A stretch of DNA of 57,895 bases, taken from positions 1 through 57,895 of IMG/VR virus record IMGVR_UViG_3300037508_000466. One strand, written 5' to 3'. Every line of letters begins with the position of its first letter. Within the stretch, counting starts at the first letter, position 1. This DNA comes from a virus (lineage: Duplodnaviria; Caudoviricetes). The position numbers and the translations under genes are program-made. The notes below the pieces were generated by a model, which made no database searches, was not told the origin of the DNA, and worked only from the letters and a program-made list of their open reading frames with translations. This document shows positions 1 through 57,895 of this stretch, piece after piece.

Positions 1-36
1 AGGCGGTTGGCAATGCCTTGTGTTGATAGTGAATGC

Positions 37-438
37 TCACTCTTCGTCACCTTGCAAGTAATTGTTGTACTTGGCGACCTCAGCAATGAGGACTGATTTG
101 GCTTTTTCAACGATTGATTTAGTCAGACGTTTTACATTGTATTTATCCCGTAGCTTTGACTTGCTTACAAATATGAACCCTACTTGCCCGCTATCCCAAC
201 GGCAATGAAACGGCTCTACATCAAGAGCAATGCCACTGTGTTCGTACATATACACCGGAAGGCATACGGCCAAATCATGTACTTTCTCAAAATACTTTAA
301 CATCTCACCCCACCCCGAAAATTCTTGTGATGATGGCTTGTAGTGTCCAGGCAGGTACTCCCACTTGTCGCCAATATTGTAGCGTCTATGATATAGCACC
401 ATAGAGCCAAGGTTGTCAAATTCTTCTCTTGGATTCAT
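37..438 (-). CDS. conserved phage hypothetical protein (133 aa)
   Basis: ORF with A-rich start; motif LPVYMYEHSG...WDSGQVGFI is familiar from phage early genes; start overlaps the stop of the upstream ORF. Confidence 0.75.
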   Translation of the reverse strand: MNPREEFDNLGSMVLYHRRYNIGDKWEYLPGHYKPSSQEFSGWGEMLKYFEKVHDLAVCLPVYMYEHSGIALDVEPFHCRWDSGQVGFIFVSKSKLRDKYNVKRLTKSIVEKAKSVLIAEVAKYNNYLQGDEE

Positions 439-677
439 AGTTTAGTTAGTTTATATTTTACACCATCAATTTCTACTACGCTTAGCTTTGGTCGGTTGTC
501 CTCTACATTACCATCCGAGTTCTCGAAGTAGATTTCGTTGCCTTCGGAATCGTATTCACGCTTTGACCAATACCCCTTTGAATTTTCAATGTAGATACGT
601 TTATCATTCTTGTTTCGGATTTCCAAAACCCCATTGATTTTGAAATCCCAGTTGATTTGTTGTGCGATTGTTTTCAT
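435..677 (-). CDS. hypothetical protein with Y-x-E-N-S-x-G beta-repeat (80 aa)
   Basis: Internal repeat IYIENSKG/IYFENSDG; start preceded by the 28-nt motif and an A-rich leader. Confidence 0.7.
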   Translation of the reverse strand: MKTIAQQINWDFKINGVLEIRNKNDKRIYIENSKGYWSKREYDSEGNEIYFENSDGNVEDNRPKLSVVEIDGVKYKLTKL

Positions 678-692
678 AGTTTAGTTAGTTTA

Positions 693-752
693 TATTGTTG
701 CCCCGTCGTAGGTGGTAGCGTACCCTTTGTCTTGGTGTAATGTCATTACACC
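693..752 (-). repeat. composite cis-element copy A (palindrome 735-751 + 28-nt motif 698-725)
   Basis: 693-751 matches 3801-3859 at 58 of 59 nt. Confidence 0.95.
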
Positions 753-1628
753 TTAGAATAATTTAATGTGTCGTGAGCCATTGTCAAACTCTCTGCGTAT
801 CTTTTTCATCGTATCGGATAGCCATTCCGCAGCACGTTCAGGTGTACCGAATCGAGCCTTGCTATCAGCCGCAGGCAAGTCAATCACAATCTCATCAGGC
901 GACACACGTATCCAATCACAGAACTCCTCATCATCCACAACATTACCTCTATTTTTCCCTGTCACACTGCCCCCATATGTATGGCTATACTTCTTGCCTG
1001 ATATTTTGTTAAACCCCTCGAACCAAGCAAAGCCAATGCGCCTGAAGAATGATGGATGTGTGACCGCACCAATACGCGGCACATCTACGCTTTCATTGTA
1101 ATCTTTCAACTCAATAGATTGAAGCCCCTTGCCCTCAAATACCATTTCGTTGATTATAGTGGCGGTTATCTTCGTGTCTGCCCAATCGCTAAGCACATCG
1201 CACAGCACAGCAATACACCCGCCGTGATTCAAATACTCTACATTAAAACAGCCTACCGTGTTGCACGAAAATGTAATGTGCATCTTCGGGCGACCTTGCC
1301 CTGTGCCCTCGCTTGACCACCAACACTTCATATCACCCGACAGGTATGTGGGCACATCAAGAGCGTCACCCGTGTATTTGAGCTCATCTTTAGGGCGGTC
1401 ATAGTCAATCATCCCCGCGATTATCTCTCGCTGATTGGCGATTGCCTTCGCATTGTACCCATCGTAGCACCGCTTGACCATAATATTGAAGCTCCTCGCA
1501 TCACCAAAAAAATCACCCCTCCCCAATTCGTGGCTTGACATTTCCTTATTGCCAATTTTAATAGCAGTCTGCACGAACTCCTCGAAGGTCGTGTGTATCT
1601 TAGTTAAATCACCTGTTTCGTACCTCAT
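753..1628 (-). CDS. putative VWA-like partner of MoxR ATPase (291 aa)
   Basis: Overlaps the stop of the upstream AAA+ gene; motifs DVPTYLSG and HPSFFRR; partner role inferred from MoxR/VWA gene pairing. Confidence 0.6.
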   Translation of the reverse strand: MRYETGDLTKIHTTFEEFVQTAIKIGNKEMSSHELGRGDFFGDARSFNIMVKRCYDGYNAKAIANQREIIAGMIDYDRPKDELKYTGDALDVPTYLSGDMKCWWSSEGTGQGRPKMHITFSCNTVGCFNVEYLNHGGCIAVLCDVLSDWADTKITATIINEMVFEGKGLQSIELKDYNESVDVPRIGAVTHPSFFRRIGFAWFEGFNKISGKKYSHTYGGSVTGKNRGNVVDDEEFCDWIRVSPDEIVIDLPAADSKARFGTPERAAEWLSDTMKKIRREFDNGSRHIKLF

Positions 1629-2608
1629 TTTTTAGCAAATTTTTTGTTAGAGATTTCAGCTATATCATCGACCAATCGCCTACGGACATCATCAGCCATC
1701 ATACCCGTTATCGCATAGTCGATTGCCTGAGTTGTCGAATACCCCATATCCACCAATGTGTTAGCGTGTATGCTTTGTCGTGGGCTAATTACAATATCCA
1801 TACCTAACTCTTTGGCTTTGCTACGTATCATCTGCACGATTGTAGTAATGGGTGTATCCCCCGCAACCTTGCGCTCCATAGCATTGTCAATATCCCACGG
1901 AATAGTAACGAACCTGTTGAGCGTACTCGCATCCTGTCGCTGCGCTGCCGCATACTGCTTGCTGCCCCCGCTACCCGTAGTATTCTGGCACGCCACCACA
2001 CGAAAGTCCTCGTGTTTCTTGACTAACTCATTGTTCGGGAATAAGTACGAAGCACCCGCCAACAAGTTATTCAGCGACACGACGACCTCAGTATTTGAGC
2101 GGTCAAATTCATCCAAGCATAGCAACCCGCCAAGCTTGAACGCACGATACATAGCACTCTCATTGTAGTCGCCCTTCGCATCCATATACCCACGCAAATC
2201 CGTGCTCGTCATCTTAGCGTGAAACGACACAGGGTAAAAGTCAAGCCCCAACGCACGGGCACACTGCTCGGCTGCCGTAGACTTGCCCGAACCCGCCTCG
2301 CCTACAAGCGCAACATTTATCCCCGCACCGACCATTTTGATTAAGTGCTCGAAATTCTCGTGCACAATATCCTCCGTGTGCTTAACACCCGACGGACGAA
2401 CCACGTGCACAGTGCGCTGAACGTTAGCTATTGACAGGACGGCATCCTTAAACTCACTCGAACTAACAATCTCGTCAATCGAAAGTGCATCGCCCGACAT
2501 CTCTTCAAGTATCTTAGCGAAGGACGATTGAGTGGCTTCGACGATACTTTTTTGCGTTTGCTCCGTTGCCTTAGCGACAACTTCTGCCCAATCTTGTTTT
2601 ACTCTCAT
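1625..2608 (-). CDS. MoxR/CbbQ/CobS-like AAA+ ATPase
   Basis: Walker A GEAGSGKS, Walker B LLCLDEFD, H-x-x-F-x-x-x-A-x-x-N sensor region, DASTLNRF arginine finger. Confidence 0.9.
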   Translation of the reverse strand: MRVKQDWAEVVAKATEQTQKSIVEATQSSFAKILEEMSGDALSIDEIVSSSEFKDAVLSIANVQRTVHVVRPSGVKHTEDIVHENFEHLIKMVGAGINVALVGEAGSGKSTAAEQCARALGLDFYPVSFHAKMTSTDLRGYMDAKGDYNESAMYRAFKLGGLLCLDEFDRSNTEVVVSLNNLLAGASYLFPNNELVKKHEDFRVVACQNTTGSGGSKQYAAAQRQDASTLNRFVTIPWDIDNAMERKVAGDTPITTIVQMIRSKAKELGMDIVISPRQSIHANTLVDMGYSTTQAIDYAITGMMADDVRRRLVDDIAEISNKKFAKK

Positions 2609-2626
2609 AGAATTTTATTTTATTTT

Positions 2627-2689
2627 TTGCCCCGTCGTAGGTGGTGGCATACCCTGTATTTATTTGCTCAATGTGTAATGTCATTACAC
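2627..2689 (-). repeat. composite cis-element copy B (28-nt motif 2627-2654 + palindrome 2673-2689)
   Basis: GGGTATGCCACCACCTACGACGGGGCAA on minus strand, 18 nt before ATG 2608. Confidence 0.95.
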
Positions 2690-2937
2690 CCTTTCAGATA
2701 CGCATTCTTCAAATCATCTTGGCTGAACCATTGATTAGTCCCTCCACGAAAATCTTTGTAGTCCTTAGCAGTGCGCACTAAGTACGTATCGTTCCCATCG
2801 TGCCACGATATGTAGTATATCTGCCCCGAAGGCGCGGTAAAGAACCCGCTGAAGTACATGTGCCCCTTGCTAATCTTAATCTCCGTGCACCCGCGACCTT
2901 TCAAAGTTTTTTTGATAAATGAAATGTGTTCGTTCAT
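2668..2937 (-). CDS. conserved phage hypothetical protein (89 aa)
   Basis: Motif YYISW...LVRTAKDYKDFRGGTN; coupled to the RadC stop; ends by translating the palindrome (CNDIT). Confidence 0.75.
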   Translation of the reverse strand: MNEHISFIKKTLKGRGCTEIKISKGHMYFSGFFTAPSGQIYYISWHDGNDTYLVRTAKDYKDFRGGTNQWFSQDDLKNAYLKGCNDITH

Positions 2938-3374
2938 AATAAATTGTTTTGAGTGAATGAATAATAGTCTGATTGTGTCAAAATAATGTGGTCTACAACA
3001 TTGCAGTTCATGTATTTCAATACCTCCTTCACGGCATTTGTCATATTCTTGTCCGCATCACTCGCATTGAGCGTACCCGATGGATGATTGTGCACTAATA
3101 GTACATTGGATGCAAGACTATCCACGACGTGCTTACATATTACACGTACATCTGCTACCGTTGATGATACTCCACCCTTGCCGATTAGCGCCCAATGCTT
3201 GGTCTGAAGTGCGTGGTCTAACAACACAATATAGAACGACTCAACTACGTCTATGTCATTGTCGTACAAACTACGTGCGAACTTAGCCGAAACATCAGGG
3301 CTGGTAATTTTAACGGACTTTTTTGAGCCGCCCCTAACGGGCACTGAAACAATTTTTCTTTGTGTTGTTGTCAT
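2934..3374 (-). CDS. radC: RadC-like JAB/MPN domain protein
   Basis: E...HNHPSGxxxxSxxD JAB motif and C-terminal DHIIL...YYSF. Confidence 0.9.
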   Translation of the reverse strand: MTTTQRKIVSVPVRGGSKKSVKITSPDVSAKFARSLYDNDIDVVESFYIVLLDHALQTKHWALIGKGGVSSTVADVRVICKHVVDSLASNVLLVHNHPSGTLNASDADKNMTNAVKEVLKYMNCNVVDHIILTQSDYYSFTQNNLL

Positions 3375-3574
3375 AGTTTTTGATTTGGTGTAATGTCATT
3401 ACACATGAAACAAACTGCGTTATGCGTCCATCCTCCATTGATTTTCTCACTCACAATGTGGCGCAACGCCTGAAACTTTGTGTAGTTGTAGAACCTGCGC
3501 ACCATACACGGGCGCTGCGTCGTGTCAAGCAAGTGTATGCTGAACGACCCATCTCTGTGCTTTACGTATTTCAT
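3371..3574 (-). CDS. hypothetical protein (67 aa, MKYVKHRD...)
   Basis: ATG 3574 overlaps the stop of the upstream ORF (ATGA); the longer track start at 3742 overlaps another gene. Confidence 0.55.
   Translation of the reverse strand: MKYVKHRDGSFSIHLLDTTQRPCMVRRFYNYTKFQALRHIVSEKINGGWTHNAVCFMCNDITPNQKL
3388..3404. repeat. 17-bp palindrome GTGTAATGTCATTACAC
   Basis: Exact copy, 13 nt upstream of the RadC ATG, without the 28-nt motif. Confidence 0.95.
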
Positions 3575-3789
3575 AGACAATGCACTAACGTGGTTACAAT
3601 AAGTCCAATTAAGTGCACTAACAGCACAAGGTTGCGCTGATTTTGTCCGAAATGGTCGGATGCTGAATACACGCACGCAACAGTGAGCGACGCAAACACG
3701 GATACGACAGGAGCGTATGAGGTGTCCGCTAAACACGCCCACAAGCAGGGTATAGCCGTGAGCAAAATGGTGTTGATAAGTTTTAACAT
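3571..3789 (-). CDS. small membrane protein (72 aa)
   Basis: Three hydrophobic segments; start follows the 28-nt motif and A-rich leader. Confidence 0.65.
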   Translation of the reverse strand: MLKLINTILLTAIPCLWACLADTSYAPVVSVFASLTVACVYSASDHFGQNQRNLVLLVHLIGLIVTTLVHCL

Positions 3790-3859
3790 AAGATTTTTTT
3801 TATTGTTGCCCCGTCGTAGGTGGTGGCGTACCCTTTGTCTTGGTGTAATGTCATTACAC
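3785..3859 (-). repeat. composite cis-element copy C (motif 3806-3833 + palindrome 3843-3859)
   Basis: 3785-3833 is identical to 3996-4044 (49 nt). Confidence 0.95.
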
Positions 3860-4000
3860 TACCTCGCATTCAACGTCAATAATGAATTGCTCCCGCGCTC
3901 GAAGCAATTCTTTCTCGTCTATTGTAAACTCTAAGCTAAGCGCAAGCGCCTCCTCGATTTGATTGAGCACCATAAGCTCATCGTAAATGGATTGAAACAT
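3854..4000 (-). CDS. small acidic hypothetical protein (48 aa, MFQSIYDELMVLNQIEEAL...)
   Basis: Manually translated, not in the ORF track; same leader as the 3789 gene; stop TAA lies inside the palindrome. Confidence 0.65.
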   Translation of the reverse strand: MFQSIYDELMVLNQIEEALALSLEFTIDEKELLRAREQFIIDVECEVV

Positions 4001-4016
4001 AAGATTTTTTTTATTG

Positions 4017-4044
4017 TTGCCCCGTCGTAGGTGGTGGCGTACCC
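4017..4044 (-). promoter_or_regulatory. 28-nt pseudoknot-like leader motif, copy D
   Basis: GGGTACGCCACCACCTACGACGGGGCAA, 16 nt before ATG 4000. Confidence 0.8.
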
Positions 4045-4049
4045 GTTGT

Positions 4050-4091
4050 TAAGGGCGGGGGAATCGAACCCCCGCTTGTACCATACCCTTA
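4050..4091 (-). ncRNA. minimal tRNA-like element (acceptor stem + T arm only)
   Basis: TAAGGGT-ATGGTACAAGC-GGGGG-TTCGATT-CCCCC-GCCCTTA: 7-bp stem, 5-bp T stem, canonical T loop. Confidence 0.7.
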
Positions 4092-4094
4092 GTG

Positions 4095-4111
4095 GTGTAA
4101 TGTCATTACAC
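4095..4111. repeat. 17-bp palindrome
   Basis: Exact copy; supplies the last codon and stop (GTG TAA) of the 4106-4735 gene. Confidence 0.95.
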
Positions 4112-4735
4112 CTGCTCCGACTTGTATTGAGCAATCATTACGCCTAATAAGCTGTACGCCTCCTCCAACTCCTCAATCGTGCCCTTATAGTGTTTGGTTT
4201 GATTTGAATCAACTCTGAACGCTATATTACGCTCCGCGCCCTCTTTGATTTCAGGCATCTTTGCGATAAATGTTATGATAGTCTGCGCATCGTACTTGCC
4301 CTCCGCTGCCTCCGCTGCCTCCTCTTCGGTCGCTCCATCCGCTATCGCTTCGCTGAACTTTTTGTTCCACGCTAACAGGCTCATAAGACCGCACTCTCTT
4401 TTTACGTCCTCATCAACCCACGACAAAAATTGTAGTAGTCGGGCATCGTCAATACGCCCCGCACGTATCAACAAATTGTGGTATTTGTTCACCTTTATTT
4501 GAACTTCGGTGAATCCACAATCCATCCAAAATTGTGTTTTCGTGTACTTTTTTGGATCGATATTTCCGACCTCTACACTTTGGGCATAAAAATCGTCGGC
4601 TTTAGCGCATTCCCGTGCGTGGTCGATTAGATAGGAAAACGCTTTGTTCCGCGCTTTTGCGCCCTGTATTTTAAGGGCTTGCGACGACTTACGAACGGCA
4701 ATGGTTACTTCTTTTACTGAAAATTGGGGTAACAT
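4106..4735 (-). CDS. hypothetical protein, first gene of the early unit (209 aa)
   Basis: Long ORF preceded by motif copy E and an A-rich leader. Confidence 0.8.
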   Translation of the reverse strand: MLPQFSVKEVTIAVRKSSQALKIQGAKARNKAFSYLIDHARECAKADDFYAQSVEVGNIDPKKYTKTQFWMDCGFTEVQIKVNKYHNLLIRAGRIDDARLLQFLSWVDEDVKRECGLMSLLAWNKKFSEAIADGATEEEAAEAAEGKYDAQTIITFIAKMPEIKEGAERNIAFRVDSNQTKHYKGTIEELEEAYSLLGVMIAQYKSEQV

Positions 4736-4754
4736 AAAATTGGGTTTATTTTTT

Positions 4755-4804
4755 TTGCCCCGTTACAAGTGGTGGCATACTTAGGTAGTGTAATGACATT
4801 ACAC
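4755..4804 (-). repeat. composite cis-element copy E (variant motif 4755-4782 + palindrome 4788-4804)
   Basis: AAGTATGCCACCACTTGTAACGGGGCAA, with compensatory changes relative to copies A-D. Confidence 0.9.
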
Positions 4805-4811
4805 CACTTCG

Positions 4812-4907
4812 TAAACGGGTGGGGAATCGAACCCCAAAATATTGCTTCGTGTAGGCACGTTCGTGCCGCATTCTTCCGTACACAATATTCCACACCTGCG
4901 CCCGTTC
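4812..4907 (-). ncRNA. tRNA-like RNA with D-loop remnant and branched insert replacing the anticodon loop
   Basis: Acceptor GAACGGG/CCCGTTT, T arm TGGGG-TTCGATT-CCCCA, stem AATATT/AATATT enclosing GTGTA/TACAC and GGCAC-GAAC-GTGCC. Confidence 0.7.
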
Positions 4908-5153
4908 TTTGGTTACGTTATCGTGGTTTGCGTTACGTCTCGGCATTCTCCTATTGGATAGTTTTTTCACGTTTGATCCTATGTACGTATTCGGTTTTAT
5001 ACGTTTGTATCCGTCCTTCAATTCTATCCTCAAGTGCTTGTACGTGCCCTTGCCGCATTGACCACTTTGCACACGATACCCTCCCGATTAAAGCTCCGTT
5101 TTACGCATTTCCATTCTTGCGCTTTCTGTTATTTGTGGCGTTGCCCTATACCC

Positions 5154-5170
5154 GTGTAATGTCATTACAC
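5154..5170. repeat. 17-bp palindrome
   Basis: Exact copy, extends to 19 bp. Confidence 0.95.
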
Positions 5171-5455
5171 GCCCTCCGTATTTGCCGCCTGTTACGTTTA
5201 ACTATCTAACATAGGTTAGACCGCTCCATAACATTCCACACAAGAACTTTCGTGCTTACCTCACGTGCCTGACCTTCGTTCTTCTTTCGTGCGTCTTGCT
5301 TCCAACTTTTAGGACGTGCGCACGGCGTTCGTGCGTACTGCTTGCGCTACCCCGTTCGGTATGTTCGGTACATACCCCTGTCGGTTTTTTCCATTGGTAG
5401 CCTAAAAGTCTGAGAAATGAAATTCTACCCGTTTACGCCCGTTCCCCCGCATATA

Positions 5456-5472
5456 GTGTAATGACATTACAC
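5456..5472. repeat. 17-bp palindrome
   Basis: Exact copy (central A), extends to 19 bp. Confidence 0.95.
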
Positions 5473-5578
5473 TGTATCCGTCCCCGCTCTGTATCAACTG
5501 CTTGCAAGCAAACCAAACAAATACCGCTATTTGTTTCGTCCCTCTTGTTTCGCCCGACCGTCTGTCGTTCCTGAACAA

Positions 5579-5622
5579 TGCAATTATAGTACATTGCCAT
5601 GCCCCAATGCAAGTATTTTTTT
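5579..5622 (-). promoter_or_regulatory. putative strong leftward early promoter
   Basis: Minus strand AAAAAAATAC-TTGCAT-18 nt-TATAATTGC: A-tract, -35-like box and TATAAT/TAnnnTTG hybrid. Confidence 0.55.
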
Positions 5623-5838
5623 CGTAGTACTGAAAAAAATATTAAAAAGTGAGTTTGTAGCGTTTTGAGGCGGATTAACACTGAAAAAAATATTTTTAAC
5701 ACTTGATACAAAGCAATTTAACAAAGGATAAAACACGATATAACAAAGGACGCAACAAAGGAAAAGCGCCGTAACATTAGATGAAGGAAATTAAGCCTAT
5801 ATTCGGACAATTTTGTCCGTTATTATTGCCCACTTAAT

Positions 5839-5919
5839 AGGATATTAAGACCTTTTTATCCGTTATTCCCGTGCGCCATAAGGGCAAAAAGGATATTAAG
5901 ACCTTTTTATCCGTTATTC
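5839..5919. repeat. 30-bp direct repeat AGGATATTAAGACCTTTTTATCCGTTATTC x2
   Basis: Exact copies at 5839-5868 and 5890-5919. Confidence 0.95.
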
Positions 5920-6155
5920 GTTGGTAGGTCTACAATAGTGGACAAAAAAGTCTAAATTTTGGGCAATGTTACAACATTAAGCTACCCCACCCACCCGACA
6001 AGGGGGGTGTTTGCGCACTCGGCACGGCATCGTGATTCGGGGGGATAACCCCCTCCTTCATACCATCTCATGTCCTTCCCCCCTCCGCCTGCCGGACACC
6101 CCCCTAAATATATTAGTAATATATATTACTAATATATTCATGCCCAAACACCCCA

Positions 6156-6200
6156 AAAATCGGCATAAAATCGTCATCAAAATCGTCATAAAATCGGCAT
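6156..6200. repeat. iteron-like tandem repeat AAAATCG(G/T)CAT x4
   Basis: Four adjacent copies and a further copy near 6240-6250. Confidence 0.85.
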
Positions 6201-6421
6201 GAACTAGAACTCTCTCTTCTTGCAACATAGTTGCATAAAAAAATCGTCATATCAACCCGATTTTGAACCGATTTTATGACACTTAACTCTCTGATTATGA
6301 ACAAATTCCAATTTTTTTTAAAATAATGATAAAGTTTAAAAAAAAGAGTTCTACGTATATAGAAATATGGCCAAAAAAAATCGGATTTTCGTCATGGGGT
6401 CTTTTTCCGTATCTTCGCCCT

Positions 6422-7915
6422 ATGGTAATTTTATATAATGATGCCCGCAGTAAGCTCGCCTCGGGTATTAAGCAGATGGCTTCGGCTGTCAAGAGCACAT
6501 TAGGACCTGGTGGCAACACTGTTGTCATTGATGCTGGTCCGGAGATGAGATTTGTAGGTGGTTTCACCATCACGAAGGATGGTGTGACTGTTGCGCGGTC
6601 CATTAAGTTGGATGATCCTGTCGAGAATCTTGCTGTCCGGATTATGCGTCAGGTTTCCGAGTTGTCTGCGAGTCGTGCTGGTGATGGGACTACTACTGCT
6701 GTTGTGTTAGCGGAGGCGTTGATTAGTGCTGGGGGTGGCCTCTCTCTTTCGGAGACGCGGGAGCTTCAGCGTCTTGCGGCATCTGCTGTCAAGATACTAC
6801 GTGGTCGGGCTCGGCCTCTGGTCACTTCGGACGGTCTGTTGAGTATTGCGACGATATCTGCGAATGGTGATGCTGAGATGGGCGCTCTGATTGCTGATGC
6901 TTACGAGCATGTTGGCAAGGGTGGCATAGTTGTGGCTGAGAAGGGTCAGGGTACGACTTGTACGTTGGACAAGCGTCGTGGGGTGAGGTTCCAGCGTGGG
7001 TATGCGTCGCGTGTGTTCGTGAACGACCAGAGTAACGACTCTGTGGTCTTCGACAATGCGTTGCTGTTGGTGATTGACGGTCCTGTGAACAACATCTTGC
7101 ACATTGAGACCATCATCAGGGGGGTGATTGCGTCGGGGGATCCTCTGGTCATCATCGGTGATGTCAGCGACCAGGTGGTGATGACTCTGGCGGCTAACGT
7201 CGTGAAGAATGGCATGCGGTTCGCTGTGGTGGCTCCGCCGAGCTTCGGGTGGCGTCGTCAGGAGCTGATGGAGGACTTGGCTCTCGTTACGGGGGCTAAG
7301 TTGTTCAGTGAGCGCACTGGTGATGACTTGAGTATTGCGACTATGGCTGACCTTGGCCGTGTCAACCGCATCAGCATCACGCGTGATGAGACCACTGTGA
7401 CTCTGGGTGACATTGTCCCCGATGAGAGCCGTATTGCTCAGGTTGAGAAGCAGGGTGGTGAGAACGCTGCGGACCGGCTGGCGATGCTGCGTGGTCTGGC
7501 GTCTGTCATACAGGTGGGTGCGCACACTGACGTCGAGCAGAAGGAGCTGTACGACAGGATGGAGGACAGTATCTGTGCTGTCCGCTCTGCTATGGAGGGT
7601 GGCATCCTGCCTGGTGGTGGTGTGGCGCTGCGTGATGTAGCTGCTGACATGGAGGCTGACTTTGATGACAGCCCGGCGTTGCGTGTGCTGACTAAGGCGT
7701 TGCGTGAGCCGATGCGTGTTCTGTACGAGAACGCTGGTATGGAGCTGCCTGAGGGTCCGCTGCCACATGACTACGGCATGTGTCTGGTGACTGGTATCGC
7801 TGGTGACATGTACGACCTTGGCGTCATCGACCCGGCGTTGGTGACGATATCGGCGCTTGAGGGTGCTGTGAGTGTGGCGTCTACTGTGTTGGGGTCTAAC
7901 GCTGTGGTGCTGTGA
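6422..7915 (+). CDS. groEL: chaperonin GroEL (Cpn60), phage-encoded
   Basis: TLGPGG, ITKDGVTVA, AGDGTTT, EGGILPGGGVAL, GVIDPA motifs; start revised to ATG 6422, after promoter-like TATCTTCG at 6410-6417. Confidence 0.95.
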   Translation: MVILYNDARSKLASGIKQMASAVKSTLGPGGNTVVIDAGPEMRFVGGFTITKDGVTVARSIKLDDPVENLAVRIMRQVSELSASRAGDGTTTAVVLAEALISAGGGLSLSETRELQRLAASAVKILRGRARPLVTSDGLLSIATISANGDAEMGALIADAYEHVGKGGIVVAEKGQGTTCTLDKRRGVRFQRGYASRVFVNDQSNDSVVFDNALLLVIDGPVNNILHIETIIRGVIASGDPLVIIGDVSDQVVMTLAANVVKNGMRFAVVAPPSFGWRRQELMEDLALVTGAKLFSERTGDDLSIATMADLGRVNRISITRDETTVTLGDIVPDESRIAQVEKQGGENAADRLAMLRGLASVIQVGAHTDVEQKELYDRMEDSICAVRSAMEGGILPGGGVALRDVAADMEADFDDSPALRVLTKALREPMRVLYENAGMELPEGPLPHDYGMCLVTGIAGDMYDLGVIDPALVTISALEGAVSVASTVLGSNAVVL

Positions 7916-8178
7916 AGGCGGTAGGGCGATACGTTGTGGTGGACCCGGTGCAGGGTCGCCCACAGAGTGGTGAGTTGGTGCTCAGCGTCAAGGATGCTGA
8001 CGACATCAGGTACCGGCACGGTGATGTCATTGCTGTCGGTGATCAGTGCTCGCCGGTGCTTGCCCCCGGGCAGCTGGTGGCATACGACAAGAACGCTGGC
8101 TTCAGGCTGATTATTGAGGACCGTCAGTTGCTCGTGATAACTGATCGTGATATCTGTGCTGTCTTACGAGAGAGTTGA
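7912..8178 (+). CDS. groES: co-chaperonin GroES (Cpn10)
   Basis: G-x-V-IAVG...L-x-x-G-x-x-V-x-YDK...DI-x-AVL pattern; overlaps the groEL stop. Confidence 0.9.
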   Translation: MKAVGRYVVVDPVQGRPQSGELVLSVKDADDIRYRHGDVIAVGDQCSPVLAPGQLVAYDKNAGFRLIIEDRQLLVITDRDICAVLRES

Positions 8179-8554
8179 TGATGCGAATGCGTGTGCGCAT
8201 CTTGCGCATGCGTGTTGAGTTGGTGGGCTCGGTCATCCAGGGCACGCGCTCGGGCATGACGCGTCTTAGGGCGCACCACTCCTTGATGTCGCGTACAAGC
8301 TGGTGTCCTCTCGGGGAGAGTGAGTGAAGGCGACGGGGGGTCTCGGTGACAACTGAGATCCACCCCTCGCGGATGAGGGCGCTGGTGACATAGCCAGAGC
8401 CATCGGAGCCGGCGAAGACCTCGCGGAGTTCTCTGATGGTGAGGTAGGGTTCATCGTGCATCCAGAGCATGGCGTCTAGTTCCTTGATGGAGAGGCCATA
8501 GGTCATGGAGACGTAGTAGCGGACGGCAGTCCAGTATTTAAGTGGGTTCGTCAA
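8111..8554 (-). CDS. putative winged-helix DNA-binding protein
   Basis: LKYW...YGLSIKELDAML...LIREGWI...SLSPRG is MarR-like; start revised to TTG ~8554. Confidence 0.55.
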   Translation of the reverse strand: MTNPLKYWTAVRYYVSMTYGLSIKELDAMLWMHDEPYLTIRELREVFAGSDGSGYVTSALIREGWISVVTETPRRLHSLSPRGHQLVRDIKEWCALRRVMPERVPWMTEPTNSTRMRKMRTRIRIINSLVRQHRYHDQLSRATDGPQ

Positions 8555-8562
8555 AACGTGAT

Positions 8563-8570
8563 TATATTTG
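8563..8570 (+). promoter_or_regulatory. Bacteroidota sigma70 -7 element TATATTTG
   Basis: TAnnTTTG consensus just before ATG 8586; also at 12988, 13189, 20595, 23969, 25347 (+) and 49245, 50965, 52144, 52873 (-). Confidence 0.7.
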
Positions 8571-8585
8571 TGGCAAAAATACGAG

Positions 8586-8723
8586 ATGCCACTAACGAAA
8601 TCTGTGTCTAAGAACATCGCCGAGCTGACGAGGGCAAACAGAAGTAAGCCCGCAGGCAAGAAGCGTAGTCGTGAGCAGATAGCGGCGATTGCATACTCGG
8701 CAGCTAAGAAGAAGAATAAATGA
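8586..8723 (+). CDS. small basic protein (45 aa, MPLTKSVSKNIAEL...QIAAIAYSAA)
   Basis: Manually translated; promoter upstream; ATGA overlap with the next gene. Confidence 0.65.
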   Translation: MPLTKSVSKNIAELTRANRSKPAGKKRSREQIAAIAYSAAKKKNK

Positions 8724-9007
8724 ACAAGGACAGTATGCCATGTAACAAGCCTAGGCCATCGACGAGCCCAGGCAAGAAGAGGATGGTGAAGGGGTGTGAA
8801 GGTGGTCAGGAGAAGATCATACACTTCGGTGCGAAGGGGTACGGCCACAACTACAGTGATGCCGCCCGTAAGAGCTTCAAGGCGCGTCATAACTGTGACA
8901 CGGCTACGAGTAAGCTGACAGCGCGTTACTGGGCGTGTAAGAACTTGTGGGCAGGCAAGGGGGGCAGCACTGCGTCATCGCCGAAAGGTAGGAGGGGGAA
9001 GTACTGA
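8720..9007 (+). CDS. conserved basic hypothetical protein (DUF5754-like)
   Basis: IIHFGAKGY...RKSFKARHNC...ARYWACKNLW motif. Confidence 0.7.
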   Translation: MNKDSMPCNKPRPSTSPGKKRMVKGCEGGQEKIIHFGAKGYGHNYSDAARKSFKARHNCDTATSKLTARYWACKNLWAGKGGSTASSPKGRRGKY

Positions 9008-9231
9008 TGAGGAAGACGGCGAGATATTACGCGGACAATCCTGGCGCTAGGCGCAGGAAGGTGGAGTACGACAAAAAGTATCACAGCACGCCTGAGCGTA
9101 GGCGTTACAGAGCGGAGTTGGTGCAGAAGAACCGCGAGATGGGCACCAAGGGTGATGGCATGGACGTGTCGCACCAGAAGGGCGGTAAGGTCATTCTTGA
9201 GAAACAATCAACAAACAGAGCAAGGAAATGA
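9007..9231 (+). CDS. small HNH-like protein
   Basis: GDGMDVSH...STNRAR resembles a degenerate HNH. Confidence 0.5.
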   Translation: MRKTARYYADNPGARRRKVEYDKKYHSTPERRRYRAELVQKNREMGTKGDGMDVSHQKGGKVILEKQSTNRARK

Positions 9232-9509
9232 AAGAGTTACTGAATGAAATCGGTATTAACCTATCGCTGACATTAGCTGGACTTGGTGGCAGTATTGTCA
9301 CGCTGTGGGCAAAGCGTAAGACGATGAACTGGATGGAGCAGGCGGTCACTATATTCTCGGGCACATTGTCTGCGAACTACCTGACGCCACTCGTTGTGTC
9401 GTACTTAAATATGAAGCCGGAGGCTGAGTATGGCGTAGCGTTCATCATAGGATTCGGAGGACTTAAAGCTGTTGAATATGTCTACGACAAGTACTTCTCA
9501 AAAAAATAA
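9228..9509 (+). CDS. putative holin
   Basis: 93 aa, three hydrophobic segments, AFIIGFGGLK motif, basic C-terminus. Confidence 0.65.
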   Translation: MKELLNEIGINLSLTLAGLGGSIVTLWAKRKTMNWMEQAVTIFSGTLSANYLTPLVVSYLNMKPEAEYGVAFIIGFGGLKAVEYVYDKYFSKK

Positions 9510-9663
9510 TGACAAGGGTGCTGGCGACACGCTGGCGCGGATCTTCACGATGACTGGCGTGAAGAAGGCAGTCGAGGTGATATCGGAAGCAACCGGTATT
9601 GAATGTGGCTGCGACAAGAGGCAAGAGCAACTAAACAAAATATTTCCATATAAACAACAATAA
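9472..9663 (+). CDS. conserved hypothetical protein
   Basis: GDT...TGVKK...CGCDKRQEQLN...FPY motif common in aquatic phages. Confidence 0.7.
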   Translation: MNMSTTSTSQKNNDKGAGDTLARIFTMTGVKKAVEVISEATGIECGCDKRQEQLNKIFPYKQQ

Positions 9664-9665
9664 AC

Positions 9666-12656
9666 ATGGCACTAGAACAAGTATCAGCTTATATTTTCAC
9701 TCCTTCGGTAACTACTGGAACTCAGCAGTATGCCGCTCAGTTGGTTATTCCGGGGAGATGGAATATTGGACAAATCCGGAGGATTGTCAATTCAACGAGG
9801 AACAAGCTGATGTACAGCGATGAGCACGAGAAACTCATTGGCACGATAACATTCAACACATACAACCAGACGATTCCAACTGGAATGCCGACAACTCTTG
9901 TGCAGAGGGCTGGTGGGGTGACTATGTTCAATTTGCTCATGGACACGTCGTATATGCAAGCAACGGATGTTCTTGAGATTTTGGTTGAAAAGAAGGAGCA
10001 GGTTATGCGGCCATTTGACTTTGGAACGGACGCTATTGAGCGCATTCGTGTGTCTGATCCCAAGTCAATGATTGATGCTGACTTTGAGTATGGCTTGCAG
10101 CCCACAAAATGGGCGTCTTACGGCTTAAACCGGTACTTCCCATCAATTCTTGAGCTTCAGAGTAATGACCTTGTCGTTACGGCCATATCATCCGATGGAA
10201 CGACTACTTCAAGTACAAATTCGTTGATTACAGTTACGACATCAAGTGCGCATGGTATCACAACGGCTGGAACTCCAATCCACGTCGCTGGTACAAGTCA
10301 AACTGTTGCCCTTGGCGTAGGTGGTTCAGATGGTGGGTTTTTAGTTGAGACGTTTGGTAGTCCGACTCAGTTTACATACAGGGCTAAAACAACCGTAACA
10401 TCGGGCTCGATTTTAGCAGACAATATTGTCCTTCGTAGGTGTGTGTTTGCTACAAACGTTAGTATTCCAATTACCAACCCAACAGGGATACATACTGCCG
10501 GAACATCAGTGACAATCACGTCAACAAGCCCTCACAACCTTGTGCCTGGCACGCCTATTCTCGTTAGGGTTACTAGTGGAACTAATACCCTTCAGGCTCA
10601 AGGGTCATTTTATGTGGCGTCAGTGCCAACAGCGACAACATTTACATTTGTAACTAGGCAGTGGACATCTGGAACTGGAGGCAGTGCCGTTGACTTTACC
10701 GGCTGTACAATGACAGTCACAACTAACTCAGATGGATTGGCACAGCCTAGACCTTGGGATGGTGGCGTACAGATTTATGCGGCTAGTGCATCGCATGGTG
10801 CTTGTATTGTTCGTTCAACGAAGAAATATAACCGTTATCAGTCTGGTAAAGGGTATCTGTGGTCATCCGGCGTATTGTTCAGGCCAAATTATGACATTCG
10901 TAGCATTTCAGCTAATGGAACGGCTATTGGCTCTACCGTTACTGTTACTGTTGATGGAGTGCCTCACGGCCTTCAATCTGGTGCAACAGTTAGAATAGTA
11001 GGCATATCTACATCTGGATACGATGGAACGTATACTGTGGCAACCGTAGCAACAAGTCCATATGTTTTCACATTTGCAAATACAGCAACCCTTGGTTCAA
11101 TAACAACTACTTATACACCGGGAACTGATCCTAAAGTTATTGTAACTGCTTGGTCTGGTTCTGTTGTTCGTGCTGGTCCTTTTGATGACCAGAATGGCAT
11201 GTTCTTCGAATACGATGGGGCTACATTCTGGGCTGTTCGCCGAAGTGCTGTATTTCAACTTGTTGGTACACTGGCTATAACTGCTGGAAGTACGACAGTT
11301 ACTGGTACTGATACTAAATTTATTGAGCAACTTCGTGTTGGTACCAAGATTGTAATCAAGGGCATGACATATTTGGTTGCTTCAATATCCAGCAACACTT
11401 CGATGACTATCTCTCCGGATTATCGCCCAAGTATAAATGCCTCTGGAGTAAAGGGGAGTATTGTTCGTGAAACTCGTATTTCTCAAGCCAACTGGAACAT
11501 TGATACCTGCGATGGCACTGGCGGCATAAACAACCCAAGTGGATTTCTACTTGACTTAAACACCATGCAAATGGTGGGCATTCAGTACACATGGTATGGT
11601 GCAGGATTTATTGACTGGATGATTCGTGGTGCTGACGGTAATTGGCTAATGGTTCATAGGCTCAAGAACAACAACGTCAACTACGAGGCGCACATGCGTA
11701 CAGGTAACTTGCCGGTTCGTTATTCTGTTGAGAATGAAGGAGCATATACCTATTTGACCGCATCGCTTGCGGCTGGAGCAACTACTGCAACTGTTGCTAG
11801 TACGGCGGAGTTCCCTGGGTCGGGCACGCTTCTGATTGACCAAGAGATTATTAGTTACACCGGAAAAACATCAAGTCCGCCTACATTTACCGGATTAACC
11901 AGAGCTGCAACATTGAGTAAGTTCCAAGGGGGTCTATTAAGAAGCTTTACCGGTTCCGTAGATAGCACACACAATACACCAACAGCAGGTGCTACAAACG
12001 GCCCTGGAGTAGTTCTTATCCGAAACACTTGCAGCCCATCGCTTGTACACTGGGGCTCGGCTCTTGTAATGGATGGCGGCTTTGACTCTGACCGTGGTTA
12101 TATCTTCAACTATCAAAGAGTAGGTCTATCATTAACAACGGCTACTCAAACTGCATTTTTGATTCGATTAGCACCATCCGTGTCGGCTGGTCTTGTAGGT
12201 GTTCTTGGAAATAGAGACCTCATTAACAGAGCTCAATTTTTGTTGCAAGCCGTAGGGGTTGACGTGGATAATGGTGTTAATGCTGGCGCTGTGATTATTG
12301 AGGGTGTTGTTAACCCAACGAATATTAGTGCAGTAACGTGGCTTGATGTGAATGCTACGGCACAGGGATCACAGCCATCATTTGCCCAGGTTGCAACGTC
12401 TTGGACGGGAGGTGTTGCTACTGGTGGTGAGCAAATTTTCGCCTTTGCCGCTCCGGCTCCATCAGGAACCTCTTCACAATGGGGGGCAGTAAACGACAGG
12501 CTTGATTTGAGTCCGTTGAAAGAGTTGACAAATTCGCCGATTGGTGGAGATGGCGTATATCCGGATGGACCTGAAGTTCTTGCCATAAACGTAAGGCTTA
12601 GAAACGGAACCGCTAACGGAACTGTACTCCTCAGATGGTCAGAAGCGCAGGCATAA
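9666..12656 (+). CDS. tail fibre / virion structural protein with repeated beta-domains (996 aa)
   Basis: Thr/Gly/Ser-rich; repeated 'T..H.L..G..I.V.G...G.F.V.....T.FT' modules; IDADFEYGLQPTKW motif. Confidence 0.7.
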   Translation: MALEQVSAYIFTPSVTTGTQQYAAQLVIPGRWNIGQIRRIVNSTRNKLMYSDEHEKLIGTITFNTYNQTIPTGMPTTLVQRAGGVTMFNLLMDTSYMQATDVLEILVEKKEQVMRPFDFGTDAIERIRVSDPKSMIDADFEYGLQPTKWASYGLNRYFPSILELQSNDLVVTAISSDGTTTSSTNSLITVTTSSAHGITTAGTPIHVAGTSQTVALGVGGSDGGFLVETFGSPTQFTYRAKTTVTSGSILADNIVLRRCVFATNVSIPITNPTGIHTAGTSVTITSTSPHNLVPGTPILVRVTSGTNTLQAQGSFYVASVPTATTFTFVTRQWTSGTGGSAVDFTGCTMTVTTNSDGLAQPRPWDGGVQIYAASASHGACIVRSTKKYNRYQSGKGYLWSSGVLFRPNYDIRSISANGTAIGSTVTVTVDGVPHGLQSGATVRIVGISTSGYDGTYTVATVATSPYVFTFANTATLGSITTTYTPGTDPKVIVTAWSGSVVRAGPFDDQNGMFFEYDGATFWAVRRSAVFQLVGTLAITAGSTTVTGTDTKFIEQLRVGTKIVIKGMTYLVASISSNTSMTISPDYRPSINASGVKGSIVRETRISQANWNIDTCDGTGGINNPSGFLLDLNTMQMVGIQYTWYGAGFIDWMIRGADGNWLMVHRLKNNNVNYEAHMRTGNLPVRYSVENEGAYTYLTASLAAGATTATVASTAEFPGSGTLLIDQEIISYTGKTSSPPTFTGLTRAATLSKFQGGLLRSFTGSVDSTHNTPTAGATNGPGVVLIRNTCSPSLVHWGSALVMDGGFDSDRGYIFNYQRVGLSLTTATQTAFLIRLAPSVSAGLVGVLGNRDLINRAQFLLQAVGVDVDNGVNAGAVIIEGVVNPTNISAVTWLDVNATAQGSQPSFAQVATSWTGGVATGGEQIFAFAAPAPSGTSSQWGAVNDRLDLSPLKELTNSPIGGDGVYPDGPEVLAINVRLRNGTANGTVLLRWSEAQA

Positions 12657-13021
12657 TAGTCCTGCTTCTTCTTGCCTCTTGCAGTCGCAAGGCGACGGTT
12701 ACGGAGTACGTGAAGCAGATTCAGATCGACACGATACAGATGCCGGTCTACACGACGACATACATCCCGGTTGAGTGTGACTCAGCCGGGGTGTTGAAGG
12801 CTTTTAAATACGAAACAGCATCAGGTCCTGTTAAGGTCTCTTTATTTTCAGACAGCGGCAGGGTTGTCGTGAAGTTGAAGGTTGACACTGTCGTTCAGCG
12901 ATATCGAGGGGATACTGTCTATCGTGAGATTGTGAAGACTAAGACTGTTGTGCCTAAGTGGGTTTTCGCTGTCGTTGCGCTTTGTGTTATATTTGTGGCA
13001 TTAACCATAGTGTTTAGGTGA
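12635..13021 (+). CDS. lipoprotein, putative unimolecular spanin
   Basis: Lipobox LLASC at the N-terminus plus a C-terminal transmembrane helix. Confidence 0.55.
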   Translation: MVRSAGIIVLLLLASCSRKATVTEYVKQIQIDTIQMPVYTTTYIPVECDSAGVLKAFKYETASGPVKVSLFSDSGRVVVKLKVDTVVQRYRGDTVYREIVKTKTVVPKWVFAVVALCVIFVALTIVFR

Positions 13022-13224
13022 TGAAGAAAACCCCTGGTCCATTTTCTCACAAGAAGAATCCGATAGACTTGGTTCGTAATGGCAGGAAGATTGGAGAGGC
13101 CACTGGTGGTGAGTATATTCTAAATCCCAGTCAAGTGTCCAAGATTAAGGGGCTGGCCGTAAAAAATAACAAGGATGGATTACATAGTTATATTTGCAGC
13201 ATCATTAAAAAATTCGAGAAATGA
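13018..13224 (+). CDS. hypothetical protein
   Basis: FSHKKNPID...GEATGGEYILNP motif. Confidence 0.65.
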   Translation: MMKKTPGPFSHKKNPIDLVRNGRKIGEATGGEYILNPSQVSKIKGLAVKNNKDGLHSYICSIIKKFEK

Positions 13225-13382
13225 AAGGCTGTTCAAAATGCAAAAACAAAACCTGTACCTGTGATATGAAAAACACCAAGTATGCTAAGGGCGGTAAGAC
13301 GCCAATGAAACCCACCACCTATGCTAAAGGCGGTAAGTCTCCTCTACCTGGAATGAAAAAGCCTAAATCATCTTGCAAATGA
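13221..13382 (+). CDS. small basic protein with YAKGGK repeats (53 aa)
   Basis: Manually translated; promoter at 13189; ATGA overlaps at both ends. Confidence 0.65.
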   Translation: MKGCSKCKNKTCTCDMKNTKYAKGGKTPMKPTTYAKGGKSPLPGMKKPKSSCK

Positions 13383-13813
13383 AAAAGAAATCATATAGTA
13401 CTGGAGGTAAAGTAACTCCATTTGGCCAGGCTTTCTCTGGTGCTAGAAAAGCAGGCAAAGAGACATTCACATTTGGTGGTAAGTCATATCACACTAGAAC
13501 AAAGGAGGAAGAGGATGCTAGGATAGCATCTGGTAGACCGTCATCCTACATCCCTATTGAGAAAATGCCGAGTGGTAAAATGGCGACTTCTGTGACGAGC
13601 TCTTCTGTTAATAATAAAGTGGCTACAGAGCTAAAGTCAGCTCCCGCCGCAAAAAAAGCGACTACAGAGCCAAAATCAGCCACATCAATGGACAGAAAAG
13701 CGTATAGAGAACAGGCTAAAAGCTCTGTCCCAACAAGAAAGGAAGCGAGATTTGAAAGATTCAAAGATCGTGTTGATGCAAGAATGGAAAGGAAAAGAAA
13801 AAGAAGATCGTAA
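13379..13813 (+). CDS. basic hypothetical protein
   Basis: FGQAFSGARKAGKETFTFGGKSY motif; ATG 13379 overlaps the previous stop. Confidence 0.7.
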   Translation: MKKKSYSTGGKVTPFGQAFSGARKAGKETFTFGGKSYHTRTKEEEDARIASGRPSSYIPIEKMPSGKMATSVTSSSVNNKVATELKSAPAAKKATTEPKSATSMDRKAYREQAKSSVPTRKEARFERFKDRVDARMERKRKRRS

Positions 13814-14361
13814 TGCCTAAGATAAGTACATATCCTGTAGTTCCTTTAGAGCCCGGAGATTATATATTGATTAGCGATGCTAGCGACAGCAACGCTACCA
13901 AAAATGTTCTTGCCTCATCTGTAACAGGCGTTTCCGTTTCTTATACGGAAATGAGCTCTACTACTGGAAACCAAGCCGTTACTCAGTCTACATGGATTAA
14001 AATGACCATGACCACAGCAGTTGGCCTTACAAATGACTCATCTTTGGTGGTTGCAACTACTAATAGAATAACAAACATTGGACAATTAAGAAGGTACTGG
14101 GTTACGTATTCACTTACTGCGTCAGCTGCTAGTAATAATAACATTATGTTCAGAATTGCATTGGATGGAAATATTAATTCAATTGTAAAATCTGAGATTG
14201 ACATTGTTTGTGGCGGAGGGGGTGCAAAAGGAGGGAGTGGTTCCGGATCGTTTATTGTGGATATTCCGCAAAATTCATATATTGAACTATGGACTCAGAA
14301 TGCAAGTTCTGGGACTACAGTGACTTTAGAGCATTTTAACCTTGTAATAAGACAAATATGA
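13813..14361 (+). CDS. putative structural protein
   Basis: MPKISTYP...SD...ATKN N-terminal motif typical of fibre-like proteins; beta-rich C-terminus. Confidence 0.6.
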   Translation: MPKISTYPVVPLEPGDYILISDASDSNATKNVLASSVTGVSVSYTEMSSTTGNQAVTQSTWIKMTMTTAVGLTNDSSLVVATTNRITNIGQLRRYWVTYSLTASAASNNNIMFRIALDGNINSIVKSEIDIVCGGGGAKGGSGSGSFIVDIPQNSYIELWTQNASSGTTVTLEHFNLVIRQI

Positions 14362-14567
14362 TGAAACCAAAACCCACTGCAAAAGACCGCATGATGATGC
14401 TTAAGAAGAAGCATGTTCGCGATGTTGAGAAAGACACCAATAGATATCCTGATGGCACTGTTGAAAAGTCCAAGAGCGTATTCAGGAAGGATGGAGGTCA
14501 GAAAGTTAAGGTAAAAACCACCTCCCCTAATGGTGAGGTTAAGAAGACGAAGATTGTCCGCAAGTGA
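14358..14567 (+). CDS. Lys-rich hypothetical protein
   Basis: ORF coupled to both neighbours. Confidence 0.55.
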   Translation: MMKPKPTAKDRMMMLKKKHVRDVEKDTNRYPDGTVEKSKSVFRKDGGQKVKVKTTSPNGEVKKTKIVRK

Positions 14568-14899
14568 AAGACGCCTGTTACAGAAAGGTCAAGGCTCAGT
14601 ATGATGTCTTCCCTTCTGCAAGGGCATCGCAGGCTATTGCCAAGTGCCGGAAGCAATCTGGCTCTGTGCGCAAGGGAGAGGCTGGGTCAAATCTGAAACG
14701 CTGGGAAGCGGAGAAGTGGAAGGACACAAGAACTGGCAAGGCTTGTGGTGCAGGTGGGAGCAACGAATACTGCCGTCCTAGTCGCAGGGTGTCATCAAAT
14801 ACGCCAAAGACTGCATCTGAAGTCGGTAGTGCTAAGTTAGCGGCAAAAAAGAGGGAGAAGGCACGGGTGGGGATGGGAAATAGAGTTAAACCAATTTAA
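14564..14899 (+). CDS. conserved basic hypothetical protein
   Basis: KDACYRKVK...PSARAS...LKRW..EKW...YCRPSRRVSSNTPKT motif. Confidence 0.7.
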   Translation: MKDACYRKVKAQYDVFPSARASQAIAKCRKQSGSVRKGEAGSNLKRWEAEKWKDTRTGKACGAGGSNEYCRPSRRVSSNTPKTASEVGSAKLAAKKREKARVGMGNRVKPI

Positions 14900-14900
14900 T

Positions 14901-15122
14901 ATGATACGAAAAGTAGGAATAGGCCAGGATTACAAGAATGGCATGCATTACGAGCTCAATCAGCCTGTAATCAACAAGACTGGCGATTTTAGGATATCCT
15001 TAATTAAGAAGGATTCATCAGGCGGCATTAAGATACACATCTCGAACTCACGCAATGAGCACATGCTCTGGAAGGAGTTTAATGCCTGTATGCCGATATC
15101 AATCGAGTATGAAGTTATCTGA
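14901..15122 (+). CDS. conserved hypothetical protein
   Basis: IRKVGIGQDYK..MHY...WKEFN..MPISIEY. Confidence 0.7.
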   Translation: MIRKVGIGQDYKNGMHYELNQPVINKTGDFRISLIKKDSSGGIKIHISNSRNEHMLWKEFNACMPISIEYEVI

Positions 15123-15685
15123 TGCGTTCGCCATTTCAGTTTATCGTCAGGCCGAAGGGAGATCGGCGTTATGACAACACCCGGGATTGGGGTGTTGACT
15201 TCATTGTAAGTGTTTCTCAAGAAGACCACAGATTCTCAAATAGGTATGCCGAGGTCATCAGCACGCCAATGGACTACAGCGGTCCTATCAAGCCTGGGGA
15301 TACGCTGATTGTTCACCACAATGTATTCAAGTTCTACTATGATATGTATGGTAGGCAGAAGAGTGGCAAGTCTTTCTTTGGGGAGAATACGTTTGTGTTA
15401 GACTACGATCAGTTCTTCTTGTTTAAGTCTGATGATGGTAGGTGGCATGCTCACGATAAGTACTGTTTCATAAAGCCTTCGGATGAGAAGGAGTGGGTGC
15501 TGTATAAGGGCGGCAATTCGGAGCCACTGCATGGAACTATCCGTTATATTAATGATGAGTTGATAGCACTTGGGCTGAAGGAAGGCGATGAGGTCATTTA
15601 TCAACCAGAGAGCGAGTATGAGTTCGAGGTTGATGGGGAGGTGCTATATCGTATGTTTACCAGTAACATTGCCATCAAGATATGA
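15122..15685 (+). CDS. GroES-like two-domain protein
   Basis: Two GroES-like units (AEVISTP...IKPGDTLIVHHNVF; G.I.Y...GLKEGDEVIY). Confidence 0.55.
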   Translation: MRSPFQFIVRPKGDRRYDNTRDWGVDFIVSVSQEDHRFSNRYAEVISTPMDYSGPIKPGDTLIVHHNVFKFYYDMYGRQKSGKSFFGENTFVLDYDQFFLFKSDDGRWHAHDKYCFIKPSDEKEWVLYKGGNSEPLHGTIRYINDELIALGLKEGDEVIYQPESEYEFEVDGEVLYRMFTSNIAIKI

Positions 15686-15957
15686 AGACTAATGAGCAGT
15701 ACAAGAGGGATATAATAAAAGCTGGGCGCAAGGCTGTGGAGCATCTCATTAAGGTTGCTGAGCAGGAGATTATTACTGGCGGGGAGGATGAGTTGAGTGC
15801 CGATAGGATGAAGAATGCCGCCGCCACCAAGAAACTAGCGATTATGGATGCATTCGATATATTGACGAGGATACAACAGGAGGAGGACATACTGAATGCT
15901 CCTATGGCATCTAATGAAACGCATGGACAGGGATTTGCAGAAAGACGTTCAAAATAG
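15682..15957 (+). CDS. putative terminase small subunit
   Basis: Small helical protein immediately upstream of TerL. Confidence 0.45.
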   Translation: MKTNEQYKRDIIKAGRKAVEHLIKVAEQEIITGGEDELSADRMKNAAATKKLAIMDAFDILTRIQQEEDILNAPMASNETHGQGFAERRSK

Positions 15958-18163
15958 CCTATACAGAGTGCTGCCTGCGCCCGTTCAGAAGAAGAAGTGG
16001 GTGTATGGGTATAATAGGGAGTATGACATTGTCGTTATTTCTAAGGATGGCACTCTCGGGGCTGTATATGAGATATCTGGGTTGAAGATAGGCATACCCG
16101 AGGTGCCTAAGCAGGTGTATCAACGGTCAAGCAAGAAGTCTGAGCAGTATTGGGAGCGGGTGAACTGTCCGCCTCAATTAGAAAAGATAAAGTCAATATT
16201 TCAATGGAATGAGATGCCGCGTGACTTCAAGGAGTCATATGCGCCATACATTGAGTCTGAGTTTGATAAGAGAGATGCAGGAACGTGGTTTATGAACAAT
16301 GGGGTGCCAACATACATGACTGGGGCATACTACATGTACCTTCAGTGGAGTAAGATTGACGTTGGATACCCTGACTTCCGGGAGGCTAATAGGATTTTCT
16401 TCATTTTCTGGGAGGCATGTATGGCTGATAATAGGTCATTCGGTATGTGCTACTTAAAGATTAGGCGTTCCGGGTTCTCGTTTATGAGTTCGTCAATGGC
16501 TGTTAACCTTGGCACATTGTCACGCAATGCTCGTATTGGCATACTATCCAAGACTGGTGCTGATGCCAAGAAGATGTTTACCGATAAGGTCGTGCCTATA
16601 TCAACGAACTACCCGTTCTTCTTCAAGCCAATACAGGATGGTATGGACAAGCCGAAGATGGAACTCGCCTATCGACTACCGGCATCGAAGATAACCCGCA
16701 AGAATATTCACGAGGTTATGTCTGACTCATCGCCGGATGGGCTGAATACGACTATTGACTGGCGCAATACCGCTGACAACAGCTATGACGGTGAGAAGTT
16801 ATTGCTTCTGATACATGATGAAAGTGGAAAGTGGCTGCCACCAGAGAATATCCTCAATAACTGGCGGGTTACTAAAACGACTCTGCGTATAGGCAGTAAG
16901 ATTGTCGGCAAGTGCATGATGGGCTCTACCTGCAATGCCAAGGCTAAAGGAGGCGGGAACTTCAAGGAGTTGTACGATGACTCTGATGTGACCAAGCGAA
17001 ATGCCAATGGTCAGACCAAGAGTGGTATGTACAAGCTGTTCATCCCTATGGAGTGGAACTTCGAGGGGTATATTGATAAGCATGGATGGCCCGTCATTAA
17101 CTCGCCGGCATCCCCTATTGTTGGCGTTGATGATATGGAGATTTATACCGGTGCTGTCAACTATTGGGAGAATGAAGTTCAGTCGCTCAAGTCGGACCAG
17201 GATGCGCTGAATGAGTTTTACAGGCAGTTCCCGCGCACGGAGGCGCATGCGTTTCGTGATGAAAGCCGAATGTCGCTATTCAATCTGACCAAGATATATC
17301 AGCAGATTGACTTCAATGACGGCATTATGATTAACACAACGCTAACTCGTGGGTCGTTTCATTGGGCGAACGGCATTCAGGATAGCCGTGTGATATGGAC
17401 TCCTAATAAGACTGGGCGATTCTTAGTCAGTTGGATACCACCCGCTGGGCTTCAAAATAGGGTTATTGACCGCAATGGCAGGAAGTATCCTGGCAATGAG
17501 CACATAGGGTCTTTTGGCTGTGACTCATACGACATATCGGGTGTTGTGGGTGGAGGAGGGTCTAATGGTGCATTACATGGCTTGACTAAGTTCAATGTTG
17601 ATGACGCGCCCAGTGGCATGTTTTTCTTAGAGTACATCGCTCGACCTCAGACTGCTGAGATATTCTTCGAAGATGTGCTGATGGCTTGTGTGTTCTACGG
17701 GATGCCTGTTCTTGCCGAGAACAACAAGCCGAGGCTGTTATACCACTTTAAGAACAGGGGATATAGGGCGTTCTCGCTGAATAGACCTGACAAGCATATA
17801 TCGAAACTATCCAAGACGGAGATTGAACTCGGTGGCATTCCGAACACATCGGAAGATGTCAAGCAGGCTCATGCTGCTGCTATTGAGTCTTACATCGAGA
17901 AGCATGTTGGCTTTGATACCGAGGGCACATATAGAGATCCTGACGACTGTGGGTCTATGTATTTCAACAAAACGCTGATGGACTGGGCTGCGTTTGATAT
18001 CACCAATAGAACGAGGCACGATGCGTCTATAAGCTCTGGACTGGCAATTATGGCGAACCAGAAGCACTTGTATGTGTCAGAAATTAAGTCCTCTAAAATA
18101 AGTATTAACTTTGCCAGATATAATAATGAGAGTTCCTTCAGCCGCATAGAGAAGAATGGATAA
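15896..18163 (+). CDS. terL: terminase large subunit
   Basis: Walker A KIRRSGFS, Walker B LIHDESGK, motif GST, RNase H-like GCDSYD, ENN; true start may be 15923. Confidence 0.9.
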   Translation: MLLWHLMKRMDRDLQKDVQNSLYRVLPAPVQKKKWVYGYNREYDIVVISKDGTLGAVYEISGLKIGIPEVPKQVYQRSSKKSEQYWERVNCPPQLEKIKSIFQWNEMPRDFKESYAPYIESEFDKRDAGTWFMNNGVPTYMTGAYYMYLQWSKIDVGYPDFREANRIFFIFWEACMADNRSFGMCYLKIRRSGFSFMSSSMAVNLGTLSRNARIGILSKTGADAKKMFTDKVVPISTNYPFFFKPIQDGMDKPKMELAYRLPASKITRKNIHEVMSDSSPDGLNTTIDWRNTADNSYDGEKLLLLIHDESGKWLPPENILNNWRVTKTTLRIGSKIVGKCMMGSTCNAKAKGGGNFKELYDDSDVTKRNANGQTKSGMYKLFIPMEWNFEGYIDKHGWPVINSPASPIVGVDDMEIYTGAVNYWENEVQSLKSDQDALNEFYRQFPRTEAHAFRDESRMSLFNLTKIYQQIDFNDGIMINTTLTRGSFHWANGIQDSRVIWTPNKTGRFLVSWIPPAGLQNRVIDRNGRKYPGNEHIGSFGCDSYDISGVVGGGGSNGALHGLTKFNVDDAPSGMFFLEYIARPQTAEIFFEDVLMACVFYGMPVLAENNKPRLLYHFKNRGYRAFSLNRPDKHISKLSKTEIELGGIPNTSEDVKQAHAAAIESYIEKHVGFDTEGTYRDPDDCGSMYFNKTLMDWAAFDITNRTRHDASISSGLAIMANQKHLYVSEIKSSKISINFARYNNESSFSRIEKNG

Positions 18164-20585
18164 ACCAATAATCAATCCTACGTCATTTCCAAACCAATAT
18201 GTGTCCGACATTGAGAAGGGCACGAAGGAGTTTGGACTAAGGATAGGTCAGGCTATTCAGTACGAATGGTTTAGGAAAGACTCTTCTTCGGCGAGGTACT
18301 ACTCTCAGTGGAGGGACATGCACCGACTGCGTTTATACGCACGTGGAGAGCAGTCTGTACAGAAATACAAGGATGAACTCGCTGTTAACGGCGATTTGTC
18401 ATATATGAATCTTGACTGGACCCCAGTGCCAGTGCTACCTAAGTTTGTTGATATCGTGGTGAATGGGATGGGGGACAGGCTGTTCAAGGTTAAGGCGAGG
18501 GCGCAAGACTCTGCGTCTATTCAGAAGCGCCGGGACTTCCAAGAGTCGGTTGAGGTGCAGATGGCTGGTAAGGACATTTTTATGGCTGCTCAGGAGAATT
18601 TCGGTGTCAATCCATGGACTGTCAATCCTGCTGATCTTCCAGAGAATGATGATGAGTTGCAGTTGTTCATGGAGATGAACTACAAGCCTTCTGTTGAGAT
18701 TGCTCAGGAGGAGGCGCTGAATACCATACTTGAGGACAGCAGATATCAGGATGTACGCAGGAGGGTTGAGTATGACCTTATGGTTCTTGGCATCGGGATA
18801 TCGAAGCATGAGTTCAACCCTGGCGATGGGGTTAGGGTTCAGTATGTAGACCCTGCCAATGTGGTGTACAGCTATACTGAAGACCCATACTTCCGTGACT
18901 GCTTCTATTGGGGGGAAGTCAAGACTATCCCTATCTCTGAGCTTACTAAGCTGGACCCTAATCTGACTATTGAGCAGATGCAGGAGATTAGTAAGTATAG
19001 CCAGAATTGGTATGATTACTACAATGTAGCTCAGTTCTACAATAACAGCCTATTTAGGAACGACACTGCAACGCTCTTGTTCTTCAACTACAAGACTACG
19101 CACACTTTTGTGTACAAGAAGAAGACTACCGAGATGGGCGGCTCTCGTATTATTGAGAAGGACGAGAACTTCAATCCTCCTGCCGATATGATGGAGGAGC
19201 AGGGCTTTGAGCGCATCACCAAGACAATCGAGGTGTGGTATGAGGGCGTTATGGTGATGGGCACTAACATTATGTTGCGTTGGCAGTTGATGGAGAATAT
19301 GGTTCGTCCTAAGTCTGCATCTCAAAATGCTATGCCCAACTATGTGGCGTGTGCCCCTAGAATGTATAAGGGCAATATTGAGTCATTGGTACGAAGGATG
19401 ATTCCATTCGTTGACTTGATACAGCTCACTCACCTGAAGATGCAGCAGGTCATCGCTCGTGTTGTCCCTGATGGTGTCTTTATCGACGCTGATGGCATCA
19501 ATGAAGTTGACCTAGGCACAGGCGGCAAGTACACTCCGGAGGATGCGTTGAGGCTATACTTCCAAACGGGTAGTGTTGTTGGTCGTAGTTTCACGCAAGA
19601 TGGCGAGTTCAACCATGCTCGTATTCCTATCCAAGAGCTGACGACAAGTTCTGGCGGTCAGAAACTACAAGCTTTGATTGCGAACTACAATCACTACATG
19701 GACATGATTAGAGCTGTCACTGGTCTTAATGAGGCTCGTGATGCGAGTGTCCCTGATTCGAGGACGTTGGTTGGCGTTCAGAAACTCGCTGCACTTAATT
19801 CCAACACCGCTACGCGACATATTCTTGATGCATCGCTGTACATCACAAAGACGTTGTCAGAAGGACTGGCATGCCGTGTTGCTGACATCCTTGAGTACGC
19901 TCCATTCCGCGAAGAGTTCATAGGTCAGATAGGTAGGTACAATGTGACTATTCTCGATGTTCTGAAGGACTTGTATATCTATGACTTCGGTATCTTCATT
20001 GAGGTTTCTCCGGATGCTGAGGAGCGAGAGCGTATGGAGGCTAGTATACAGATGGCATTGCAGAAAGGGGATATCAACTTAGAGGATGCCATTGACATTC
20101 GTGAAATTAGAAATACGAAGCTGGCGAATCAGTTGCTGAAGATTAAGCGAAAGCAGAAGTTGGAGTCGGACCGCGCCTTCAAGATGCAGGAGCAGCAGAT
20201 GCAGGTTCAGGGGCAGATGGAAACTCAGCGCATGGCTGCGCAGTCGGCTATGCAGAAGATAGAACTTGAGGCTCAGGCTGAAATACGCATTGAGCAAGCG
20301 AAGGTTGCGTTTGCTATTGAGAAGATGAACGCTGAGGCGCAGCAGAAGGCTATGCTGATGGAAAGGGAGTTTCAGTATAACTTACAGTTAGGCAAGATGC
20401 AGAGTGATATGTTGCAACAGCGTGAAACATACAAAGAAGATGAGAAGACAAAGCGTATTGGTATACAGAATAGCCAGCAGTCTAAACTGATAGACCAGCG
20501 CAAGAACAATCTTCCACCATTGTCTTTTGAGAGTAATGAGGACAGCCTTGATGGGTTTGATTTAGCAGAATTTAGCCCTCGTTAG
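18156..20585 (+). CDS. portal protein
   Basis: 809 aa following TerL; LDWTPVPVLPKFVDIVVNG motif; coiled-coil C-terminus. Confidence 0.85.
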   Translation: MDKPIINPTSFPNQYVSDIEKGTKEFGLRIGQAIQYEWFRKDSSSARYYSQWRDMHRLRLYARGEQSVQKYKDELAVNGDLSYMNLDWTPVPVLPKFVDIVVNGMGDRLFKVKARAQDSASIQKRRDFQESVEVQMAGKDIFMAAQENFGVNPWTVNPADLPENDDELQLFMEMNYKPSVEIAQEEALNTILEDSRYQDVRRRVEYDLMVLGIGISKHEFNPGDGVRVQYVDPANVVYSYTEDPYFRDCFYWGEVKTIPISELTKLDPNLTIEQMQEISKYSQNWYDYYNVAQFYNNSLFRNDTATLLFFNYKTTHTFVYKKKTTEMGGSRIIEKDENFNPPADMMEEQGFERITKTIEVWYEGVMVMGTNIMLRWQLMENMVRPKSASQNAMPNYVACAPRMYKGNIESLVRRMIPFVDLIQLTHLKMQQVIARVVPDGVFIDADGINEVDLGTGGKYTPEDALRLYFQTGSVVGRSFTQDGEFNHARIPIQELTTSSGGQKLQALIANYNHYMDMIRAVTGLNEARDASVPDSRTLVGVQKLAALNSNTATRHILDASLYITKTLSEGLACRVADILEYAPFREEFIGQIGRYNVTILDVLKDLYIYDFGIFIEVSPDAEERERMEASIQMALQKGDINLEDAIDIREIRNTKLANQLLKIKRKQKLESDRAFKMQEQQMQVQGQMETQRMAAQSAMQKIELEAQAEIRIEQAKVAFAIEKMNAEAQQKAMLMEREFQYNLQLGKMQSDMLQQRETYKEDEKTKRIGIQNSQQSKLIDQRKNNLPPLSFESNEDSLDGFDLAEFSPR

Positions 20586-20620
20586 AAATTGTTATATATT
20601 TGCACGAAATTTAATATACT

Positions 20621-21679
20621 ATGAAAGTAAGGATATTGACTGATGAAGAGGTGAAAAACCCTTCTGTCCAAGAAAGAGAAGTAGAAGCTCAGAAGGAGCT
20701 AGAACAAAATATGGCGCCGGATCCCGCTCCTAATCCGCAGCCAGAGCAAAAACAGATTGAGGAGCATGACGTTCTTTCATTTATCAAGGAAAGGTACAAA
20801 AAGCCTATCGAAACTCTCGATGAGCTGTTTGAGGCTAGACAGCAGGAGCAGATGCCAGAGGATGTCGCTGCATTCTTCCGTTACAAGAAGGAGACAGGGC
20901 GTGGCATTGAGGACTATGTTAAGCTGAACAGGAACTATGATGAAATTGATGCGGACCAGCTACTTGCTGAGTACACATTAGCTACTGATGAGTTCATCGA
21001 GCGTGAAGATGTAGCCGACGTGTTGGCGGAGAAGTTTGGATATGATGAGGATGCGGATGACGCAGACACAATCAAGAAGAGGAAGTCCGCCAAGAAGCGT
21101 GAGGTTGCGAAGGCTAAGAAATACTTCAATGGTCTTAAGGAGCAGTATAGAGTTCCTGTTGAGTCAACTGCGAACTCGCCGATTGAGACTGAAGATTATA
21201 AACAGTACAAAGAGTACCTAGACAGAGCATCCAGTGAACAGCAGGAGGCTCAGCGTAAGAGTGAGTGGTTCAAGAAAAAGACAGAGGAGCTTTTTTCGCC
21301 TGATTTCAAAGGTTTTGATTTCAGTATTGGAGAGAAAAAGCTCACCTTCATTCCGGCTGATGCGTCTGAGGTCAAGACTCAAAACTCTTCTCCAATGAAT
21401 TTCATATCGAAGTTTTTGGATGAGCAGGGTTTGATAAAAGATCCGGCTGGTTATCACAGGTCTCTATCAATTGCGATGAACCCAGAGAAGTTCGCTAAGT
21501 TCTTTTATGAACAAGGCGCTGCTGACGCGACGCAGGATTTGGCTCAAAAGAGTAAGAATATAAATATGGACATTCGGACTTTTGGACAGCCTGTTAGTAC
21601 TGGTGGATTCAAGGTTGCTGCTGCATCTCCGTCATCGTCTAGAACGGGGGGACTTACCATAAAATCTTTTAAACCTTAA
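20621..21679 (+). CDS. putative scaffolding protein
   Basis: Acidic, helical, between portal and capsid; KFAKFFYEQG.ADA motif. Confidence 0.7.
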   Translation: MKVRILTDEEVKNPSVQEREVEAQKELEQNMAPDPAPNPQPEQKQIEEHDVLSFIKERYKKPIETLDELFEARQQEQMPEDVAAFFRYKKETGRGIEDYVKLNRNYDEIDADQLLAEYTLATDEFIEREDVADVLAEKFGYDEDADDADTIKKRKSAKKREVAKAKKYFNGLKEQYRVPVESTANSPIETEDYKQYKEYLDRASSEQQEAQRKSEWFKKKTEELFSPDFKGFDFSIGEKKLTFIPADASEVKTQNSSPMNFISKFLDEQGLIKDPAGYHRSLSIAMNPEKFAKFFYEQGAADATQDLAQKSKNINMDIRTFGQPVSTGGFKVAAASPSSSRTGGLTIKSFKP

Positions 21680-21691
21680 AAAAACTAAACC

Positions 21692-23179
21692 ATGCCAGTT
21701 AACGCATCCCCTTCATTTGCTTTACAGCCTGCTGCATATAGGCAGACTATTAATACCAATTACATTGGTAGTTCTTCTTTCAACTTTTTAAACCAATATC
21801 TGCCTGACCTCTATGAGAAGGAGTTTGAACGCTACGGCAATCGTAGTATCTCTGGCTTCATGCGTATGGTCGGTGCAGAAATGCCCTGCGCTTCTGACCT
21901 TATTAAATGGGCGGAGCAAGGCCGACTTCACACTAAGTATACCTCATGTACCTGTGCTGCTGCTGCCTCTGGAGCCACCACCCTGACCATTCCTGTGAGC
22001 AACAATAACGCTGCCTCTGGGTATCCACAAGCCAGTCAGCAGGCGCTTACTACGTCTACTACCCCTGGAACTAACTTCAACATTCGTATTGGTCAGACAT
22101 TGCTTCTTCAGAGAGAGAATGGAGCGGGTACTTTTCACGCTGTTGTTTCTGCGATTACTTACGCAAACTCTCTTGCCGCACAAACTGCAACTCTTCAGAT
22201 TTATGAGGATACCAGCACTATTGCTGGAGGCGGCCTTGACACTGGCTCCTGGACGGTGTGGGTATATGGATCTGAGTTTAAGAAGGGCACATCATCTATG
22301 GCAGAGTCATTGATGCCATATGATTTCATCTTTGAAAACAATCCAATCATTTTGAAGGATAAGTACTCTGTGACGGGTTCTGATATGACTCAGATTGGAT
22401 GGGTCGAAGTTACTGGTGAGAACGGTGTTTCGGGATACCTGTGGTATATGAAAGCTGAGCACGACTCTCGCCTTCGTTTCGACGACTACTTGGAGTCTTC
22501 TATGCTTGAGGCAATCCCTGTTGGAGCTGCAAATAGTGGTGCGCTTAGTAATGGCTTCAAAGGAACCAGTGGCGTTTTCCATGCCGTTCAAAATCGCGGC
22601 AATGTATTCAGTGGCGGATTCCCAACTAGCCTTGTTGATTTCGATGCCATCGTGCAGCGTCTTGACAAGCAGGGTGCTATTGAAGAGAACGCGTTGTTCG
22701 TGAACCGCGCTGCCTCATTCGCTATGGATGACTTCTTGGCTGCTCAGAACTCTTACGGTACCGGTGGAACATCTTACGGTCTGTTTGACAATAACGAGCA
22801 GATGGCACTGAACCTCGGATTCCGTGGATTCCGCCGTGGTTATGACTTCTACAAGACTGACTGGAAGTACCTGAATGACCCCACTATGCGTGGTCAGGGC
22901 ACTGCATCAGGAACTGTAGGTGGCGCAATCAATGGTATGCTTGTACCTGCCGGGACAACTAACGTCTATGACGAGGTCATGGGGCAGAATGCTAAGCGTC
23001 CATTCTTGCACGTTCGCTATCGTCAGACAGAGTCCGAAGATCGCAAGTTCAAGACTTGGGTTACTGGGTCTGCTGGTGGTGTTGCAACGACTGGTGATGA
23101 CGTTATGGAAGTGCATTACTTGTCTGAGCGTTGTGTGTGTACCCTTGGCGCAAACAACTTCTTCATCTTTCAATCTTAG
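21692..23179 (+). CDS. major capsid protein
   Basis: Position, size (495 aa), WAEQGRLH, VYGSEFKKG, LNLGF.GFRRG motifs; followed by a strong terminator. Confidence 0.85.
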   Translation: MPVNASPSFALQPAAYRQTINTNYIGSSSFNFLNQYLPDLYEKEFERYGNRSISGFMRMVGAEMPCASDLIKWAEQGRLHTKYTSCTCAAAASGATTLTIPVSNNNAASGYPQASQQALTTSTTPGTNFNIRIGQTLLLQRENGAGTFHAVVSAITYANSLAAQTATLQIYEDTSTIAGGGLDTGSWTVWVYGSEFKKGTSSMAESLMPYDFIFENNPIILKDKYSVTGSDMTQIGWVEVTGENGVSGYLWYMKAEHDSRLRFDDYLESSMLEAIPVGAANSGALSNGFKGTSGVFHAVQNRGNVFSGGFPTSLVDFDAIVQRLDKQGAIEENALFVNRAASFAMDDFLAAQNSYGTGGTSYGLFDNNEQMALNLGFRGFRRGYDFYKTDWKYLNDPTMRGQGTASGTVGGAINGMLVPAGTTNVYDEVMGQNAKRPFLHVRYRQTESEDRKFKTWVTGSAGGVATTGDDVMEVHYLSERCVCTLGANNFFIFQS

Positions 23180-23189
23180 TAATTAGTCA

Positions 23190-23226
23190 GAGAGGGGGTC
23201 ATTATGACTCCCTCTCATTTTTTTTT
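23190..23226 (+). terminator. intrinsic terminator
   Basis: GAGAGGGGGTCA-TTA-TGACTCCCTCTC followed by a T-run. Confidence 0.85.
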
Positions 23227-23241
23227 CTTAAAACCAATTAA

Positions 23242-23961
23242 ATGAAAACTACAGTATACAAACTCATTGGGGGAGCTGCCCCAGACAGTTTCTACCTCGC
23301 AACTAGAAACACGACAGCTAGAAGGCTATATCATTTCGATGGCAAAACAAACAGGGCGCTCCGATATGCGAGGAACCAAAAGAGCCCCTTCGAGGATGAG
23401 CAAGACGGAAACTTTATCTTAGAGCCTATTGTCTTTGAGAACGGGTTTTTAACTGTTTATGAGGACAACCCGGTGTTGCAGCACTTCCTCAGTGTACATC
23501 CTGACAATGGCAAGTTGTTTGAGGAGGTGAATCATCAGAAAGACGCCCAGGAAGAGATTGACTACTACGAGCTTGAGCATGAGGCTACCGCCCGTGTACG
23601 CAGTATGGACATCTCTACATTGGAGAGTATTGCGCGTGTGGCATTGGAGATTGATCCGTCGAAGATGACTACATCAGAACTGAAGCGTGATATGTACCGA
23701 TTCGCCAGAAACAATCCTCAAGACCTCTTGTCTATGGCTAACGACCCGCAAATTGCTCACGAGGGCTTTGTTGCTAAGTTGTTTGATGAGGGGGTTTTGT
23801 CTGCTCGTAAGAATGCTGTGCATTACAACCTCCCAACCAATAAGTCCAAGATGTTGACTGTTCCATTGGACCAGACGCATCATAGTGCTGTCAGTTCGTT
23901 CTTTTTGACTGAAGAGGGTGCTGATGCTATGAAGGTGCTGGAAAAATTCGTCTCGGTCTAA
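23242..23961 (+). CDS. conserved virion-associated hypothetical protein
   Basis: RALRYARNQKSPFEDEQ...PIVFENG motif; follows the major capsid gene. Confidence 0.7.
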   Translation: MKTTVYKLIGGAAPDSFYLATRNTTARRLYHFDGKTNRALRYARNQKSPFEDEQDGNFILEPIVFENGFLTVYEDNPVLQHFLSVHPDNGKLFEEVNHQKDAQEEIDYYELEHEATARVRSMDISTLESIARVALEIDPSKMTTSELKRDMYRFARNNPQDLLSMANDPQIAHEGFVAKLFDEGVLSARKNAVHYNLPTNKSKMLTVPLDQTHHSAVSSFFLTEEGADAMKVLEKFVSV

Positions 23962-23990
23962 ATCGTATTATATTTGCCTAAAATTTAGAT

Positions 23991-24350
23991 ATGGTTAGAT
24001 TTTTAAGAATACCCACCTCTGTTTTAAACTCAGGTGCTGCTGCCGCCACTCAAAGCAATTTATGCCCTATTTATATCAACACTTCTAACTTTGACTTGAT
24101 GTATTCAGCGGATGTTTCTGGGGCGCAAAATTTTACTGATAATCAATTAGTGGTTTCTGCTAGAGGCGGATCTTCGGCATGTGACACTATTGCGTTTGTA
24201 TTTAATTCGGCGGACGCAACGAGGGCTACTCACGCGGCTATTATAAATGCAATTGTAGCATCAAGAAGCGCATCTTCTTCTGGACCTAATAACTATTATG
24301 AGATGCCGGAACTCCCCGGCGGCAGAACGCTTACTATAAACATATCATAA
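23991..24350 (+). CDS. hypothetical protein, paralog 1 of SAD-x-T family
   Basis: Shares motifs with the three downstream ORFs. Confidence 0.7.
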   Translation: MVRFLRIPTSVLNSGAAAATQSNLCPIYINTSNFDLMYSADVSGAQNFTDNQLVVSARGGSSACDTIAFVFNSADATRATHAAIINAIVASRSASSSGPNNYYEMPELPGGRTLTINIS

Positions 24351-24351
24351 A

Positions 24352-24687
24352 ATGGCAAGATTTTTAAGAATACCTAGCGCAACGGTAACAACCGGAACTG
24401 GAGGAGCTGATAATTATATCAACGCCGATTACATTTCAGATATCAGGGCCTTGACTGATGGTGGTCAAATTAAAGTCAGGGTATTTTTTAATGTTTACAA
24501 CACTGCTGCTATTCCTGGGGATCAGTTACTAATGACGATGAGCTCTGCTGATACCACTGGATTTAGTCAAAATGTTATTATCAACAAGTTTATTGAAACT
24601 CAGTCTAATCGACTTGCCCCGACAACAGTAGTAACTTTAGACACTTCTGAAATTGGCAACAGGACAACTACTTTAACTTTTAGCTAA
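24352..24687 (+). CDS. hypothetical protein, paralog 2
   Basis: MARFLRIP...SSADTT. Confidence 0.7.
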   Translation: MARFLRIPSATVTTGTGGADNYINADYISDIRALTDGGQIKVRVFFNVYNTAAIPGDQLLMTMSSADTTGFSQNVIINKFIETQSNRLAPTTVVTLDTSEIGNRTTTLTFS

Positions 24688-24689
24688 TC

Positions 24690-25289
24690 ATGGGAAAATA
24701 TATATCATTTACACCTCTTGTTAGAGGGCCGATTATCACTCAAGCCGTAGATTATACTGGGGCAGCCCCATCTGCTGGAACAAGTTATAATGGAAGCACT
24801 GATGAAATGACGATTACAACAACAAATAGCCATAATCTTGTTGTAGGAAATCCGATTTTAGTTACTTGCGTAGGTGGAGCTGGAGGATGGACTAGTTTAA
24901 CTGGGGAGTATTTTGTTTATGCGACTCCTACTGCTACTACATTCACCATCGTGCCTAAAGCTGGAACAGGATTAACCGTTGGCACTGTTACTGTCGCATC
25001 GGCAAACAGCTCTATTGCATTGCCCACTCTTATAGATGTGGATAATATATTTAGAATGGCTAGAATTAGTGATCTTATATTAGGAATATATCTAGTGGGT
25101 ATTTATGATAGCAATAAGGTTATTAGGGTCGTATTTAATAGCGCGGATTCAACTGGTGCTACGCATAATTTTATCATGAATGAAATAGCAAAATGTAGCA
25201 ACAATGCCTATTTAAGCGGGTTGCCTATCTATGAAATTAATTCGTTGCCTGGTGGCAGAACTTGTAATTTTATTTTTACTCTCACTTAA
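24690..25289 (+). CDS. hypothetical protein, paralog 3 with inserted fibre-type beta-domain
   Basis: FNSADSTGATH...LPGGRT plus a SHNLVVGNPILV...TPTATTFT module. Confidence 0.7.
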   Translation: MGKYISFTPLVRGPIITQAVDYTGAAPSAGTSYNGSTDEMTITTTNSHNLVVGNPILVTCVGGAGGWTSLTGEYFVYATPTATTFTIVPKAGTGLTVGTVTVASANSSIALPTLIDVDNIFRMARISDLILGIYLVGIYDSNKVIRVVFNSADSTGATHNFIMNEIAKCSNNAYLSGLPIYEINSLPGGRTCNFIFTLT

Positions 25290-25309
25290 TAGTTTTTTTT
25301 TTGATAGCG

Positions 25310-25342
25310 GCCACCCTCTGATTTTTCGGGGGGTGGCTTTTT
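25310..25342 (+). terminator. intrinsic terminator
   Basis: GCCACCCTCTGA-TTTT-TCGGGGGGTGGC-TTTTT. Confidence 0.8.
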
Positions 25343-25358
25343 GTTTTATTTTTGTGTC

Positions 25359-25664
25359 GTGGCAAACTATATTTTATTCACGAATGTAACCAACAAGAGC
25401 GGGACGTCCGTACTATTGAGTATTTCTTCTAGTTTCCAGGGGTATTTTTGGCAAAAGTCAAGTACTACTCAGATGGAGTTGGTGGCAAATGCATTTTCAG
25501 TACTTAGTATAGAGTTTTCTGTTGCTGATTCTACGTATTCGTTACATAATTGGCTTATAGGAGAATTTGTAAAGGCTCTTGATTATGTAGACTCTCAAAC
25601 ATATGTGCTGCCTCAATTGCCTGTTGTCAGTGGAGTTCAGGCTTATATAAAAGACATTTTATGA
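25359..25664 (+). CDS. hypothetical protein, paralog 4
   Basis: Start revised to GTG 25359 after TATTTTTG; FSVADSTYSLH...LPQLP. Confidence 0.6.
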   Translation: MANYILFTNVTNKSGTSVLLSISSSFQGYFWQKSSTTQMELVANAFSVLSIEFSVADSTYSLHNWLIGEFVKALDYVDSQTYVLPQLPVVSGVQAYIKDIL

Positions 25665-26380
25665 TAAATGAAGTACGTGCCGCTGTATTGGCTGTTGTTA
25701 ACAAGAACAACTACGGGTATATAACTCCCGGGGATTTTAATCTGTACGCTTACCAAGCGCAGATGGATTTATTCACTGAGTATTTCGATAACTACAACAC
25801 GCTTGTGGCTGCTGAGAATATCCGTAGAGTTGGCACTGAATACGCAGGGCTTAAGCAGATTGCAGAAGAAGTTATTGATAGCTTTAGGGTTGAGTTTACT
25901 CCTACGTTGAGTGGTGGGTTCTTCTTGATTCCTGCCAACTGCTACTACCTGACCAATGTGTACTACGGGAGTAGAGATGTAGAGCGTGTATCTCAATCAA
26001 AGTTGAATATGCTCAATACGTCTAACATTACTGCGCCATCCGTTACGTTTCCGGCATATACGATGACGGGCAGTCCGAATTTAGTTAGCGACACTCTAGA
26101 CTCTAAAATCAAGGTCTATCCAGCGACTATAACTACTGGAGTGACTATTAGTTATGTGAGATATCCTAAGACGCCTAATTGGACATACCTAAGTTTCGGG
26201 CCGCAAAACGACCCTATATTCAATCCCACAGCTCTTGACTACCAGGACTTTGAATTACCTGATTCTGACATACCGAACTTAGTGAGCAAGATATTACAAT
26301 ACGCTGGCGTATCTATCCGCGAGGAGAACGTATATGCATTTGGTACTAAACTAGAACAGAAAGGAGCGCAACCGCAATGA
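25661..26380 (+). CDS. putative head-tail adaptor / tail ring protein
   Basis: VNKNNYGYITP.DFN..A..AQ and Y.RYPK.P.W motifs of crAss-like ring proteins. Confidence 0.65.
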   Translation: MINEVRAAVLAVVNKNNYGYITPGDFNLYAYQAQMDLFTEYFDNYNTLVAAENIRRVGTEYAGLKQIAEEVIDSFRVEFTPTLSGGFFLIPANCYYLTNVYYGSRDVERVSQSKLNMLNTSNITAPSVTFPAYTMTGSPNLVSDTLDSKIKVYPATITTGVTISYVRYPKTPNWTYLSFGPQNDPIFNPTALDYQDFELPDSDIPNLVSKILQYAGVSIREENVYAFGTKLEQKGAQPQ

Positions 26381-27297
26381 GTATAACGCAATATGAGTAT
26401 TACGAGAATAATGGCATCTCACCACAGGATGCCAACTGGGGTAGTTATCAGTATGTCAGCCTCAAGGACATAGTCAATAACTTCATGTTGATGTACCAGG
26501 GCAATAATGAGGCCATCAACAACATCAACAGGTATCAAGTCATCTTCCATGCCAAACGTGGCATACAGGAGCTCAATTACGATGCTATGAAGGAGGACAA
26601 AATCTTAGAGCTGCCTGTTGGTAGTGATTTGAAGATTATCCTGCCATCTGACTACGTCAACTGGACGCGGATATCTGCTGAAATCAATGGTGTCTTATTC
26701 CCACTCAGCGAGAACATACAGACTAACTACGCTAGGGCTTATCTACAGGACAATGCAGGCAATCTACTCTTTGACCAGAACGGCAATGTGTTATCTCCTC
26801 AGTTTTCAGAACTTGAACTTGGCCGTATCAACAACACTGCGCCTAGTATCTACCTAAACCCAAACAGCCCTTATAACGGGTATCAGGGGTGGTGCATTGA
26901 CGACGTGTGGTATTTCCGGTATGGCATTGGTGGGCGGTATGGCTTGAACACAGAAACAGCAAATGCCAACCCTACGTTCGTTGTTGACAAGCGTGGCGGT
27001 GTCATTAACTTCAGCTCAGACATGAGTGGGCTGTTGTGTGTCATCGAGTATGTGTCTGATGGCCTTGAGTCTGGTGATGATACTGCGATTAGCATAAATA
27101 AGATGTTTGAGGCGTATATTTATGCCTACATCAAGTACATGATACTATCCAATAAGGCAGGGACTCAAGAGTACTTAGTGAGGAGGGCGCAGAATGAAAT
27201 GCGAGCTGCTTATAGGAATGCCAAGATTAGATTGAGTAATATTCACCCGGGTCGTCTGCTTATGAATATGCGTGGACGTGACAAAATAATTAAATAA
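26377..27297 (+). CDS. virion structural (tail ring) protein
   Basis: VIFHAKRGIQELNYD, LP.DYVNW, EYVSDGL motifs; position in the tail block. Confidence 0.65.
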   Translation: MSITQYEYYENNGISPQDANWGSYQYVSLKDIVNNFMLMYQGNNEAINNINRYQVIFHAKRGIQELNYDAMKEDKILELPVGSDLKIILPSDYVNWTRISAEINGVLFPLSENIQTNYARAYLQDNAGNLLFDQNGNVLSPQFSELELGRINNTAPSIYLNPNSPYNGYQGWCIDDVWYFRYGIGGRYGLNTETANANPTFVVDKRGGVINFSSDMSGLLCVIEYVSDGLESGDDTAISINKMFEAYIYAYIKYMILSNKAGTQEYLVRRAQNEMRAAYRNAKIRLSNIHPGRLLMNMRGRDKIIK

Positions 27298-30200
27298 TGA
27301 AGGAAACGTACAATTTTATTGGCGGCAAGATGAATCATGACCTTGATCCAAGGATGATTCCCCAGGGTGATTATATGTATGCCATTAATGCTAGGATCAC
27401 ATCTCCTGATAATTTAAGTGAAAGTGGAGCCTTAAGGACGGCTCCAGGTACATCCACTTTGACTTCCTTGGAGTACAATGGAACTCCTATAGATTCTACA
27501 AAGGTAAAAACAAGGTGTATAGGAGCCTATAAGGATGAGTCTAACAATACTGTATATTGGTTCGTTCACTGCGAAGAGCTTAATACGCCATTTACAGAGT
27601 TCCCTAGTGGGACTCTTGACCTTATAATGTCGTATAATGAAGATAATGGCACTCTGACATACCATGTAGTAGATGATAAGGGCGTTCTTAATTTTAGTTT
27701 TGATTATACCATAACAGGAATATCATTAATTGATGATTTGTTATACTTTACTGATAATTTGAACTCACCTAAGAAAATCAATGTGAAGTTCACGTATACT
27801 GATTACTTCACTGATTACAGGCTCGATGTCATAGTTTCTCCACCAAAATCTGCTCCATCTATAGAATTTATAACGACCACATCTACGTCTGATTATATAG
27901 AGGATAGATTTCTGGCTTTTTCATATCGTTATAAATATGAAAATGGAGAGTATAGCGCATTATCTCAGTATAGTGAAATAGCATTTAGACCAGGGTTATT
28001 TTTTTTAGATCCATCAACTTTGTTAAATGATGGTATGAAAAATAAGTTTCTGGCCGTTAGGATTTCTTTCAATACCGGAGGGAAGTGGGTTACGGATATA
28101 GAATTATGCGTTAAGGCGGCTGATTCTAATGAAGTGTATGTGGTCCAAAGCTGGAATAAAAGAAGGGAAAATTGGGGAGACAACATATTGAGATTCGTTG
28201 ACTTTACTGGAGATAAGTCATATTCGGTACTGCCTTCTACTGAATGGGTTAGGTTATATGACAATGTGCCGAGACGGGCGCTAGCTCAAGTTATTATGGG
28301 CAACAGGTTGATGTATGGTAATTATTTAGAAAATTACAATATAAGCACAAAGTTTCTTTACGGTGGCCAGGCAAATTTTATTGATGTTGAGTCGAAGTCT
28401 ATATTAGGAACGCTGTCATCATACATATACAAAGATAACTGGTATCAAACTGTTGCGCCACAAACCGTTTCTTCTGCCCAGTTCAGCTTTAATATGGCTC
28501 AATACGCTACTGGAGTGCCTATTGGCACTGAAATTTCGTTTGCAGTACCAGTAGCATCTGCAAGAGTAGTTGGTAATCCATTGACTCCGCCAAACTATTT
28601 ATTCCCTGTAACATGGAATAGATTTTTTGTATTTTATTTTCAGGCACCAAGAAACTATACATCTTTATTAGATTTAATTAATGATGCTGCGTTTAAAAGA
28701 AAGTTAGGGGCGGATGCTAATTATTATAACTATCCTATTACGTATAATGTGCTAGGAATACCAAATAACTGTTCTTTTGGTGGGTCTATAACGGATGAAT
28801 TTATATGTGCCATAGGAGGCACTAGAAATGGATTCACAATGGCTGTTGTTGGCGGAAACTCACTCATTGATAATGGTTTCCAGGTGTCATTAGCTGGCAG
28901 TGTCATGAATTTTATTTTACCTGCCGTTGGGTATAGTAATGGTGCTGGAGCTTATAGGCACGAGTATTTCTATGTGACCGGAGCTCCAACAATAAATATA
29001 AACATACCTGCAACAAACAAGAGTCTCCATAGTAATAGAACGTATGAATTGGGTATGGTTTATATGGACGAATGGGGTAGGTCTTCAACCGTGCAGTTGT
29101 CTAAAAATTCAACAATAGAGATACCTGCATTTAATTCTAATACCGCCAACTATATAAAAGCCACAATACCAAGGACTCAATTACCTCCTCCTTGGGCAAA
29201 AAAATACAAGTGGGTGTTGAAGCCCACAAAAATGGGGTATGACACCATATATTCTAGCATCTACTATAAAGATGGCGATAGGGCGTGGATAAAACTGGAT
29301 GGAGAATCTCAAAATAAAGTAGAGGTTGGTGACATTCTGTATGTTAAAAGAGATTCTGCTGGAGCCACTCTTCGGAATGTAAAGGTAGAGGTGCTTGATA
29401 AAGAGGTCAAGCCCGATCAATGGGGTGGTGGCAGAATCCCTGGGGTATACATGAGGGTTAAGCTAGATGGATGGACGGCGAACTTTGATCAAAGCAATAT
29501 AAGGACAGTCACTGGAGATGTTTCTGAGCAAAACTCAAGCGCATGGAATGGATATGGAGGCGTCGTTCTTGACTTATTTGACGCCGGTCCTCCTACCGTA
29601 GTCAGGTGGCCTGTAAATGCTGGTGCGTTAGTTGAGATTTATATTAGGGTGTGGAGAAATGGCAGAAATTGTGGTGGAAGTAGCAGAAATTGCGGACAGC
29701 GATCATCTCTATTTCACTACAAGAACTATGTGTCATCCGCAAATTATGATGACTTCAAGCAATTTTGGGAAGGGGAAGGCATTGATATAAATCTATCTAC
29801 AAAAGATGGCGGATCCTGTCCTGATGATGCGGGCCAATGTGTTGATGCATATAATAGCTCTTTCTTAATTGCCAATGTGCCTCCTGCTATTGATTTGACA
29901 AATCAATACCAGTTTTCTATACAGGCCGCTGGTCAGCAGCTTAATAACAATGCGCCATTGCAGTTTATTATAAGGAGTGGCACCAAGTCATGTGCTTGGC
30001 CAGGTCCTAGGACAAGTAATATAGAGGCTCGTATTGTCATACAAAATAATCCTCAGTTTTTAGTTTTTGAAACAGAGCCAAATGATGCTGCCGCTAATCT
30101 GTTTTACGAAAATGAAGAAGTTTTCGATATATTGAATGGCTATCATCAGGGTAATGTTCAAAATCAAACGGGATTAACTTCTGCTATCAGTAACTTGGGA

Positions 30201-31931
30201 TTCTATGACTGCTGGACTTTTGGCAATGGAATAGAAAGTTACAAGATTAAAGATAGTATAACGGGAAGGTCTTTTGGTCTTGGACAAAAGGTTCATGCAT
30301 CTTCAGTGGTCCCATATAGGGAGGAGCGAAGATTATCCGATATTATTTATAGCGGAGTTTACAATAGGGAAACCAATTTAAATAAACTAAATGAATTTAA
30401 TATAGGTCTGCTGAATTTCAAGTCCTTAGAAGCGTCATATGCTAGTATACAAAGGATGCACCAGCGTGAAACTGACATCCTGGTATTTCAAGAGGACAGA
30501 GTATCAAGGGTTCTTGTTGGTAAAAATATAATTAGTGATGTCGTTGGCGGTGGCGCCCTTGCGTCTGTTCCAGAGGTTCTTGGAAATCAAATTGTGATAT
30601 CTCAGGAGAATGGAATTAGTACTCACCCTCAGTCATTCGCTAGTTATGGAGATAGGATTTATTTTACTGACGTCAAGAGAAGTGTTGTTCTTCAATTGAT
30701 TGGAGATCAGTTGAAAAATGTATCTGACGCGGGTATGATATCTTTCTTTAAGAAAACTTTTGATTCTATAGGAAGCGGTCCTGTGAGAGGGGGATTTGAT
30801 CCATATTCTAGGGAGTATGTATTATCCGTTCCGGCATTTCCTACTGAGATTATTGAAGACTTAGTCTGTGGATTTTCTAAGAATATAACCAATACCAATA
30901 GCGTTACCGCGTATATCATTAATGTTGATATATCTAGTGTGCCGCTTGGGGATGTGCTCATATCATGGTCTGCATCGACTGGGGAGGATGGATTTGGGGA
31001 TATATTTTATAATGGCGCACTTGTATACAGTATCGTTGATTTCTTGGCGCCAGGTAGTTTTAACCTTACCAAAATTTTTGGTGTTGATACGCTTACGATT
31101 TATATATATCCTAATATACCTCCCGATGCAAACTACTTTTCTATTTCACTTCAAGTTGGGTGCCCTGTGCCTAGTGAAATAGAGGTGATACTTGTCACGG
31201 TGACATCGCCTGAATTTACTGGACAGACTATCGAGCATTATTATAATGGTCAGTCCGCCATTGTTACCCTTGGACCCAATGTAACGACTACATATCCTAT
31301 AGTGGCTCAATGGACGTCTTTAGGGCCTGTGGCGCAAGGAGGGTGGCTTCCAGCTAATGGAGGTGCCATTAAGATGCATACCGTAAAAGGGCCTTTGAGT
31401 ACATACAATCCAAATATTTCATTAGATAAATTTAGGCGGTTAAGAACAAATACTACTTATCCGGCAACATCTACTGGAGCGGCTAACCTTCTTGCGGCTT
31501 CTACTATATTGCCGTCATTAACTGTTGACACAGACTACGCCCCATACCCTGGATGGGCTAGCACATTCAATCTTCCTACTACTGGGAGTAAGCTGTATTT
31601 AATATGGGATTATAGAAGGGCCACTCTAACTGATGCGTGTTACAATGCGGAAGGATCTCCAGAGACTGTGTGCTGTAGCTGCGCGTCCTCATGTCCTTCG
31701 TGCACGATGTGGCAGTCAAGTGGCATATTCCTCAGTTCTGTTCAGGCTTGTGCGGCGCCTATTGTAATGACTATATATTCCGATTCGACGTTATCTTTGG
31801 GGAGTAAAGTGTATTTTGATGAGGAATGCTCTTTCACTGCATATCCGGGATTTTATCAAGTGGCCCCCCCTGGTAAATTTATTCAAGTCGATGGATCTGG
31901 AACTATAATTCAAACTCTCACAAGCTGTTAA
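27297..31931 (+). CDS. tail stabilization / nozzle protein (N-terminal and main part)
   Basis: F.GGKMN.DLD.R...G.Y..A.N N-terminus; LYFTDNLN.P.KIN; FSYRYKY; GNRLMYGNY; GGFDPY. Confidence 0.75.
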   Translation: MKETYNFIGGKMNHDLDPRMIPQGDYMYAINARITSPDNLSESGALRTAPGTSTLTSLEYNGTPIDSTKVKTRCIGAYKDESNNTVYWFVHCEELNTPFTEFPSGTLDLIMSYNEDNGTLTYHVVDDKGVLNFSFDYTITGISLIDDLLYFTDNLNSPKKINVKFTYTDYFTDYRLDVIVSPPKSAPSIEFITTTSTSDYIEDRFLAFSYRYKYENGEYSALSQYSEIAFRPGLFFLDPSTLLNDGMKNKFLAVRISFNTGGKWVTDIELCVKAADSNEVYVVQSWNKRRENWGDNILRFVDFTGDKSYSVLPSTEWVRLYDNVPRRALAQVIMGNRLMYGNYLENYNISTKFLYGGQANFIDVESKSILGTLSSYIYKDNWYQTVAPQTVSSAQFSFNMAQYATGVPIGTEISFAVPVASARVVGNPLTPPNYLFPVTWNRFFVFYFQAPRNYTSLLDLINDAAFKRKLGADANYYNYPITYNVLGIPNNCSFGGSITDEFICAIGGTRNGFTMAVVGGNSLIDNGFQVSLAGSVMNFILPAVGYSNGAGAYRHEYFYVTGAPTININIPATNKSLHSNRTYELGMVYMDEWGRSSTVQLSKNSTIEIPAFNSNTANYIKATIPRTQLPPPWAKKYKWVLKPTKMGYDTIYSSIYYKDGDRAWIKLDGESQNKVEVGDILYVKRDSAGATLRNVKVEVLDKEVKPDQWGGGRIPGVYMRVKLDGWTANFDQSNIRTVTGDVSEQNSSAWNGYGGVVLDLFDAGPPTVVRWPVNAGALVEIYIRVWRNGRNCGGSSRNCGQRSSLFHYKNYVSSANYDDFKQFWEGEGIDINLSTKDGGSCPDDAGQCVDAYNSSFLIANVPPAIDLTNQYQFSIQAAGQQLNNNAPLQFIIRSGTKSCAWPGPRTSNIEARIVIQNNPQFLVFETEPNDAAANLFYENEEVFDILNGYHQGNVQNQTGLTSAISNLGFYDCWTFGNGIESYKIKDSITGRSFGLGQKVHASSVVPYREERRLSDIIYSGVYNRETNLNKLNEFNIGLLNFKSLEASYASIQRMHQRETDILVFQEDRVSRVLVGKNIISDVVGGGALASVPEVLGNQIVISQENGISTHPQSFASYGDRIYFTDVKRSVVLQLIGDQLKNVSDAGMISFFKKTFDSIGSGPVRGGFDPYSREYVLSVPAFPTEIIEDLVCGFSKNITNTNSVTAYIINVDISSVPLGDVLISWSASTGEDGFGDIFYNGALVYSIVDFLAPGSFNLTKIFGVDTLTIYIYPNIPPDANYFSISLQVGCPVPSEIEVILVTVTSPEFTGQTIEHYYNGQSAIVTLGPNVTTTYPIVAQWTSLGPVAQGGWLPANGGAIKMHTVKGPLSTYNPNISLDKFRRLRTNTTYPATSTGAANLLAASTILPSLTVDTDYAPYPGWASTFNLPTTGSKLYLIWDYRRATLTDACYNAEGSPETVCCSCASSCPSCTMWQSSGIFLSSVQACAAPIVMTIYSDSTLSLGSKVYFDEECSFTAYPGFYQVAPPGKFIQVDGSGTIIQTLTSC

Positions 31932-31932
31932 T

Positions 31933-32883
31933 ATGCCTAATGTTTACATGGATACTAGTTCTTTTGCTACCGCAACTGCACTATGGAGTAATGCTACTTT
32001 AACCACTAAATCTCCTGATGGTGTTTACGCCATATGCGGATATTGGCGTAGGCAAACGGCGGGAGTTTTAGAGCCTGGTATATACAAGTGCAGTGGCGAG
32101 TGTGCAATTCCATGCGGGACAATTACGGAGGAAACTGACGACTCTAAAGGGTGGTTTAAGTCGTCTTATGACACTGGGAGTGCGCTAGGTGCAATAAGAA
32201 TAGAAATGACAAATATTTCCGACCAGCCAGTATATTACATGTGCGAGTTAGGCCCATTGGCATTCCCTGATTTTAGCGTTATCAGGAGGAGGGGACGTAC
32301 ATATTCAGATGGGGCTGGCGCAGGTGATTATATTAACAAGGCGTACACATTTTCTGCGGCTGTTACTTTGTGCGATCCTGAAGTTAATACTATAACGAAC
32401 TTGCAGGTATATAAAATCGGGGGGGGTACATGGACTCCTACTGGAGGTACTGAAACTGAATATGTTACAAATATGACCTCAATAATGGCTGGTGTCACGT
32501 TAATCATGTACATCCCAAAGGTCACAAACACGTATAGCATATTAGACTGGGTAATAATTCAACCATGCGCCAGTGGTTATCAGTCTTCACTGTTTGCACA
32601 CTGTCCCGTTCTGTTGCCAGAGATGAAGGTTAATGGCCCGCACGTTAGTGCGGATGATGCGTGTAATTCTACTGGATATCCGTTAGCTGTATATCAGGGG
32701 CATACAAATGGAACTCCAGGCGTAACTTGGGGTCTTTATGACTGGGTATTTTTAGATCCATATTCCGAAAAAATTGCGCCTGATGGATGGTATAAGGCAC
32801 TTCCAGGTACGATACCAGCCCCAGATGATGTATTTTATTTGGAAGATGGCGTTATCCGATTTTTTGCTAGTTGTCCACCTTAA
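31933..32883 (+). CDS. Cys-containing structural/tail appendage protein
   Basis: ORF between two nozzle parts; PDG.Y repeats. Confidence 0.6.
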   Translation: MPNVYMDTSSFATATALWSNATLTTKSPDGVYAICGYWRRQTAGVLEPGIYKCSGECAIPCGTITEETDDSKGWFKSSYDTGSALGAIRIEMTNISDQPVYYMCELGPLAFPDFSVIRRRGRTYSDGAGAGDYINKAYTFSAAVTLCDPEVNTITNLQVYKIGGGTWTPTGGTETEYVTNMTSIMAGVTLIMYIPKVTNTYSILDWVIIQPCASGYQSSLFAHCPVLLPEMKVNGPHVSADDACNSTGYPLAVYQGHTNGTPGVTWGLYDWVFLDPYSEKIAPDGWYKALPGTIPAPDDVFYLEDGVIRFFASCPP

Positions 32884-32892
32884 AAAAAAAAT

Positions 32893-33702
32893 ATGCCTGT
32901 ATTATCTTATAGCGAACTATCATCAGGATGGCCAACATACTACACGTTTTACCCCGAGTGGATGATTGGCGTAAATAATAATTTTTACAGTTTCCAAGAT
33001 GGCAATTTGATTAAACATAATGATGTTTATAGCCCTAATATGTATGGCGTTGCAATTCAATCCGCCATAACATTTTGTGCCAATAAAACTCCTCTTGTAA
33101 ATAAATTATTCAAGGCCGTTTCTTTGGATGCTAGTGCTCCGTGTGATTTTTTCATAAGTTCTACGTGGGCAAATCTTGTTGCGCAGCCCGGACCACTTCT
33201 CCAAGATGCCGATGGTTCTGGGCAGATTCTTAGTAGCTATTTCGTGAAAAAAGAGTCGATGTGGTTTTCAAACATCTCTTTATTCGCTCCTTCTTCTCTT
33301 TCGTATAGAAACATGACTGGTATGGGAATAGCCAGTAATGTTACTACAGTAGGGTCGAATAGTGTTTTCATTTTTACAACTCCAATCAGCGAAACTATTT
33401 CAGTTGGTGATTTTTATGGATATGTAACACTGCCATCTGCTGTTGTATCGTCTGAAATTGGCACAATCACCGCTATAAGCAATGATAGACTTATTGTATC
33501 TACCATGAATCTTCTCCCTGCTCCTGTTGTTAACGATTTTATATTTAGTTACAAGAATATTAACGCCGAGTCTTATGGCTATTTAGCATCGGCACCAGTA
33601 GTAGGTCTTACAATAGCTGTTTACGTGCCTCCGGCTTTTAATGAGACTAAGGTAAATGAGATATTTTCTGTTGAATTTGACGTAATGAAGTCGTTCCCAT
33701 GA
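32893..33702 (+). CDS. tail stabilization protein, C-terminal part
   Basis: LSYSE...GWP.YY.F.PEWMIG.NN.FYSF..GNL..HN; ends KSFP. Confidence 0.65.
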   Translation: MPVLSYSELSSGWPTYYTFYPEWMIGVNNNFYSFQDGNLIKHNDVYSPNMYGVAIQSAITFCANKTPLVNKLFKAVSLDASAPCDFFISSTWANLVAQPGPLLQDADGSGQILSSYFVKKESMWFSNISLFAPSSLSYRNMTGMGIASNVTTVGSNSVFIFTTPISETISVGDFYGYVTLPSAVVSSEIGTITAISNDRLIVSTMNLLPAPVVNDFIFSYKNINAESYGYLASAPVVGLTIAVYVPPAFNETKVNEIFSVEFDVMKSFP

Positions 33703-34094
33703 TAGTAGTGCCTATGCGAGATGGGGACTACGAGTCTTTGCTGACGCCATGGTGGAAGGACTGGGGTTGGGTGCCACCGGCTAAGGACTATTTGCCAAAT
33801 ACCGGGTTTATCCTTTATGACGAAGACACGCCGGTATGTGCTGCATTCCTGTATATGACTAACTCGAAGGTGGCATGGATTGAATGGCTTGTGTCTAACA
33901 AGAGTTACAGAAAAAAACCAGGGAGACGCGAAGGTATATTATTTTTGCTAAGTTATATGATTGAGGTCGCTAAGCAGTCTGGATACACTTACATCACCGC
34001 TATCGCAGAGAATCAGCATGCCATAAACATATACGAAACACTAGGATTCATTTCAGATAAAGGGAAGTCACAAACACTTATATTATGGCAATAG
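33699..34094 (+). CDS. GNAT-family acetyltransferase-like protein
   Basis: AFLYMTNSKVAWIEWLVSN...Y...GF; typical position before ejection proteins. Confidence 0.7.
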   Translation: MIVVPMRDGDYESLLTPWWKDWGWVPPAKDYLPNTGFILYDEDTPVCAAFLYMTNSKVAWIEWLVSNKSYRKKPGRREGILFLLSYMIEVAKQSGYTYITAIAENQHAINIYETLGFISDKGKSQTLILWQ

Positions 34095-34873
34095 CAACGG
34101 CAACAGCAATATCATTAGGTATAGCCGCAGCGGGAACAGCAGGCTCATTCGCACAAGCATCGAAGCAATCTAAATTGGCCAAACAAGCGAAGGCTGATGC
34201 TCAGAAATATGTCGAAGAGGCCAAGCGTCAGGCTAGTATTAACTACATGGATGAGTTGGCATTAGCCAAGGAGCCTTATGATATACAACAGAGAGCGTTG
34301 CAACAGCAGGGTGCTGACATTATGCAACAAGCTGCCGAGGGTGAAACCCGTGGCGTGGGTGCTGCTGCTAGTCGCATTATGGCTGCGCAGACACAGGCGC
34401 AGGAGCAGCAGAGAGCGCAGATGGCTGCCGACATCCAAGCCCTTGAGATGACCAAGAGGCAGGAAGACGCTCGTATCGCCCAGTCGTTGGCGGGCATATC
34501 GTTAGGTGAGGCAACTGGGGCGCAGATGGCCGCTCGTGATGCGGAAAGAGCCAGGGCCGCTGCCATTCAATCCGGAGTTGAAGGCTTATCTAGCATGGCC
34601 ATGACTGGTTTAGATGCCGCGAGTCCACTATATCCAGATCAGGGCAATAAAGGGCCAATAGGTGGCAAGGTCGCCCAAGGAGATGCGGGACAACAAACAT
34701 TTAGACCTGGGTACACTCCTGGCGGACGCATGGATAGAAGGGACTATAGACGGCAAGCTAGGGCAAATATGATGAATGACAATCTTTCTACGCGTTTAAG
34801 CGGTGTTCTTATGCCTGGGGAAGAGGTCGGAAGTGAAATATTCGGAAGTGAAATGTGGGGCTCTTTTGATTAA
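34085..34873 (+). CDS. putative DNA ejection / internal virion protein
   Basis: Ala/Gly-rich N-terminus, Gln/Ala coiled coil. Confidence 0.65.
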   Translation: MAIATATAISLGIAAAGTAGSFAQASKQSKLAKQAKADAQKYVEEAKRQASINYMDELALAKEPYDIQQRALQQQGADIMQQAAEGETRGVGAAASRIMAAQTQAQEQQRAQMAADIQALEMTKRQEDARIAQSLAGISLGEATGAQMAARDAERARAAAIQSGVEGLSSMAMTGLDAASPLYPDQGNKGPIGGKVAQGDAGQQTFRPGYTPGGRMDRRDYRRQARANMMNDNLSTRLSGVLMPGEEVGSEIFGSEMWGSFD

Positions 34874-34895
34874 CAAACAAATAACGCATTGATTT

Positions 34896-36353
34896 ATGTC
34901 ATATTATGGATATGTAGAGAGGAAGCCTGAAGATGTGCAGGTAAACTGGGGAGAGATATCCCAGGGGATAATCAAGTCTGTGCAGGACTGGGAGAAGGGC
35001 AGGGAAGATCTTAAGGAGAAGCTGGATAAGGAAACCAGAGAAACGCAGAAGGCGATATCTGAAATTCCGGAAACTAAAAGCGAGCCGATTCAGACGTGGA
35101 TTCTCGACACAGCAACCACGGCTTCCGAAAGATTGGCTGAATTGAATAGAAAGCTGAAGAGTAATCAGATTACCCCTCGTAATTACAATTTATTGAGGTC
35201 GAACATAATGTCTGATGTCACTGGCGTGTATGCATTTGCAAAAGCCTACGATCAGGGATATGCCGCTAAACTTCAGCGCGTATCTGATGGTAAGGCGGGG
35301 TATGTAGAAAGGAAAACTGCTGAAGATACAGAGAATTTCATAGGCAATAGTTTAAGTGATTTGACGCCATTTATAGATGAAACTGGCACTTTGATGTATA
35401 AAAAGCCCGATGGCAGCTCAATGAGTTATAGGCAGATAGTAAAAAACTCTTCTATAAAGCAGGATAATAAAAATGCAGTTTTAAACATCACGAAGTATGC
35501 TCAATCAATGAAGGCTCATGAGGTTCGGCAACCGGATGGCAGCTACAAGTCATCCCCTTCGCTTAATGAAGATGCCAAAAGAGCCATAGATTCTTATGCG
35601 GCTCAGTTTCTTATCAATCCAAACGATGTCGCGGACATATTATTTGATGCTGGCAAAAGAGAGGGATTTGAAATTAAGGATGGGAATGTCGTGATAACCG
35701 ACAAAGATCGTCAAGATGCAAAGCAGGTGTTGATTGATGCGGCATATGGTACTTTCGGTATGCAAGTGACCCCTGCCCCTAGGGAATCGATAGCATCTAG
35801 CGGATCTAGCGGGGATAAGCCGGATAAGCCGACGGAAGCTGATGAAAAGGCGATAAGATATGGACAGGCTTTAAAAAACCTTACAACCAATGCCAATAAA
35901 TCTGTGCTTTCCCAAAACATAGGCATGCCGAAGGGGACGTATGATGGAACGAACAAAGTGCTTACTACGTATGATAAAGATGGGAAGAAATATGTCACTC
36001 GGTTTAACAGCGGAGTGGAGGCCATGGATTTTCTTATTACACAATCAGGATATGATCCGGCATATGTAAAGAGAGGGCTTGGGAACGCCAATTCTTTGGG
36101 TGGATTTTCTTGGGATTTTTCAGCCAAGCAGGAGACTCCAAAGCCAAAGGTTGTTGATTTAGTAAAGGAAAGTGATGATTTGGAGAATTGGGCATATAAA
36201 CTAAACGAAAAGGATTCAAATACTAAGGGTAAAATATATTATTCTAAAAATAAGACCATTGTCGTAAAATACCCCGACGGCACTTATGGCGAAAGCGATG
36301 ACTTGGAAGAAATAAATGAGTACATAAAGAAATACAACAGACTAACGAGATAA
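34896..36353 (+). CDS. putative internal virion protein
   Basis: 485 aa between the ejection protein and the giant protein. Confidence 0.6.
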   Translation: MSYYGYVERKPEDVQVNWGEISQGIIKSVQDWEKGREDLKEKLDKETRETQKAISEIPETKSEPIQTWILDTATTASERLAELNRKLKSNQITPRNYNLLRSNIMSDVTGVYAFAKAYDQGYAAKLQRVSDGKAGYVERKTAEDTENFIGNSLSDLTPFIDETGTLMYKKPDGSSMSYRQIVKNSSIKQDNKNAVLNITKYAQSMKAHEVRQPDGSYKSSPSLNEDAKRAIDSYAAQFLINPNDVADILFDAGKREGFEIKDGNVVITDKDRQDAKQVLIDAAYGTFGMQVTPAPRESIASSGSSGDKPDKPTEADEKAIRYGQALKNLTTNANKSVLSQNIGMPKGTYDGTNKVLTTYDKDGKKYVTRFNSGVEAMDFLITQSGYDPAYVKRGLGNANSLGGFSWDFSAKQETPKPKVVDLVKESDDLENWAYKLNEKDSNTKGKIYYSKNKTIVVKYPDGTYGESDDLEEINEYIKKYNRLTR

Positions 36354-39300
36354 TGGCAAAGCAGCCCACTAAACTACCATCTATTCCTAATCTCAGTCAG
36401 CTATCCGAGGCCGGAAGGGCATTGTCACCGCCTGTTGTCAGTGTCCCTATTGACGAGCTGTCTAAAGAAAGATTGAAACCTAAAAAGGAGCCGGTAACAA
36501 CGCCTCTTGGCAGACCTATAGTTAAGCCATTCGCCCCAGACGTTCAGCAGCGTATTGAGGAGAGGTTATCCGAAGAGGCCGACAAAGAAATAGCGGAAAT
36601 AGACTACTCCGCAGAGCCTATAGATCGCGCTTATCAAATGGATGTTGAAGAGGAGGGGCTTTTAGATGAGGTGTTGGATGATGCTTTTTTGAAGATGACG
36701 GCTCCTGAGCCATTTGTTGAAGACTTAGCGATGGGGGTCAGCTCTCCTGTGAAAAAAAAGCCATCGGCAAAAGACATCACCCGATACTTAAACCTAAACT
36801 TAGGGAAGTATGGCATTGTCTTCGATGTAGATGAGTTGAATAATATAGAGGCTAGGGCTGGCGACAAAAGCATAAAAGTTGATTTGAGTAGCGGGTTCTT
36901 AAAGTCTTCGGAAGGACAGAGGTCGGAAATAAAGAGACTCAAAGATTTCGTTGTCAAGGAGGCTGTTACCCCTGAAGTTGGGGTATCAATCAGTAATGAA
37001 AACCGGATAAAAAATGAGCTCGCACAAGAGCTGGGTGTCAATCAGCGGGAAGCCTATGATGTTTACAATAGGCGCAAGTCAATCAGAAATTTGATTAAAT
37101 ATATCGATGAGAATGAGCAGAATGAAAGCGCAATGGCCTCTCTCGAGAAGAAATACAAAAAGGGCAGGTTTGAACTTTTGCAGGATTTGAAAAAAGAGGC
37201 AGAGGATATATCGCCAACTGCTGATGCATACGAAAGAGATTATATTTTAGAAGTGGATAAAAGACTTGAAGCTCAGGTCAAGGAATCTACAGCCCAGGCG
37301 ATTAAGCTGAGAAATATCGGGGAGTCATTGACAAAGAGTAGTGCAGACAGGTTTAAGGCAGTAACTGGAGTTGACCTAACGCCAGATAATGTTAAGAACT
37401 TAAAGTTTGCTAACAAAGATCAGTACGATTCGGTGGCAGAGATATTGAATGATTACGCTAAAGGCATCGACGTTCAGAAGCAGGCATTCAATAAATATGA
37501 GGATGCCAAAATGTACTTTAATCAAAAGACGAACAAGCAAATCCAAGAGGAAACCGTTGGGTTTATAGAGGGGGTTTCTAATAGCATTAAGAATGCCTAT
37601 TATAGTACTAAAGGTGCTAAGGAGTATGTCAAGTATGCATCAGGACTGATAACCCAAGAGGAAGCCAATAAAAGGATGGCGTACTATAGCTCAAAGCCGC
37701 AGTTGCCGTTGAGCAAGACTCAGTTGATGTTGATGCAGAGAATGGAAGAAGAGGGCACGTTTGATTTTCTCGGATACCTTTCAGATCCTACGGTATTGTT
37801 GCCTGCTGCTACCACCTTAGCTGCCGATGCTCTCACTCAGATGATAACGATGACGGGAGGGGAGATGTTGAGTATTCAGGCTGCGGGTGGTGTCATTGGT
37901 GCTGGCGTAGGGCTTCTCGCCACCAAGACTCCCGCTGGCGCGGCTGCTGGCTTTAGAATGGGGATGTCTGCTGCGGGTACATTCAACGCATATGTTGGCA
38001 ATGTCGTTTCTAATGTGGCATTAGAGGTTGGCTTGAATGTCTTTCAGGCAATGAAAGAGAAATACACCCCAGAACAAATACGCAGAGGCGAGTGGGTCAA
38101 CGATCCCGAAATTGAAGAAAAGGCAATGAAGGGGTTGATTAAGGGCGGTGCTATAGCCGGCACTGAGATTATACTACAGGCTATGCTTGATAAATTCAGG
38201 ATATCATCCATTGCATCTGCCGCCAACAGGGTGTCTAGAACAGTGGTCAAGAACGCAGCGTTTGAAACTATACAGGAGGGGGGTGGAGAGGCCATAGGGC
38301 AGCTTGCTGCATATGGTGAATTGAATGGAAATGAAGTAGTGGCCGAGATGCTTGGTGCCGGGGGGATGGTGGCATCAAACCCATTTGGGTTTTATAGAGA
38401 GGTCTACATGCAGCTTCGCAACAATTACTACGAGGACCTTGCTGATAATATGTCTAAAAGTAGGGCATTCATCAACAACACTGGAGATGATATCAATAAG
38501 GTTCAAGAGTGGACCGGAAACATGAGGAAGCTGGGCAAGATTACCGAGGAAACGGAGCGCAAGATTGTCGAGAACATTGCTGACATCCGTCAGGCTCGCA
38601 TTGCGCTAAGCAGCCTTGATGACACTGATGCGCAGCGGACTAAGACCATCGAGAAGGGCACGAATACCAAGGCAGAAGACAGGCTCGCTGACTTATATGC
38701 CGCCAAGAGGAAGTTAGAGAGAACGCCGGCACTTAATAAGCCATTGCAGCAGTCGATACAGAATGAAATAGACAGCATTGTGCTGAACAAGAAGGTGCCC
38801 AAAGAGGTCCTGAATCTATCGCCCATTATTGGCACTGGACCTGTGTATAAGGTTGATGGCGAGTATGTGGGCAAGAGGTATCTTGATATGATAGTGAAAC
38901 GTATGCCGCCATCGGTTCTGTCTCGCATGAATATTGAGATTGAGAATGACGACGCTATGAGCAGGGCAGTGGCGGAGAAGATTGAAGATGATGTGTCGTT
39001 TAATGCGGCAGACTATGGCGATGACAAGATTACGTTCGTGGCTAACGACCTCGATGGACTGCCCCCGAGGTTTAGAGATAAGGCTAATTACAATAATTCA
39101 ACGCGTAAGTACGAGGTTGAGGTCGACAAGTCGGAATTGGCTAAGCCAAGCAAGGATGTGTCGGATGCTGACTACGAAGCGTTTAAGCAGGGCCAAGTTA
39201 ACGACGATGTCTTGGCGTCTATTGCTGATGATATTAGCGAGGGAAGACGCCCCACTGCTCGACAACTTGAGATATACAATGCCAATAAAGATGCGGTTAA

Positions 39301-42300
39301 TGCTAAAGTTGGCGCTGAGTATACTGTTGTTGACCCGTCTTCAAATTACTTTGGCGCTCTTAGGAAGGTGCAGATGGGTGGAGTGGTGTATGCTAAAAAT
39401 AAAATCACTGGCAGGGTTTATGAGGTCAAAACGAAAAACGCATTAGACTTAGCGTATAACTCAGGGGCAAGGATAACCGCAGAAAAGCCAGTGCGGAAAG
39501 TTTCAGGAGAATTTACAACCCAAATAGTATATGGACAAAAAGCAGCAGAACGAGGTAACAGACTCTTTAATGAGCCCATCCCGGAAGTTTCGAAAATTGC
39601 GGATAGATATTTTGAAGCAACTTTCGGAAGACCGCGCCCGCGCTGGTATGGCTCGAGAAAACTCGACAAAGAAAGGGCGAAAAGAATAGCGAAAGCGTAT
39701 GAAGAGATGGAGGACAATCCACTCGACCCAATGGTGAAGGCGGCTTATGAGGCATTGGCAAATGAAACCATGGCGCAGTATAGGTATATGCTCGACGCTG
39801 GCTATGTCATTGAAATCAATAATGAAGAGCCGTACACAAGCTCTGCTGATATGATTGCCGATGTCAGGGACAATAAAAGAATGAAGATATATTCTACCGA
39901 ATCTGGATACGGGAATGAGGGCATAACTCCAGAGCAGAGAGAGAGGAACATTCTTTTGCATGACTCCGGTTATAAAGATGTCAACGGACAGACGCTGCTG
40001 GTCAATGACGTGTTTAGGGCTGTTCACGATTTCTTTGGTCATGCTGCATTGGGAAATTCATTTGGAGCCACTGGTGAAGAGAACGCATGGAATCTTCACG
40101 CGAGGATGTATTCTCCATTGGCAAGACAGGCTGCAACAGCGGAACTTAGAGGCCAGAACTCATATACCAATTTTTCTGGCGTTAATGAAAGAATGGAGGC
40201 TCTAAGACAGGAGGCGGCAAAGCTAAGAGAAGAAGGTAAGTTCGATGAAGCGGCGGCTATAGTTCAAAAGGTGTATGACACCATTAAGTTTGCTGAGCAG
40301 AAGCAGGGATTATTACCGGAGGAGTTCTCAATGGTAGATGAGTCTGATACCGGTGACGAGAAGTTCATGCTAATAGTTGACGGACAAGAGGTGTTAAGCC
40401 CAGAGGGGGTTGATGAGTTCAAGAAGTTTGCTGCGTCAGTGGCCTCTAGGATTGGCATTAGCGTTGAGTTTATAAACGATGAAAGGGCTTTATTCAAAGG
40501 AAAGTACATACCCTCTAAAAAAAGGGCTGTCATTAACTTGGCCTACGCCAATGCTGAGACCGTTTTTCATGAGATACTCGGGCACCCGATCATTGAAGCT
40601 ATGCGCAATGACCCTGAGTATAGTGAGTTGTATGAAAATTTGAAGAATGAAATAGAGACGACTGAATTGGGGCAAGAGGTATTGAGCAATGTAAAAAATA
40701 AGTATAAGTTTGAAGATCCGGATGATTACATTGATGAGGCGATAGTCACATTGCTTGGCATAATGACTGACAAGGTGTTTAAGGAAAAGCAAAACACTAA
40801 GTTATTGGGAATGCTTAAGGAGATGCTGAAAAAAATGGCAAGTTTTGTTCAGTCTCTGGTAAAAAATGACTTTATACTTTTGAGCGACATTCCGTCAAAC
40901 GCCACCATTAAAGATATTGCTACTATAATAGGCGCGTCGGAGTCGAAAATAGTACTGCCAAGAGAAGGACTATCCAAAAGGCTTAGTGGGGATGCGCTCT
41001 TAAATGCCCAGGATTTATCTAATGAGCTGCTTGATAATGGTGCCAAAATAGACGCGGATGGCTTAGTGACGGTTTATCATAGAACGACAGATGATAAAAA
41101 AGCGCAAATAGAACAATCCGGCATAATGCTTGGATTAGAGGATGGCCTTTTCTTTTCTACGAAAGAAAGTGGACAGGCGGAAGGCTATGGAGATGCTGTG
41201 ATACAATTAAGGATTCCTATTGAGAAGCTACAACTTGACGATACTTTTGGCGATGAGGCTCATGTCAGAATCCCTACATCCAAGCCAAGGCAATCTGTAG
41301 ATGTTTCTGCTTATTTGACTCAGCCTACAAGCGAAGAGATAGGCATGCGCGACGGAAGGGAAATGTACCAAGTAGAGGGGTGGCACGGGTCTCCTTACGA
41401 ATTTGATAAGTTTACAACTGAAAAGATAGGCACGGGAGAAGGAGCGCAGGCATTTGGCTGGGGGCTGTACTTTACGGACTTGAAGAGTATTGCGGAGATG
41501 TATGCAAAAAAGCTATCGGGGGACGAGTATTCTTATGACGGAAAATTAATAAGCAAAGATGCCTACAGTTACTTATTTCTTGCGGATGACAGTTATGGAG
41601 ATAATTTTAACGAAAACACGATAAGGGATATTGCTAAAGTAGCAATAAACAAGATAAAAAAAGAATACATACCTGACTTAAAGGAAATTGCCAAAACGTC
41701 TCGCTCTGAAAAACAGAGAAGTGAGATGCCTAATGAAATAAAAAAACTAAAGGGTATTATTAAAGAACTTGAGAACATAATATCTAGCAAGGAAATTAAG
41801 TTAGAAAAGAACAAGATGCTCTACAAGGTAACACTCCACAAGGGGAAGACCCCTGACCAATACGATTGGCTGGAGTGGGATAAGCCGATTAGCGATTTAA
41901 ATAGAAATAAAATTAACTCGCAATTTGAAAAAGAAAATTTACCTAAAGAAGTAAGTGATTCGGGTGCAAATGAAACTATGCGTCTTTTGGGCAAAAAGAC
42001 AGACTATAAAATATATAGGCCACGACCAATATCAGGCAGTGGAAAAGATTTCTATAATGATTTAACGAAATACTTTTATGAAAGTGGTATAAAAAATCCA
42101 CAAAAAGAAGCCTCTTTATTTTTACTTCGCGCTGGAATTGATGGCGTAAAATACCCCGCAGAGAGTATAGCACGAGGCGTAACAAGCGATACCGCTAGAG
42201 GCTTCAACTATGTTGTGTTTGACGAAAATGCCATTACCATAGATGATCGCACTCAATTTCAAAAGACATCTGAAATGGAGGGGGCATCTCAGGAGTATGT

Positions 42301-45300
42301 TGAGAAAGTGCTGTCGACAATGATGGCCAAGTTCAATGTGCCGTATCAGATAGTAAACGAGCCATCAGACAGCAGGCTTGGGTGGACTAGCTGGGACTCC
42401 ATGGGCAACCCAACGGTGTACGTCAACATGGCGCAGAAAGTGGGGTTTGACACCCCTATTCACGAATATGGACACGTTTTCATTCATATGATTAAGAATG
42501 GGAATAAGAATGCATGGTCTCAGATATTAAAAGAGCTGAAATATGGTGATGGCAAGCAAGAGCTTGAAAGAGTAAAGCGAGAATATCCTGAGCTAGATGA
42601 ATCGGGGGCTTTCATGGAAGCCGCAGCATCTCTGCTCGGTAAATATGGCGCTGAACAACTAGACCCGAAGACAGGTGAGTATAGACTGGCAGAAAAAATA
42701 TGGACTGCTGTAAAGCAGGTTATAAATGATTTCTTGAAAGCATCGGGAATCAAATATAAGTTAAATGTGGCCCAAGTACCTGCAAGCATCAACGCTGCTA
42801 GTACATTGCAAATGCTTTCTCTGTTGTTGACTGACCCTGATTTTAGTCTTACCGGGGGCGGGGTTGGTATGGCTAAGGTACCGTTTCAGCTTTCTGCCGA
42901 GGCAAACAATATGCTGCAATATATTTCAAATAGGTTTGAATCAACTATTGTTTCATCGGATTCTTATGAACAAACCAAATTTATATTTAGCATCAAAAGT
43001 TTGAATAGATTTAGGAATCAAGTAGTAAACAAGAGATTTAGGGAAAAGAATAATAAGTTTGTAGAAGCTCTTAAAAATAAATCCGATAGGAATCTTCTTA
43101 TTGATGTGCTTAAGAATGTCCGCCAAATACTTGATGATAACGAACACAATTCAGGTCCTCTCCATGACGTAGAATTATTAAGAGCTTTTAGTGAGCTAGA
43201 TCGGCTAAGCGTTCATAGTTATGGGTATTCAGATGCCGTGTCTTTTCTGGGTGATTTATTTTTAATTCATCACGGAAATTTGTTAAAAATATTACGCAAT
43301 TCAGTTCTTAAATATCCGCCTGCTATGCTCGGGTTAATGAATTTACGGCGGCTTATATCCGGGTCGAATTTTGATGATGTTTCTACCCAAGACAATAAAG
43401 CAGTACGCACATTTTTAATGCCAAATAAGGGCGAAGATGTTTTTGCTGATATAATCAGTAGTATTGAACTTGATGAAATTACCGAGTTTACTGACGAAGA
43501 TTCGGCTAATCAGGATTTAGTGAATTATATAGCTGAAGATTTTGCAACTTTAACTGCTATGAGGGGCCTTTCCATGACTCGTTATGCTCAAGAAACTTAT
43601 ATTAGGGTTGGAAGTGGCGACCCTATAAATACTCTTGCCAGCACCTATTATGTGGCCACGAACGTAAGCGGCGATTTTAATCTGTCAGATGCGATATACC
43701 GGGATCCAAGTCGTCTAGCGATGTCGGAGGAGTTTGATGATTTAATATTAGGGAATATTTATGGATTTTCTGCTGACTATGTGCTTGTTGATTTGCTTAC
43801 CGGTGATGCGGGGAAGGTTCTCCCATCCGATGACTCAGTCATAGAGTCTGTAAAAAATGCCCTTACGTCTAGAGAAAAGGAGGCATACGATAATAGTGCG
43901 GCAAATCAGGCTTCAAATTACAGGAAGGGTACATTCGAATATTTCCATAAAGGAACGAATAGGATGGAGGGCATAGAGGTTACTGGAAATTATAGTGAAT
44001 ACAACAAATCAATAGGGATTAGCTTTACTAACAATGGACCGACTTATAGTGGGTATACAGATAATAAAGCAGGTATGACTGTAATGCCACTTGTCGTCAA
44101 GAAGATCATAGAGATGTTCTCTGACGTTGAGTATGACTCTATAAATTTCACGCCCTTAAGCAATGATGGCGTTAATCAAAAAATAAAACAAGATTCTCAG
44201 GGCAAAAATGTGAACAACAGGCTAAACATGTACAACGTGTATGCAATAAGGCTATTTGGAGAGTATAGTCTTATTAAAATAGATGATGATTATCAGCGTT
44301 CAATTCCAATACCTGAAGTATTCAAGACCAAGGTATTAAGAGACGTGGTTCAGGACCAACGGCCTTCATCTAGCAACACGGAATGGGCTGTTAATAGTGC
44401 GCCGAGCAATGTAGTGGAGCTTGCTAAGTTTCTCAATCATGCCTTCCCGGGAGTAGAGGTATTCATGAGTGCAGATGAGTTCAATAGGATGCGTGAGAAC
44501 GGGGAACTCGATATGGTTGGCGAAGTGTATGGCATGACAAAAGATGGGAAGATTTATATCAACCCAGATGTTCATAACTCGGAGTCAGAGCTGTTTAACA
44601 CCTTAATCCATGAGTTTGGGCACATATGGCTGAACTACATCAAGGTCCACAACAGCGCACTCTATGCGCGTGGTATCGAGTTGGTCAAGTCAACCAAAGA
44701 GTACAAGGCAGAATTAGCTAAGGGCAAGTCGCCTAATCAGGCAGCGGATGAAGCACTCGCCATCATCATCGGAAACCGGGGAGCAGAGGTAGTAAACCCG
44801 AAGATGAAAAACTGGCTTAAGTCTTTATGGAGGTACATCACGAAGTATCTGGGCCCTATTGAAACCATGACGCTCGATGACTTCATCAACACGGCTCTTA
44901 GTGACCTGTTGAGTGGCAAGCCAATACCACAGTCATCAGAAGCGTTTGAGGTCACGCTCATCCCTAATCCTCAGTTTAGAGAGGACAGAGATATCATAGA
45001 CATCGTGAGGGACGCTAGAGATAGAGGGTATACAGATGATGCGATTAAAAGGTATCTGCAAATCAATAAGTATGAACAGGACGACATAACCATGTTTATG
45101 AGTGGCCTCGGGAATGTTATTACCAACATAAAATCCCCTGAACTAATGCCATTTCCTCCTGCGTTTGCCAATGTGCCAGGAGGATACCACGAGGGGCTGG
45201 CGGTGTGGAATAGAGTGAGAACGGTAGGTGTAGACCTATACAGAAACAGGAAGAAGCGCAAGGCTATAAAGGGGCAAAAAGGTCTTGGAGATACTATTGT

Positions 45301-48280
45301 AGATGCTATGATGGAGGCGCTTAAGGCGGAGCCCGCATACATAAATGCAACGATTGACGTCAAGAAACAGATGATGGTAGGGTTGCTTAACTCGAGCGAC
45401 ATCAGAATGAGCCGGAATATGAGGGCGTCTCTGCGCAGGTTGGCAATAGAAGCTAAGAGCATAGTCCGGGGCGGGAAGATAGCGAACACTGCTAAGGCTC
45501 AATTGGTGTCTTACATTATTGCTAGTCTGCCCAAATCAAAGTACACCACTAAAGAGGTTAAGTCTTTGCTTGAAAAAGTCAAAAAGGCTACAACCACAAA
45601 TATGGCGCAGATTATAGACGAGGTGCGGGATACAATTGCGACCATAAAGAACAGAGATCTTAAGTCTAGCATATCCAAAATGCTGGAAACAAAGATAACG
45701 AGTAAGAAAAAGGGCGTAATCTTAGGCAGGACGACTGTCGATGCTCAAGTTTTGCTGAACGCCCTAAATGGGGGTATGCTCATGAGTGAAGATAGCCCAG
45801 CGGCAAACATTGAGGCCAAAATAGCAGAGCAGTCTGTTGCCCTCGACACTCTACTTAATGAGATTAGTGCTCAGCCGTATGAAGTCCAAGAAGAGATACA
45901 AAGGAACATAGAGGCTCTTACGATAGCGGTTAAATACAATGCATCCTTGCTTATGGATGACAGCAATGATGGCAAGACGGACGTGCTAAAAGAAGTTGAC
46001 GATGAGTTGAAAAGAATACTCCGAGGAGAGAGAGCAAAGTTCTTAGAGGATAAGATTTCAAAGGCTAAGCGTAGAAATGAGTTAGCTGCAATTATGGCAT
46101 CAGACATCCTGCAAGTTGATGCAGATGAGCTGATGGCATTAATTGACGACAAGGAAGAGCTTGATAAATTAAAGCAAAGACTTTCCGATAGAACTGCGAA
46201 AAGAGAACAGAGATTCGTCCAAAGGTTTATAGATACGATAGTTGGCTTCTTGTCTGGGACGACGGAAGACTTCACCGGCATCATAAACAAGGTGTCTATT
46301 TCGGCAGTATCGTTATTTGAAGGTCTCGCATATGATATGACTGTAAGGAGGATATCCGATGCTCAAAAGGAATACGATAGACTTAATATACTCACACAGG
46401 ATATGCTTCAAGATGCAGCCAAGAGGATATTTGGTCCTAAGTGGGAAAGGGTGCTTGCCAACAACGCTAAACAAAACATTTCCTTCCCTGGGTTTGACCA
46501 AAAATTTAGCGTCAATCAACTGTACTACATATACAATCAGTATAAAAATCCGGCAAATCAAGAGTCCGTATTAAGTTCATTCAAAGATGCTGCCTCTAAA
46601 TATGGGATGTCGGAGTTGGAGTTTTTTGAATATATGTTAGACTTCCTTGCGAGAAACCACCCTGATGTTATTGAGTGGGCTGACTGGCAGGTTGATGAGT
46701 ACTTCCCTGCTGTATACGAACTGTATAGCCCTGTGTATGAGCGTGTGTTTGGCAGTCCACTCCCATGGGAGAGGCATTATGCAGGAATGTTAGTAAGAGA
46801 AGGGGTGTCGTCAACTCCTGAAATTTCAACTCTCTTTAGTGAGTTTAGATTGATAAGCCCAACTGTAGCGGGGGCGTCTACAAAGTCTAGGGTTAAATCA
46901 AAGTCTTCCATTAAGTTCATGGATGGGGATAGCATACTAAAGAAATACACCAGAGAGATGAATTTCTTTGCGTCTTTTGAAGAAGCTATCCGTGATGTTG
47001 CAAGCATATTTAACAATCAGCTTGTCAAGAAAGCCATAGAAGCCACTTCTGGCAAAAAAGTTTACAACAGCCTTGTTACGATGATAGAACGAATACAAGG
47101 AACGGGGTATGTGGAAGATCCTGCGTCTTTCATTATCACAGGTACTAAACAATTTGCAATAGCCAAGTTGGCGGGGAACTTTAGGGTGTTCCTGTCTCAG
47201 ATGACTACTGGAATGGGGTATGTCGCTGATATAGGGGCTGTAAAATTTGGCGTATATGCAGGAAAGATTCTCGGCGATCCATTCAAGATAAAGAGCATGG
47301 TCGATGAAATGAAGGAGTATAATGCCACCCTAAAGTCAAGGCTTGATGGTATTGATCTCAACGTCCTGTTAGGGGCATTGGGCAAAACTGATGACAATTT
47401 CTGGATCCCTCAAAAGTGGGTTCAGCACATGATGATTTTGGCTAGACTGGGTGACAAGTATGGTATCTTGACTGGCCTCCCGTTATATGCATACTACAAG
47501 GACAAGTACTTAAAGCAAGGCGTGAATGAGGAGTCTGCAAAGAAATTAGCTGCCGAGAAGTTTATGACTATAACTTCAAATGTCGCTCAGAGCAACAACC
47601 CTCAGAACAAAGGGCTGACTCAAACGGCAAGTGGCGGGATTGGAGACTCTATATTAAAGTCATTTACGCTGTTTGCATCTCAGCCGTTGCAATATCTTCG
47701 TATAGAAATCATGTCCATTAGGAATATGTATAGAATACTCTTAAGCACAGGGCCAAAAGGAGTTAAGTCAGAGGAGTTTGCAAAAAATTTGAGATCGTTT
47801 ATAGCTTTTCACTTTGTGATGCCGCTATTCTATAACTATGTGTTCTTGCTTGGCATGCCCGGTATTCTCAATAAATGGGATGATGATGACGAGAAAGACA
47901 TGATACTAACCGGCATTTTAGGCAATATTACCGCATTGATACTTATTGGCGATGTCATAGAGTCGTTTAAGGACTGGTACACCGGTAAGCCATGGGCATC
48001 TGACATGAGGAATACTCCATTCCTGATGGCGGCCAAAGACATCGTGAAGTCACTTCAAGATTATAACCGTGCCAAATCAGATTCTAAAAGGCAGTCGGCT
48101 ATGATAAAAATTGCGGCAAATATTACCGACTTGTCCGGCATCCCGGCGGGTACTACGCTCAAATACTACAAGATAATAGAAGAGATGATTGACGGCAAAA
48201 GTAAATTTGGCAAGAAAATATACGATTTATTCAACATGGAAGAAGAGGTCAAAAAAGGTCCGCCACCTCCTCCTATGTAG
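36353..48280 (+). CDS. giant internal virion / large polyvalent protein (3975 aa) with zincin-like and ART-like domains
   Basis: HDFFGH, HEILGH, HEYGH, HEFGH; YHRT...GLFFST and WHGS...GWGLYFT...NYVVFD. Confidence 0.8.
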   Translation: MAKQPTKLPSIPNLSQLSEAGRALSPPVVSVPIDELSKERLKPKKEPVTTPLGRPIVKPFAPDVQQRIEERLSEEADKEIAEIDYSAEPIDRAYQMDVEEEGLLDEVLDDAFLKMTAPEPFVEDLAMGVSSPVKKKPSAKDITRYLNLNLGKYGIVFDVDELNNIEARAGDKSIKVDLSSGFLKSSEGQRSEIKRLKDFVVKEAVTPEVGVSISNENRIKNELAQELGVNQREAYDVYNRRKSIRNLIKYIDENEQNESAMASLEKKYKKGRFELLQDLKKEAEDISPTADAYERDYILEVDKRLEAQVKESTAQAIKLRNIGESLTKSSADRFKAVTGVDLTPDNVKNLKFANKDQYDSVAEILNDYAKGIDVQKQAFNKYEDAKMYFNQKTNKQIQEETVGFIEGVSNSIKNAYYSTKGAKEYVKYASGLITQEEANKRMAYYSSKPQLPLSKTQLMLMQRMEEEGTFDFLGYLSDPTVLLPAATTLAADALTQMITMTGGEMLSIQAAGGVIGAGVGLLATKTPAGAAAGFRMGMSAAGTFNAYVGNVVSNVALEVGLNVFQAMKEKYTPEQIRRGEWVNDPEIEEKAMKGLIKGGAIAGTEIILQAMLDKFRISSIASAANRVSRTVVKNAAFETIQEGGGEAIGQLAAYGELNGNEVVAEMLGAGGMVASNPFGFYREVYMQLRNNYYEDLADNMSKSRAFINNTGDDINKVQEWTGNMRKLGKITEETERKIVENIADIRQARIALSSLDDTDAQRTKTIEKGTNTKAEDRLADLYAAKRKLERTPALNKPLQQSIQNEIDSIVLNKKVPKEVLNLSPIIGTGPVYKVDGEYVGKRYLDMIVKRMPPSVLSRMNIEIENDDAMSRAVAEKIEDDVSFNAADYGDDKITFVANDLDGLPPRFRDKANYNNSTRKYEVEVDKSELAKPSKDVSDADYEAFKQGQVNDDVLASIADDISEGRRPTARQLEIYNANKDAVNAKVGAEYTVVDPSSNYFGALRKVQMGGVVYAKNKITGRVYEVKTKNALDLAYNSGARITAEKPVRKVSGEFTTQIVYGQKAAERGNRLFNEPIPEVSKIADRYFEATFGRPRPRWYGSRKLDKERAKRIAKAYEEMEDNPLDPMVKAAYEALANETMAQYRYMLDAGYVIEINNEEPYTSSADMIADVRDNKRMKIYSTESGYGNEGITPEQRERNILLHDSGYKDVNGQTLLVNDVFRAVHDFFGHAALGNSFGATGEENAWNLHARMYSPLARQAATAELRGQNSYTNFSGVNERMEALRQEAAKLREEGKFDEAAAIVQKVYDTIKFAEQKQGLLPEEFSMVDESDTGDEKFMLIVDGQEVLSPEGVDEFKKFAASVASRIGISVEFINDERALFKGKYIPSKKRAVINLAYANAETVFHEILGHPIIEAMRNDPEYSELYENLKNEIETTELGQEVLSNVKNKYKFEDPDDYIDEAIVTLLGIMTDKVFKEKQNTKLLGMLKEMLKKMASFVQSLVKNDFILLSDIPSNATIKDIATIIGASESKIVLPREGLSKRLSGDALLNAQDLSNELLDNGAKIDADGLVTVYHRTTDDKKAQIEQSGIMLGLEDGLFFSTKESGQAEGYGDAVIQLRIPIEKLQLDDTFGDEAHVRIPTSKPRQSVDVSAYLTQPTSEEIGMRDGREMYQVEGWHGSPYEFDKFTTEKIGTGEGAQAFGWGLYFTDLKSIAEMYAKKLSGDEYSYDGKLISKDAYSYLFLADDSYGDNFNENTIRDIAKVAINKIKKEYIPDLKEIAKTSRSEKQRSEMPNEIKKLKGIIKELENIISSKEIKLEKNKMLYKVTLHKGKTPDQYDWLEWDKPISDLNRNKINSQFEKENLPKEVSDSGANETMRLLGKKTDYKIYRPRPISGSGKDFYNDLTKYFYESGIKNPQKEASLFLLRAGIDGVKYPAESIARGVTSDTARGFNYVVFDENAITIDDRTQFQKTSEMEGASQEYVEKVLSTMMAKFNVPYQIVNEPSDSRLGWTSWDSMGNPTVYVNMAQKVGFDTPIHEYGHVFIHMIKNGNKNAWSQILKELKYGDGKQELERVKREYPELDESGAFMEAAASLLGKYGAEQLDPKTGEYRLAEKIWTAVKQVINDFLKASGIKYKLNVAQVPASINAASTLQMLSLLLTDPDFSLTGGGVGMAKVPFQLSAEANNMLQYISNRFESTIVSSDSYEQTKFIFSIKSLNRFRNQVVNKRFREKNNKFVEALKNKSDRNLLIDVLKNVRQILDDNEHNSGPLHDVELLRAFSELDRLSVHSYGYSDAVSFLGDLFLIHHGNLLKILRNSVLKYPPAMLGLMNLRRLISGSNFDDVSTQDNKAVRTFLMPNKGEDVFADIISSIELDEITEFTDEDSANQDLVNYIAEDFATLTAMRGLSMTRYAQETYIRVGSGDPINTLASTYYVATNVSGDFNLSDAIYRDPSRLAMSEEFDDLILGNIYGFSADYVLVDLLTGDAGKVLPSDDSVIESVKNALTSREKEAYDNSAANQASNYRKGTFEYFHKGTNRMEGIEVTGNYSEYNKSIGISFTNNGPTYSGYTDNKAGMTVMPLVVKKIIEMFSDVEYDSINFTPLSNDGVNQKIKQDSQGKNVNNRLNMYNVYAIRLFGEYSLIKIDDDYQRSIPIPEVFKTKVLRDVVQDQRPSSSNTEWAVNSAPSNVVELAKFLNHAFPGVEVFMSADEFNRMRENGELDMVGEVYGMTKDGKIYINPDVHNSESELFNTLIHEFGHIWLNYIKVHNSALYARGIELVKSTKEYKAELAKGKSPNQAADEALAIIIGNRGAEVVNPKMKNWLKSLWRYITKYLGPIETMTLDDFINTALSDLLSGKPIPQSSEAFEVTLIPNPQFREDRDIIDIVRDARDRGYTDDAIKRYLQINKYEQDDITMFMSGLGNVITNIKSPELMPFPPAFANVPGGYHEGLAVWNRVRTVGVDLYRNRKKRKAIKGQKGLGDTIVDAMMEALKAEPAYINATIDVKKQMMVGLLNSSDIRMSRNMRASLRRLAIEAKSIVRGGKIANTAKAQLVSYIIASLPKSKYTTKEVKSLLEKVKKATTTNMAQIIDEVRDTIATIKNRDLKSSISKMLETKITSKKKGVILGRTTVDAQVLLNALNGGMLMSEDSPAANIEAKIAEQSVALDTLLNEISAQPYEVQEEIQRNIEALTIAVKYNASLLMDDSNDGKTDVLKEVDDELKRILRGERAKFLEDKISKAKRRNELAAIMASDILQVDADELMALIDDKEELDKLKQRLSDRTAKREQRFVQRFIDTIVGFLSGTTEDFTGIINKVSISAVSLFEGLAYDMTVRRISDAQKEYDRLNILTQDMLQDAAKRIFGPKWERVLANNAKQNISFPGFDQKFSVNQLYYIYNQYKNPANQESVLSSFKDAASKYGMSELEFFEYMLDFLARNHPDVIEWADWQVDEYFPAVYELYSPVYERVFGSPLPWERHYAGMLVREGVSSTPEISTLFSEFRLISPTVAGASTKSRVKSKSSIKFMDGDSILKKYTREMNFFASFEEAIRDVASIFNNQLVKKAIEATSGKKVYNSLVTMIERIQGTGYVEDPASFIITGTKQFAIAKLAGNFRVFLSQMTTGMGYVADIGAVKFGVYAGKILGDPFKIKSMVDEMKEYNATLKSRLDGIDLNVLLGALGKTDDNFWIPQKWVQHMMILARLGDKYGILTGLPLYAYYKDKYLKQGVNEESAKKLAAEKFMTITSNVAQSNNPQNKGLTQTASGGIGDSILKSFTLFASQPLQYLRIEIMSIRNMYRILLSTGPKGVKSEEFAKNLRSFIAFHFVMPLFYNYVFLLGMPGILNKWDDDDEKDMILTGILGNITALILIGDVIESFKDWYTGKPWASDMRNTPFLMAAKDIVKSLQDYNRAKSDSKRQSAMIKIAANITDLSGIPAGTTLKYYKIIEEMIDGKSKFGKKIYDLFNMEEEVKKGPPPPPM

Positions 48281-48296
48281 TGTAATGTCATTACAC
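48280..48296. repeat. 17-bp palindrome at the convergence point of the two transcription blocks
   Basis: Exact GTGTAATGTCATTACAC starting at the last base of the giant ORF stop. Confidence 0.95.
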
Positions 48297-48306
48297 CATT
48301 CATTTA

Positions 48307-48402
48307 GCGCCGAGGTGGGGTTCGAACCCACATTTACAACTTCTGTTCACGGTCGGGGTGCGCACTCCCTAATCGTCGTTTTACCACTTAAACTACTCGG
48401 CT
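48307..48402 (-). ncRNA. tRNA-like RNA with expanded anticodon arm
   Basis: GCCGAG/CTCGGC acceptor, D arm GTTT-AAGTGGTA-AAAC, T arm GTGGG-TTCGAAC-CCCAC; ~30-nt insert instead of a 7-nt loop. Confidence 0.75.
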
Positions 48403-48409
48403 TTTTTTG

Positions 48410-48544
48410 TAGTCAGGACAGGATTCGAACCTGTGGTGCAAGTTATTAGGTGAAGTAATACTCTTCATTCATCAGACTGAGCTGAACCTCTCATTACCTT
48501 GCCGACTTGTAGTAGTTGCGTCTAACCAATTCCGCCACCTGACT
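48410..48544 (-). ncRNA. tRNA-like RNA (Leu/Ser-type D arm) with 83-nt structured insert
   Basis: AGTCAGG/CCTGACT acceptor, TGGCGGAATTGGTTAGACGC D region, ACAGG-TTCGAAT-CCTGT T arm. Confidence 0.75.
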
Positions 48545-48552
48545 GTTTAATC

Positions 48553-48867
48553 CTAAAGATGCTCCCCGAATCCGTGTTGAGTGGCTACCAACCGAGGGTT
48601 TTCCAAGTAGCGACCAATCTCTTTGTATGCAGCCTCAATGCTTGTGAACGCAATGCTCTTGCATCCGACCTTGACAATACATCCCCTGTCCAATGGAAGG
48701 ATGCCAATCTCCCAGCGTTTTAGGATGTCGAGCTTTCTGCGCTCATCTATTTGCTCTTCGCTTTCGCAAGGTTCGATTGGTGTCTTGCACACTGGCATCT
48801 CTTCGAGGCATTGTGGCATTTCTTGTTCAGGCTCTGGTAATGGCCTTGGTACATGGGCATGAATCAT
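48553..48867 (-). CDS. hypothetical protein (104 aa)
   Basis: Start revised to ATG 48867 after AACCTAAACCAAAATAAA; LDRGCIVKVGCKSIAF motif. Confidence 0.7.
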   Translation of the reverse strand: MIHAHVPRPLPEPEQEMPQCLEEMPVCKTPIEPCESEEQIDERRKLDILKRWEIGILPLDRGCIVKVGCKSIAFTSIEAAYKEIGRYLENPRLVATQHGFGEHL

Positions 48868-48884
48868 TTTATTTTGGTTTAGGT

Positions 48885-49223
48885 TTAATTTACTATAATG
48901 TTCCAGTCTTCCGCAAGCATATCTGTCTGAGATGCCAGCCAACCGGTTAGAATTTTTCTGTCAGCAGTAAACATTCTGATACTGCCAAGCGCCTCAAATG
49001 TTTCTCCGCCTACCTGCTCTTCAATAACCTGGCGAAGTGCGGGGTCATGAATGGCTTTTGTTGGGACAGTCCCTGCTGGAAGTAAAAACAAAAACATATT
49101 CTTGCCATTCCAGCCACTGCGTGCAACACGGTGTCCTTGTTTGAGTGCCTCAAGGGCCTCACCAAATGTGCCTCTTCCGACGTGAAGTAGGCCAAAAGGT
49201 CCGGGTGATGTTAATTGTTCCAT
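48885..49223 (-). CDS. tad2: DUF2829 / Tad2-family anti-Thoeris sponge protein
   Basis: FGEALEALKQGHRVARSGWNGK...WLASQTDMLAEDW signature. Confidence 0.85.
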   Translation of the reverse strand: MEQLTSPGPFGLLHVGRGTFGEALEALKQGHRVARSGWNGKNMFLFLLPAGTVPTKAIHDPALRQVIEEQVGGETFEALGSIRMFTADRKILTGWLASQTDMLAEDWNIIVN

Positions 49224-49254
49224 TTTATTTTGGTTTAGGTTACACAAATATACA

Positions 49255-49506
49255 CTACTTCTCCCCAATCTCCCCCTTCAACTTCTCAACGTAGACCGCC
49301 GCATCCATCAACTCCTCTTGCAAGTGCTGCAACCACTGCATCAGCGTCAGGTCATCGCGCTCCATCGTAGTTCCGTACTTCTCTTTGCCATTTTTCGCTC
49401 TTGTCCTAAGTTGGGCAACAACGGCCTCGGTGATTGCTCTTGTGCGAAGTTGGGCAACAACGGCTTCCGTGATTGCGTCAGTCATTGGATATATGCTATC
49501 TGACAT
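49255..49506 (-). CDS. MazG-like all-alpha NTP pyrophosphatase-like protein
   Basis: GKEKYGTT...WLQHLQEELMDAAVY. Confidence 0.6.
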   Translation of the reverse strand: MSDSIYPMTDAITEAVVAQLRTRAITEAVVAQLRTRAKNGKEKYGTTMERDDLTLMQWLQHLQEELMDAAVYVEKLKGEIGEK

Positions 49507-49948
49507 CTTTCACAAATTGACCGTTGACCATTTTTCCTGTCCTGCTCTTAATCACATTGTACGCAGACTCAAGGCAGTCCTCAACAGACATCCCCTGCAT
49601 CTTAGCCTGTATGATAATAGTCACCAATATATCGCCAATAGCATCTTTAATGTCATCTGCTTTGTTCTCGTAAATAGCAACAACTAATTCCGATACCTCC
49701 TCAACAGTCTTCATAGCCTGGGCAAATGGGGTGGCTTTTTCGAGTATGCCCTTGTCCATCGCCCATTTCTCCACATTGCGCTCCATGGTCTTGTACTTAG
49801 ACATATGAGTGAACAAATCAACTCTGCTATATCCGGCTCTCTGTGACACATCTATAAGCATATCGCATAGCTTTTCAACGCTAACATTCGCTGCGTCTGT
49901 TTCTACGGAAGAGTGAACTCCGTCCTTTACTATAGTTACTTTCATCAT
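49496..49948 (-). CDS. mazG: MazG-like nucleotide pyrophosphohydrolase
   Basis: KTVEEVSEL...DAIGDILVT...CLESAYNVIKSRTGKMVNGQFVK. Confidence 0.85.
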   Translation of the reverse strand: MMKVTIVKDGVHSSVETDAANVSVEKLCDMLIDVSQRAGYSRVDLFTHMSKYKTMERNVEKWAMDKGILEKATPFAQAMKTVEEVSELVVAIYENKADDIKDAIGDILVTIIIQAKMQGMSVEDCLESAYNVIKSRTGKMVNGQFVKDVR

Positions 49949-50151
49949 TGTTCTAGTAGTTGAGATTGCATAAGGGCCATGTCCATACTCGCGCCTAAGT
50001 TATAGGCAATGAAGCTGGCATTAGTGATTGTCAGATTACCGAAACTGGTTTCCGACTCTAAGATCGGGATGATTTTACTCCTAATCTCTTGGTTTAATAC
50101 AGCCAACTTGTGGTGCATTTCTGGCCGAAGCCTTTGATAAAGTGTTTTCAT
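49945..50151 (-). CDS. hypothetical protein
   Basis: ORF coupled to both neighbours. Confidence 0.6.
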   Translation of the reverse strand: MKTLYQRLRPEMHHKLAVLNQEIRSKIIPILESETSFGNLTITNASFIAYNLGASMDMALMQSQLLEQ

Positions 50152-50555
50152 GTATTTGAATTTAAACTTAAAATAGGGACAATAACTCTGCCATGCGCGT
50201 TAGCGTAGGCACTATCATAGTGAGCGAAGAAACCATACATGTTGCCTTCTTCACTAAGCGTGTAGCCTATCACGCGCCTAGACTTATATGTAGATTCAAT
50301 GCTGTCGTACAGCCGCTTATACTTACTGTCATACGACATGTAACCCTCGTGAGTGGTTATGTAGTACATAACCGTCGTGTGATTATTGAGATTCAGTTCA
50401 TTAGCAATCTCCTGAAGAGTCAACAGCGTGTGCTTACGCATTATCGCCGAACACAGCCTCCTTGCCATCACTGCATCTTTAGACCTGTGCGTAGATGTTA
50501 TTTGTTCATACGGGACTCCCGTCCTCTCTGATACTATCTTGACTATTAATTCCAT
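50148..50555 (-). CDS. DnaA C-terminal (domain IV)-like HTH protein
   Basis: I.S..RSK..V.AR.....I.R.HT.LTLQEIA..LN...HTTVMY matches the DnaA domain IV pattern. Confidence 0.8.
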   Translation of the reverse strand: MELIVKIVSERTGVPYEQITSTHRSKDAVMARRLCSAIMRKHTLLTLQEIANELNLNNHTTVMYYITTHEGYMSYDSKYKRLYDSIESTYKSRRVIGYTLSEEGNMYGFFAHYDSAYANAHGRVIVPILSLNSNT

Positions 50556-50955
50556 TATATTCTTTTTTAGCGTCAAACGATGGGCAGGCTTTATTCACCC
50601 CGGGGAAGTCCTTATGCCCTTGGATTATTGCGGTGGGGTACTTTTTTTTCCAGCTATGAAGCACTTGGAGGAGGGCTTCCTTCTGACCGCCCGTTCTATT
50701 GTCGAGTGGATTAAGCCTCGAATCGACACCTCCGATATAACTAACATGAAGTGAAACAGAATTATGCCCAGCGACCCCGTTACATACCGTTTCATCCGAA
50801 GCCAATGTGATAACCTCCCCATTTGGCTTTACAATTTTATGATAGCCAGGTGATTTCCATTTTAATTGCTCTTTCCAATACTTAACAATAGCATCAACGG
50901 AAGTCGCTTGAGGCGTTGCCGTGCAGTGAACGACTATGTATTTGATGTTTCTCAT
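50506..50955 (-). CDS. N-acetylmuramoyl-L-alanine amidase (T7 lysozyme-like endolysin)
   Basis: IVVHCTAT, GYH, GHN..S, GHKDFPGVNKACPSF. Confidence 0.92.
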   Translation of the reverse strand: MRNIKYIVVHCTATPQATSVDAIVKYWKEQLKWKSPGYHKIVKPNGEVITLASDETVCNGVAGHNSVSLHVSYIGGVDSRLNPLDNRTGGQKEALLQVLHSWKKKYPTAIIQGHKDFPGVNKACPSFDAKKEYNGINSQDSIREDGSPV

Positions 50956-51108
50956 ACTCTGATACAAAAGTAATTATTTTCCATTTCAGTTTTACACAAT
51001 ATTTGTGTCATACTATGTAAAGCCATCCCATTGTTTGTGTCGTCAAGGTATTGCTTGACATTACACCCGATAAGGTATGAATCGCTGTGTTTACCCCTTA
51101 TTTACACC

Positions 51109-52002
51109 CTATCGGGTACTCGTAGTCGTAAACCGAGCATCTATAATACGATTATCAACGCCATCCATCCTCATCTTACAGTATTTCAGCTTCATCCAGT
51201 AGCCTCCTAATGGCTTAGGCGGCCTGCCTCTCTCAACGTGGAAGCCACCCACTCCTCCCTGATACTCCTCCTTGTATGTCGCTGTACGAATTTGGTGTAG
51301 AGGCCGTTGTTTAATCAGATAGTCCTTCCTGTTTAGGTATGTAACCATGTTGATATGATGATACAACTCGTGAACGTGACCCTGCCAAGTACAGTCATAA
51401 CCTTCTACCATCGCCATAATCCTTTGGTCTTGAATAACCCCTTTTGTTACTGAACCGCCTCCGCCCGAGCCGTGGTAGTAGTACATAGCGAAACGGTTGT
51501 AATGCTTCGCAACTGTGCCGTTACGGAATCCAAACAAGATTGCCCCACCGTATCCTCCAATCTGAACATTGGTCTTGCACTCGTGATTGAGTAGGGTTAC
51601 AAACATCTGTAGGGCATCGAACTCTACATTTTTTATTACACCCGTTTCATGGTTTCCATACCCTATAAGGATGATATGATGAGCATATGGCTTAAACCAT
51701 TCGACAGCACTATTGACAACAGCCTGAAGGTAGTTGCCCACATTATGCTCAGGTCTTATCTCGTTCTTGTTCCTGCGCGGATCCCCACGCCCCTGCATTA
51801 AACAAAAGAAGTCCCCATTTACGATAATCCCCGCACCACGTTCTACTGCCTCATCGAGGTGTTTTTTGAGTAAGACCCTATCGCAATGAGGATTGTCCCA
51901 ATGAAGGTCGCTTATCAACAAGAACTCCGCCTCTCTCCCCTCTAAGTCAACGGTATGTACGTTGGCCGAATGCCTGGTTATCGTTTTTCCCAAATGCTCC
52001 AC
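51109..52002 (-). CDS. calcineurin-like metallophosphoesterase
   Basis: SDLHWD, NGD, GNHE, HGSG, GHVH motifs. Confidence 0.85.
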   Translation of the reverse strand: MEHLGKTITRHSANVHTVDLEGREAEFLLISDLHWDNPHCDRVLLKKHLDEAVERGAGIIVNGDFFCLMQGRGDPRRNKNEIRPEHNVGNYLQAVVNSAVEWFKPYAHHIILIGYGNHETGVIKNVEFDALQMFVTLLNHECKTNVQIGGYGGAILFGFRNGTVAKHYNRFAMYYYHGSGGGGSVTKGVIQDQRIMAMVEGYDCTWQGHVHELYHHINMVTYLNRKDYLIKQRPLHQIRTATYKEEYQGGVGGFHVERGRPPKPLGGYWMKLKYCKMRMDGVDNRIIDARFTTTSTR

Positions 52003-52139
52003 ACGGCAGCAAATAATGTTATGATTAACCCAATTAGCTGTTCAGCATCTTGAGCATCAATATGGCCTTTGTAGATGGCAAATCCTCCGATAGCAGATAG
52101 CGCATGGCGCAAAATTCCTAGTAACTGAGTTTGTTTCAT
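51978..52139 (-). CDS. putative holin (53 aa, MKQTQLLGILRHALSAIGG...AVWSIWEKR)
   Basis: Manually translated; two hydrophobic segments, G..RH.L..GG and WS..K motif; promoter at 52144-52151. Confidence 0.7.
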   Translation of the reverse strand: MKQTQLLGILRHALSAIGGFAIYKGHIDAQDAEQLIGLIITLFAAVWSIWEKR

Positions 52140-52306
52140 GTGCCAAATATACTGCTTTTTCTGCGCCCCTTTGGTTTTTCACTGATTACTGCATTGTCTA
52201 AAGCAGATAGGCAGAATGGACAGTGAGCGCCTCTAATAACAAACAGATCCTTCTTCACTTCGTGCGACACCATCCCATGCTTCGGGCAAGTCCCTATGTA
52301 CCTCAT
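52136..52306 (-). CDS. small Zn-finger-like protein (56 aa)
   Basis: Manually translated; CPKH...CPFC; ATGA overlaps at both ends. Confidence 0.6.
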   Translation of the reverse strand: MRYIGTCPKHGMVSHEVKKDLFVIRGAHCPFCLSALDNAVISEKPKGRRKSSIFGT

Positions 52307-52467
52307 TTTGTCCTCTTTTGAATTTCATTTTGAATGATGCTCATCTTTTCGCTGGCATGAGTTTTGGCCACGCCAAAGTCAATGACCCATTGGACATTTT
52401 GCCGCTCCTGCTCAAGGCGGATGTTGCTCAGATTGCTGAGCCATTCTGCATATGCTTGATTACTCAT
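52303..52467 (-). CDS. hypothetical protein (54 aa)
   Basis: Manually translated MSNQAYAEWL...; coupled stops and starts. Confidence 0.55.
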   Translation of the reverse strand: MSNQAYAEWLSNLSNIRLEQERQNVQWVIDFGVAKTHASEKMSIIQNEIQKRTK

Positions 52468-52657
52468 CTGTTATTGAAATTAAAATAGATTTTAGCTTCT
52501 TCTGTAATGACTTGATGACTGATATGGCTTCCGACTCTTCTTCATCTATCAGCGCCTCATACAGTGCTGATGTTGAGTCGTGAATATCATTCATAAGCGC
52601 ATTGATGTGTTTGACTCTTGCGCTATTCGTTACGATAGACGTATGCTTTGACTCCAT
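52460..52657 (-). CDS. hypothetical protein
   Basis: Helical ORF in the operon. Confidence 0.55.
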   Translation of the reverse strand: MESKHTSIVTNSARVKHINALMNDIHDSTSALYEALIDEEESEAISVIKSLQKKLKSILISITDE

Positions 52658-52865
52658 GTTCTGACAATTCCTTTATGCGATATTTCTGAAGTTCGCTCAA
52701 CCGACCGGTTGGCGTCTTTACTTCAACGAACAGCGCATCAGAATCTTTTGGTATGGCTACGAGGTCAGGGATGCCATTCTTGTTGGTCTTAATCAACTTA
52801 ATGACATAATACCCTTGCGACTCTAGATATTTAATATGCTTCGATTGTATCTGTTGCTCCGTCAT
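52623..52865 (-). CDS. VRR-NUC (PD-(D/E)xK) nuclease
   Basis: EQQIQ...GIPDL...FVEVK...GRLSELQ. Confidence 0.88.
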   Translation of the reverse strand: MTEQQIQSKHIKYLESQGYYVIKLIKTNKNGIPDLVAIPKDSDALFVEVKTPTGRLSELQKYRIKELSEHGVKAYVYRNE

Positions 52866-54138
52866 TGAATAGCAAATTTACATCTTTATTGAAGTGATAT
52901 AAAGTATAGTCCTTCTTCTTGGTAACAGCAGCATAGACCTTGTCCTCAATGCCTCCTGCCGTGAACACCCAGTACACGTGATTGTGCATTCTCTCAAGCG
53001 TTGTCATCCTGTCCCTGGACTGCCAGTATGATGTTGCGCTGAAGTCTATGTTGTAGTAGACCAATGCATCTGCATGACGCAAAGAGATACCCTCTCTCCC
53101 CGACACAATCTGCAATGCTATGTGCCTGTCCGTGGTTTCGAACTCCGTAAGATCATCAGTCAGCTTGTCTTTGAACACCGCCTTGAGCACGTCATACTCT
53201 TTACGGAACTTATAGAATATGCCAATCTTCATTCCCGCAAATCTCTTGGCAATGAAGTCAGCCTTGTATGTGCTTATCACAAGACCATCCTTGGCATCCT
53301 CAGTCAGCACCGTGCCGCCACATAACTGGTGCATCTTACTCATCAGCTTAACCCCACTGTCTGCAAGGATGGCACCCTCTGGCAGTTCGCATACCTTGTG
53401 CACTTTGAGCCTTTGGATGATGCTCCATATTTCAGATGGGGCAGACACATGCAATATGTGCTCTTCAATCTTGGTATCGAAACCGGCCTCCTCTTGCGTG
53501 TATGAGATTGTATATGGCTGCATCATCTGAATGACCGCCTCGCTCGCCTTTGAATAGTCCTTGATGTCAAACCCGTTTATTTTTTTGGTCCTGACATCAA
53601 CATAAGCATGTGCAAACTGATAGAAGTTTCGGAATCGAGCCATTGGATTGCCCGGAATGCCATACACCTGATGGTATATCTGTGAGTAAGACTCAGGCGT
53701 TGGCGTACCCGACATCAATACCACGTAGTACTTATAACGATAGATTAAGTCAGCCACTAACTTCGCCCTGTTACTCGGCTTGGGGAATGCCCCCAGCGCG
53801 TGGGCTTCATCCAAAATGAGCACATTATAGCGACTTGTAGGCATCTTCGACAATGAGTCGTAGTTTATGTAGTCCACGTCTAGATGTGGGCTCCCATAGG
53901 CTTCTATGTCTTTCTTGATGCCTGTTAGCGCCTTCTTCTTAGTGACAAATAATACGTTAAGAATACGGCCTAACTTGATGGCAAGGTTCTCGCAAGTGGC
54001 GATGCTCGTGAGTGTCTTTCCGGTGCGCACCTGCATAGACAGATACACGAATCTGTGTTTAGATATAATCGTACTCGCCTCCTGAGCTATGGACTGCTGA
54101 TAGTCTCGCAGTCGAATTGATGTAGTAGTCATTGTCAA
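52831..54138 (-). CDS. SF2 (SNF2-like) helicase
   Basis: LRDYQ, RTGKT, DEAH, SGTP, SGREGISL, QSRDR. Confidence 0.88.
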   Translation of the reverse strand: MTMTTTSIRLRDYQQSIAQEASTIISKHRFVYLSMQVRTGKTLTSIATCENLAIKLGRILNVLFVTKKKALTGIKKDIEAYGSPHLDVDYINYDSLSKMPTSRYNVLILDEAHALGAFPKPSNRAKLVADLIYRYKYYVVLMSGTPTPESYSQIYHQVYGIPGNPMARFRNFYQFAHAYVDVRTKKINGFDIKDYSKASEAVIQMMQPYTISYTQEEAGFDTKIEEHILHVSAPSEIWSIIQRLKVHKVCELPEGAILADSGVKLMSKMHQLCGGTVLTEDAKDGLVISTYKADFIAKRFAGMKIGIFYKFRKEYDVLKAVFKDKLTDDLTEFETTDRHIALQIVSGREGISLRHADALVYYNIDFSATSYWQSRDRMTTLERMHNHVYWVFTAGGIEDKVYAAVTKKKDYTLYHFNKDVNLLFNDGATDTIEAY

Positions 54139-54253
54139 TTAAAGTAGAATTACAGTGTGTGGAGTAAGGGCAGTCCACAGCAAGAGTAATCGTGCCGTCA
54201 TCTTCGGCAAACTCTTCTGGGAACTCTTCGATGTATTCGTATACTATTTGCAT
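54059..54253 (-). CDS. acidic hypothetical protein
   Basis: ORF in the operon; the overlap with the helicase start makes it uncertain. Confidence 0.4.
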   Translation of the reverse strand: MQIVYEYIEEFPEEFAEDDGTITLAVDCPYSTHCNSTLIDNDYYINSTARLSAVHSSGGEYDYI

Positions 54254-54492
54254 TTTATTCCGTAGTTTATCACAAATAACGCAGTTTCTTGGGTGGCTTG
54301 GGCTTCAGGGATGTTAAATTTTTCGCTGAATTGCTTAGCACAGAAAGCGTACCATTGCTTAAACTGCTCGGAAGTCATAGTATACTTGTTCTTCCAGTCA
54401 GGGTCATCGAGGATGTCCTGATGTGTGACGCCATCATATCCGGCTATGCGGAATAGTTCGTCAATGCATTCTAAATAAACTTGTTCTCTCAT
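54244..54492 (-). CDS. hypothetical protein
   Basis: ORF coupled to the primase stop. Confidence 0.65.
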   Translation of the reverse strand: MREQVYLECIDELFRIAGYDGVTHQDILDDPDWKNKYTMTSEQFKQWYAFCAKQFSEKFNIPEAQATQETALFVINYGIKCK

Positions 54493-56879
54493 AGTTTTTC
54501 ATCATAGATTAGCCACCTACCCGACAGGTCTTTGCCATCGGTAGGCATGCGGTTATACTTAAATTTACCATACTCATCAAGCCACCTGTAGAACTTAGTT
54601 CGCGATATGGTCATCCTTGACTTAGGCCCATAGTCAGGATTGTCACGCACAAACTCTTCATACAGAGTATTCTTGTATAATCTAATGCCCGGAACAAGCA
54701 ACGGATTCTCATTTGCGCCCGGGACAACGCCACACCATTCAATGAACTCATGGCAAGTGGCGGCACTGAATTGACGGATATTCAAATTAACAAACGTGCT
54801 TTGAACCAACCCTGTCTTGAGGTAATTCTTCAGACATTTAACCATATAGTCATCAAACTTACGCCAGTCAAACTCATCCCAATCATCAAACATTAACCTA
54901 CCGAACTCATCGAGAGGTGTTCTGCTTTTGGTGTAGTACTGATAAAGCTCAAGCTCCCACTTGCGCCGGGCGAATGAGTTGCCAGTCCCCTTTATGGCGT
55001 AGTTGGTAGTGATTGCAATTTTGGGGGAGCGAGAGAACGGAATCTTAATGGCATCCTTGTTCTTCTTTTCTAATGTCAAGCCCTCAGTAACAACGCTGAA
55101 CAAACGCTCGAAGTCAAAGTGTTTGCGCACGTCATCGAATAGAAGTATCTGCGTGTCTGCACTCACAAGTTGATATGCAAACGAATGCTCAAACGTGAAG
55201 CTCTTGCCATCAATAGTGACCATCTTCTTCATCTGACTAAGACCCTTCATAAACAAGCCCTTGCCAGTTCCACCTTCAGGGTTGTCTGATATCTGCTCAT
55301 CATTGAGGATGACAGCAGGGCAGTACCCTTGATTCTTGTAGGCGTGTAGCATAAATCCAATCGTGCTCTCCATAGCAGCAATGCGGCTCATATCGCCATG
55401 GCATATGTTCATAATGAAGTGCTGGTAGTCGTTCTCGTGGTATCCCTCCAAGAGCACGAAATCTCTGTCGATTACATTGTCCTTCCACACATATCCCCCT
55501 AACTCAAAGTAATCAACAGGAATAAATGAATCCTTCGTCACCCTTACCGCGCAGTTTCGATAGTATAGGTGCGCCACATCTTTGGTATCGGCAACAAGGT
55601 TTATGTCGATACTATCGAGCAGAGTCAGAAAGTCCTCCTTGAAATACTTGGTATACTCAGCGAAGTAATTGTATACAGCCATATCGCCAAGTTCGTACAA
55701 GAAGTTTAGCACAAAGTCCTTGATAATCTTCTCGCTCGTATGCTCAACCAAGTTGTGCTGAACCCTTACAAAAATGAAATTAACAGATCCAGATGGGGCG
55801 TACTTAAAGAAGCCATTGTCCTCTAAGAATTTCTTGAACTCTATGTGGACAATTTTAATAGCATTGTTCTTGCCTTGCTTCTCCCAAAATGTGGGTGTGC
55901 CATCAATGACCGATGCGGAAACAACCTCCATCACGTTGTCAATAGTAGCGGAATCAATGTCATCGGCCTCAAGTTGACTCCGCAATTCTTTTTTTGGCAC
56001 TCCCCTCCTATACGCTGACTTTATCTCACTCATCCTTTCCTCATCTTCGTAGTACTTAGTGCCGAAGTTTTTCACCTGGCTATACGCACTATTTATGGTT
56101 GTGCGAATTTCAGATGCCGGAAAGTCGGGGGCAGCGTATCTCATCAGCACTTCTTCAGCCATAGACTTGTCAACACCAAAGTCATTAAACGCCGCAGACA
56201 ACACATAGGCATGCTGGTTTCTCACGCCTTCGGTCATTGGATACTTGCGTTCCCACCACTTGAGTAAAATATCTATAATCTTACTCTCATCTCGAATGGG
56301 TATAGATGCTAAGTCCACCTGCCCTGTCTGTTGCTCCCGCTCCTTGAGTTCTACCTTATCAAACACTAACGAGTCTTTGTTTAGGTACATCTTGGGGTCG
56401 TAGCTCTCGTAACACACTCTGCTGACATTGAGCGAAGTCTTGTCGAATCGCTTGTTAGCGAAGTGCTTATCGAGTCCTTGAAAATACTCTCTGTGCTGCT
56501 CTACATTAGGGGGTATCTTCACGATGACCTTCAAGCCATCTCCTCCTGGGCTCGTGAATATGGCATAGGTATACGGGTCTGCCATAATCTTCTGCCTGTC
56601 TTGCAACATCTGCTTAGCGTTGTCATAGTTATCAAAGTCAAGACATATGAATCCGCTATGCTGAATGATGGCGGAGTCGGCTCGCTTCTTGAACGTACCA
56701 CTGAAACATATTGCAGGGAGTTTTTTCTTAAGTTCTTGGCGGGCTTGCTTGCTCTTTTCAGCACGGACCGCTTGGACTAACGACTCGCTCGCACCTAACT
56801 TAATCCTATTGAGGATGAAGTCAATATCCCGGTAGAAGGGAGTGCTAGTTTCGTGTATGTTTCTGAATATCGTTATCAT
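54489..56879 (-). CDS. primase-helicase (VirE-N/BT4734-like AEP + PriCT + P-loop ATPase)
   Basis: KKKLPAICFSG, CLDFD, SPGGDGLK, RVCYESYDP; EG.RN PriCT; GGTGKG Walker A, LFDD Walker B. Confidence 0.88.
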   Translation of the reverse strand: MITIFRNIHETSTPFYRDIDFILNRIKLGASESLVQAVRAEKSKQARQELKKKLPAICFSGTFKKRADSAIIQHSGFICLDFDNYDNAKQMLQDRQKIMADPYTYAIFTSPGGDGLKVIVKIPPNVEQHREYFQGLDKHFANKRFDKTSLNVSRVCYESYDPKMYLNKDSLVFDKVELKEREQQTGQVDLASIPIRDESKIIDILLKWWERKYPMTEGVRNQHAYVLSAAFNDFGVDKSMAEEVLMRYAAPDFPASEIRTTINSAYSQVKNFGTKYYEDEERMSEIKSAYRRGVPKKELRSQLEADDIDSATIDNVMEVVSASVIDGTPTFWEKQGKNNAIKIVHIEFKKFLEDNGFFKYAPSGSVNFIFVRVQHNLVEHTSEKIIKDFVLNFLYELGDMAVYNYFAEYTKYFKEDFLTLLDSIDINLVADTKDVAHLYYRNCAVRVTKDSFIPVDYFELGGYVWKDNVIDRDFVLLEGYHENDYQHFIMNICHGDMSRIAAMESTIGFMLHAYKNQGYCPAVILNDEQISDNPEGGTGKGLFMKGLSQMKKMVTIDGKSFTFEHSFAYQLVSADTQILLFDDVRKHFDFERLFSVVTEGLTLEKKNKDAIKIPFSRSPKIAITTNYAIKGTGNSFARRKWELELYQYYTKSRTPLDEFGRLMFDDWDEFDWRKFDDYMVKCLKNYLKTGLVQSTFVNLNIRQFSAATCHEFIEWCGVVPGANENPLLVPGIRLYKNTLYEEFVRDNPDYGPKSRMTISRTKFYRWLDEYGKFKYNRMPTDGKDLSGRWLIYDEKL

Positions 56880-56898
56880 CTGACGAAGTTTTCGTGGC

Positions 56899-57156
56899 TC
56901 ATTGTTTTGGGTTTATGGCCGGCATTGGAAGAGGTGTTGATGATCGTTGGAAACGGATAAATCGAAACCAGTCTCGGTACTGATTTCGCCATATCGACTC
57001 GGTGATTTGACGTATTCGCGTTGGGTTGGCATTGGCCTTGAAGTTGTATTCGACATGAAGCGCATACATTCCGCTAGGCAACTTATGGACATACGCCTCA
57101 ACGATATTGCCGTTGTCCATCGTGATCGGGGTGTGGGTAATAATTTCGTGATTCAT
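56899..57156 (-). CDS. hypothetical protein
   Basis: ORF with A/C-rich leader. Confidence 0.55.
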   Translation of the reverse strand: MNHEIITHTPITMDNGNIVEAYVHKLPSGMYALHVEYNFKANANPTRIRQITESIWRNQYRDWFRFIRFQRSSTPLPMPAINPKQ

Positions 57157-57174
57157 AGGTTGGCTGGGTAAAGG

Positions 57175-57417
57175 TTAGTTGAAATATTCGGCGGATTGGA
57201 TCTCTGCCTGTTCGTTAGTCCAAGCCTGCATCATTTGCATGCCATCAGGTGCGGTGAATGTCGTGAGTTGTGAATACTCGCCTGACTGGTCAAAGTCTTC
57301 GCCAACTGGCTTGCCGTCAATTTCGAGCATAGCATCAGCGAGGGTGTTGTAAAATCCGACAAGGCATCCCGATTCATTGCGGTAACTGTCGACGCGGTAA
57401 AGGGTGTTGGTTTTCAT
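57175..57417 (-). CDS. hypothetical protein
   Basis: ORF coupled to the upstream stop. Confidence 0.6.
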   Translation of the reverse strand: MKTNTLYRVDSYRNESGCLVGFYNTLADAMLEIDGKPVGEDFDQSGEYSQLTTFTAPDGMQMMQAWTNEQAEIQSAEYFN

Positions 57418-57653
57418 TGGTTGGCTTGGTTAAAGGTTTCGTTGTAGTAATTTTCGGCATAGACAGTGGCATAGGCATCGCGAGCCACTCTTGCGTTGAT
57501 TATCTCATCCCTGTGCATCTCTCTTGCCGTTGCGATGATGTCGATTTCAGCACTACTCGTTTGGCTCACTTGGTTCAGCACTCGTTGAAAGTCTTTAGCT
57601 TTTTGCAGTTGGCTAATAAGCCAGTCTATGCTGGTTTGTCTATTGCTGCTCAT
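57414..57653 (-). CDS. hypothetical protein (QTSIDWL...A.EM...I..A...YYNETF family)
   Basis: Motif common in freshwater Bacteroidota phages. Confidence 0.7.
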   Translation of the reverse strand: MSSNRQTSIDWLISQLQKAKDFQRVLNQVSQTSSAEIDIIATAREMHRDEIINARVARDAYATVYAENYYNETFNQANQ

Positions 57654-57895
57654 TGGTTGGTTTGGTTTAGTTGTTGGTTAACTTTTTCAATAATTAATTC
57701 ACCGATGTATTTTCGACAGATGTCAGCGGTTTGCTGCTGATTGGCAGCGGCATCGGCAGCGGAAGCGGAAGCGGCATAGGCAGCGTCAGCGTCAGCGGCA
57801 GCGTCAGCGGAATAGGCAGCGGCATAGGCAGCGGAAGTAGCGGCATCTAATTCATCCCGCGTAGCTCTGCCCTCGCCAAAAGCTATGGCAACATC
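57650..57895 (-). CDS. partial Ala-rich repeat protein (5' end outside the window)
   Basis: Open frame DVAIAFGEGRATRDELDAA...AAYA...QTADICRKYI; stop overlaps the next ATG. Confidence 0.65.
   Translation of the reverse strand, partial: DVAIAFGEGRATRDELDAATSAAYAAAYSADAAADADAAYAASASAADAAANQQQTADICRKYIGELIIEKVNQQLNQTNQ

Follow-up and report, generated by a model that had tools for sequence, protein, structure and literature searches.

Palindromic hairpin units at early-gene cassettes of a tailed phage as candidate RNA-level punctuation

The early region of the phage DNA analysed here (the window: 57,895 nt, IMG/VR record IMGVR_UViG_3300037508_000466) repeatedly places the same short palindrome ahead of its genes, raising the question of what these units do. 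The source is a freshwater, Flavobacteria-type phage. A sequence-only reading had proposed that five minus-strand cassettes within 693..5473 each begin with the palindrome, followed by a pseudoknot-forming 28-nt motif and an A-rich stretch before the ATG, and that one long early transcript is cut or controlled there. The 17-nt palindrome, GTGTAATGWCATTACAC, occurs in nine exact copies in the window (Table 1) as against none in 100 shuffles, so the repeat itself is real. The proposed range holds eight copies rather than five: five are followed by the ~28-nt motif, the leader and an ATG as described, three (3388, 5154 and 5456) lack the motif, and the ninth lies outside the range. In silico folding predicts that each copy forms an RNA hairpin with a 7-bp stem and a 3-nt loop.

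Other details of the proposed layout were confirmed. The five ATGs open ORFs, and two genes do stop on the palindrome's GTG TAA (Table 1). Long identities link the units, with 58 of 59 positions shared between 693-751 and 3801-3859 and an exact match between 3785-3833 and 3996-4044; in addition, the 24-nt arms 3841-3864 and 4783-4806 are 100% complementary. The ninth palindrome shares one base, the final one, with the stop codon of a 3975-aa ORF on the plus strand and is found 12 nt past the second tRNA-like gene on the minus strand.

Table 1. Palindromes and accompanying elements in the window
Feature	Position	Strand	Context
candidate host-type promoter	5583..5612	-	TTGCAT, 18 nt, TATAAT; head of early block; by eye, weak
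palindrome	5456..5472	-	in non-coding leader; sense-strand centre T, inverted copy
palindrome	5154..5170	-	in non-coding leader
tRNA-like cloverleaf	4813..4907	-	7-bp acceptor-like stem, long central arm, T-arm loop UUCGAUU; immediately ahead of palindrome 4788-4804
palindrome	4788..4804	-	centre T; heads cassette 1
28-nt motif, diverged	4754..4782	-	then A-rich leader, ATG 4735 (209-aa ORF)
palindrome	4095..4111	-	GTG TAA is end of 209-aa ORF 4106..4735
tRNA-like minihelix	4050..4091	-	5-bp acceptor-like stem and 7-bp T-stem, loop UUCGAUU
28-nt motif	4016..4044, core 4017-4038	-	then A-rich leader, ATG 4000 (48-aa ORF)
palindrome	3843..3859	-	GTG TAA is end of 48-aa ORF 3854..4000
28-nt motif	3805..3833, core 3806-3827	-	then A-rich leader, ATG 3789 (72-aa ORF)
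palindrome	3388..3404	-	without motif; within end of 67-aa ORF; 13 nt upstream of RadC-like gene ATG 3374
palindrome	2673..2689	-	89-aa ORF reads through
28-nt motif	2626..2654, core 2627-2648	-	then A-rich leader, ATG 2608 (AAA_5 ATPase, 327 aa)
palindrome	735..751	-	1 nt past stop of DUF7192 gene
28-nt motif, GCTACC variant	697..725, core 698-719	-	then A-rich leader, ATG 677 (80-aa ORF)
palindrome, ninth copy	48280..48296	.	convergent junction, where both transcription blocks end

The core of the 28-nt motif is present in four minus-strand copies at no more than one mismatch (none expected), and the fifth copy has diverged (4746-4780, 83% to the reference). The proposed pseudoknot was not supported: across 22 distinct unit variants RNAalifold predicted four pairs only, at -0.95 kcal/mol, none of these pairs had a compensatory change and four sequences broke one of them. 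Folds of single units had z-scores of 0.00 to -1.94, and the motif matched no Rfam family. It is restricted to one phage species cluster, comprising the window, G001 and five metagenome contigs. In the diverged motif paralogues at 4754-4782 and in G001 (L014 7665-7730), CCACCAC and ACGG.GCAA are kept while the bases between them vary, which suggests selection. On this comparison of sequences, the motif is conserved as sequence rather than as a demonstrable fold. By eye, its 3' end and the leader resemble the sequence that follows hammerhead ribozymes in related phages.

What had been called a mini-tRNA proved to be genuine. The minihelix begins 4 nt past the palindrome at 4095-4111 and folds as an acceptor plus T-arm (-17.7 kcal/mol, z -1.93), and 4057-4074 gives a local Rfam match to the tRNA/tmRNA T-arm (E 1.9e-4). 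The cloverleaf is a second, larger tRNA-like structure, additional to the one first noticed, with a predicted fold of -32 kcal/mol. Strain contigs L109 and L152 carry two compensatory double changes in it, G-C to A-U in the T-stem and C-G to U-A in the central hairpin. ARAGORN at default settings reported no tRNA in the window, and the two elements, found at only two of the eight early-block units, are not decoding tRNAs. A tRNA or tRNA-like element follows the hairpin by 2-5 nt in the window (4091), in MW202828.1 and in contigs L065 and L088.

Related phages carry comparable hairpins of different sequence. MW202828.1, a 69% TerL relative, has 14 copies of another palindrome, GTGTCGTTAACGACAC, before early genes; other contigs carry the forms GTGTCTTYRAAGACAC, GTCTCTTCGAAGAGAC and GTGCACTCGAGTGCAC; and more distant GroEL-linked phage contigs have hairpins of GTGTC..GACAC type. 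The potential to form a hairpin is thus kept between phages while the inner palindrome sequence changes. At least three exact copies of such a palindrome were present in 11 of 81 GroEL-linked loci. Some copies lie inside coding sequence (MW202828.1 44264, 51768 and 55154; G001 L014 9986, in a signal peptide), and in G001 one palindrome lies between a canonical terminator (hairpin plus T-run) and an ATG 19 nt further on.

By a strict pattern search, 13 of 83 sources contain type III hammerheads, 21 in total and all on the early-gene strand. Fifteen of the 21 are preceded by a perfect hairpin (arms of at least 7 bp) ending 0-6 nt before stem III, against a background of 469 in 20000 random 40-nt windows (2.3%). 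The full Rfam model RF00008 matches seven of these hammerheads (E 4e-7 to 3e-4), at 35.6-45.9 bits and thus below the gathering thresholds (curated cut-off 48.5). The order of hairpin and then cleavage module spans phages whose GroEL proteins are 40-47% identical. The early blocks of 19 sources contain 99 family hairpins; the next element was an ATG at 8-35 nt in 39 cases, a hammerhead in 15, the 28-nt motif in 11 (window and G001 only), a T-loop element in four and something else in 30. Rfam searches at E up to 10 found no hammerhead or other known ribozyme in the window (1-6400 and 3770-4125). Because the relatives' hairpins abut hammerheads or tRNA-like elements, the 28-nt motif would occupy the slot of an RNA-cleaving module; this transfer of a cleavage role to the window is by position only.

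Strain differences fall at the units. In strain contig L178, window position ~2615 is joined to ~690 inside a unit and the two-gene cassette 753-2608 is missing. In L179 and L156, the gene behind a unit differs from G001's gene behind the same unit. Loss and replacement exactly at units support the earlier idea that the repeats allow cassette gain and loss, and these strain comparisons indicate that the units also serve as recombination joints.

How is the early block transcribed? Consensus scans found no promoter within the units, in agreement with the earlier description. The candidate at the head of the block has a perfect -10 hexamer and only three of six matches at -35, so the scan did not list it; at the equivalent place MW202828.1 has TTTG-N20-TAccTTTG, also weak and seen by eye. 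A Pfam scan of 57 ORFs revealed neither a phage RNA polymerase nor a sigma factor. The 3975-aa ORF, which closes the structural block, matched no RNA polymerase family in PHROGs or Pfam, gave no hit in the PDB (E up to 1) and lacks a D[FYLIVM]DxD motif. By language model it neighbours clusters of polyvalent proteins that carry ART-PolyVal and LPD domains, a lead only.

Several known systems resemble these units in part. The T7 early transcript is made by the host polymerase and cut between genes by RNase III, the upstream product keeping a stabilising 3' hairpin. We propose a similar course here, but T7 sites are long irregular hairpins, whereas those described here have 7-8 bp and would be cut alongside, by a ribozyme or presumably RNase P. 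tRNAs punctuate mitochondrial polycistronic transcripts, and RNase P cleaves bacterial operon mRNAs. The two tRNA-like elements of the window likewise stand between genes as possible cut marks; unlike in tRNA punctuation, most units lack one. REP elements are extragenic palindromes, found in both orientations between co-transcribed genes, whose 3' hairpins protect upstream mRNA; they are imperfect, about 35 nt long, chromosomal and linked to RAYT transposases. The phage palindrome shares their placement and orientations but is an exact 17-mer, and no RAYT-type gene was found in the scanned ORFs. PeSLs are reportedly promoter-early stem-loop cassettes of T4-type phages (PMC2839356). PMC4122927 describes them as terminator/promoter cassettes mediating module shuffling. 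Like PeSLs, the units are small composite repeats that separate variable early genes and act as homologous exchange points, with indels and replacement at the units; unlike PeSLs, which hold a recognisable early promoter, they showed none in the consensus scans and have probable RNA-cleaving modules as companions. In passages of Perreault et al. 2011 (PMC3088659), hammerhead clusters flank phage and prophage genes and are proposed to divide long phage transcripts into mRNAs of single-gene length. The relatives similarly carry type III hammerheads between phage genes on the sense strand; they differ in having a genome-specific hairpin 0-6 nt before the ribozyme, and the window differs in having no hammerhead. 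A slot interchangeable among ribozyme, tRNA-like element, 28-nt motif and nothing is absent from those passages. The earlier statement that the combination was undescribed therefore needs narrowing: hammerhead clusters and PeSLs are in print, whereas we found no description, in the literature as far as these sources extend, of Flavobacteria phages in which a hairpin specific to each genome is coupled to cleavage modules that can replace one another.

Could the palindrome instead act as DNA? N4 early promoters, as described in passages of PMC4496689, are hairpins with 5-7-bp stems and 3-nt loops that are recognised sequence-specifically, a geometry that the palindrome fits. It would then extrude as a DNA hairpin, and an injected virion RNA polymerase would transcribe each early gene separately, starting a few bases downstream. 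As in N4, a small 3-nt-loop hairpin precedes early genes of a podophage with a giant virion protein gene, here the ORF that closes the structural block; copies are identical within a genome, different between phages and confined to the early block; and, where no further module intervenes, 13-28 nt separate hairpin and ATG. The G001 order of terminator, palindrome, 19 nt and ATG also suits a promoter better than punctuation. We nevertheless consider such promoters quite improbable, given that no polymerase was detectable in the 3975-aa ORF by PHROGs, Pfam, PDB and motif searches and that no other ORF matches an RNA polymerase or sigma family. The palindrome has at least eight copies as against three in N4, ribozymes abut the hairpin in relatives, and a transcript started downstream would probably miss part of a ribozyme whose stem III 5' strand begins 0-6 nt past it. 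The copy at 48280, moreover, would drive antisense RNA only. Identity within a genome and concerted change between phages would also suit an operator, to which a DNA-binding protein of the phage or the host would bind as a dimer and so regulate or switch off the early block, perhaps as a roadblock. The perfect 16-17-bp dyad with conserved outer half-sites GTGT..ACAC and the occurrence of the central bases in both orientations are as a symmetric site predicts, and in imperfect copies G-U does not consistently outnumber C-A on the sense strand (4 versus 3, one orientation uncertain). This reading too seems improbable, as the sites lie between co-directional genes rather than at promoters, and the fixed, one-strand coupling to hammerheads and tRNA-like elements at 0-6 nt is left unexplained. 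No candidate regulator co-occurs with the palindromes; none of the window's ten early-block proteins (37-4735) had a tblastn match in the 14 palindrome-rich relatives, and only nine of the 23 proteins tested matched any locus.

The units might also be passive or mobile repeats, REP/MITE-like or PeSL-like linkers that spread or promote cassette exchange, with the shared 5' leader and motif copied along and no dedicated role in RNA processing; the motif may then be a decayed hammerhead remnant. Copies in both orientations with shared flanks of 2-5 nt, the complementary 24-nt arms, copies within ORFs and strain breakpoints in units all agree with this, as do the narrow distribution of the foldless motif, its by-eye resemblance to post-hammerhead sequence and the indels ascribed to PeSLs in PMC4122927. 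We regard it as unlikely, since neither a transposase nor a HUH/RAYT-type gene turned up in the scanned ORFs, the diverged motif paralogues keep their two conserved blocks, and the hairpin-then-module order holds across distantly related GroEL-bearing phages.

On balance, the units probably punctuate, at the RNA level, a polycistronic early transcript made by the host polymerase, with the hairpin left as a protective 3' end on the upstream message. The excess of exact copies, the hairpin kept across phages, its coupling to hammerheads and tRNA-like elements, the absence of polymerase and sigma genes among the scanned ORFs, the cassette breakpoints and the published hammerhead precedent all argue for this, as does the ninth palindrome: a hairpin at a 3' end has a use where two convergent blocks finish, and a promoter has none. 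Against it stand the absence of a ribozyme from the window, the sub-threshold scores of the relatives' hammerheads, palindromes in coding sequence, a motif without fold or covariation, a head promoter that fails the consensus scan and the G001 arrangement. A structural hairpin alone also leaves unexplained both the identity of all copies within one genome and the conservation of the outer GTGT..ACAC among phages with GroEL proteins only 40-47% identical; both point to a putative sequence-specific partner. The original proposal of a long early transcript cut at the units gains indirect support from the coupling of hairpins to hammerheads and tRNA(-like) elements in relatives, and for this phage cleavage is suggested by analogy.

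As RNA punctuation, the units would work as follows. Host RNA polymerase would start upstream of ~5580 on the minus strand and read the whole early block, each palindrome being transcribed as its predicted hairpin. The RNA would be cut a few bases downstream, in relatives by a type III hammerhead 6-12 nt past the hairpin, and by RNase P where a tRNA or tRNA-like element begins 2-5 nt past it. In this phage, RNase P would act at the two tRNA-like elements, and at the other units the target of a putative agent would be the 28-nt motif, or else the single-stranded spacer with the A-rich leader. The upstream message would be left with a terminal hairpin as a shield against 3' exonucleases; the downstream message would open with a small element of RNA structure, then a standard A-rich leader, which may suit Shine-Dalgarno-free initiation, as in Bacteroidota. 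Because the relatives' hairpins stand directly before self-cleaving hammerheads or tRNA-like structures, the units most likely mark sites at which a long early RNA is divided into separate messages, and because identical stretches of 17-60 nt separate unrelated accessory genes, they also act, as the strain comparison shows, as homologous joints for the loss, gain and swapping of cassettes.

The record is linear, 57,895 bases long and estimated to be 95% complete. In the large terminase subunit, identity is 69% to MW202828.1, an uncultured podovirus whose genome plan is the mirror image of that of the window, 45% to Elemovirus phages of Flavobacterium and 36-38% to several Cellulophaga podophages. 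A close relative among IMG/VR contigs, G001, shares 99.3% identity with window 7171-1 and carries other genes beyond that; blastn found nothing among GenBank phages for positions 600-5600. Searching IMG/VR with a GroEL profile yielded 80 loci whose GroEL is 40-47% identical. Gene blocks and other features are collected in the table.

Coordinates of gene blocks, sequence elements and neighbouring features in the window
Feature	Position	Strand	Remarks
Early block bearing the units	from near 5600 down to 1	minus	
GroEL, terminase, portal, structural proteins, 3975-aa ORF	6326-48280	plus	
Replication and lysis genes, two tRNA-like genes	57895 down to ~48300	minus	
Palindrome, early-block copies	735-5472		eight copies
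Palindrome, ninth copy	48280-48296		
28-nt motif, diverged fifth copy	4746-4780		
tRNA-like minihelix (predicted)	4050-4091		T-arm match 4057-4074, E 1.9e-4
Larger tRNA-shaped structure (predicted)	4813-4907		in non-coding leader
Leader segments	5171-5455; 4805-5153	minus	non-coding, palindrome-bounded; 5171-5455 has repeated GCACGAA-type words and a direct repeat, 5271-5301 / 5313-5343
Sigma-70-like TTGCAT-18-TATAAT	5612-5583		ahead of leader
Three 33-nt direct repeats	5793-5919		spacing 43 and 51 nt; in divergent control region between early block and GroEL
A+T-only palindrome cluster	6108-6137		up to 20 nt (TTAGTAATATATATTACTAA); directly upstream of GroES/GroEL genes
Small ORF	6295-6603	minus	matched in 64 of 81 related loci (tblastn)
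The phage's own GroEL	6326-7915	plus	PF00118, E 5.9e-42
3975-aa ORF	36353-48280	plus	
Two tRNA-like genes	48297-48548	minus	extra sequence in or near anticodon arm; G002 differs from the window exactly here
Rfam tRNA match	48410-48544		135 nt, 35.5 bits; the second gene is called by ARAGORN only with a 26-nt intron allowed
112-aa ORF	48885-49223	minus	Tad2-like Thoeris anti-defence domain, PF11195, E 4e-23

In the window, the 17-nt palindrome GTGTAATGWCATTACAC is present in nine perfect copies, against none in 100 shuffles, and is predicted to fold into a stem of 7-8 bp closed by a 3-nt loop. Three of the eight early-block copies lack the 28-nt motif, one lying 13 nt before a RadC-like gene and two in the non-coding leader of about 850 nt. 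The exact palindrome is present in two IMG/VR contigs; G001 has 11 copies. MW202828.1 carries a different palindrome, GTGTCGTTAACGACAC, in 14 copies, all in the early and middle block and most of them 3 nt past a TAA and 19-26 nt ahead of an ATG, with no 28-nt motif. Palindromes repeated at least three times were found in 11 of the 81 GroEL-linked loci scanned, most commonly as GTGTCTTYRAAGACAC, with GTCTCTTCGAAGAGAC and GTGCACTCGAGTGCAC also seen, and nearly all lie upstream of GroEL, in the early block. Thus between loci the stem is kept and the inner bases vary by phage, with wide retention of the outer GTGT..ACAC. The first 32 kb of Flavobacterium phage elemoE (large terminase subunit 45% identical) contain no palindrome repeated three or more times.

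Because a hairpin acting through its fold alone need be neither identical between copies nor keep GTGT..ACAC, the identity of all copies and the retention of these outer bases in distant phages suggest a sequence-specific partner. When 23 window proteins were compared with the 81 related loci by tblastn, nine matched any locus and none tracked the palindrome; the ten early-block proteins had no match among these loci. Imperfect hairpins, read by eye, have G-U versus C-A on the sense strand in 4 versus 3 cases, an uninformative difference, and with each of CA, TG, TA and CG found at the centre there is no orientation signal. None of the four terminator-like sites in 1-9000 coincides with a palindrome copy, and the inspected flanks have no T-run. 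Some copies lie inside coding sequence. One G001 copy (L014 9986-10002) is in frame within a signal-peptide-like ORF start (MKKLFLLSVMSLHLF...). Beyond the early block, one family palindrome lies inside conserved coding sequence in each of four related loci (L041 ~13058, L098 ~13621, L059 ~14753 and L030 ~6539), oriented as the gene is and lying past GroEL in at least three cases.

The sequence-only reading had described five minus-strand cassettes, each headed by the palindrome, the 28-nt motif folded as a pseudoknot and an A-rich start. Much of this architecture held: the five ATGs are ORF starts, the two long repeat identities are exact (58/59 and 49/49), and the TAA inside the palindrome is the stop of two ORFs. 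The motif core is present in four copies at no more than one mismatch, besides the diverged fifth. The pseudoknot was not borne out. RNAalifold on 22 distinct unit variants, taken from the window, G001 and five metagenome contigs, returned 4 pairs at -0.95 kcal/mol, with no two-sided change and one pair broken in four sequences, and whole units folded no better than shuffles, apart from one that was weakly better (z 0.00 to -1.94). Attempts by hand at an HDV-like or pseudoknot fold gave no consistent pairing. A search with Rfam 15 at E up to 10 found no ribozyme family for the motif in 1-6400 and 3770-4125 (356 bases), which excludes described families only; the motif had no match to any other kind of Rfam family either. 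Other self-cleaving classes expected in Rfam 15 are twister, twister-sister, pistol, hatchet and HDV-like. A scan for complementary partners of the motif on both strands of the window met nothing beyond its antisense copies and short matches at chance level.

The motif is confined to the close strain cluster of this phage. Its pattern was met in other viral contigs at four loci, all apparently coding and unrelated to the unit. Two diverged paralogues keep CCACCAC and ACGG.GCAA with the bases between them varying, which suggests that sequence is under selection. On the plus strand, the octamer GGTGGTGG resembles Chi sequences, but this reading was dropped: strain variants change it to GGTGGTAG in several units.

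The same position behind the hairpin is occupied in relatives by recognizable RNA elements. The evidence on hammerheads comes from these relatives and not from the window, which gave no RF00008 match at E up to 10 and no hit to a strict pattern (CUGANGA, GAAA, a UH cleavage triplet and pairing in all three stems). This pattern identified 21 type III hammerheads, spread over 13 of 83 sources and without exception on the early-gene strand. For 15 of the 21, stem III is preceded at a distance of 0-6 nt by a perfect hairpin whose arms are 7 bp or longer, against a background of 469 such hairpins in 20,000 random 40-nt windows of the same loci. Membership of Rfam Hammerhead_3 (RF00008) was judged by a CUGAUGA...GAAA core, a triplet such as GUC, closed stems I and II and an open stem III, and seven of the hammerheads match the model end to end (E 4e-7 to 3e-4). 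Because their scores of 35.6-45.9 bits lie below the curated 48.5 bits, they were absent from a run at the gathering threshold.

A tRNA-like minihelix begins 2-5 nt after the hairpin in the related locus L065, in MW202828.1 and at window position 4091, and another related locus, L088, has a tRNA gene at this distance. The mini-tRNA proposed from sequence alone for one of the gaps was confirmed as a T-arm match within a predicted minihelix. Both this element and the larger structure in the leader are predicted to have an acceptor stem and a T-arm (GUUCGAUUC-type loop); in the larger one, the T-stem and the central hairpin show one compensatory double change each, in two strain contigs. ARAGORN at default settings called no complete decoding tRNA in the window, and its early-region calls at relaxed thresholds had implausible introns of 42-449 nt. 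A census covered 99 family hairpins in early blocks from 19 sources; the hairpin is followed by an ATG within 8-35 nt in 39, a hammerhead in 15, a T-loop element in 4, the 28-nt motif in 11 (all from the window and G001; in two the minihelix is present as well) and something else in 30.

Hammerheads cut themselves, and tRNA-shaped elements are established substrates of RNase P. Either cut would fall a few bases past the hairpin and would leave an upstream RNA product that terminates in the hairpin and a downstream product starting with the folded element and the A-rich leader. This hairpin-then-cut layout is as expected if a polycistronic RNA is to be divided into messages that are each stable on their own. 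Since the 28-nt motif occupies the same slot as the cleavage elements of relatives, we interpret it as one component of such a processing and leader module. Such processing could also release the two leader segments as small RNAs. On balance we lean slightly towards the view that the units are RNA-level punctuation of a host-transcribed polycistronic early RNA, with the hairpin as a protective 3' end. Splitting of a long RNA is also the purpose proposed for hammerhead clusters in prophages (PMC3088659).

No RNA polymerase or sigma factor was found in 57 ORFs with Pfam or in 28 ORFs with PHROGs. The sigma-70-like site ahead of the leader was read by eye and fails the -35 criterion of the tool, and in the matching place MW202828.1 has a Bacteroidota-type TTTG-N20-TAccTTTG. 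From the failure to find such genes and from these promoter-like sites at the head of the block, we infer that host transcription starts there. The view that the units have no promoter of their own stands for their interior, and one sigma-70-like match (787-760) adjoins the unit at 751. A sigma-70-type scan gave 18 sites against 12.2 expected, none between palindrome and ATG of a unit, and the Bacteroidota promoter TTTG-N17-23-TANNTTTG was set aside for the units with one window match against 1.77 expected; promoter counts in the region are near shuffle expectation. Four public RNA runs were aligned with 1-9000, all of them assembled contigs at a depth of 2-6 that do not resolve RNA starts or ends. 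Two RNA contigs each span a unit (X19, 579-877; X18, 4006-4404), which is not proof of a single transcript. Contig breaks at 716/722, 3823 and 4006 fall at repeats and are assembly effects, and a joint 692->3387 in contig X15 was left out, as one side has 20 letters only. One metatranscriptome run has contigs over 4971-5428.

The sequence-only reading had also expected cassettes to be gained and lost at the units, and strain contigs agree. The contig L178 aligns with window 2939-2615 followed by 752-494, the two stretches overlapping inside a unit; it thus represents a strain without the AAA-ATPase and DUF7192 genes (753-2608), joined inside the unit. In L179 and L156 a unit and its upstream gene are common with G001 and are followed by a different gene, a replacement. 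The PeSL cassettes of T4-type phages (PMC4122927) show the same insertion, deletion and replacement at a repeated stem-loop, but PeSL contains a promoter, whereas the window units have no recognizable early promoter. The units explain the shuffling of accessory early genes between strains, many of these genes having no known relatives.

The palindrome could instead be an N4-like hairpin promoter, a DNA operator or a passive or mobile repeat. These alternatives are kept in play by the copies inside coding sequence, the sameness of the copies with GTGT..ACAC kept, and one G001 copy that follows a canonical terminator and stands 19 nt before an ATG. A promoter would gain further from the fit of the hairpin, identical in all copies, to the N4 promoters as given in PMC4496689 (5-7 bp stem, 3-nt loop), but no counterpart of the virion-packaged RNA polymerase of N4 was seen in the window ORFs. 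Also against a promoter, stem III begins 0-6 nt past the hairpin in relatives, so that the ribozyme would need an RNA starting further upstream, and the copy at 48280 lies at the end of both transcription blocks. We regard all three as unlikely, with little to choose between them.

A polymerase gave no signal in the 3975-aa ORF or any other ORF, although a very divergent one would need structure to exclude. At E up to 1, nothing in the PDB matched the 3975-aa ORF, nor does the ORF contain a DxDxD-type motif as in crAss-type polymerases. Its match to ART-PolyVal is weak and below cut-off (E 4.4e-4), and the language-model clusters closest to it consist of polyvalent proteins that bear ART-PolyVal and LPD domains, a lead only. 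For early transcripts of crAss-like phage phi14:2, made by a virion polymerase, the preprint 10.1101/2020.03.07.982082 reports no common upstream motif detected, and phi14:2 thus offers no template for the window units. The 33-nt repeats between the early block and GroEL, which match an Rfam CRISPR repeat model at chance level only (E 3.9), may be binding sites or iterons.

Beyond punctuation as such, a fuller scheme would have a family of Flavobacteria-type podophages share modular RNA punctuation, in which a GUGU..ACAC hairpin is read by a sequence-specific phage or host factor and coupled to interchangeable modules (type III hammerhead, tRNA-like minihelix or 28-nt CCACCAC..ACGGGGCAA), with the motif replacing the hammerhead as a new small self-cleaving RNA or a site-specific endoribonuclease signal; in this entirety it is improbable. 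In open-access full texts, we found no description in Flavobacteria phages of a genome-specific hairpin combined with interchangeable cleavage modules.

To our knowledge, initiation in Bacteroidota is not led by Shine-Dalgarno sequences and phage transcription in this group is little known. If punctuation at the RNA level is correct, it would mean that a Bacteroidota virus obtains many messages, each stable on its own, from a single early transcript made by the host, by means of a standard hairpin and plug-in cleavage modules. It would also give a search rule, to look directly behind the family hairpin; neighbourhood logic of this kind has led to new ribozyme classes, and here it singles out the 28-nt motif as a candidate new processing signal.

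Follow-up and report, generated by a model that had tools for sequence, protein, structure and literature searches.

Five copies of a 28-nt motif are dispersed, not in tandem, on the minus strand of IMGVR_UViG_3300037508_000466, a 57.9-kb record of a podovirus-like freshwater phage of Bacteroidota whose entire stretch of 57,895 nucleotides is referred to here as the window. The motif is a candidate for an unlisted, phage-only cis-RNA; on balance, it is considered to be a cis-acting RNA element of the polycistronic early mRNA, most likely folded as a compact H-type pseudoknot 5' of the initiation region. All five copies lie at the coordinates given in the original prediction, and the spacing of 16–20 nt claimed between motif and ATG holds for each (Table 1). 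Four of the five differ from the consensus by at most one mismatch, a level of identity with 0 matches in 100 dinucleotide shuffles, and the exact ACGGGGCAA, also present in the fifth copy, occurs five times in the window against 0.36 expected, always on the minus strand. A covariance model built from nine variants and searched against the window with filters off recovered exactly these five copies (38.9–48 bits); the next match (19.9 bits, 8060–8087, minus strand) is antisense within a Cpn10/GroES-like coding sequence and was therefore taken as chance. A near-identical strain, G004, carries a sixth, indel-bearing copy just beyond the window end, 21 nt before an ATG.

Table 1. Motif copies, palindromes and associated features in the window.
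Feature	Position	Strand	Context	Bits
Motif copy GGGTACGCTACCACCTACGACGGGGCAA	698..725	-	20 nt before ATG of 80-aa ORF (435-677)	46.2
Motif copy GGGTATGCC...	2627..2654	-	18 nt before ATG of AAA_5/CbbQ-like ATPase gene (1625-2608)	48
Motif copy, consensus	3806..3833	-	16 nt before ATG of 72-aa ORF (3571-3789)	47.4
Motif copy, consensus	4017..4044	-	16 nt before ATG of 48-aa ORF (3854-4000)	47.4
Diverged motif copy AAGTATGCCACCACTTGTAACGGGGCAA	4755..4782	-	19 nt before ATG of first early ORF (4106-4735, 209 aa)	38.9
17-nt palindrome GTGTAATGACATTACAC	735..751	-	9 nt upstream of motif 698-725	
17-nt palindrome	2673..2689	-	18 nt upstream of motif 2627-2654	
17-nt palindrome	3843..3859	-	9 nt upstream of motif 3806-3833; includes stop codon of 48-aa ORF	
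17-nt palindrome	4095..4111	-	50 nt upstream of motif 4017-4044; includes stop codon of 209-aa ORF	
17-nt palindrome, central base T on minus strand	4788..4804	-	5 nt upstream of motif 4755-4782	
Same 17-nt palindrome, without motif	3388..3404	-	followed by 13 nt of A-rich leader to ATG of RadC-like gene	
tRNA-like minihelix, acceptor-type stem AAGGG/CCCTT and T-arm GGGGGTTCGATTCCCCC	4050..4091	-	between hairpin and motif 4017-4044	
Candidate host-type early promoter TTG-N21-TATAATTG	5581..5612	-	putative, read from sequence	

The copies are embedded in a recurrent layout, palindrome, motif, short leader and gene, with five instances in the window and a further one in G004. That the hairpin is separable from the motif is shown by the motif-less palindrome before the RadC-like gene, and the same palindrome follows a tRNA at convergent junctions (at 48280 in the window, and in G003). 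The T-arm of the minihelix matches the tmRNA model at 18.5 bits, under the family threshold. The candidate promoter precedes a leader of ~850 nt without a long ORF, and none of the eight window sites for the Bacteroidota sigma-A promoter (-33 TTG / -7 TAnnTTTG) falls in a motif-bearing gap. Searches of 59 ORFs with PHROGs and of 24 with Pfam detected neither a phage RNA polymerase nor a sigma factor; the Pfam set comprises 23 window ORFs and one from the G004 extension (L185) and overlaps the PHROGs set. Since neither a polymerase or sigma factor nor a TAnnTTTG box in the motif gaps was detected, the cistrons appear to be transcribed by read-through from further upstream, and the motif would be carried within a polycistronic early mRNA. 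Metatranscriptome contigs cover gene, hairpin, motif and gene (579–877 and 4006–4404), with ends and strand not readable from the contigs and DNA carry-over possible. In the search for a phage polymerase, a 3975-aa ORF gave a weak ART-PolyVal match only, and an enzyme beyond the reach of the profiles used may be present.

The motif also occurs in five other phage or metagenome contexts (G001, G002, L045, L046 and L052/L048), in the sense orientation in all, and in the first four it lies 10–19 nt before an ATG. In L052, it stands 4 nt past a stop codon and a terminator-like hairpin, instead of a start codon, follows 15 nt later, which argues against a pure initiation enhancer. No protein common to the window phage and G001 or G002 was found by blastp at E<=1e-4, nor one common to the window phage and the ~3-kb flanks of L045 and L046 at E<=1e-3; one marginal 30-residue alignment with L052 (E 6e-4) was discounted. 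The downstream genes have no common function: they comprise an ATPase gene, very small ORFs, and genes for a membrane peptide and a scaffold-like protein. Searches for the motif were negative in 151 Bacteroidota genomes sampled, in 50,697 phage records of GenBank and, apart from coding-type chance matches, in 185,579 species genomes scanned twice by pattern. A mimic of a CRISPR repeat or antitoxin RNA was rejected, as the two scans of species genomes gave no host-genome array and the phage copies are dispersed. Novelty with respect to Rfam, raised in the original prediction as a point to check, was borne out: no match to an Rfam 15 family overlaps any motif copy at gathering thresholds, at E<=10 across window positions 400–6300 or at E<=1 on six other motif-bearing loci. 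Being near-invariant in phages without common proteins, and not found in cellular genomes, the motif probably acts via a host component that is conserved, and not via a phage protein.

A pseudoknot fold of the motif is plausible from its predicted pairing. Stem 1 would join positions 1–4 with 13–16, and stem 2 positions 7–9 and 11–12 with 22–26, with A10 bulged and loops of 2 nt (loop 1) and 5 nt (loop 3), lengths that are sterically acceptable for stems of 5 and 4 bp by the usual pseudoknot rules. The 12 distinct variants, a set below the size that an R-scape-type test needs, have 105 of their 108 stem cells paired (97.2%), compared with 30–69% when the partners are slid. Pair 1–16 is G·U in five variants, A-U in four, C-G in two and unpaired in one (L046 has A·A), and pair 2–15 is G-C in ten and A-U in two. 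The change of stem 1 from GGGU/ACCU to AAGU/ACUU, on which the claim of covariation had been based, is present in the copy at 4755–4782; the A2-U15 double change occurs in one lineage with three further substitutions and is therefore confounded with shared descent. Independent backing for covariation in stem 1 comes from a clean G·U to C-G double change in two unrelated phage contigs, G001 and G002, whose motif copies depart from the consensus in essentially nothing but the complementary G1→C and U16→G. For stem 2, the wobble previously noted is real, with C9→U in copy 698–725 and a G·U pair kept in 3/12 variants, but no covariation was seen among the 12; four of the five pairs are invariant and the fifth is a C·A mismatch in 2/12, arising from G24→A in two strain variants. 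The remaining substitutions fall, as had been described, outside the stems, at motif positions 6 and 17–19. The sixth copy has two insertions, a C following C9 and an A following G23, which face each other in stem 2.

RNAalifold, unaided, predicts stem 2, and folding in two steps yields both stems in five of six variants. The folding energy is unremarkable: the two-step value for the consensus, -8.7 kcal/mol, is matched by 18.6% of 1000 dinucleotide shuffles. Variant c (U9) has a different minimum-free-energy structure, and the sixth copy can adopt an alternative CCUUC/GGAGG hairpin. The original reading as an RNA pseudoknot is retained in part: the fixed orientation, the leader location, the Rfam result and the stem 1 double change agree with it, whereas the stem 2 invariance, the energy and the position of the L052 motif, not before a start codon, do not. 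The repeat, its strand and placement, its spread and its pairing pattern are observed, and action at the RNA level, joint formation of both stems and the function of the motif are inferred.

An RNA element without a pseudoknot is considered unlikely. In that case, either the stem-1 hairpin (GGGU-N8-ACCU) or the stem-2 hairpin would form alone, and the remaining nucleotides, with the invariant ACGGGGCAA among them, would be recognized single-stranded by a host RNA-binding factor or nuclease. This reading would account for covariation confined to stem 1, for a stem 2 that is invariant or mismatched, and for the tolerance of G24→A and of GGAGG in the sixth copy. Positions A5, A10, A20, C21, A27 and A28 are unpaired yet invariant, as expected for sequence-specific recognition. 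However, stem 2 is the one chosen first by both RNAalifold and the minimum-free-energy fold, the insertions in the sixth copy lie opposite each other within it, and pairing is kept there as G·U on C9→U in 3/12 variants.

A DNA-level signal is rather unlikely. The motif would then be a promoter for an unrecognized polymerase or factor, an operator, or an ops-like non-template-strand element, with the upstream palindrome as terminator, giving terminator-promoter cassettes between early genes. Near-invariant 28-bp blocks are typical of phage-specific promoters, the repeated palindrome-motif-leader-gene module would fit such cassettes, and the palindromes after tRNA at convergent junctions stand where a terminator is expected. 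Against this, no phage polymerase or sigma factor that would read a T7- or N4-type promoter was found in the searches above, the motif-bearing phages have no common protein able to read the motif, the host genomes scanned gave no motif, and the RNA-library contigs read through it. A TTG-N20-TATTTTTG box lies ~25 nt upstream of the G001 motif, which would thus be within the transcript, and in L052 the terminator-like hairpin comes after the motif. Pairing-preserving double changes, including G·U, are not expected at a duplex-DNA site.

Returning to the proposed pseudoknot in early mRNA, the motif immediately precedes the A-rich translation-initiation region of single cistrons, which is predicted to be open and unstructured. 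In the preferred mechanism, the motif may offer a docking point at about -17 to -45 for ribosomal protein S1 or the 30S subunit, making this a standby or enhancer site, and it could additionally form a structured 5' cap against exonucleases once the long transcript is processed; the enhancer, protein-binding or stabilizer function of the original proposal is putative. Translation of phage mRNAs in Bacteroidota is poorly understood. Passages in PMC6847099, PMC7797042 and PMC9976891 describe Bacteroidota ribosomes as ignoring Shine-Dalgarno (SD) sequences. The earlier argument from an SD-less phylum does not generalize, since AAGGAG or AGGAG directly follows the motif at SD distance in G001, G002 and L046; SD-like tetramers precede 14/57 long ORFs in G001, 15/50 in G002 and 4/54 in the window. 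Near letter-for-letter conservation in phages without common genes, together with absence from cellular genomes, suggests that the motif engages a conserved host machine directly, and its small size suits it to quick tests by probing, toeprinting or reporter assays. Should it recruit ribosomes or stabilize mRNA, it would provide a compact expression part for Bacteroidota; otherwise, it would be a clean marker of early-gene cassettes and module shuffling in this freshwater phage group.

One close parallel is the E. coli tisB +42 mRNA, for which passages in PMC7708055 describe a 5' pseudoknot within a standby site dependent on ribosomal protein S1. Both would be small 5'-leader pseudoknots beside a single-stranded region with a proposed aid to 30S and S1 binding, the S1 role being conjectural here. 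The tisB ribosome-binding site is sequestered and ~100 nt away and the element is chromosomal and single-copy, whereas the phage initiation region is predicted to be open and 16–21 nt away, and the motif is repeated, phage-only and without sequence likeness to tisB. Like the fold predicted for the motif, the T4 gene 32 autoregulatory element is a pseudoknot encoded by a phage and placed immediately before a gene, with an unstructured A/U-rich leader following it, and according to part of PMC10690425 it is, like the motif, absent from Rfam. The T4 element controls one gene via its own single-stranded-DNA-binding product, whereas the motif fronts six unrelated genes, and no SSB gene was found among the downstream ORFs with Pfam and PHROGs.

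Two further readings involve recognition of a ligand or host component. It is quite unlikely that the motif is a minimal (28–31 nt) natural aptamer, a phage-only pseudoknot binding a universal host component or small molecule (e.g. the 30S platform, S1 or a nucleotide signal) that unrelated phages of SD-less and SD-using hosts place before genes to capture ribosomes or sense cell state; if ligand-responsive, it would be the smallest riboswitch-like element known. A ligand- or factor-responsive, riboswitch-like switch, in which stem 2 sequesters the G-run and the expression platforms differ between phages, is improbable. Motif size and topology resemble those of the smallest pseudoknot aptamers, and the core, near-invariant in unrelated phages, is followed by platforms of three types: A-rich leaders, an SD sequence 1–9 nt downstream, and the L052 hairpin with its U-run, whose CCCCGG arm could alternatively pair with the motif CGGGG. 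However, the downstream genes have no common function, no Rfam aptamer matched, the terminator-type case is single and no alternative-structure covariation was seen. The preQ1-I riboswitch, at ~34 nt the smallest H-type pseudoknot aptamer known, has the overall topology predicted for the motif, with a short stem 1 and a loop pairing with the 3' tail just before the ribosome-binding site, but the phage motif is without an A-rich loop 3; no Rfam preQ1 model matched at E<=10, and no queuosine or preQ1 genes were found among downstream ORFs with Pfam and PHROGs.

It is very improbable that the hairpin-motif cassettes are recombination-kept repeats, short homologies shuffling early-gene modules without an RNA function of their own, since this would leave unexplained the compensatory changes and the single 28-mer copies in five unrelated contexts, all in the sense orientation and for the most part immediately before a start codon. 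Shuffling itself is visible: contig L054 is without window 753–2614 (the ATPase and DUF7192 genes), with the junction inside a 77-nt hairpin-plus-motif overlap; L044, L047, L042 and L043 link the cassette to different neighbors; and each of the four possible C/T combinations of positions 6 and 9 is represented among copies and strains, a pattern expected from gene conversion. Promoter-early stem-loop (PeSL) cassettes are known from T4-type phages and similarly consist of a stem-loop and a conserved block repeated between early genes at mosaic junctions, whereas the block described here is not recognizable as a host promoter and carries pairing-preserving changes.

All five minus-strand copies of the 28-nt leader motif were present where the original prediction had placed them, and its spacing of 16–20 nt between motif end and ATG was borne out in the window. 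The string ACGGGGCAA is common to the five copies, with five matches in the window against 0.36 expected, and four of the five match the consensus with at most one mismatch (0 matches in 100 shuffles). A covariance model run with filters off scored the copies at 38.9–48 bits, the next match (19.9 bits, 8060–8087) lying antisense within a Cpn10-like CDS. A coding role was ruled out, since the 44–48 nt from motif to ATG maintain no constant frame among the window copies. Overall, the element is genuine, sharply conserved and phage-only, with a structure that is only half-proven.

Pattern scans recovered the motif from strain variants, namely the near-identical contig G004 and 19 of 21 metagenome loci, the remaining two being unrelated GC-rich sequence also present in two Woeseiaceae MAGs, and from five other phage or metagenome contexts (G001, G002, L045, L046 and L052/L048; see table). 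By blastp, neither G001 nor G002 has a protein in common with the window phage (E<=1e-4). At E<=1e-3 nothing in the L045 and L046 flanks matched the window phage, and a marginal 30-residue alignment of L052 (E 6e-4) was discounted. The motif was not found with two patterns in 185,579 species genomes, where 2 + 73 matches were coding-type or without flanking features; the 73 stem-2-plus-loop matches, mostly in high-GC lineages and devoid of the flanking motif features, are read as coding-type chance, their reading frames being unchecked. Nor was it found in 151 sampled Bacteroidota genomes, which gave one 26.4-bit match inside an unrelated G/C-rich repeat. Three matches at 25.1–25.8 bits in a Hymenobacter genome and a Prevotella MAG (reached via loci L129 and L173) were not accepted; the full-length one (25.3 bits, G006:C221) was the only one read, and the two partial ones, including that of Hymenobacter, coincide with sites already judged chance. 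The 50,697 GenBank phage records yielded just partial chance matches, the early region of Flavobacterium phage elemoE (NC_055854.1; Elemovirus) has neither palindrome nor motif, and searches anchored on the ATPase and GroEL-like protein returned only G004 and two distant motif-less contigs. In the nearest TerL relative, the uncultured phage MW202828.1 (69% identity), the motif is absent and the palindrome differs (GTGTCGTTAACGACAC, at least 14 copies, with leaders directly after). The novelty check called for by the original prediction gave no matching Rfam family, and the motif is a member of none of the families tested. Motif and palindrome strings were not found in the literature searched, where a single match was unrelated, nor in six supplements of a catalogue of 10,006 candidate viral RNAs (PMC10690425), three further supplements of which, outside the search, may list the motif.

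Positions and layout of the features described (window coordinates unless a locus is named)
Feature	Position	Strand	Details
Motif copies	698-725, 2627-2654, 3806-3833, 4017-4044, 4755-4782	-	
Sixth motif copy (L185 = G004 19300-27641)	L185:1370-1400		4 nt past hairpin, 21 nt before ATG
Motif in G001			CGGTACGCC...CCGACGACGGGGCAA, ~25 nt past TTG-N20-TATTTTTG box; then AAGGAG, ATG
Motif in G002			6 nt past stop codon; then AAGGAG and ATG
Motif in L045			ATG 16 nt downstream
Motif in L046			AGGAG 1 nt downstream
Motif in L052/L048			4 nt past stop codon; 15 nt on, GCCGGGG-N9-CCCCGGC hairpin with U-run
Palindrome GTGTAATGACATTACAC	735-751, 2673-2689, 3388-3404, 3843-3859, 4095-4111, 4788-4804, 5154-5170, 5456-5472, 48280-48296		
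Small early-type genes	37-4735	-	
tRNA-like minihelix	4050-4091	-	acceptor-type stem and perfect T-arm (GGGGGTTCGATTCCCCC)
Longer tRNA-like element	~4823-4906	-	AACGGG/CCCGTT stem and T-arm, no normal anticodon arm
Promoter-like TTG-N21-TATAATTG	5581-5612		sole such site ahead of early block
Direct repeats	5793-5919, 6156-6212		divergent region between early block and GroEL-like gene; 3 copies of ~33 nt (AATAGGATATTAAGACCTTTTTATCCGTTATTC) and 3 AAAATCGGCATAAAATCGTCATC-type units
GroEL/GroES-like, structural and packaging genes	6326-48280	+	
3975-aa ORF	36353-48280	+	weak matches: ART-PolyVal 21.5 bits, phrog_3170
tRNA match	48410-48544	-	Rfam 35.5 bits over 135 nt; ~60-nt insertion between D and T arms
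Replication, lysis, MazG-like and Tad2-like genes	48.5-57.9 kb	-	
Tad2-like (anti-Thoeris) domain protein	48885-49223	-	Pfam PF11195, E 4e-23

Across 12 distinct motif variants, 105 of the 108 cells of the two proposed stems pair (97.2%, a level reached by only 4 of 500 column shuffles), as compared with 30–69% when the partners are slid. The covariation originally proposed was upheld for stem 1, where pair 1-16 is G.U in five variants, A-U in four, C-G in two and A.A in one, and pair 2-15 is G-C in ten and A-U in two, the remaining two pairs being invariant. The C1-G16 change is clean because G001 and G002, which carry it, show almost no other difference, whereas the A2-U15 change is confounded by three loop changes in the same lineage. 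Stem 2, however, showed no covariation: four pairs are invariant and pair 9-24 is C-G in seven variants, U.G in three, in line with the predicted C to U wobble, and C.A in two, the latter being strain variants with G24 changed to A. When every stem-2 position was left free, a scan of viral contigs gave 41 loci, none with a covarying version; all five pairs were found in the known G004, G001 and G002 and in L101, an A/U-rich, apparently coding sequence taken as chance. The sixth copy, in G004, has three 1-nt insertions, one in loop 1 and two mutually opposite at the stem-2 bulge, which fits a stem-2 helix; an alternative CCUUC/GGAGG hairpin can also form there. RNAalifold predicted stem 2 unaided. 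In five of six variants, two-step folding formed stem 2 first and stem 1 second, but 18.6% of 1000 dinucleotide shuffles folded equally well. Stem 1 is thus reasonably supported and stem 2 plausible, and the full pseudoknot stands at about an even chance.

The original prediction had also argued from a phylum without Shine-Dalgarno (SD)-dependent initiation. The window is indeed SD-poor, with an SD-like tetramer upstream of 5 of its 57 genes and 45% A in the 20 nt preceding start codons, so that a Bacteroidota host fits; elsewhere, however, the motif is followed by AAGGAG or AGGAG. SD-like tetramers precede 14 of 57 long ORFs in G001 and 15 of 50 in G002, which appear to use SD sequences, as compared with 4 of 54 in the window. 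With true SD sequences downstream of it in other phages, and in one case (L052/L048) a terminator-like hairpin, the motif appears to be an autonomous module and not a stand-in for the SD. Bacteroidia ribosomes are described as ignoring the SD and relying on open A-rich leaders (PMC6847099, PMC7797042). If the motif folds compactly, its position from -17 to -45 would place it where the 30S platform and S1 contact the mRNA. The closest likenesses in working are the leader pseudoknots of tisB, described as an S1-dependent 5' standby element (PMC7708055), and of T4 gene 32. Alternatively, the motif could protect a processed 5' end. Three independent changes of the motif GGGG to GGAG or GGAGG, the SD core (L049:1565-1592, L038:759-786 and L185:1370-1400), were observed ~20–24 nt ahead of ATG, and the motif CCACC is similar to CCUCC of the anti-SD. 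Chance may account for this, or the G-run may pair with a U-containing partner.

Action at the RNA level, as originally read from the motif, is favoured over a DNA-level signal. In six unrelated contexts the motif is strictly sense and located in leaders or between cistrons, its changes preserve pairing and use G.U, no common phage protein or host copy able to read a DNA site was found, and the G001 and L052 layouts point the same way; a DNA signal is therefore unlikely, although the terminator-promoter cassette appearance and the palindrome at convergent junctions keep that reading in play. A switch function is possible but unlikely. A crAss- or N4-type virion-polymerase promoter was rejected, as the phage is not crAss-like by TerL and no polymerase was found; for phi14:2, early transcripts are reported to have no upstream motif in common (10.1101/2020.03.07.982082). 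Sigma-54 or ECF-type promoters do not fit by spacing and boxes, as judged by eye.

Every window copy has the 17-nt palindrome upstream, at gaps of 5, 9, 9, 18 or 50 nt. Nine palindromes occur in the window against 0.02 expected, two with the central base flipped; eight lie at gene ends in the early region, and the ninth comes after the tRNA-like gene at a convergent junction, with another copy after a tRNA in a further genome scanned (G003). The hairpin at 3388–3404 is directly followed by an A-rich leader and ATG with the motif absent, which shows that hairpin and motif are separable. The palindromes have no U-tract and none is called by a terminator scan; they may act as operators, as processing sites, or as hairpins for termination or 3'-end formation. 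None of the window's eight TTG-plus-TAnnTTTG sites falls in a motif-bearing gap, and neither a phage RNA polymerase nor a sigma factor was detected when ORFs were searched with PHROGs and Pfam. The early block therefore appears to be a single polycistronic unit transcribed by the host, whose RNA would include the motif. Metatranscriptome contigs from four runs in two studies cover parts of this block, two of them (579–877 and 4006–4404) spanning gene, hairpin, motif and gene, but they reveal neither strand nor ends and may reflect DNA carry-over; contig ends inside the motif (X17 contigs at 2647 and 3823, start of an X18 contig at 3830) were attributed to assembly breaks at the repeat. Downstream of the promoter candidate, ~850 nt (about 4740–5580, minus strand) without a long ORF hold three palindromes and degenerate motif-like pieces (GGGTATAGGGCAAC after hairpin 5154; GGGGTATGTACCGAACATACCGAACGGGG near 5340–5375), and RNA-library contigs from two runs cover 4934–5428. 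The two tRNA-like leader pieces, neither called by ARAGORN, may be processing signals or decoys; similar pieces occur in early leaders at L031 (G001) and L009 ~13760–13810 (MW202828.1).

The window is a linear IMG/VR virus record of 57,895 bp with a CheckV completeness of 95%. G004, 99.9% identical over 870 nt, extends 7.4 kb beyond position 1 with further early or middle genes, the sixth motif copy and three additional palindromes, and this extension does not match the opposite window end; the record is thus a cut, incomplete genome, the true one exceeding the CheckV estimate. TerL matched 87 GenBank phage records, including 68 of Flavobacterium, 15 of Cellulophaga, 2 of Tenacibaculum and 1 of Maribacter. 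The 3975-aa ORF resembles a giant polyvalent virion-type protein and has a 3859-aa counterpart in MW202828.1, in which AATCGACATAA-type repeats occupy the position matching the window's direct repeats, likely regulatory or origin sites. The tRNA match, which also lacks an ARAGORN call, could represent a tRNA with an intron or with a long arm. Strain variants (L054, L044, L047, L042 and L043) differ by whole early-gene modules; compared with window 753–2614, L054 (Ga0129336_10025557) is missing the ATPase and DUF7192 genes, with the junction inside a hairpin-plus-motif cassette, so that these cassettes mark mosaic boundaries.
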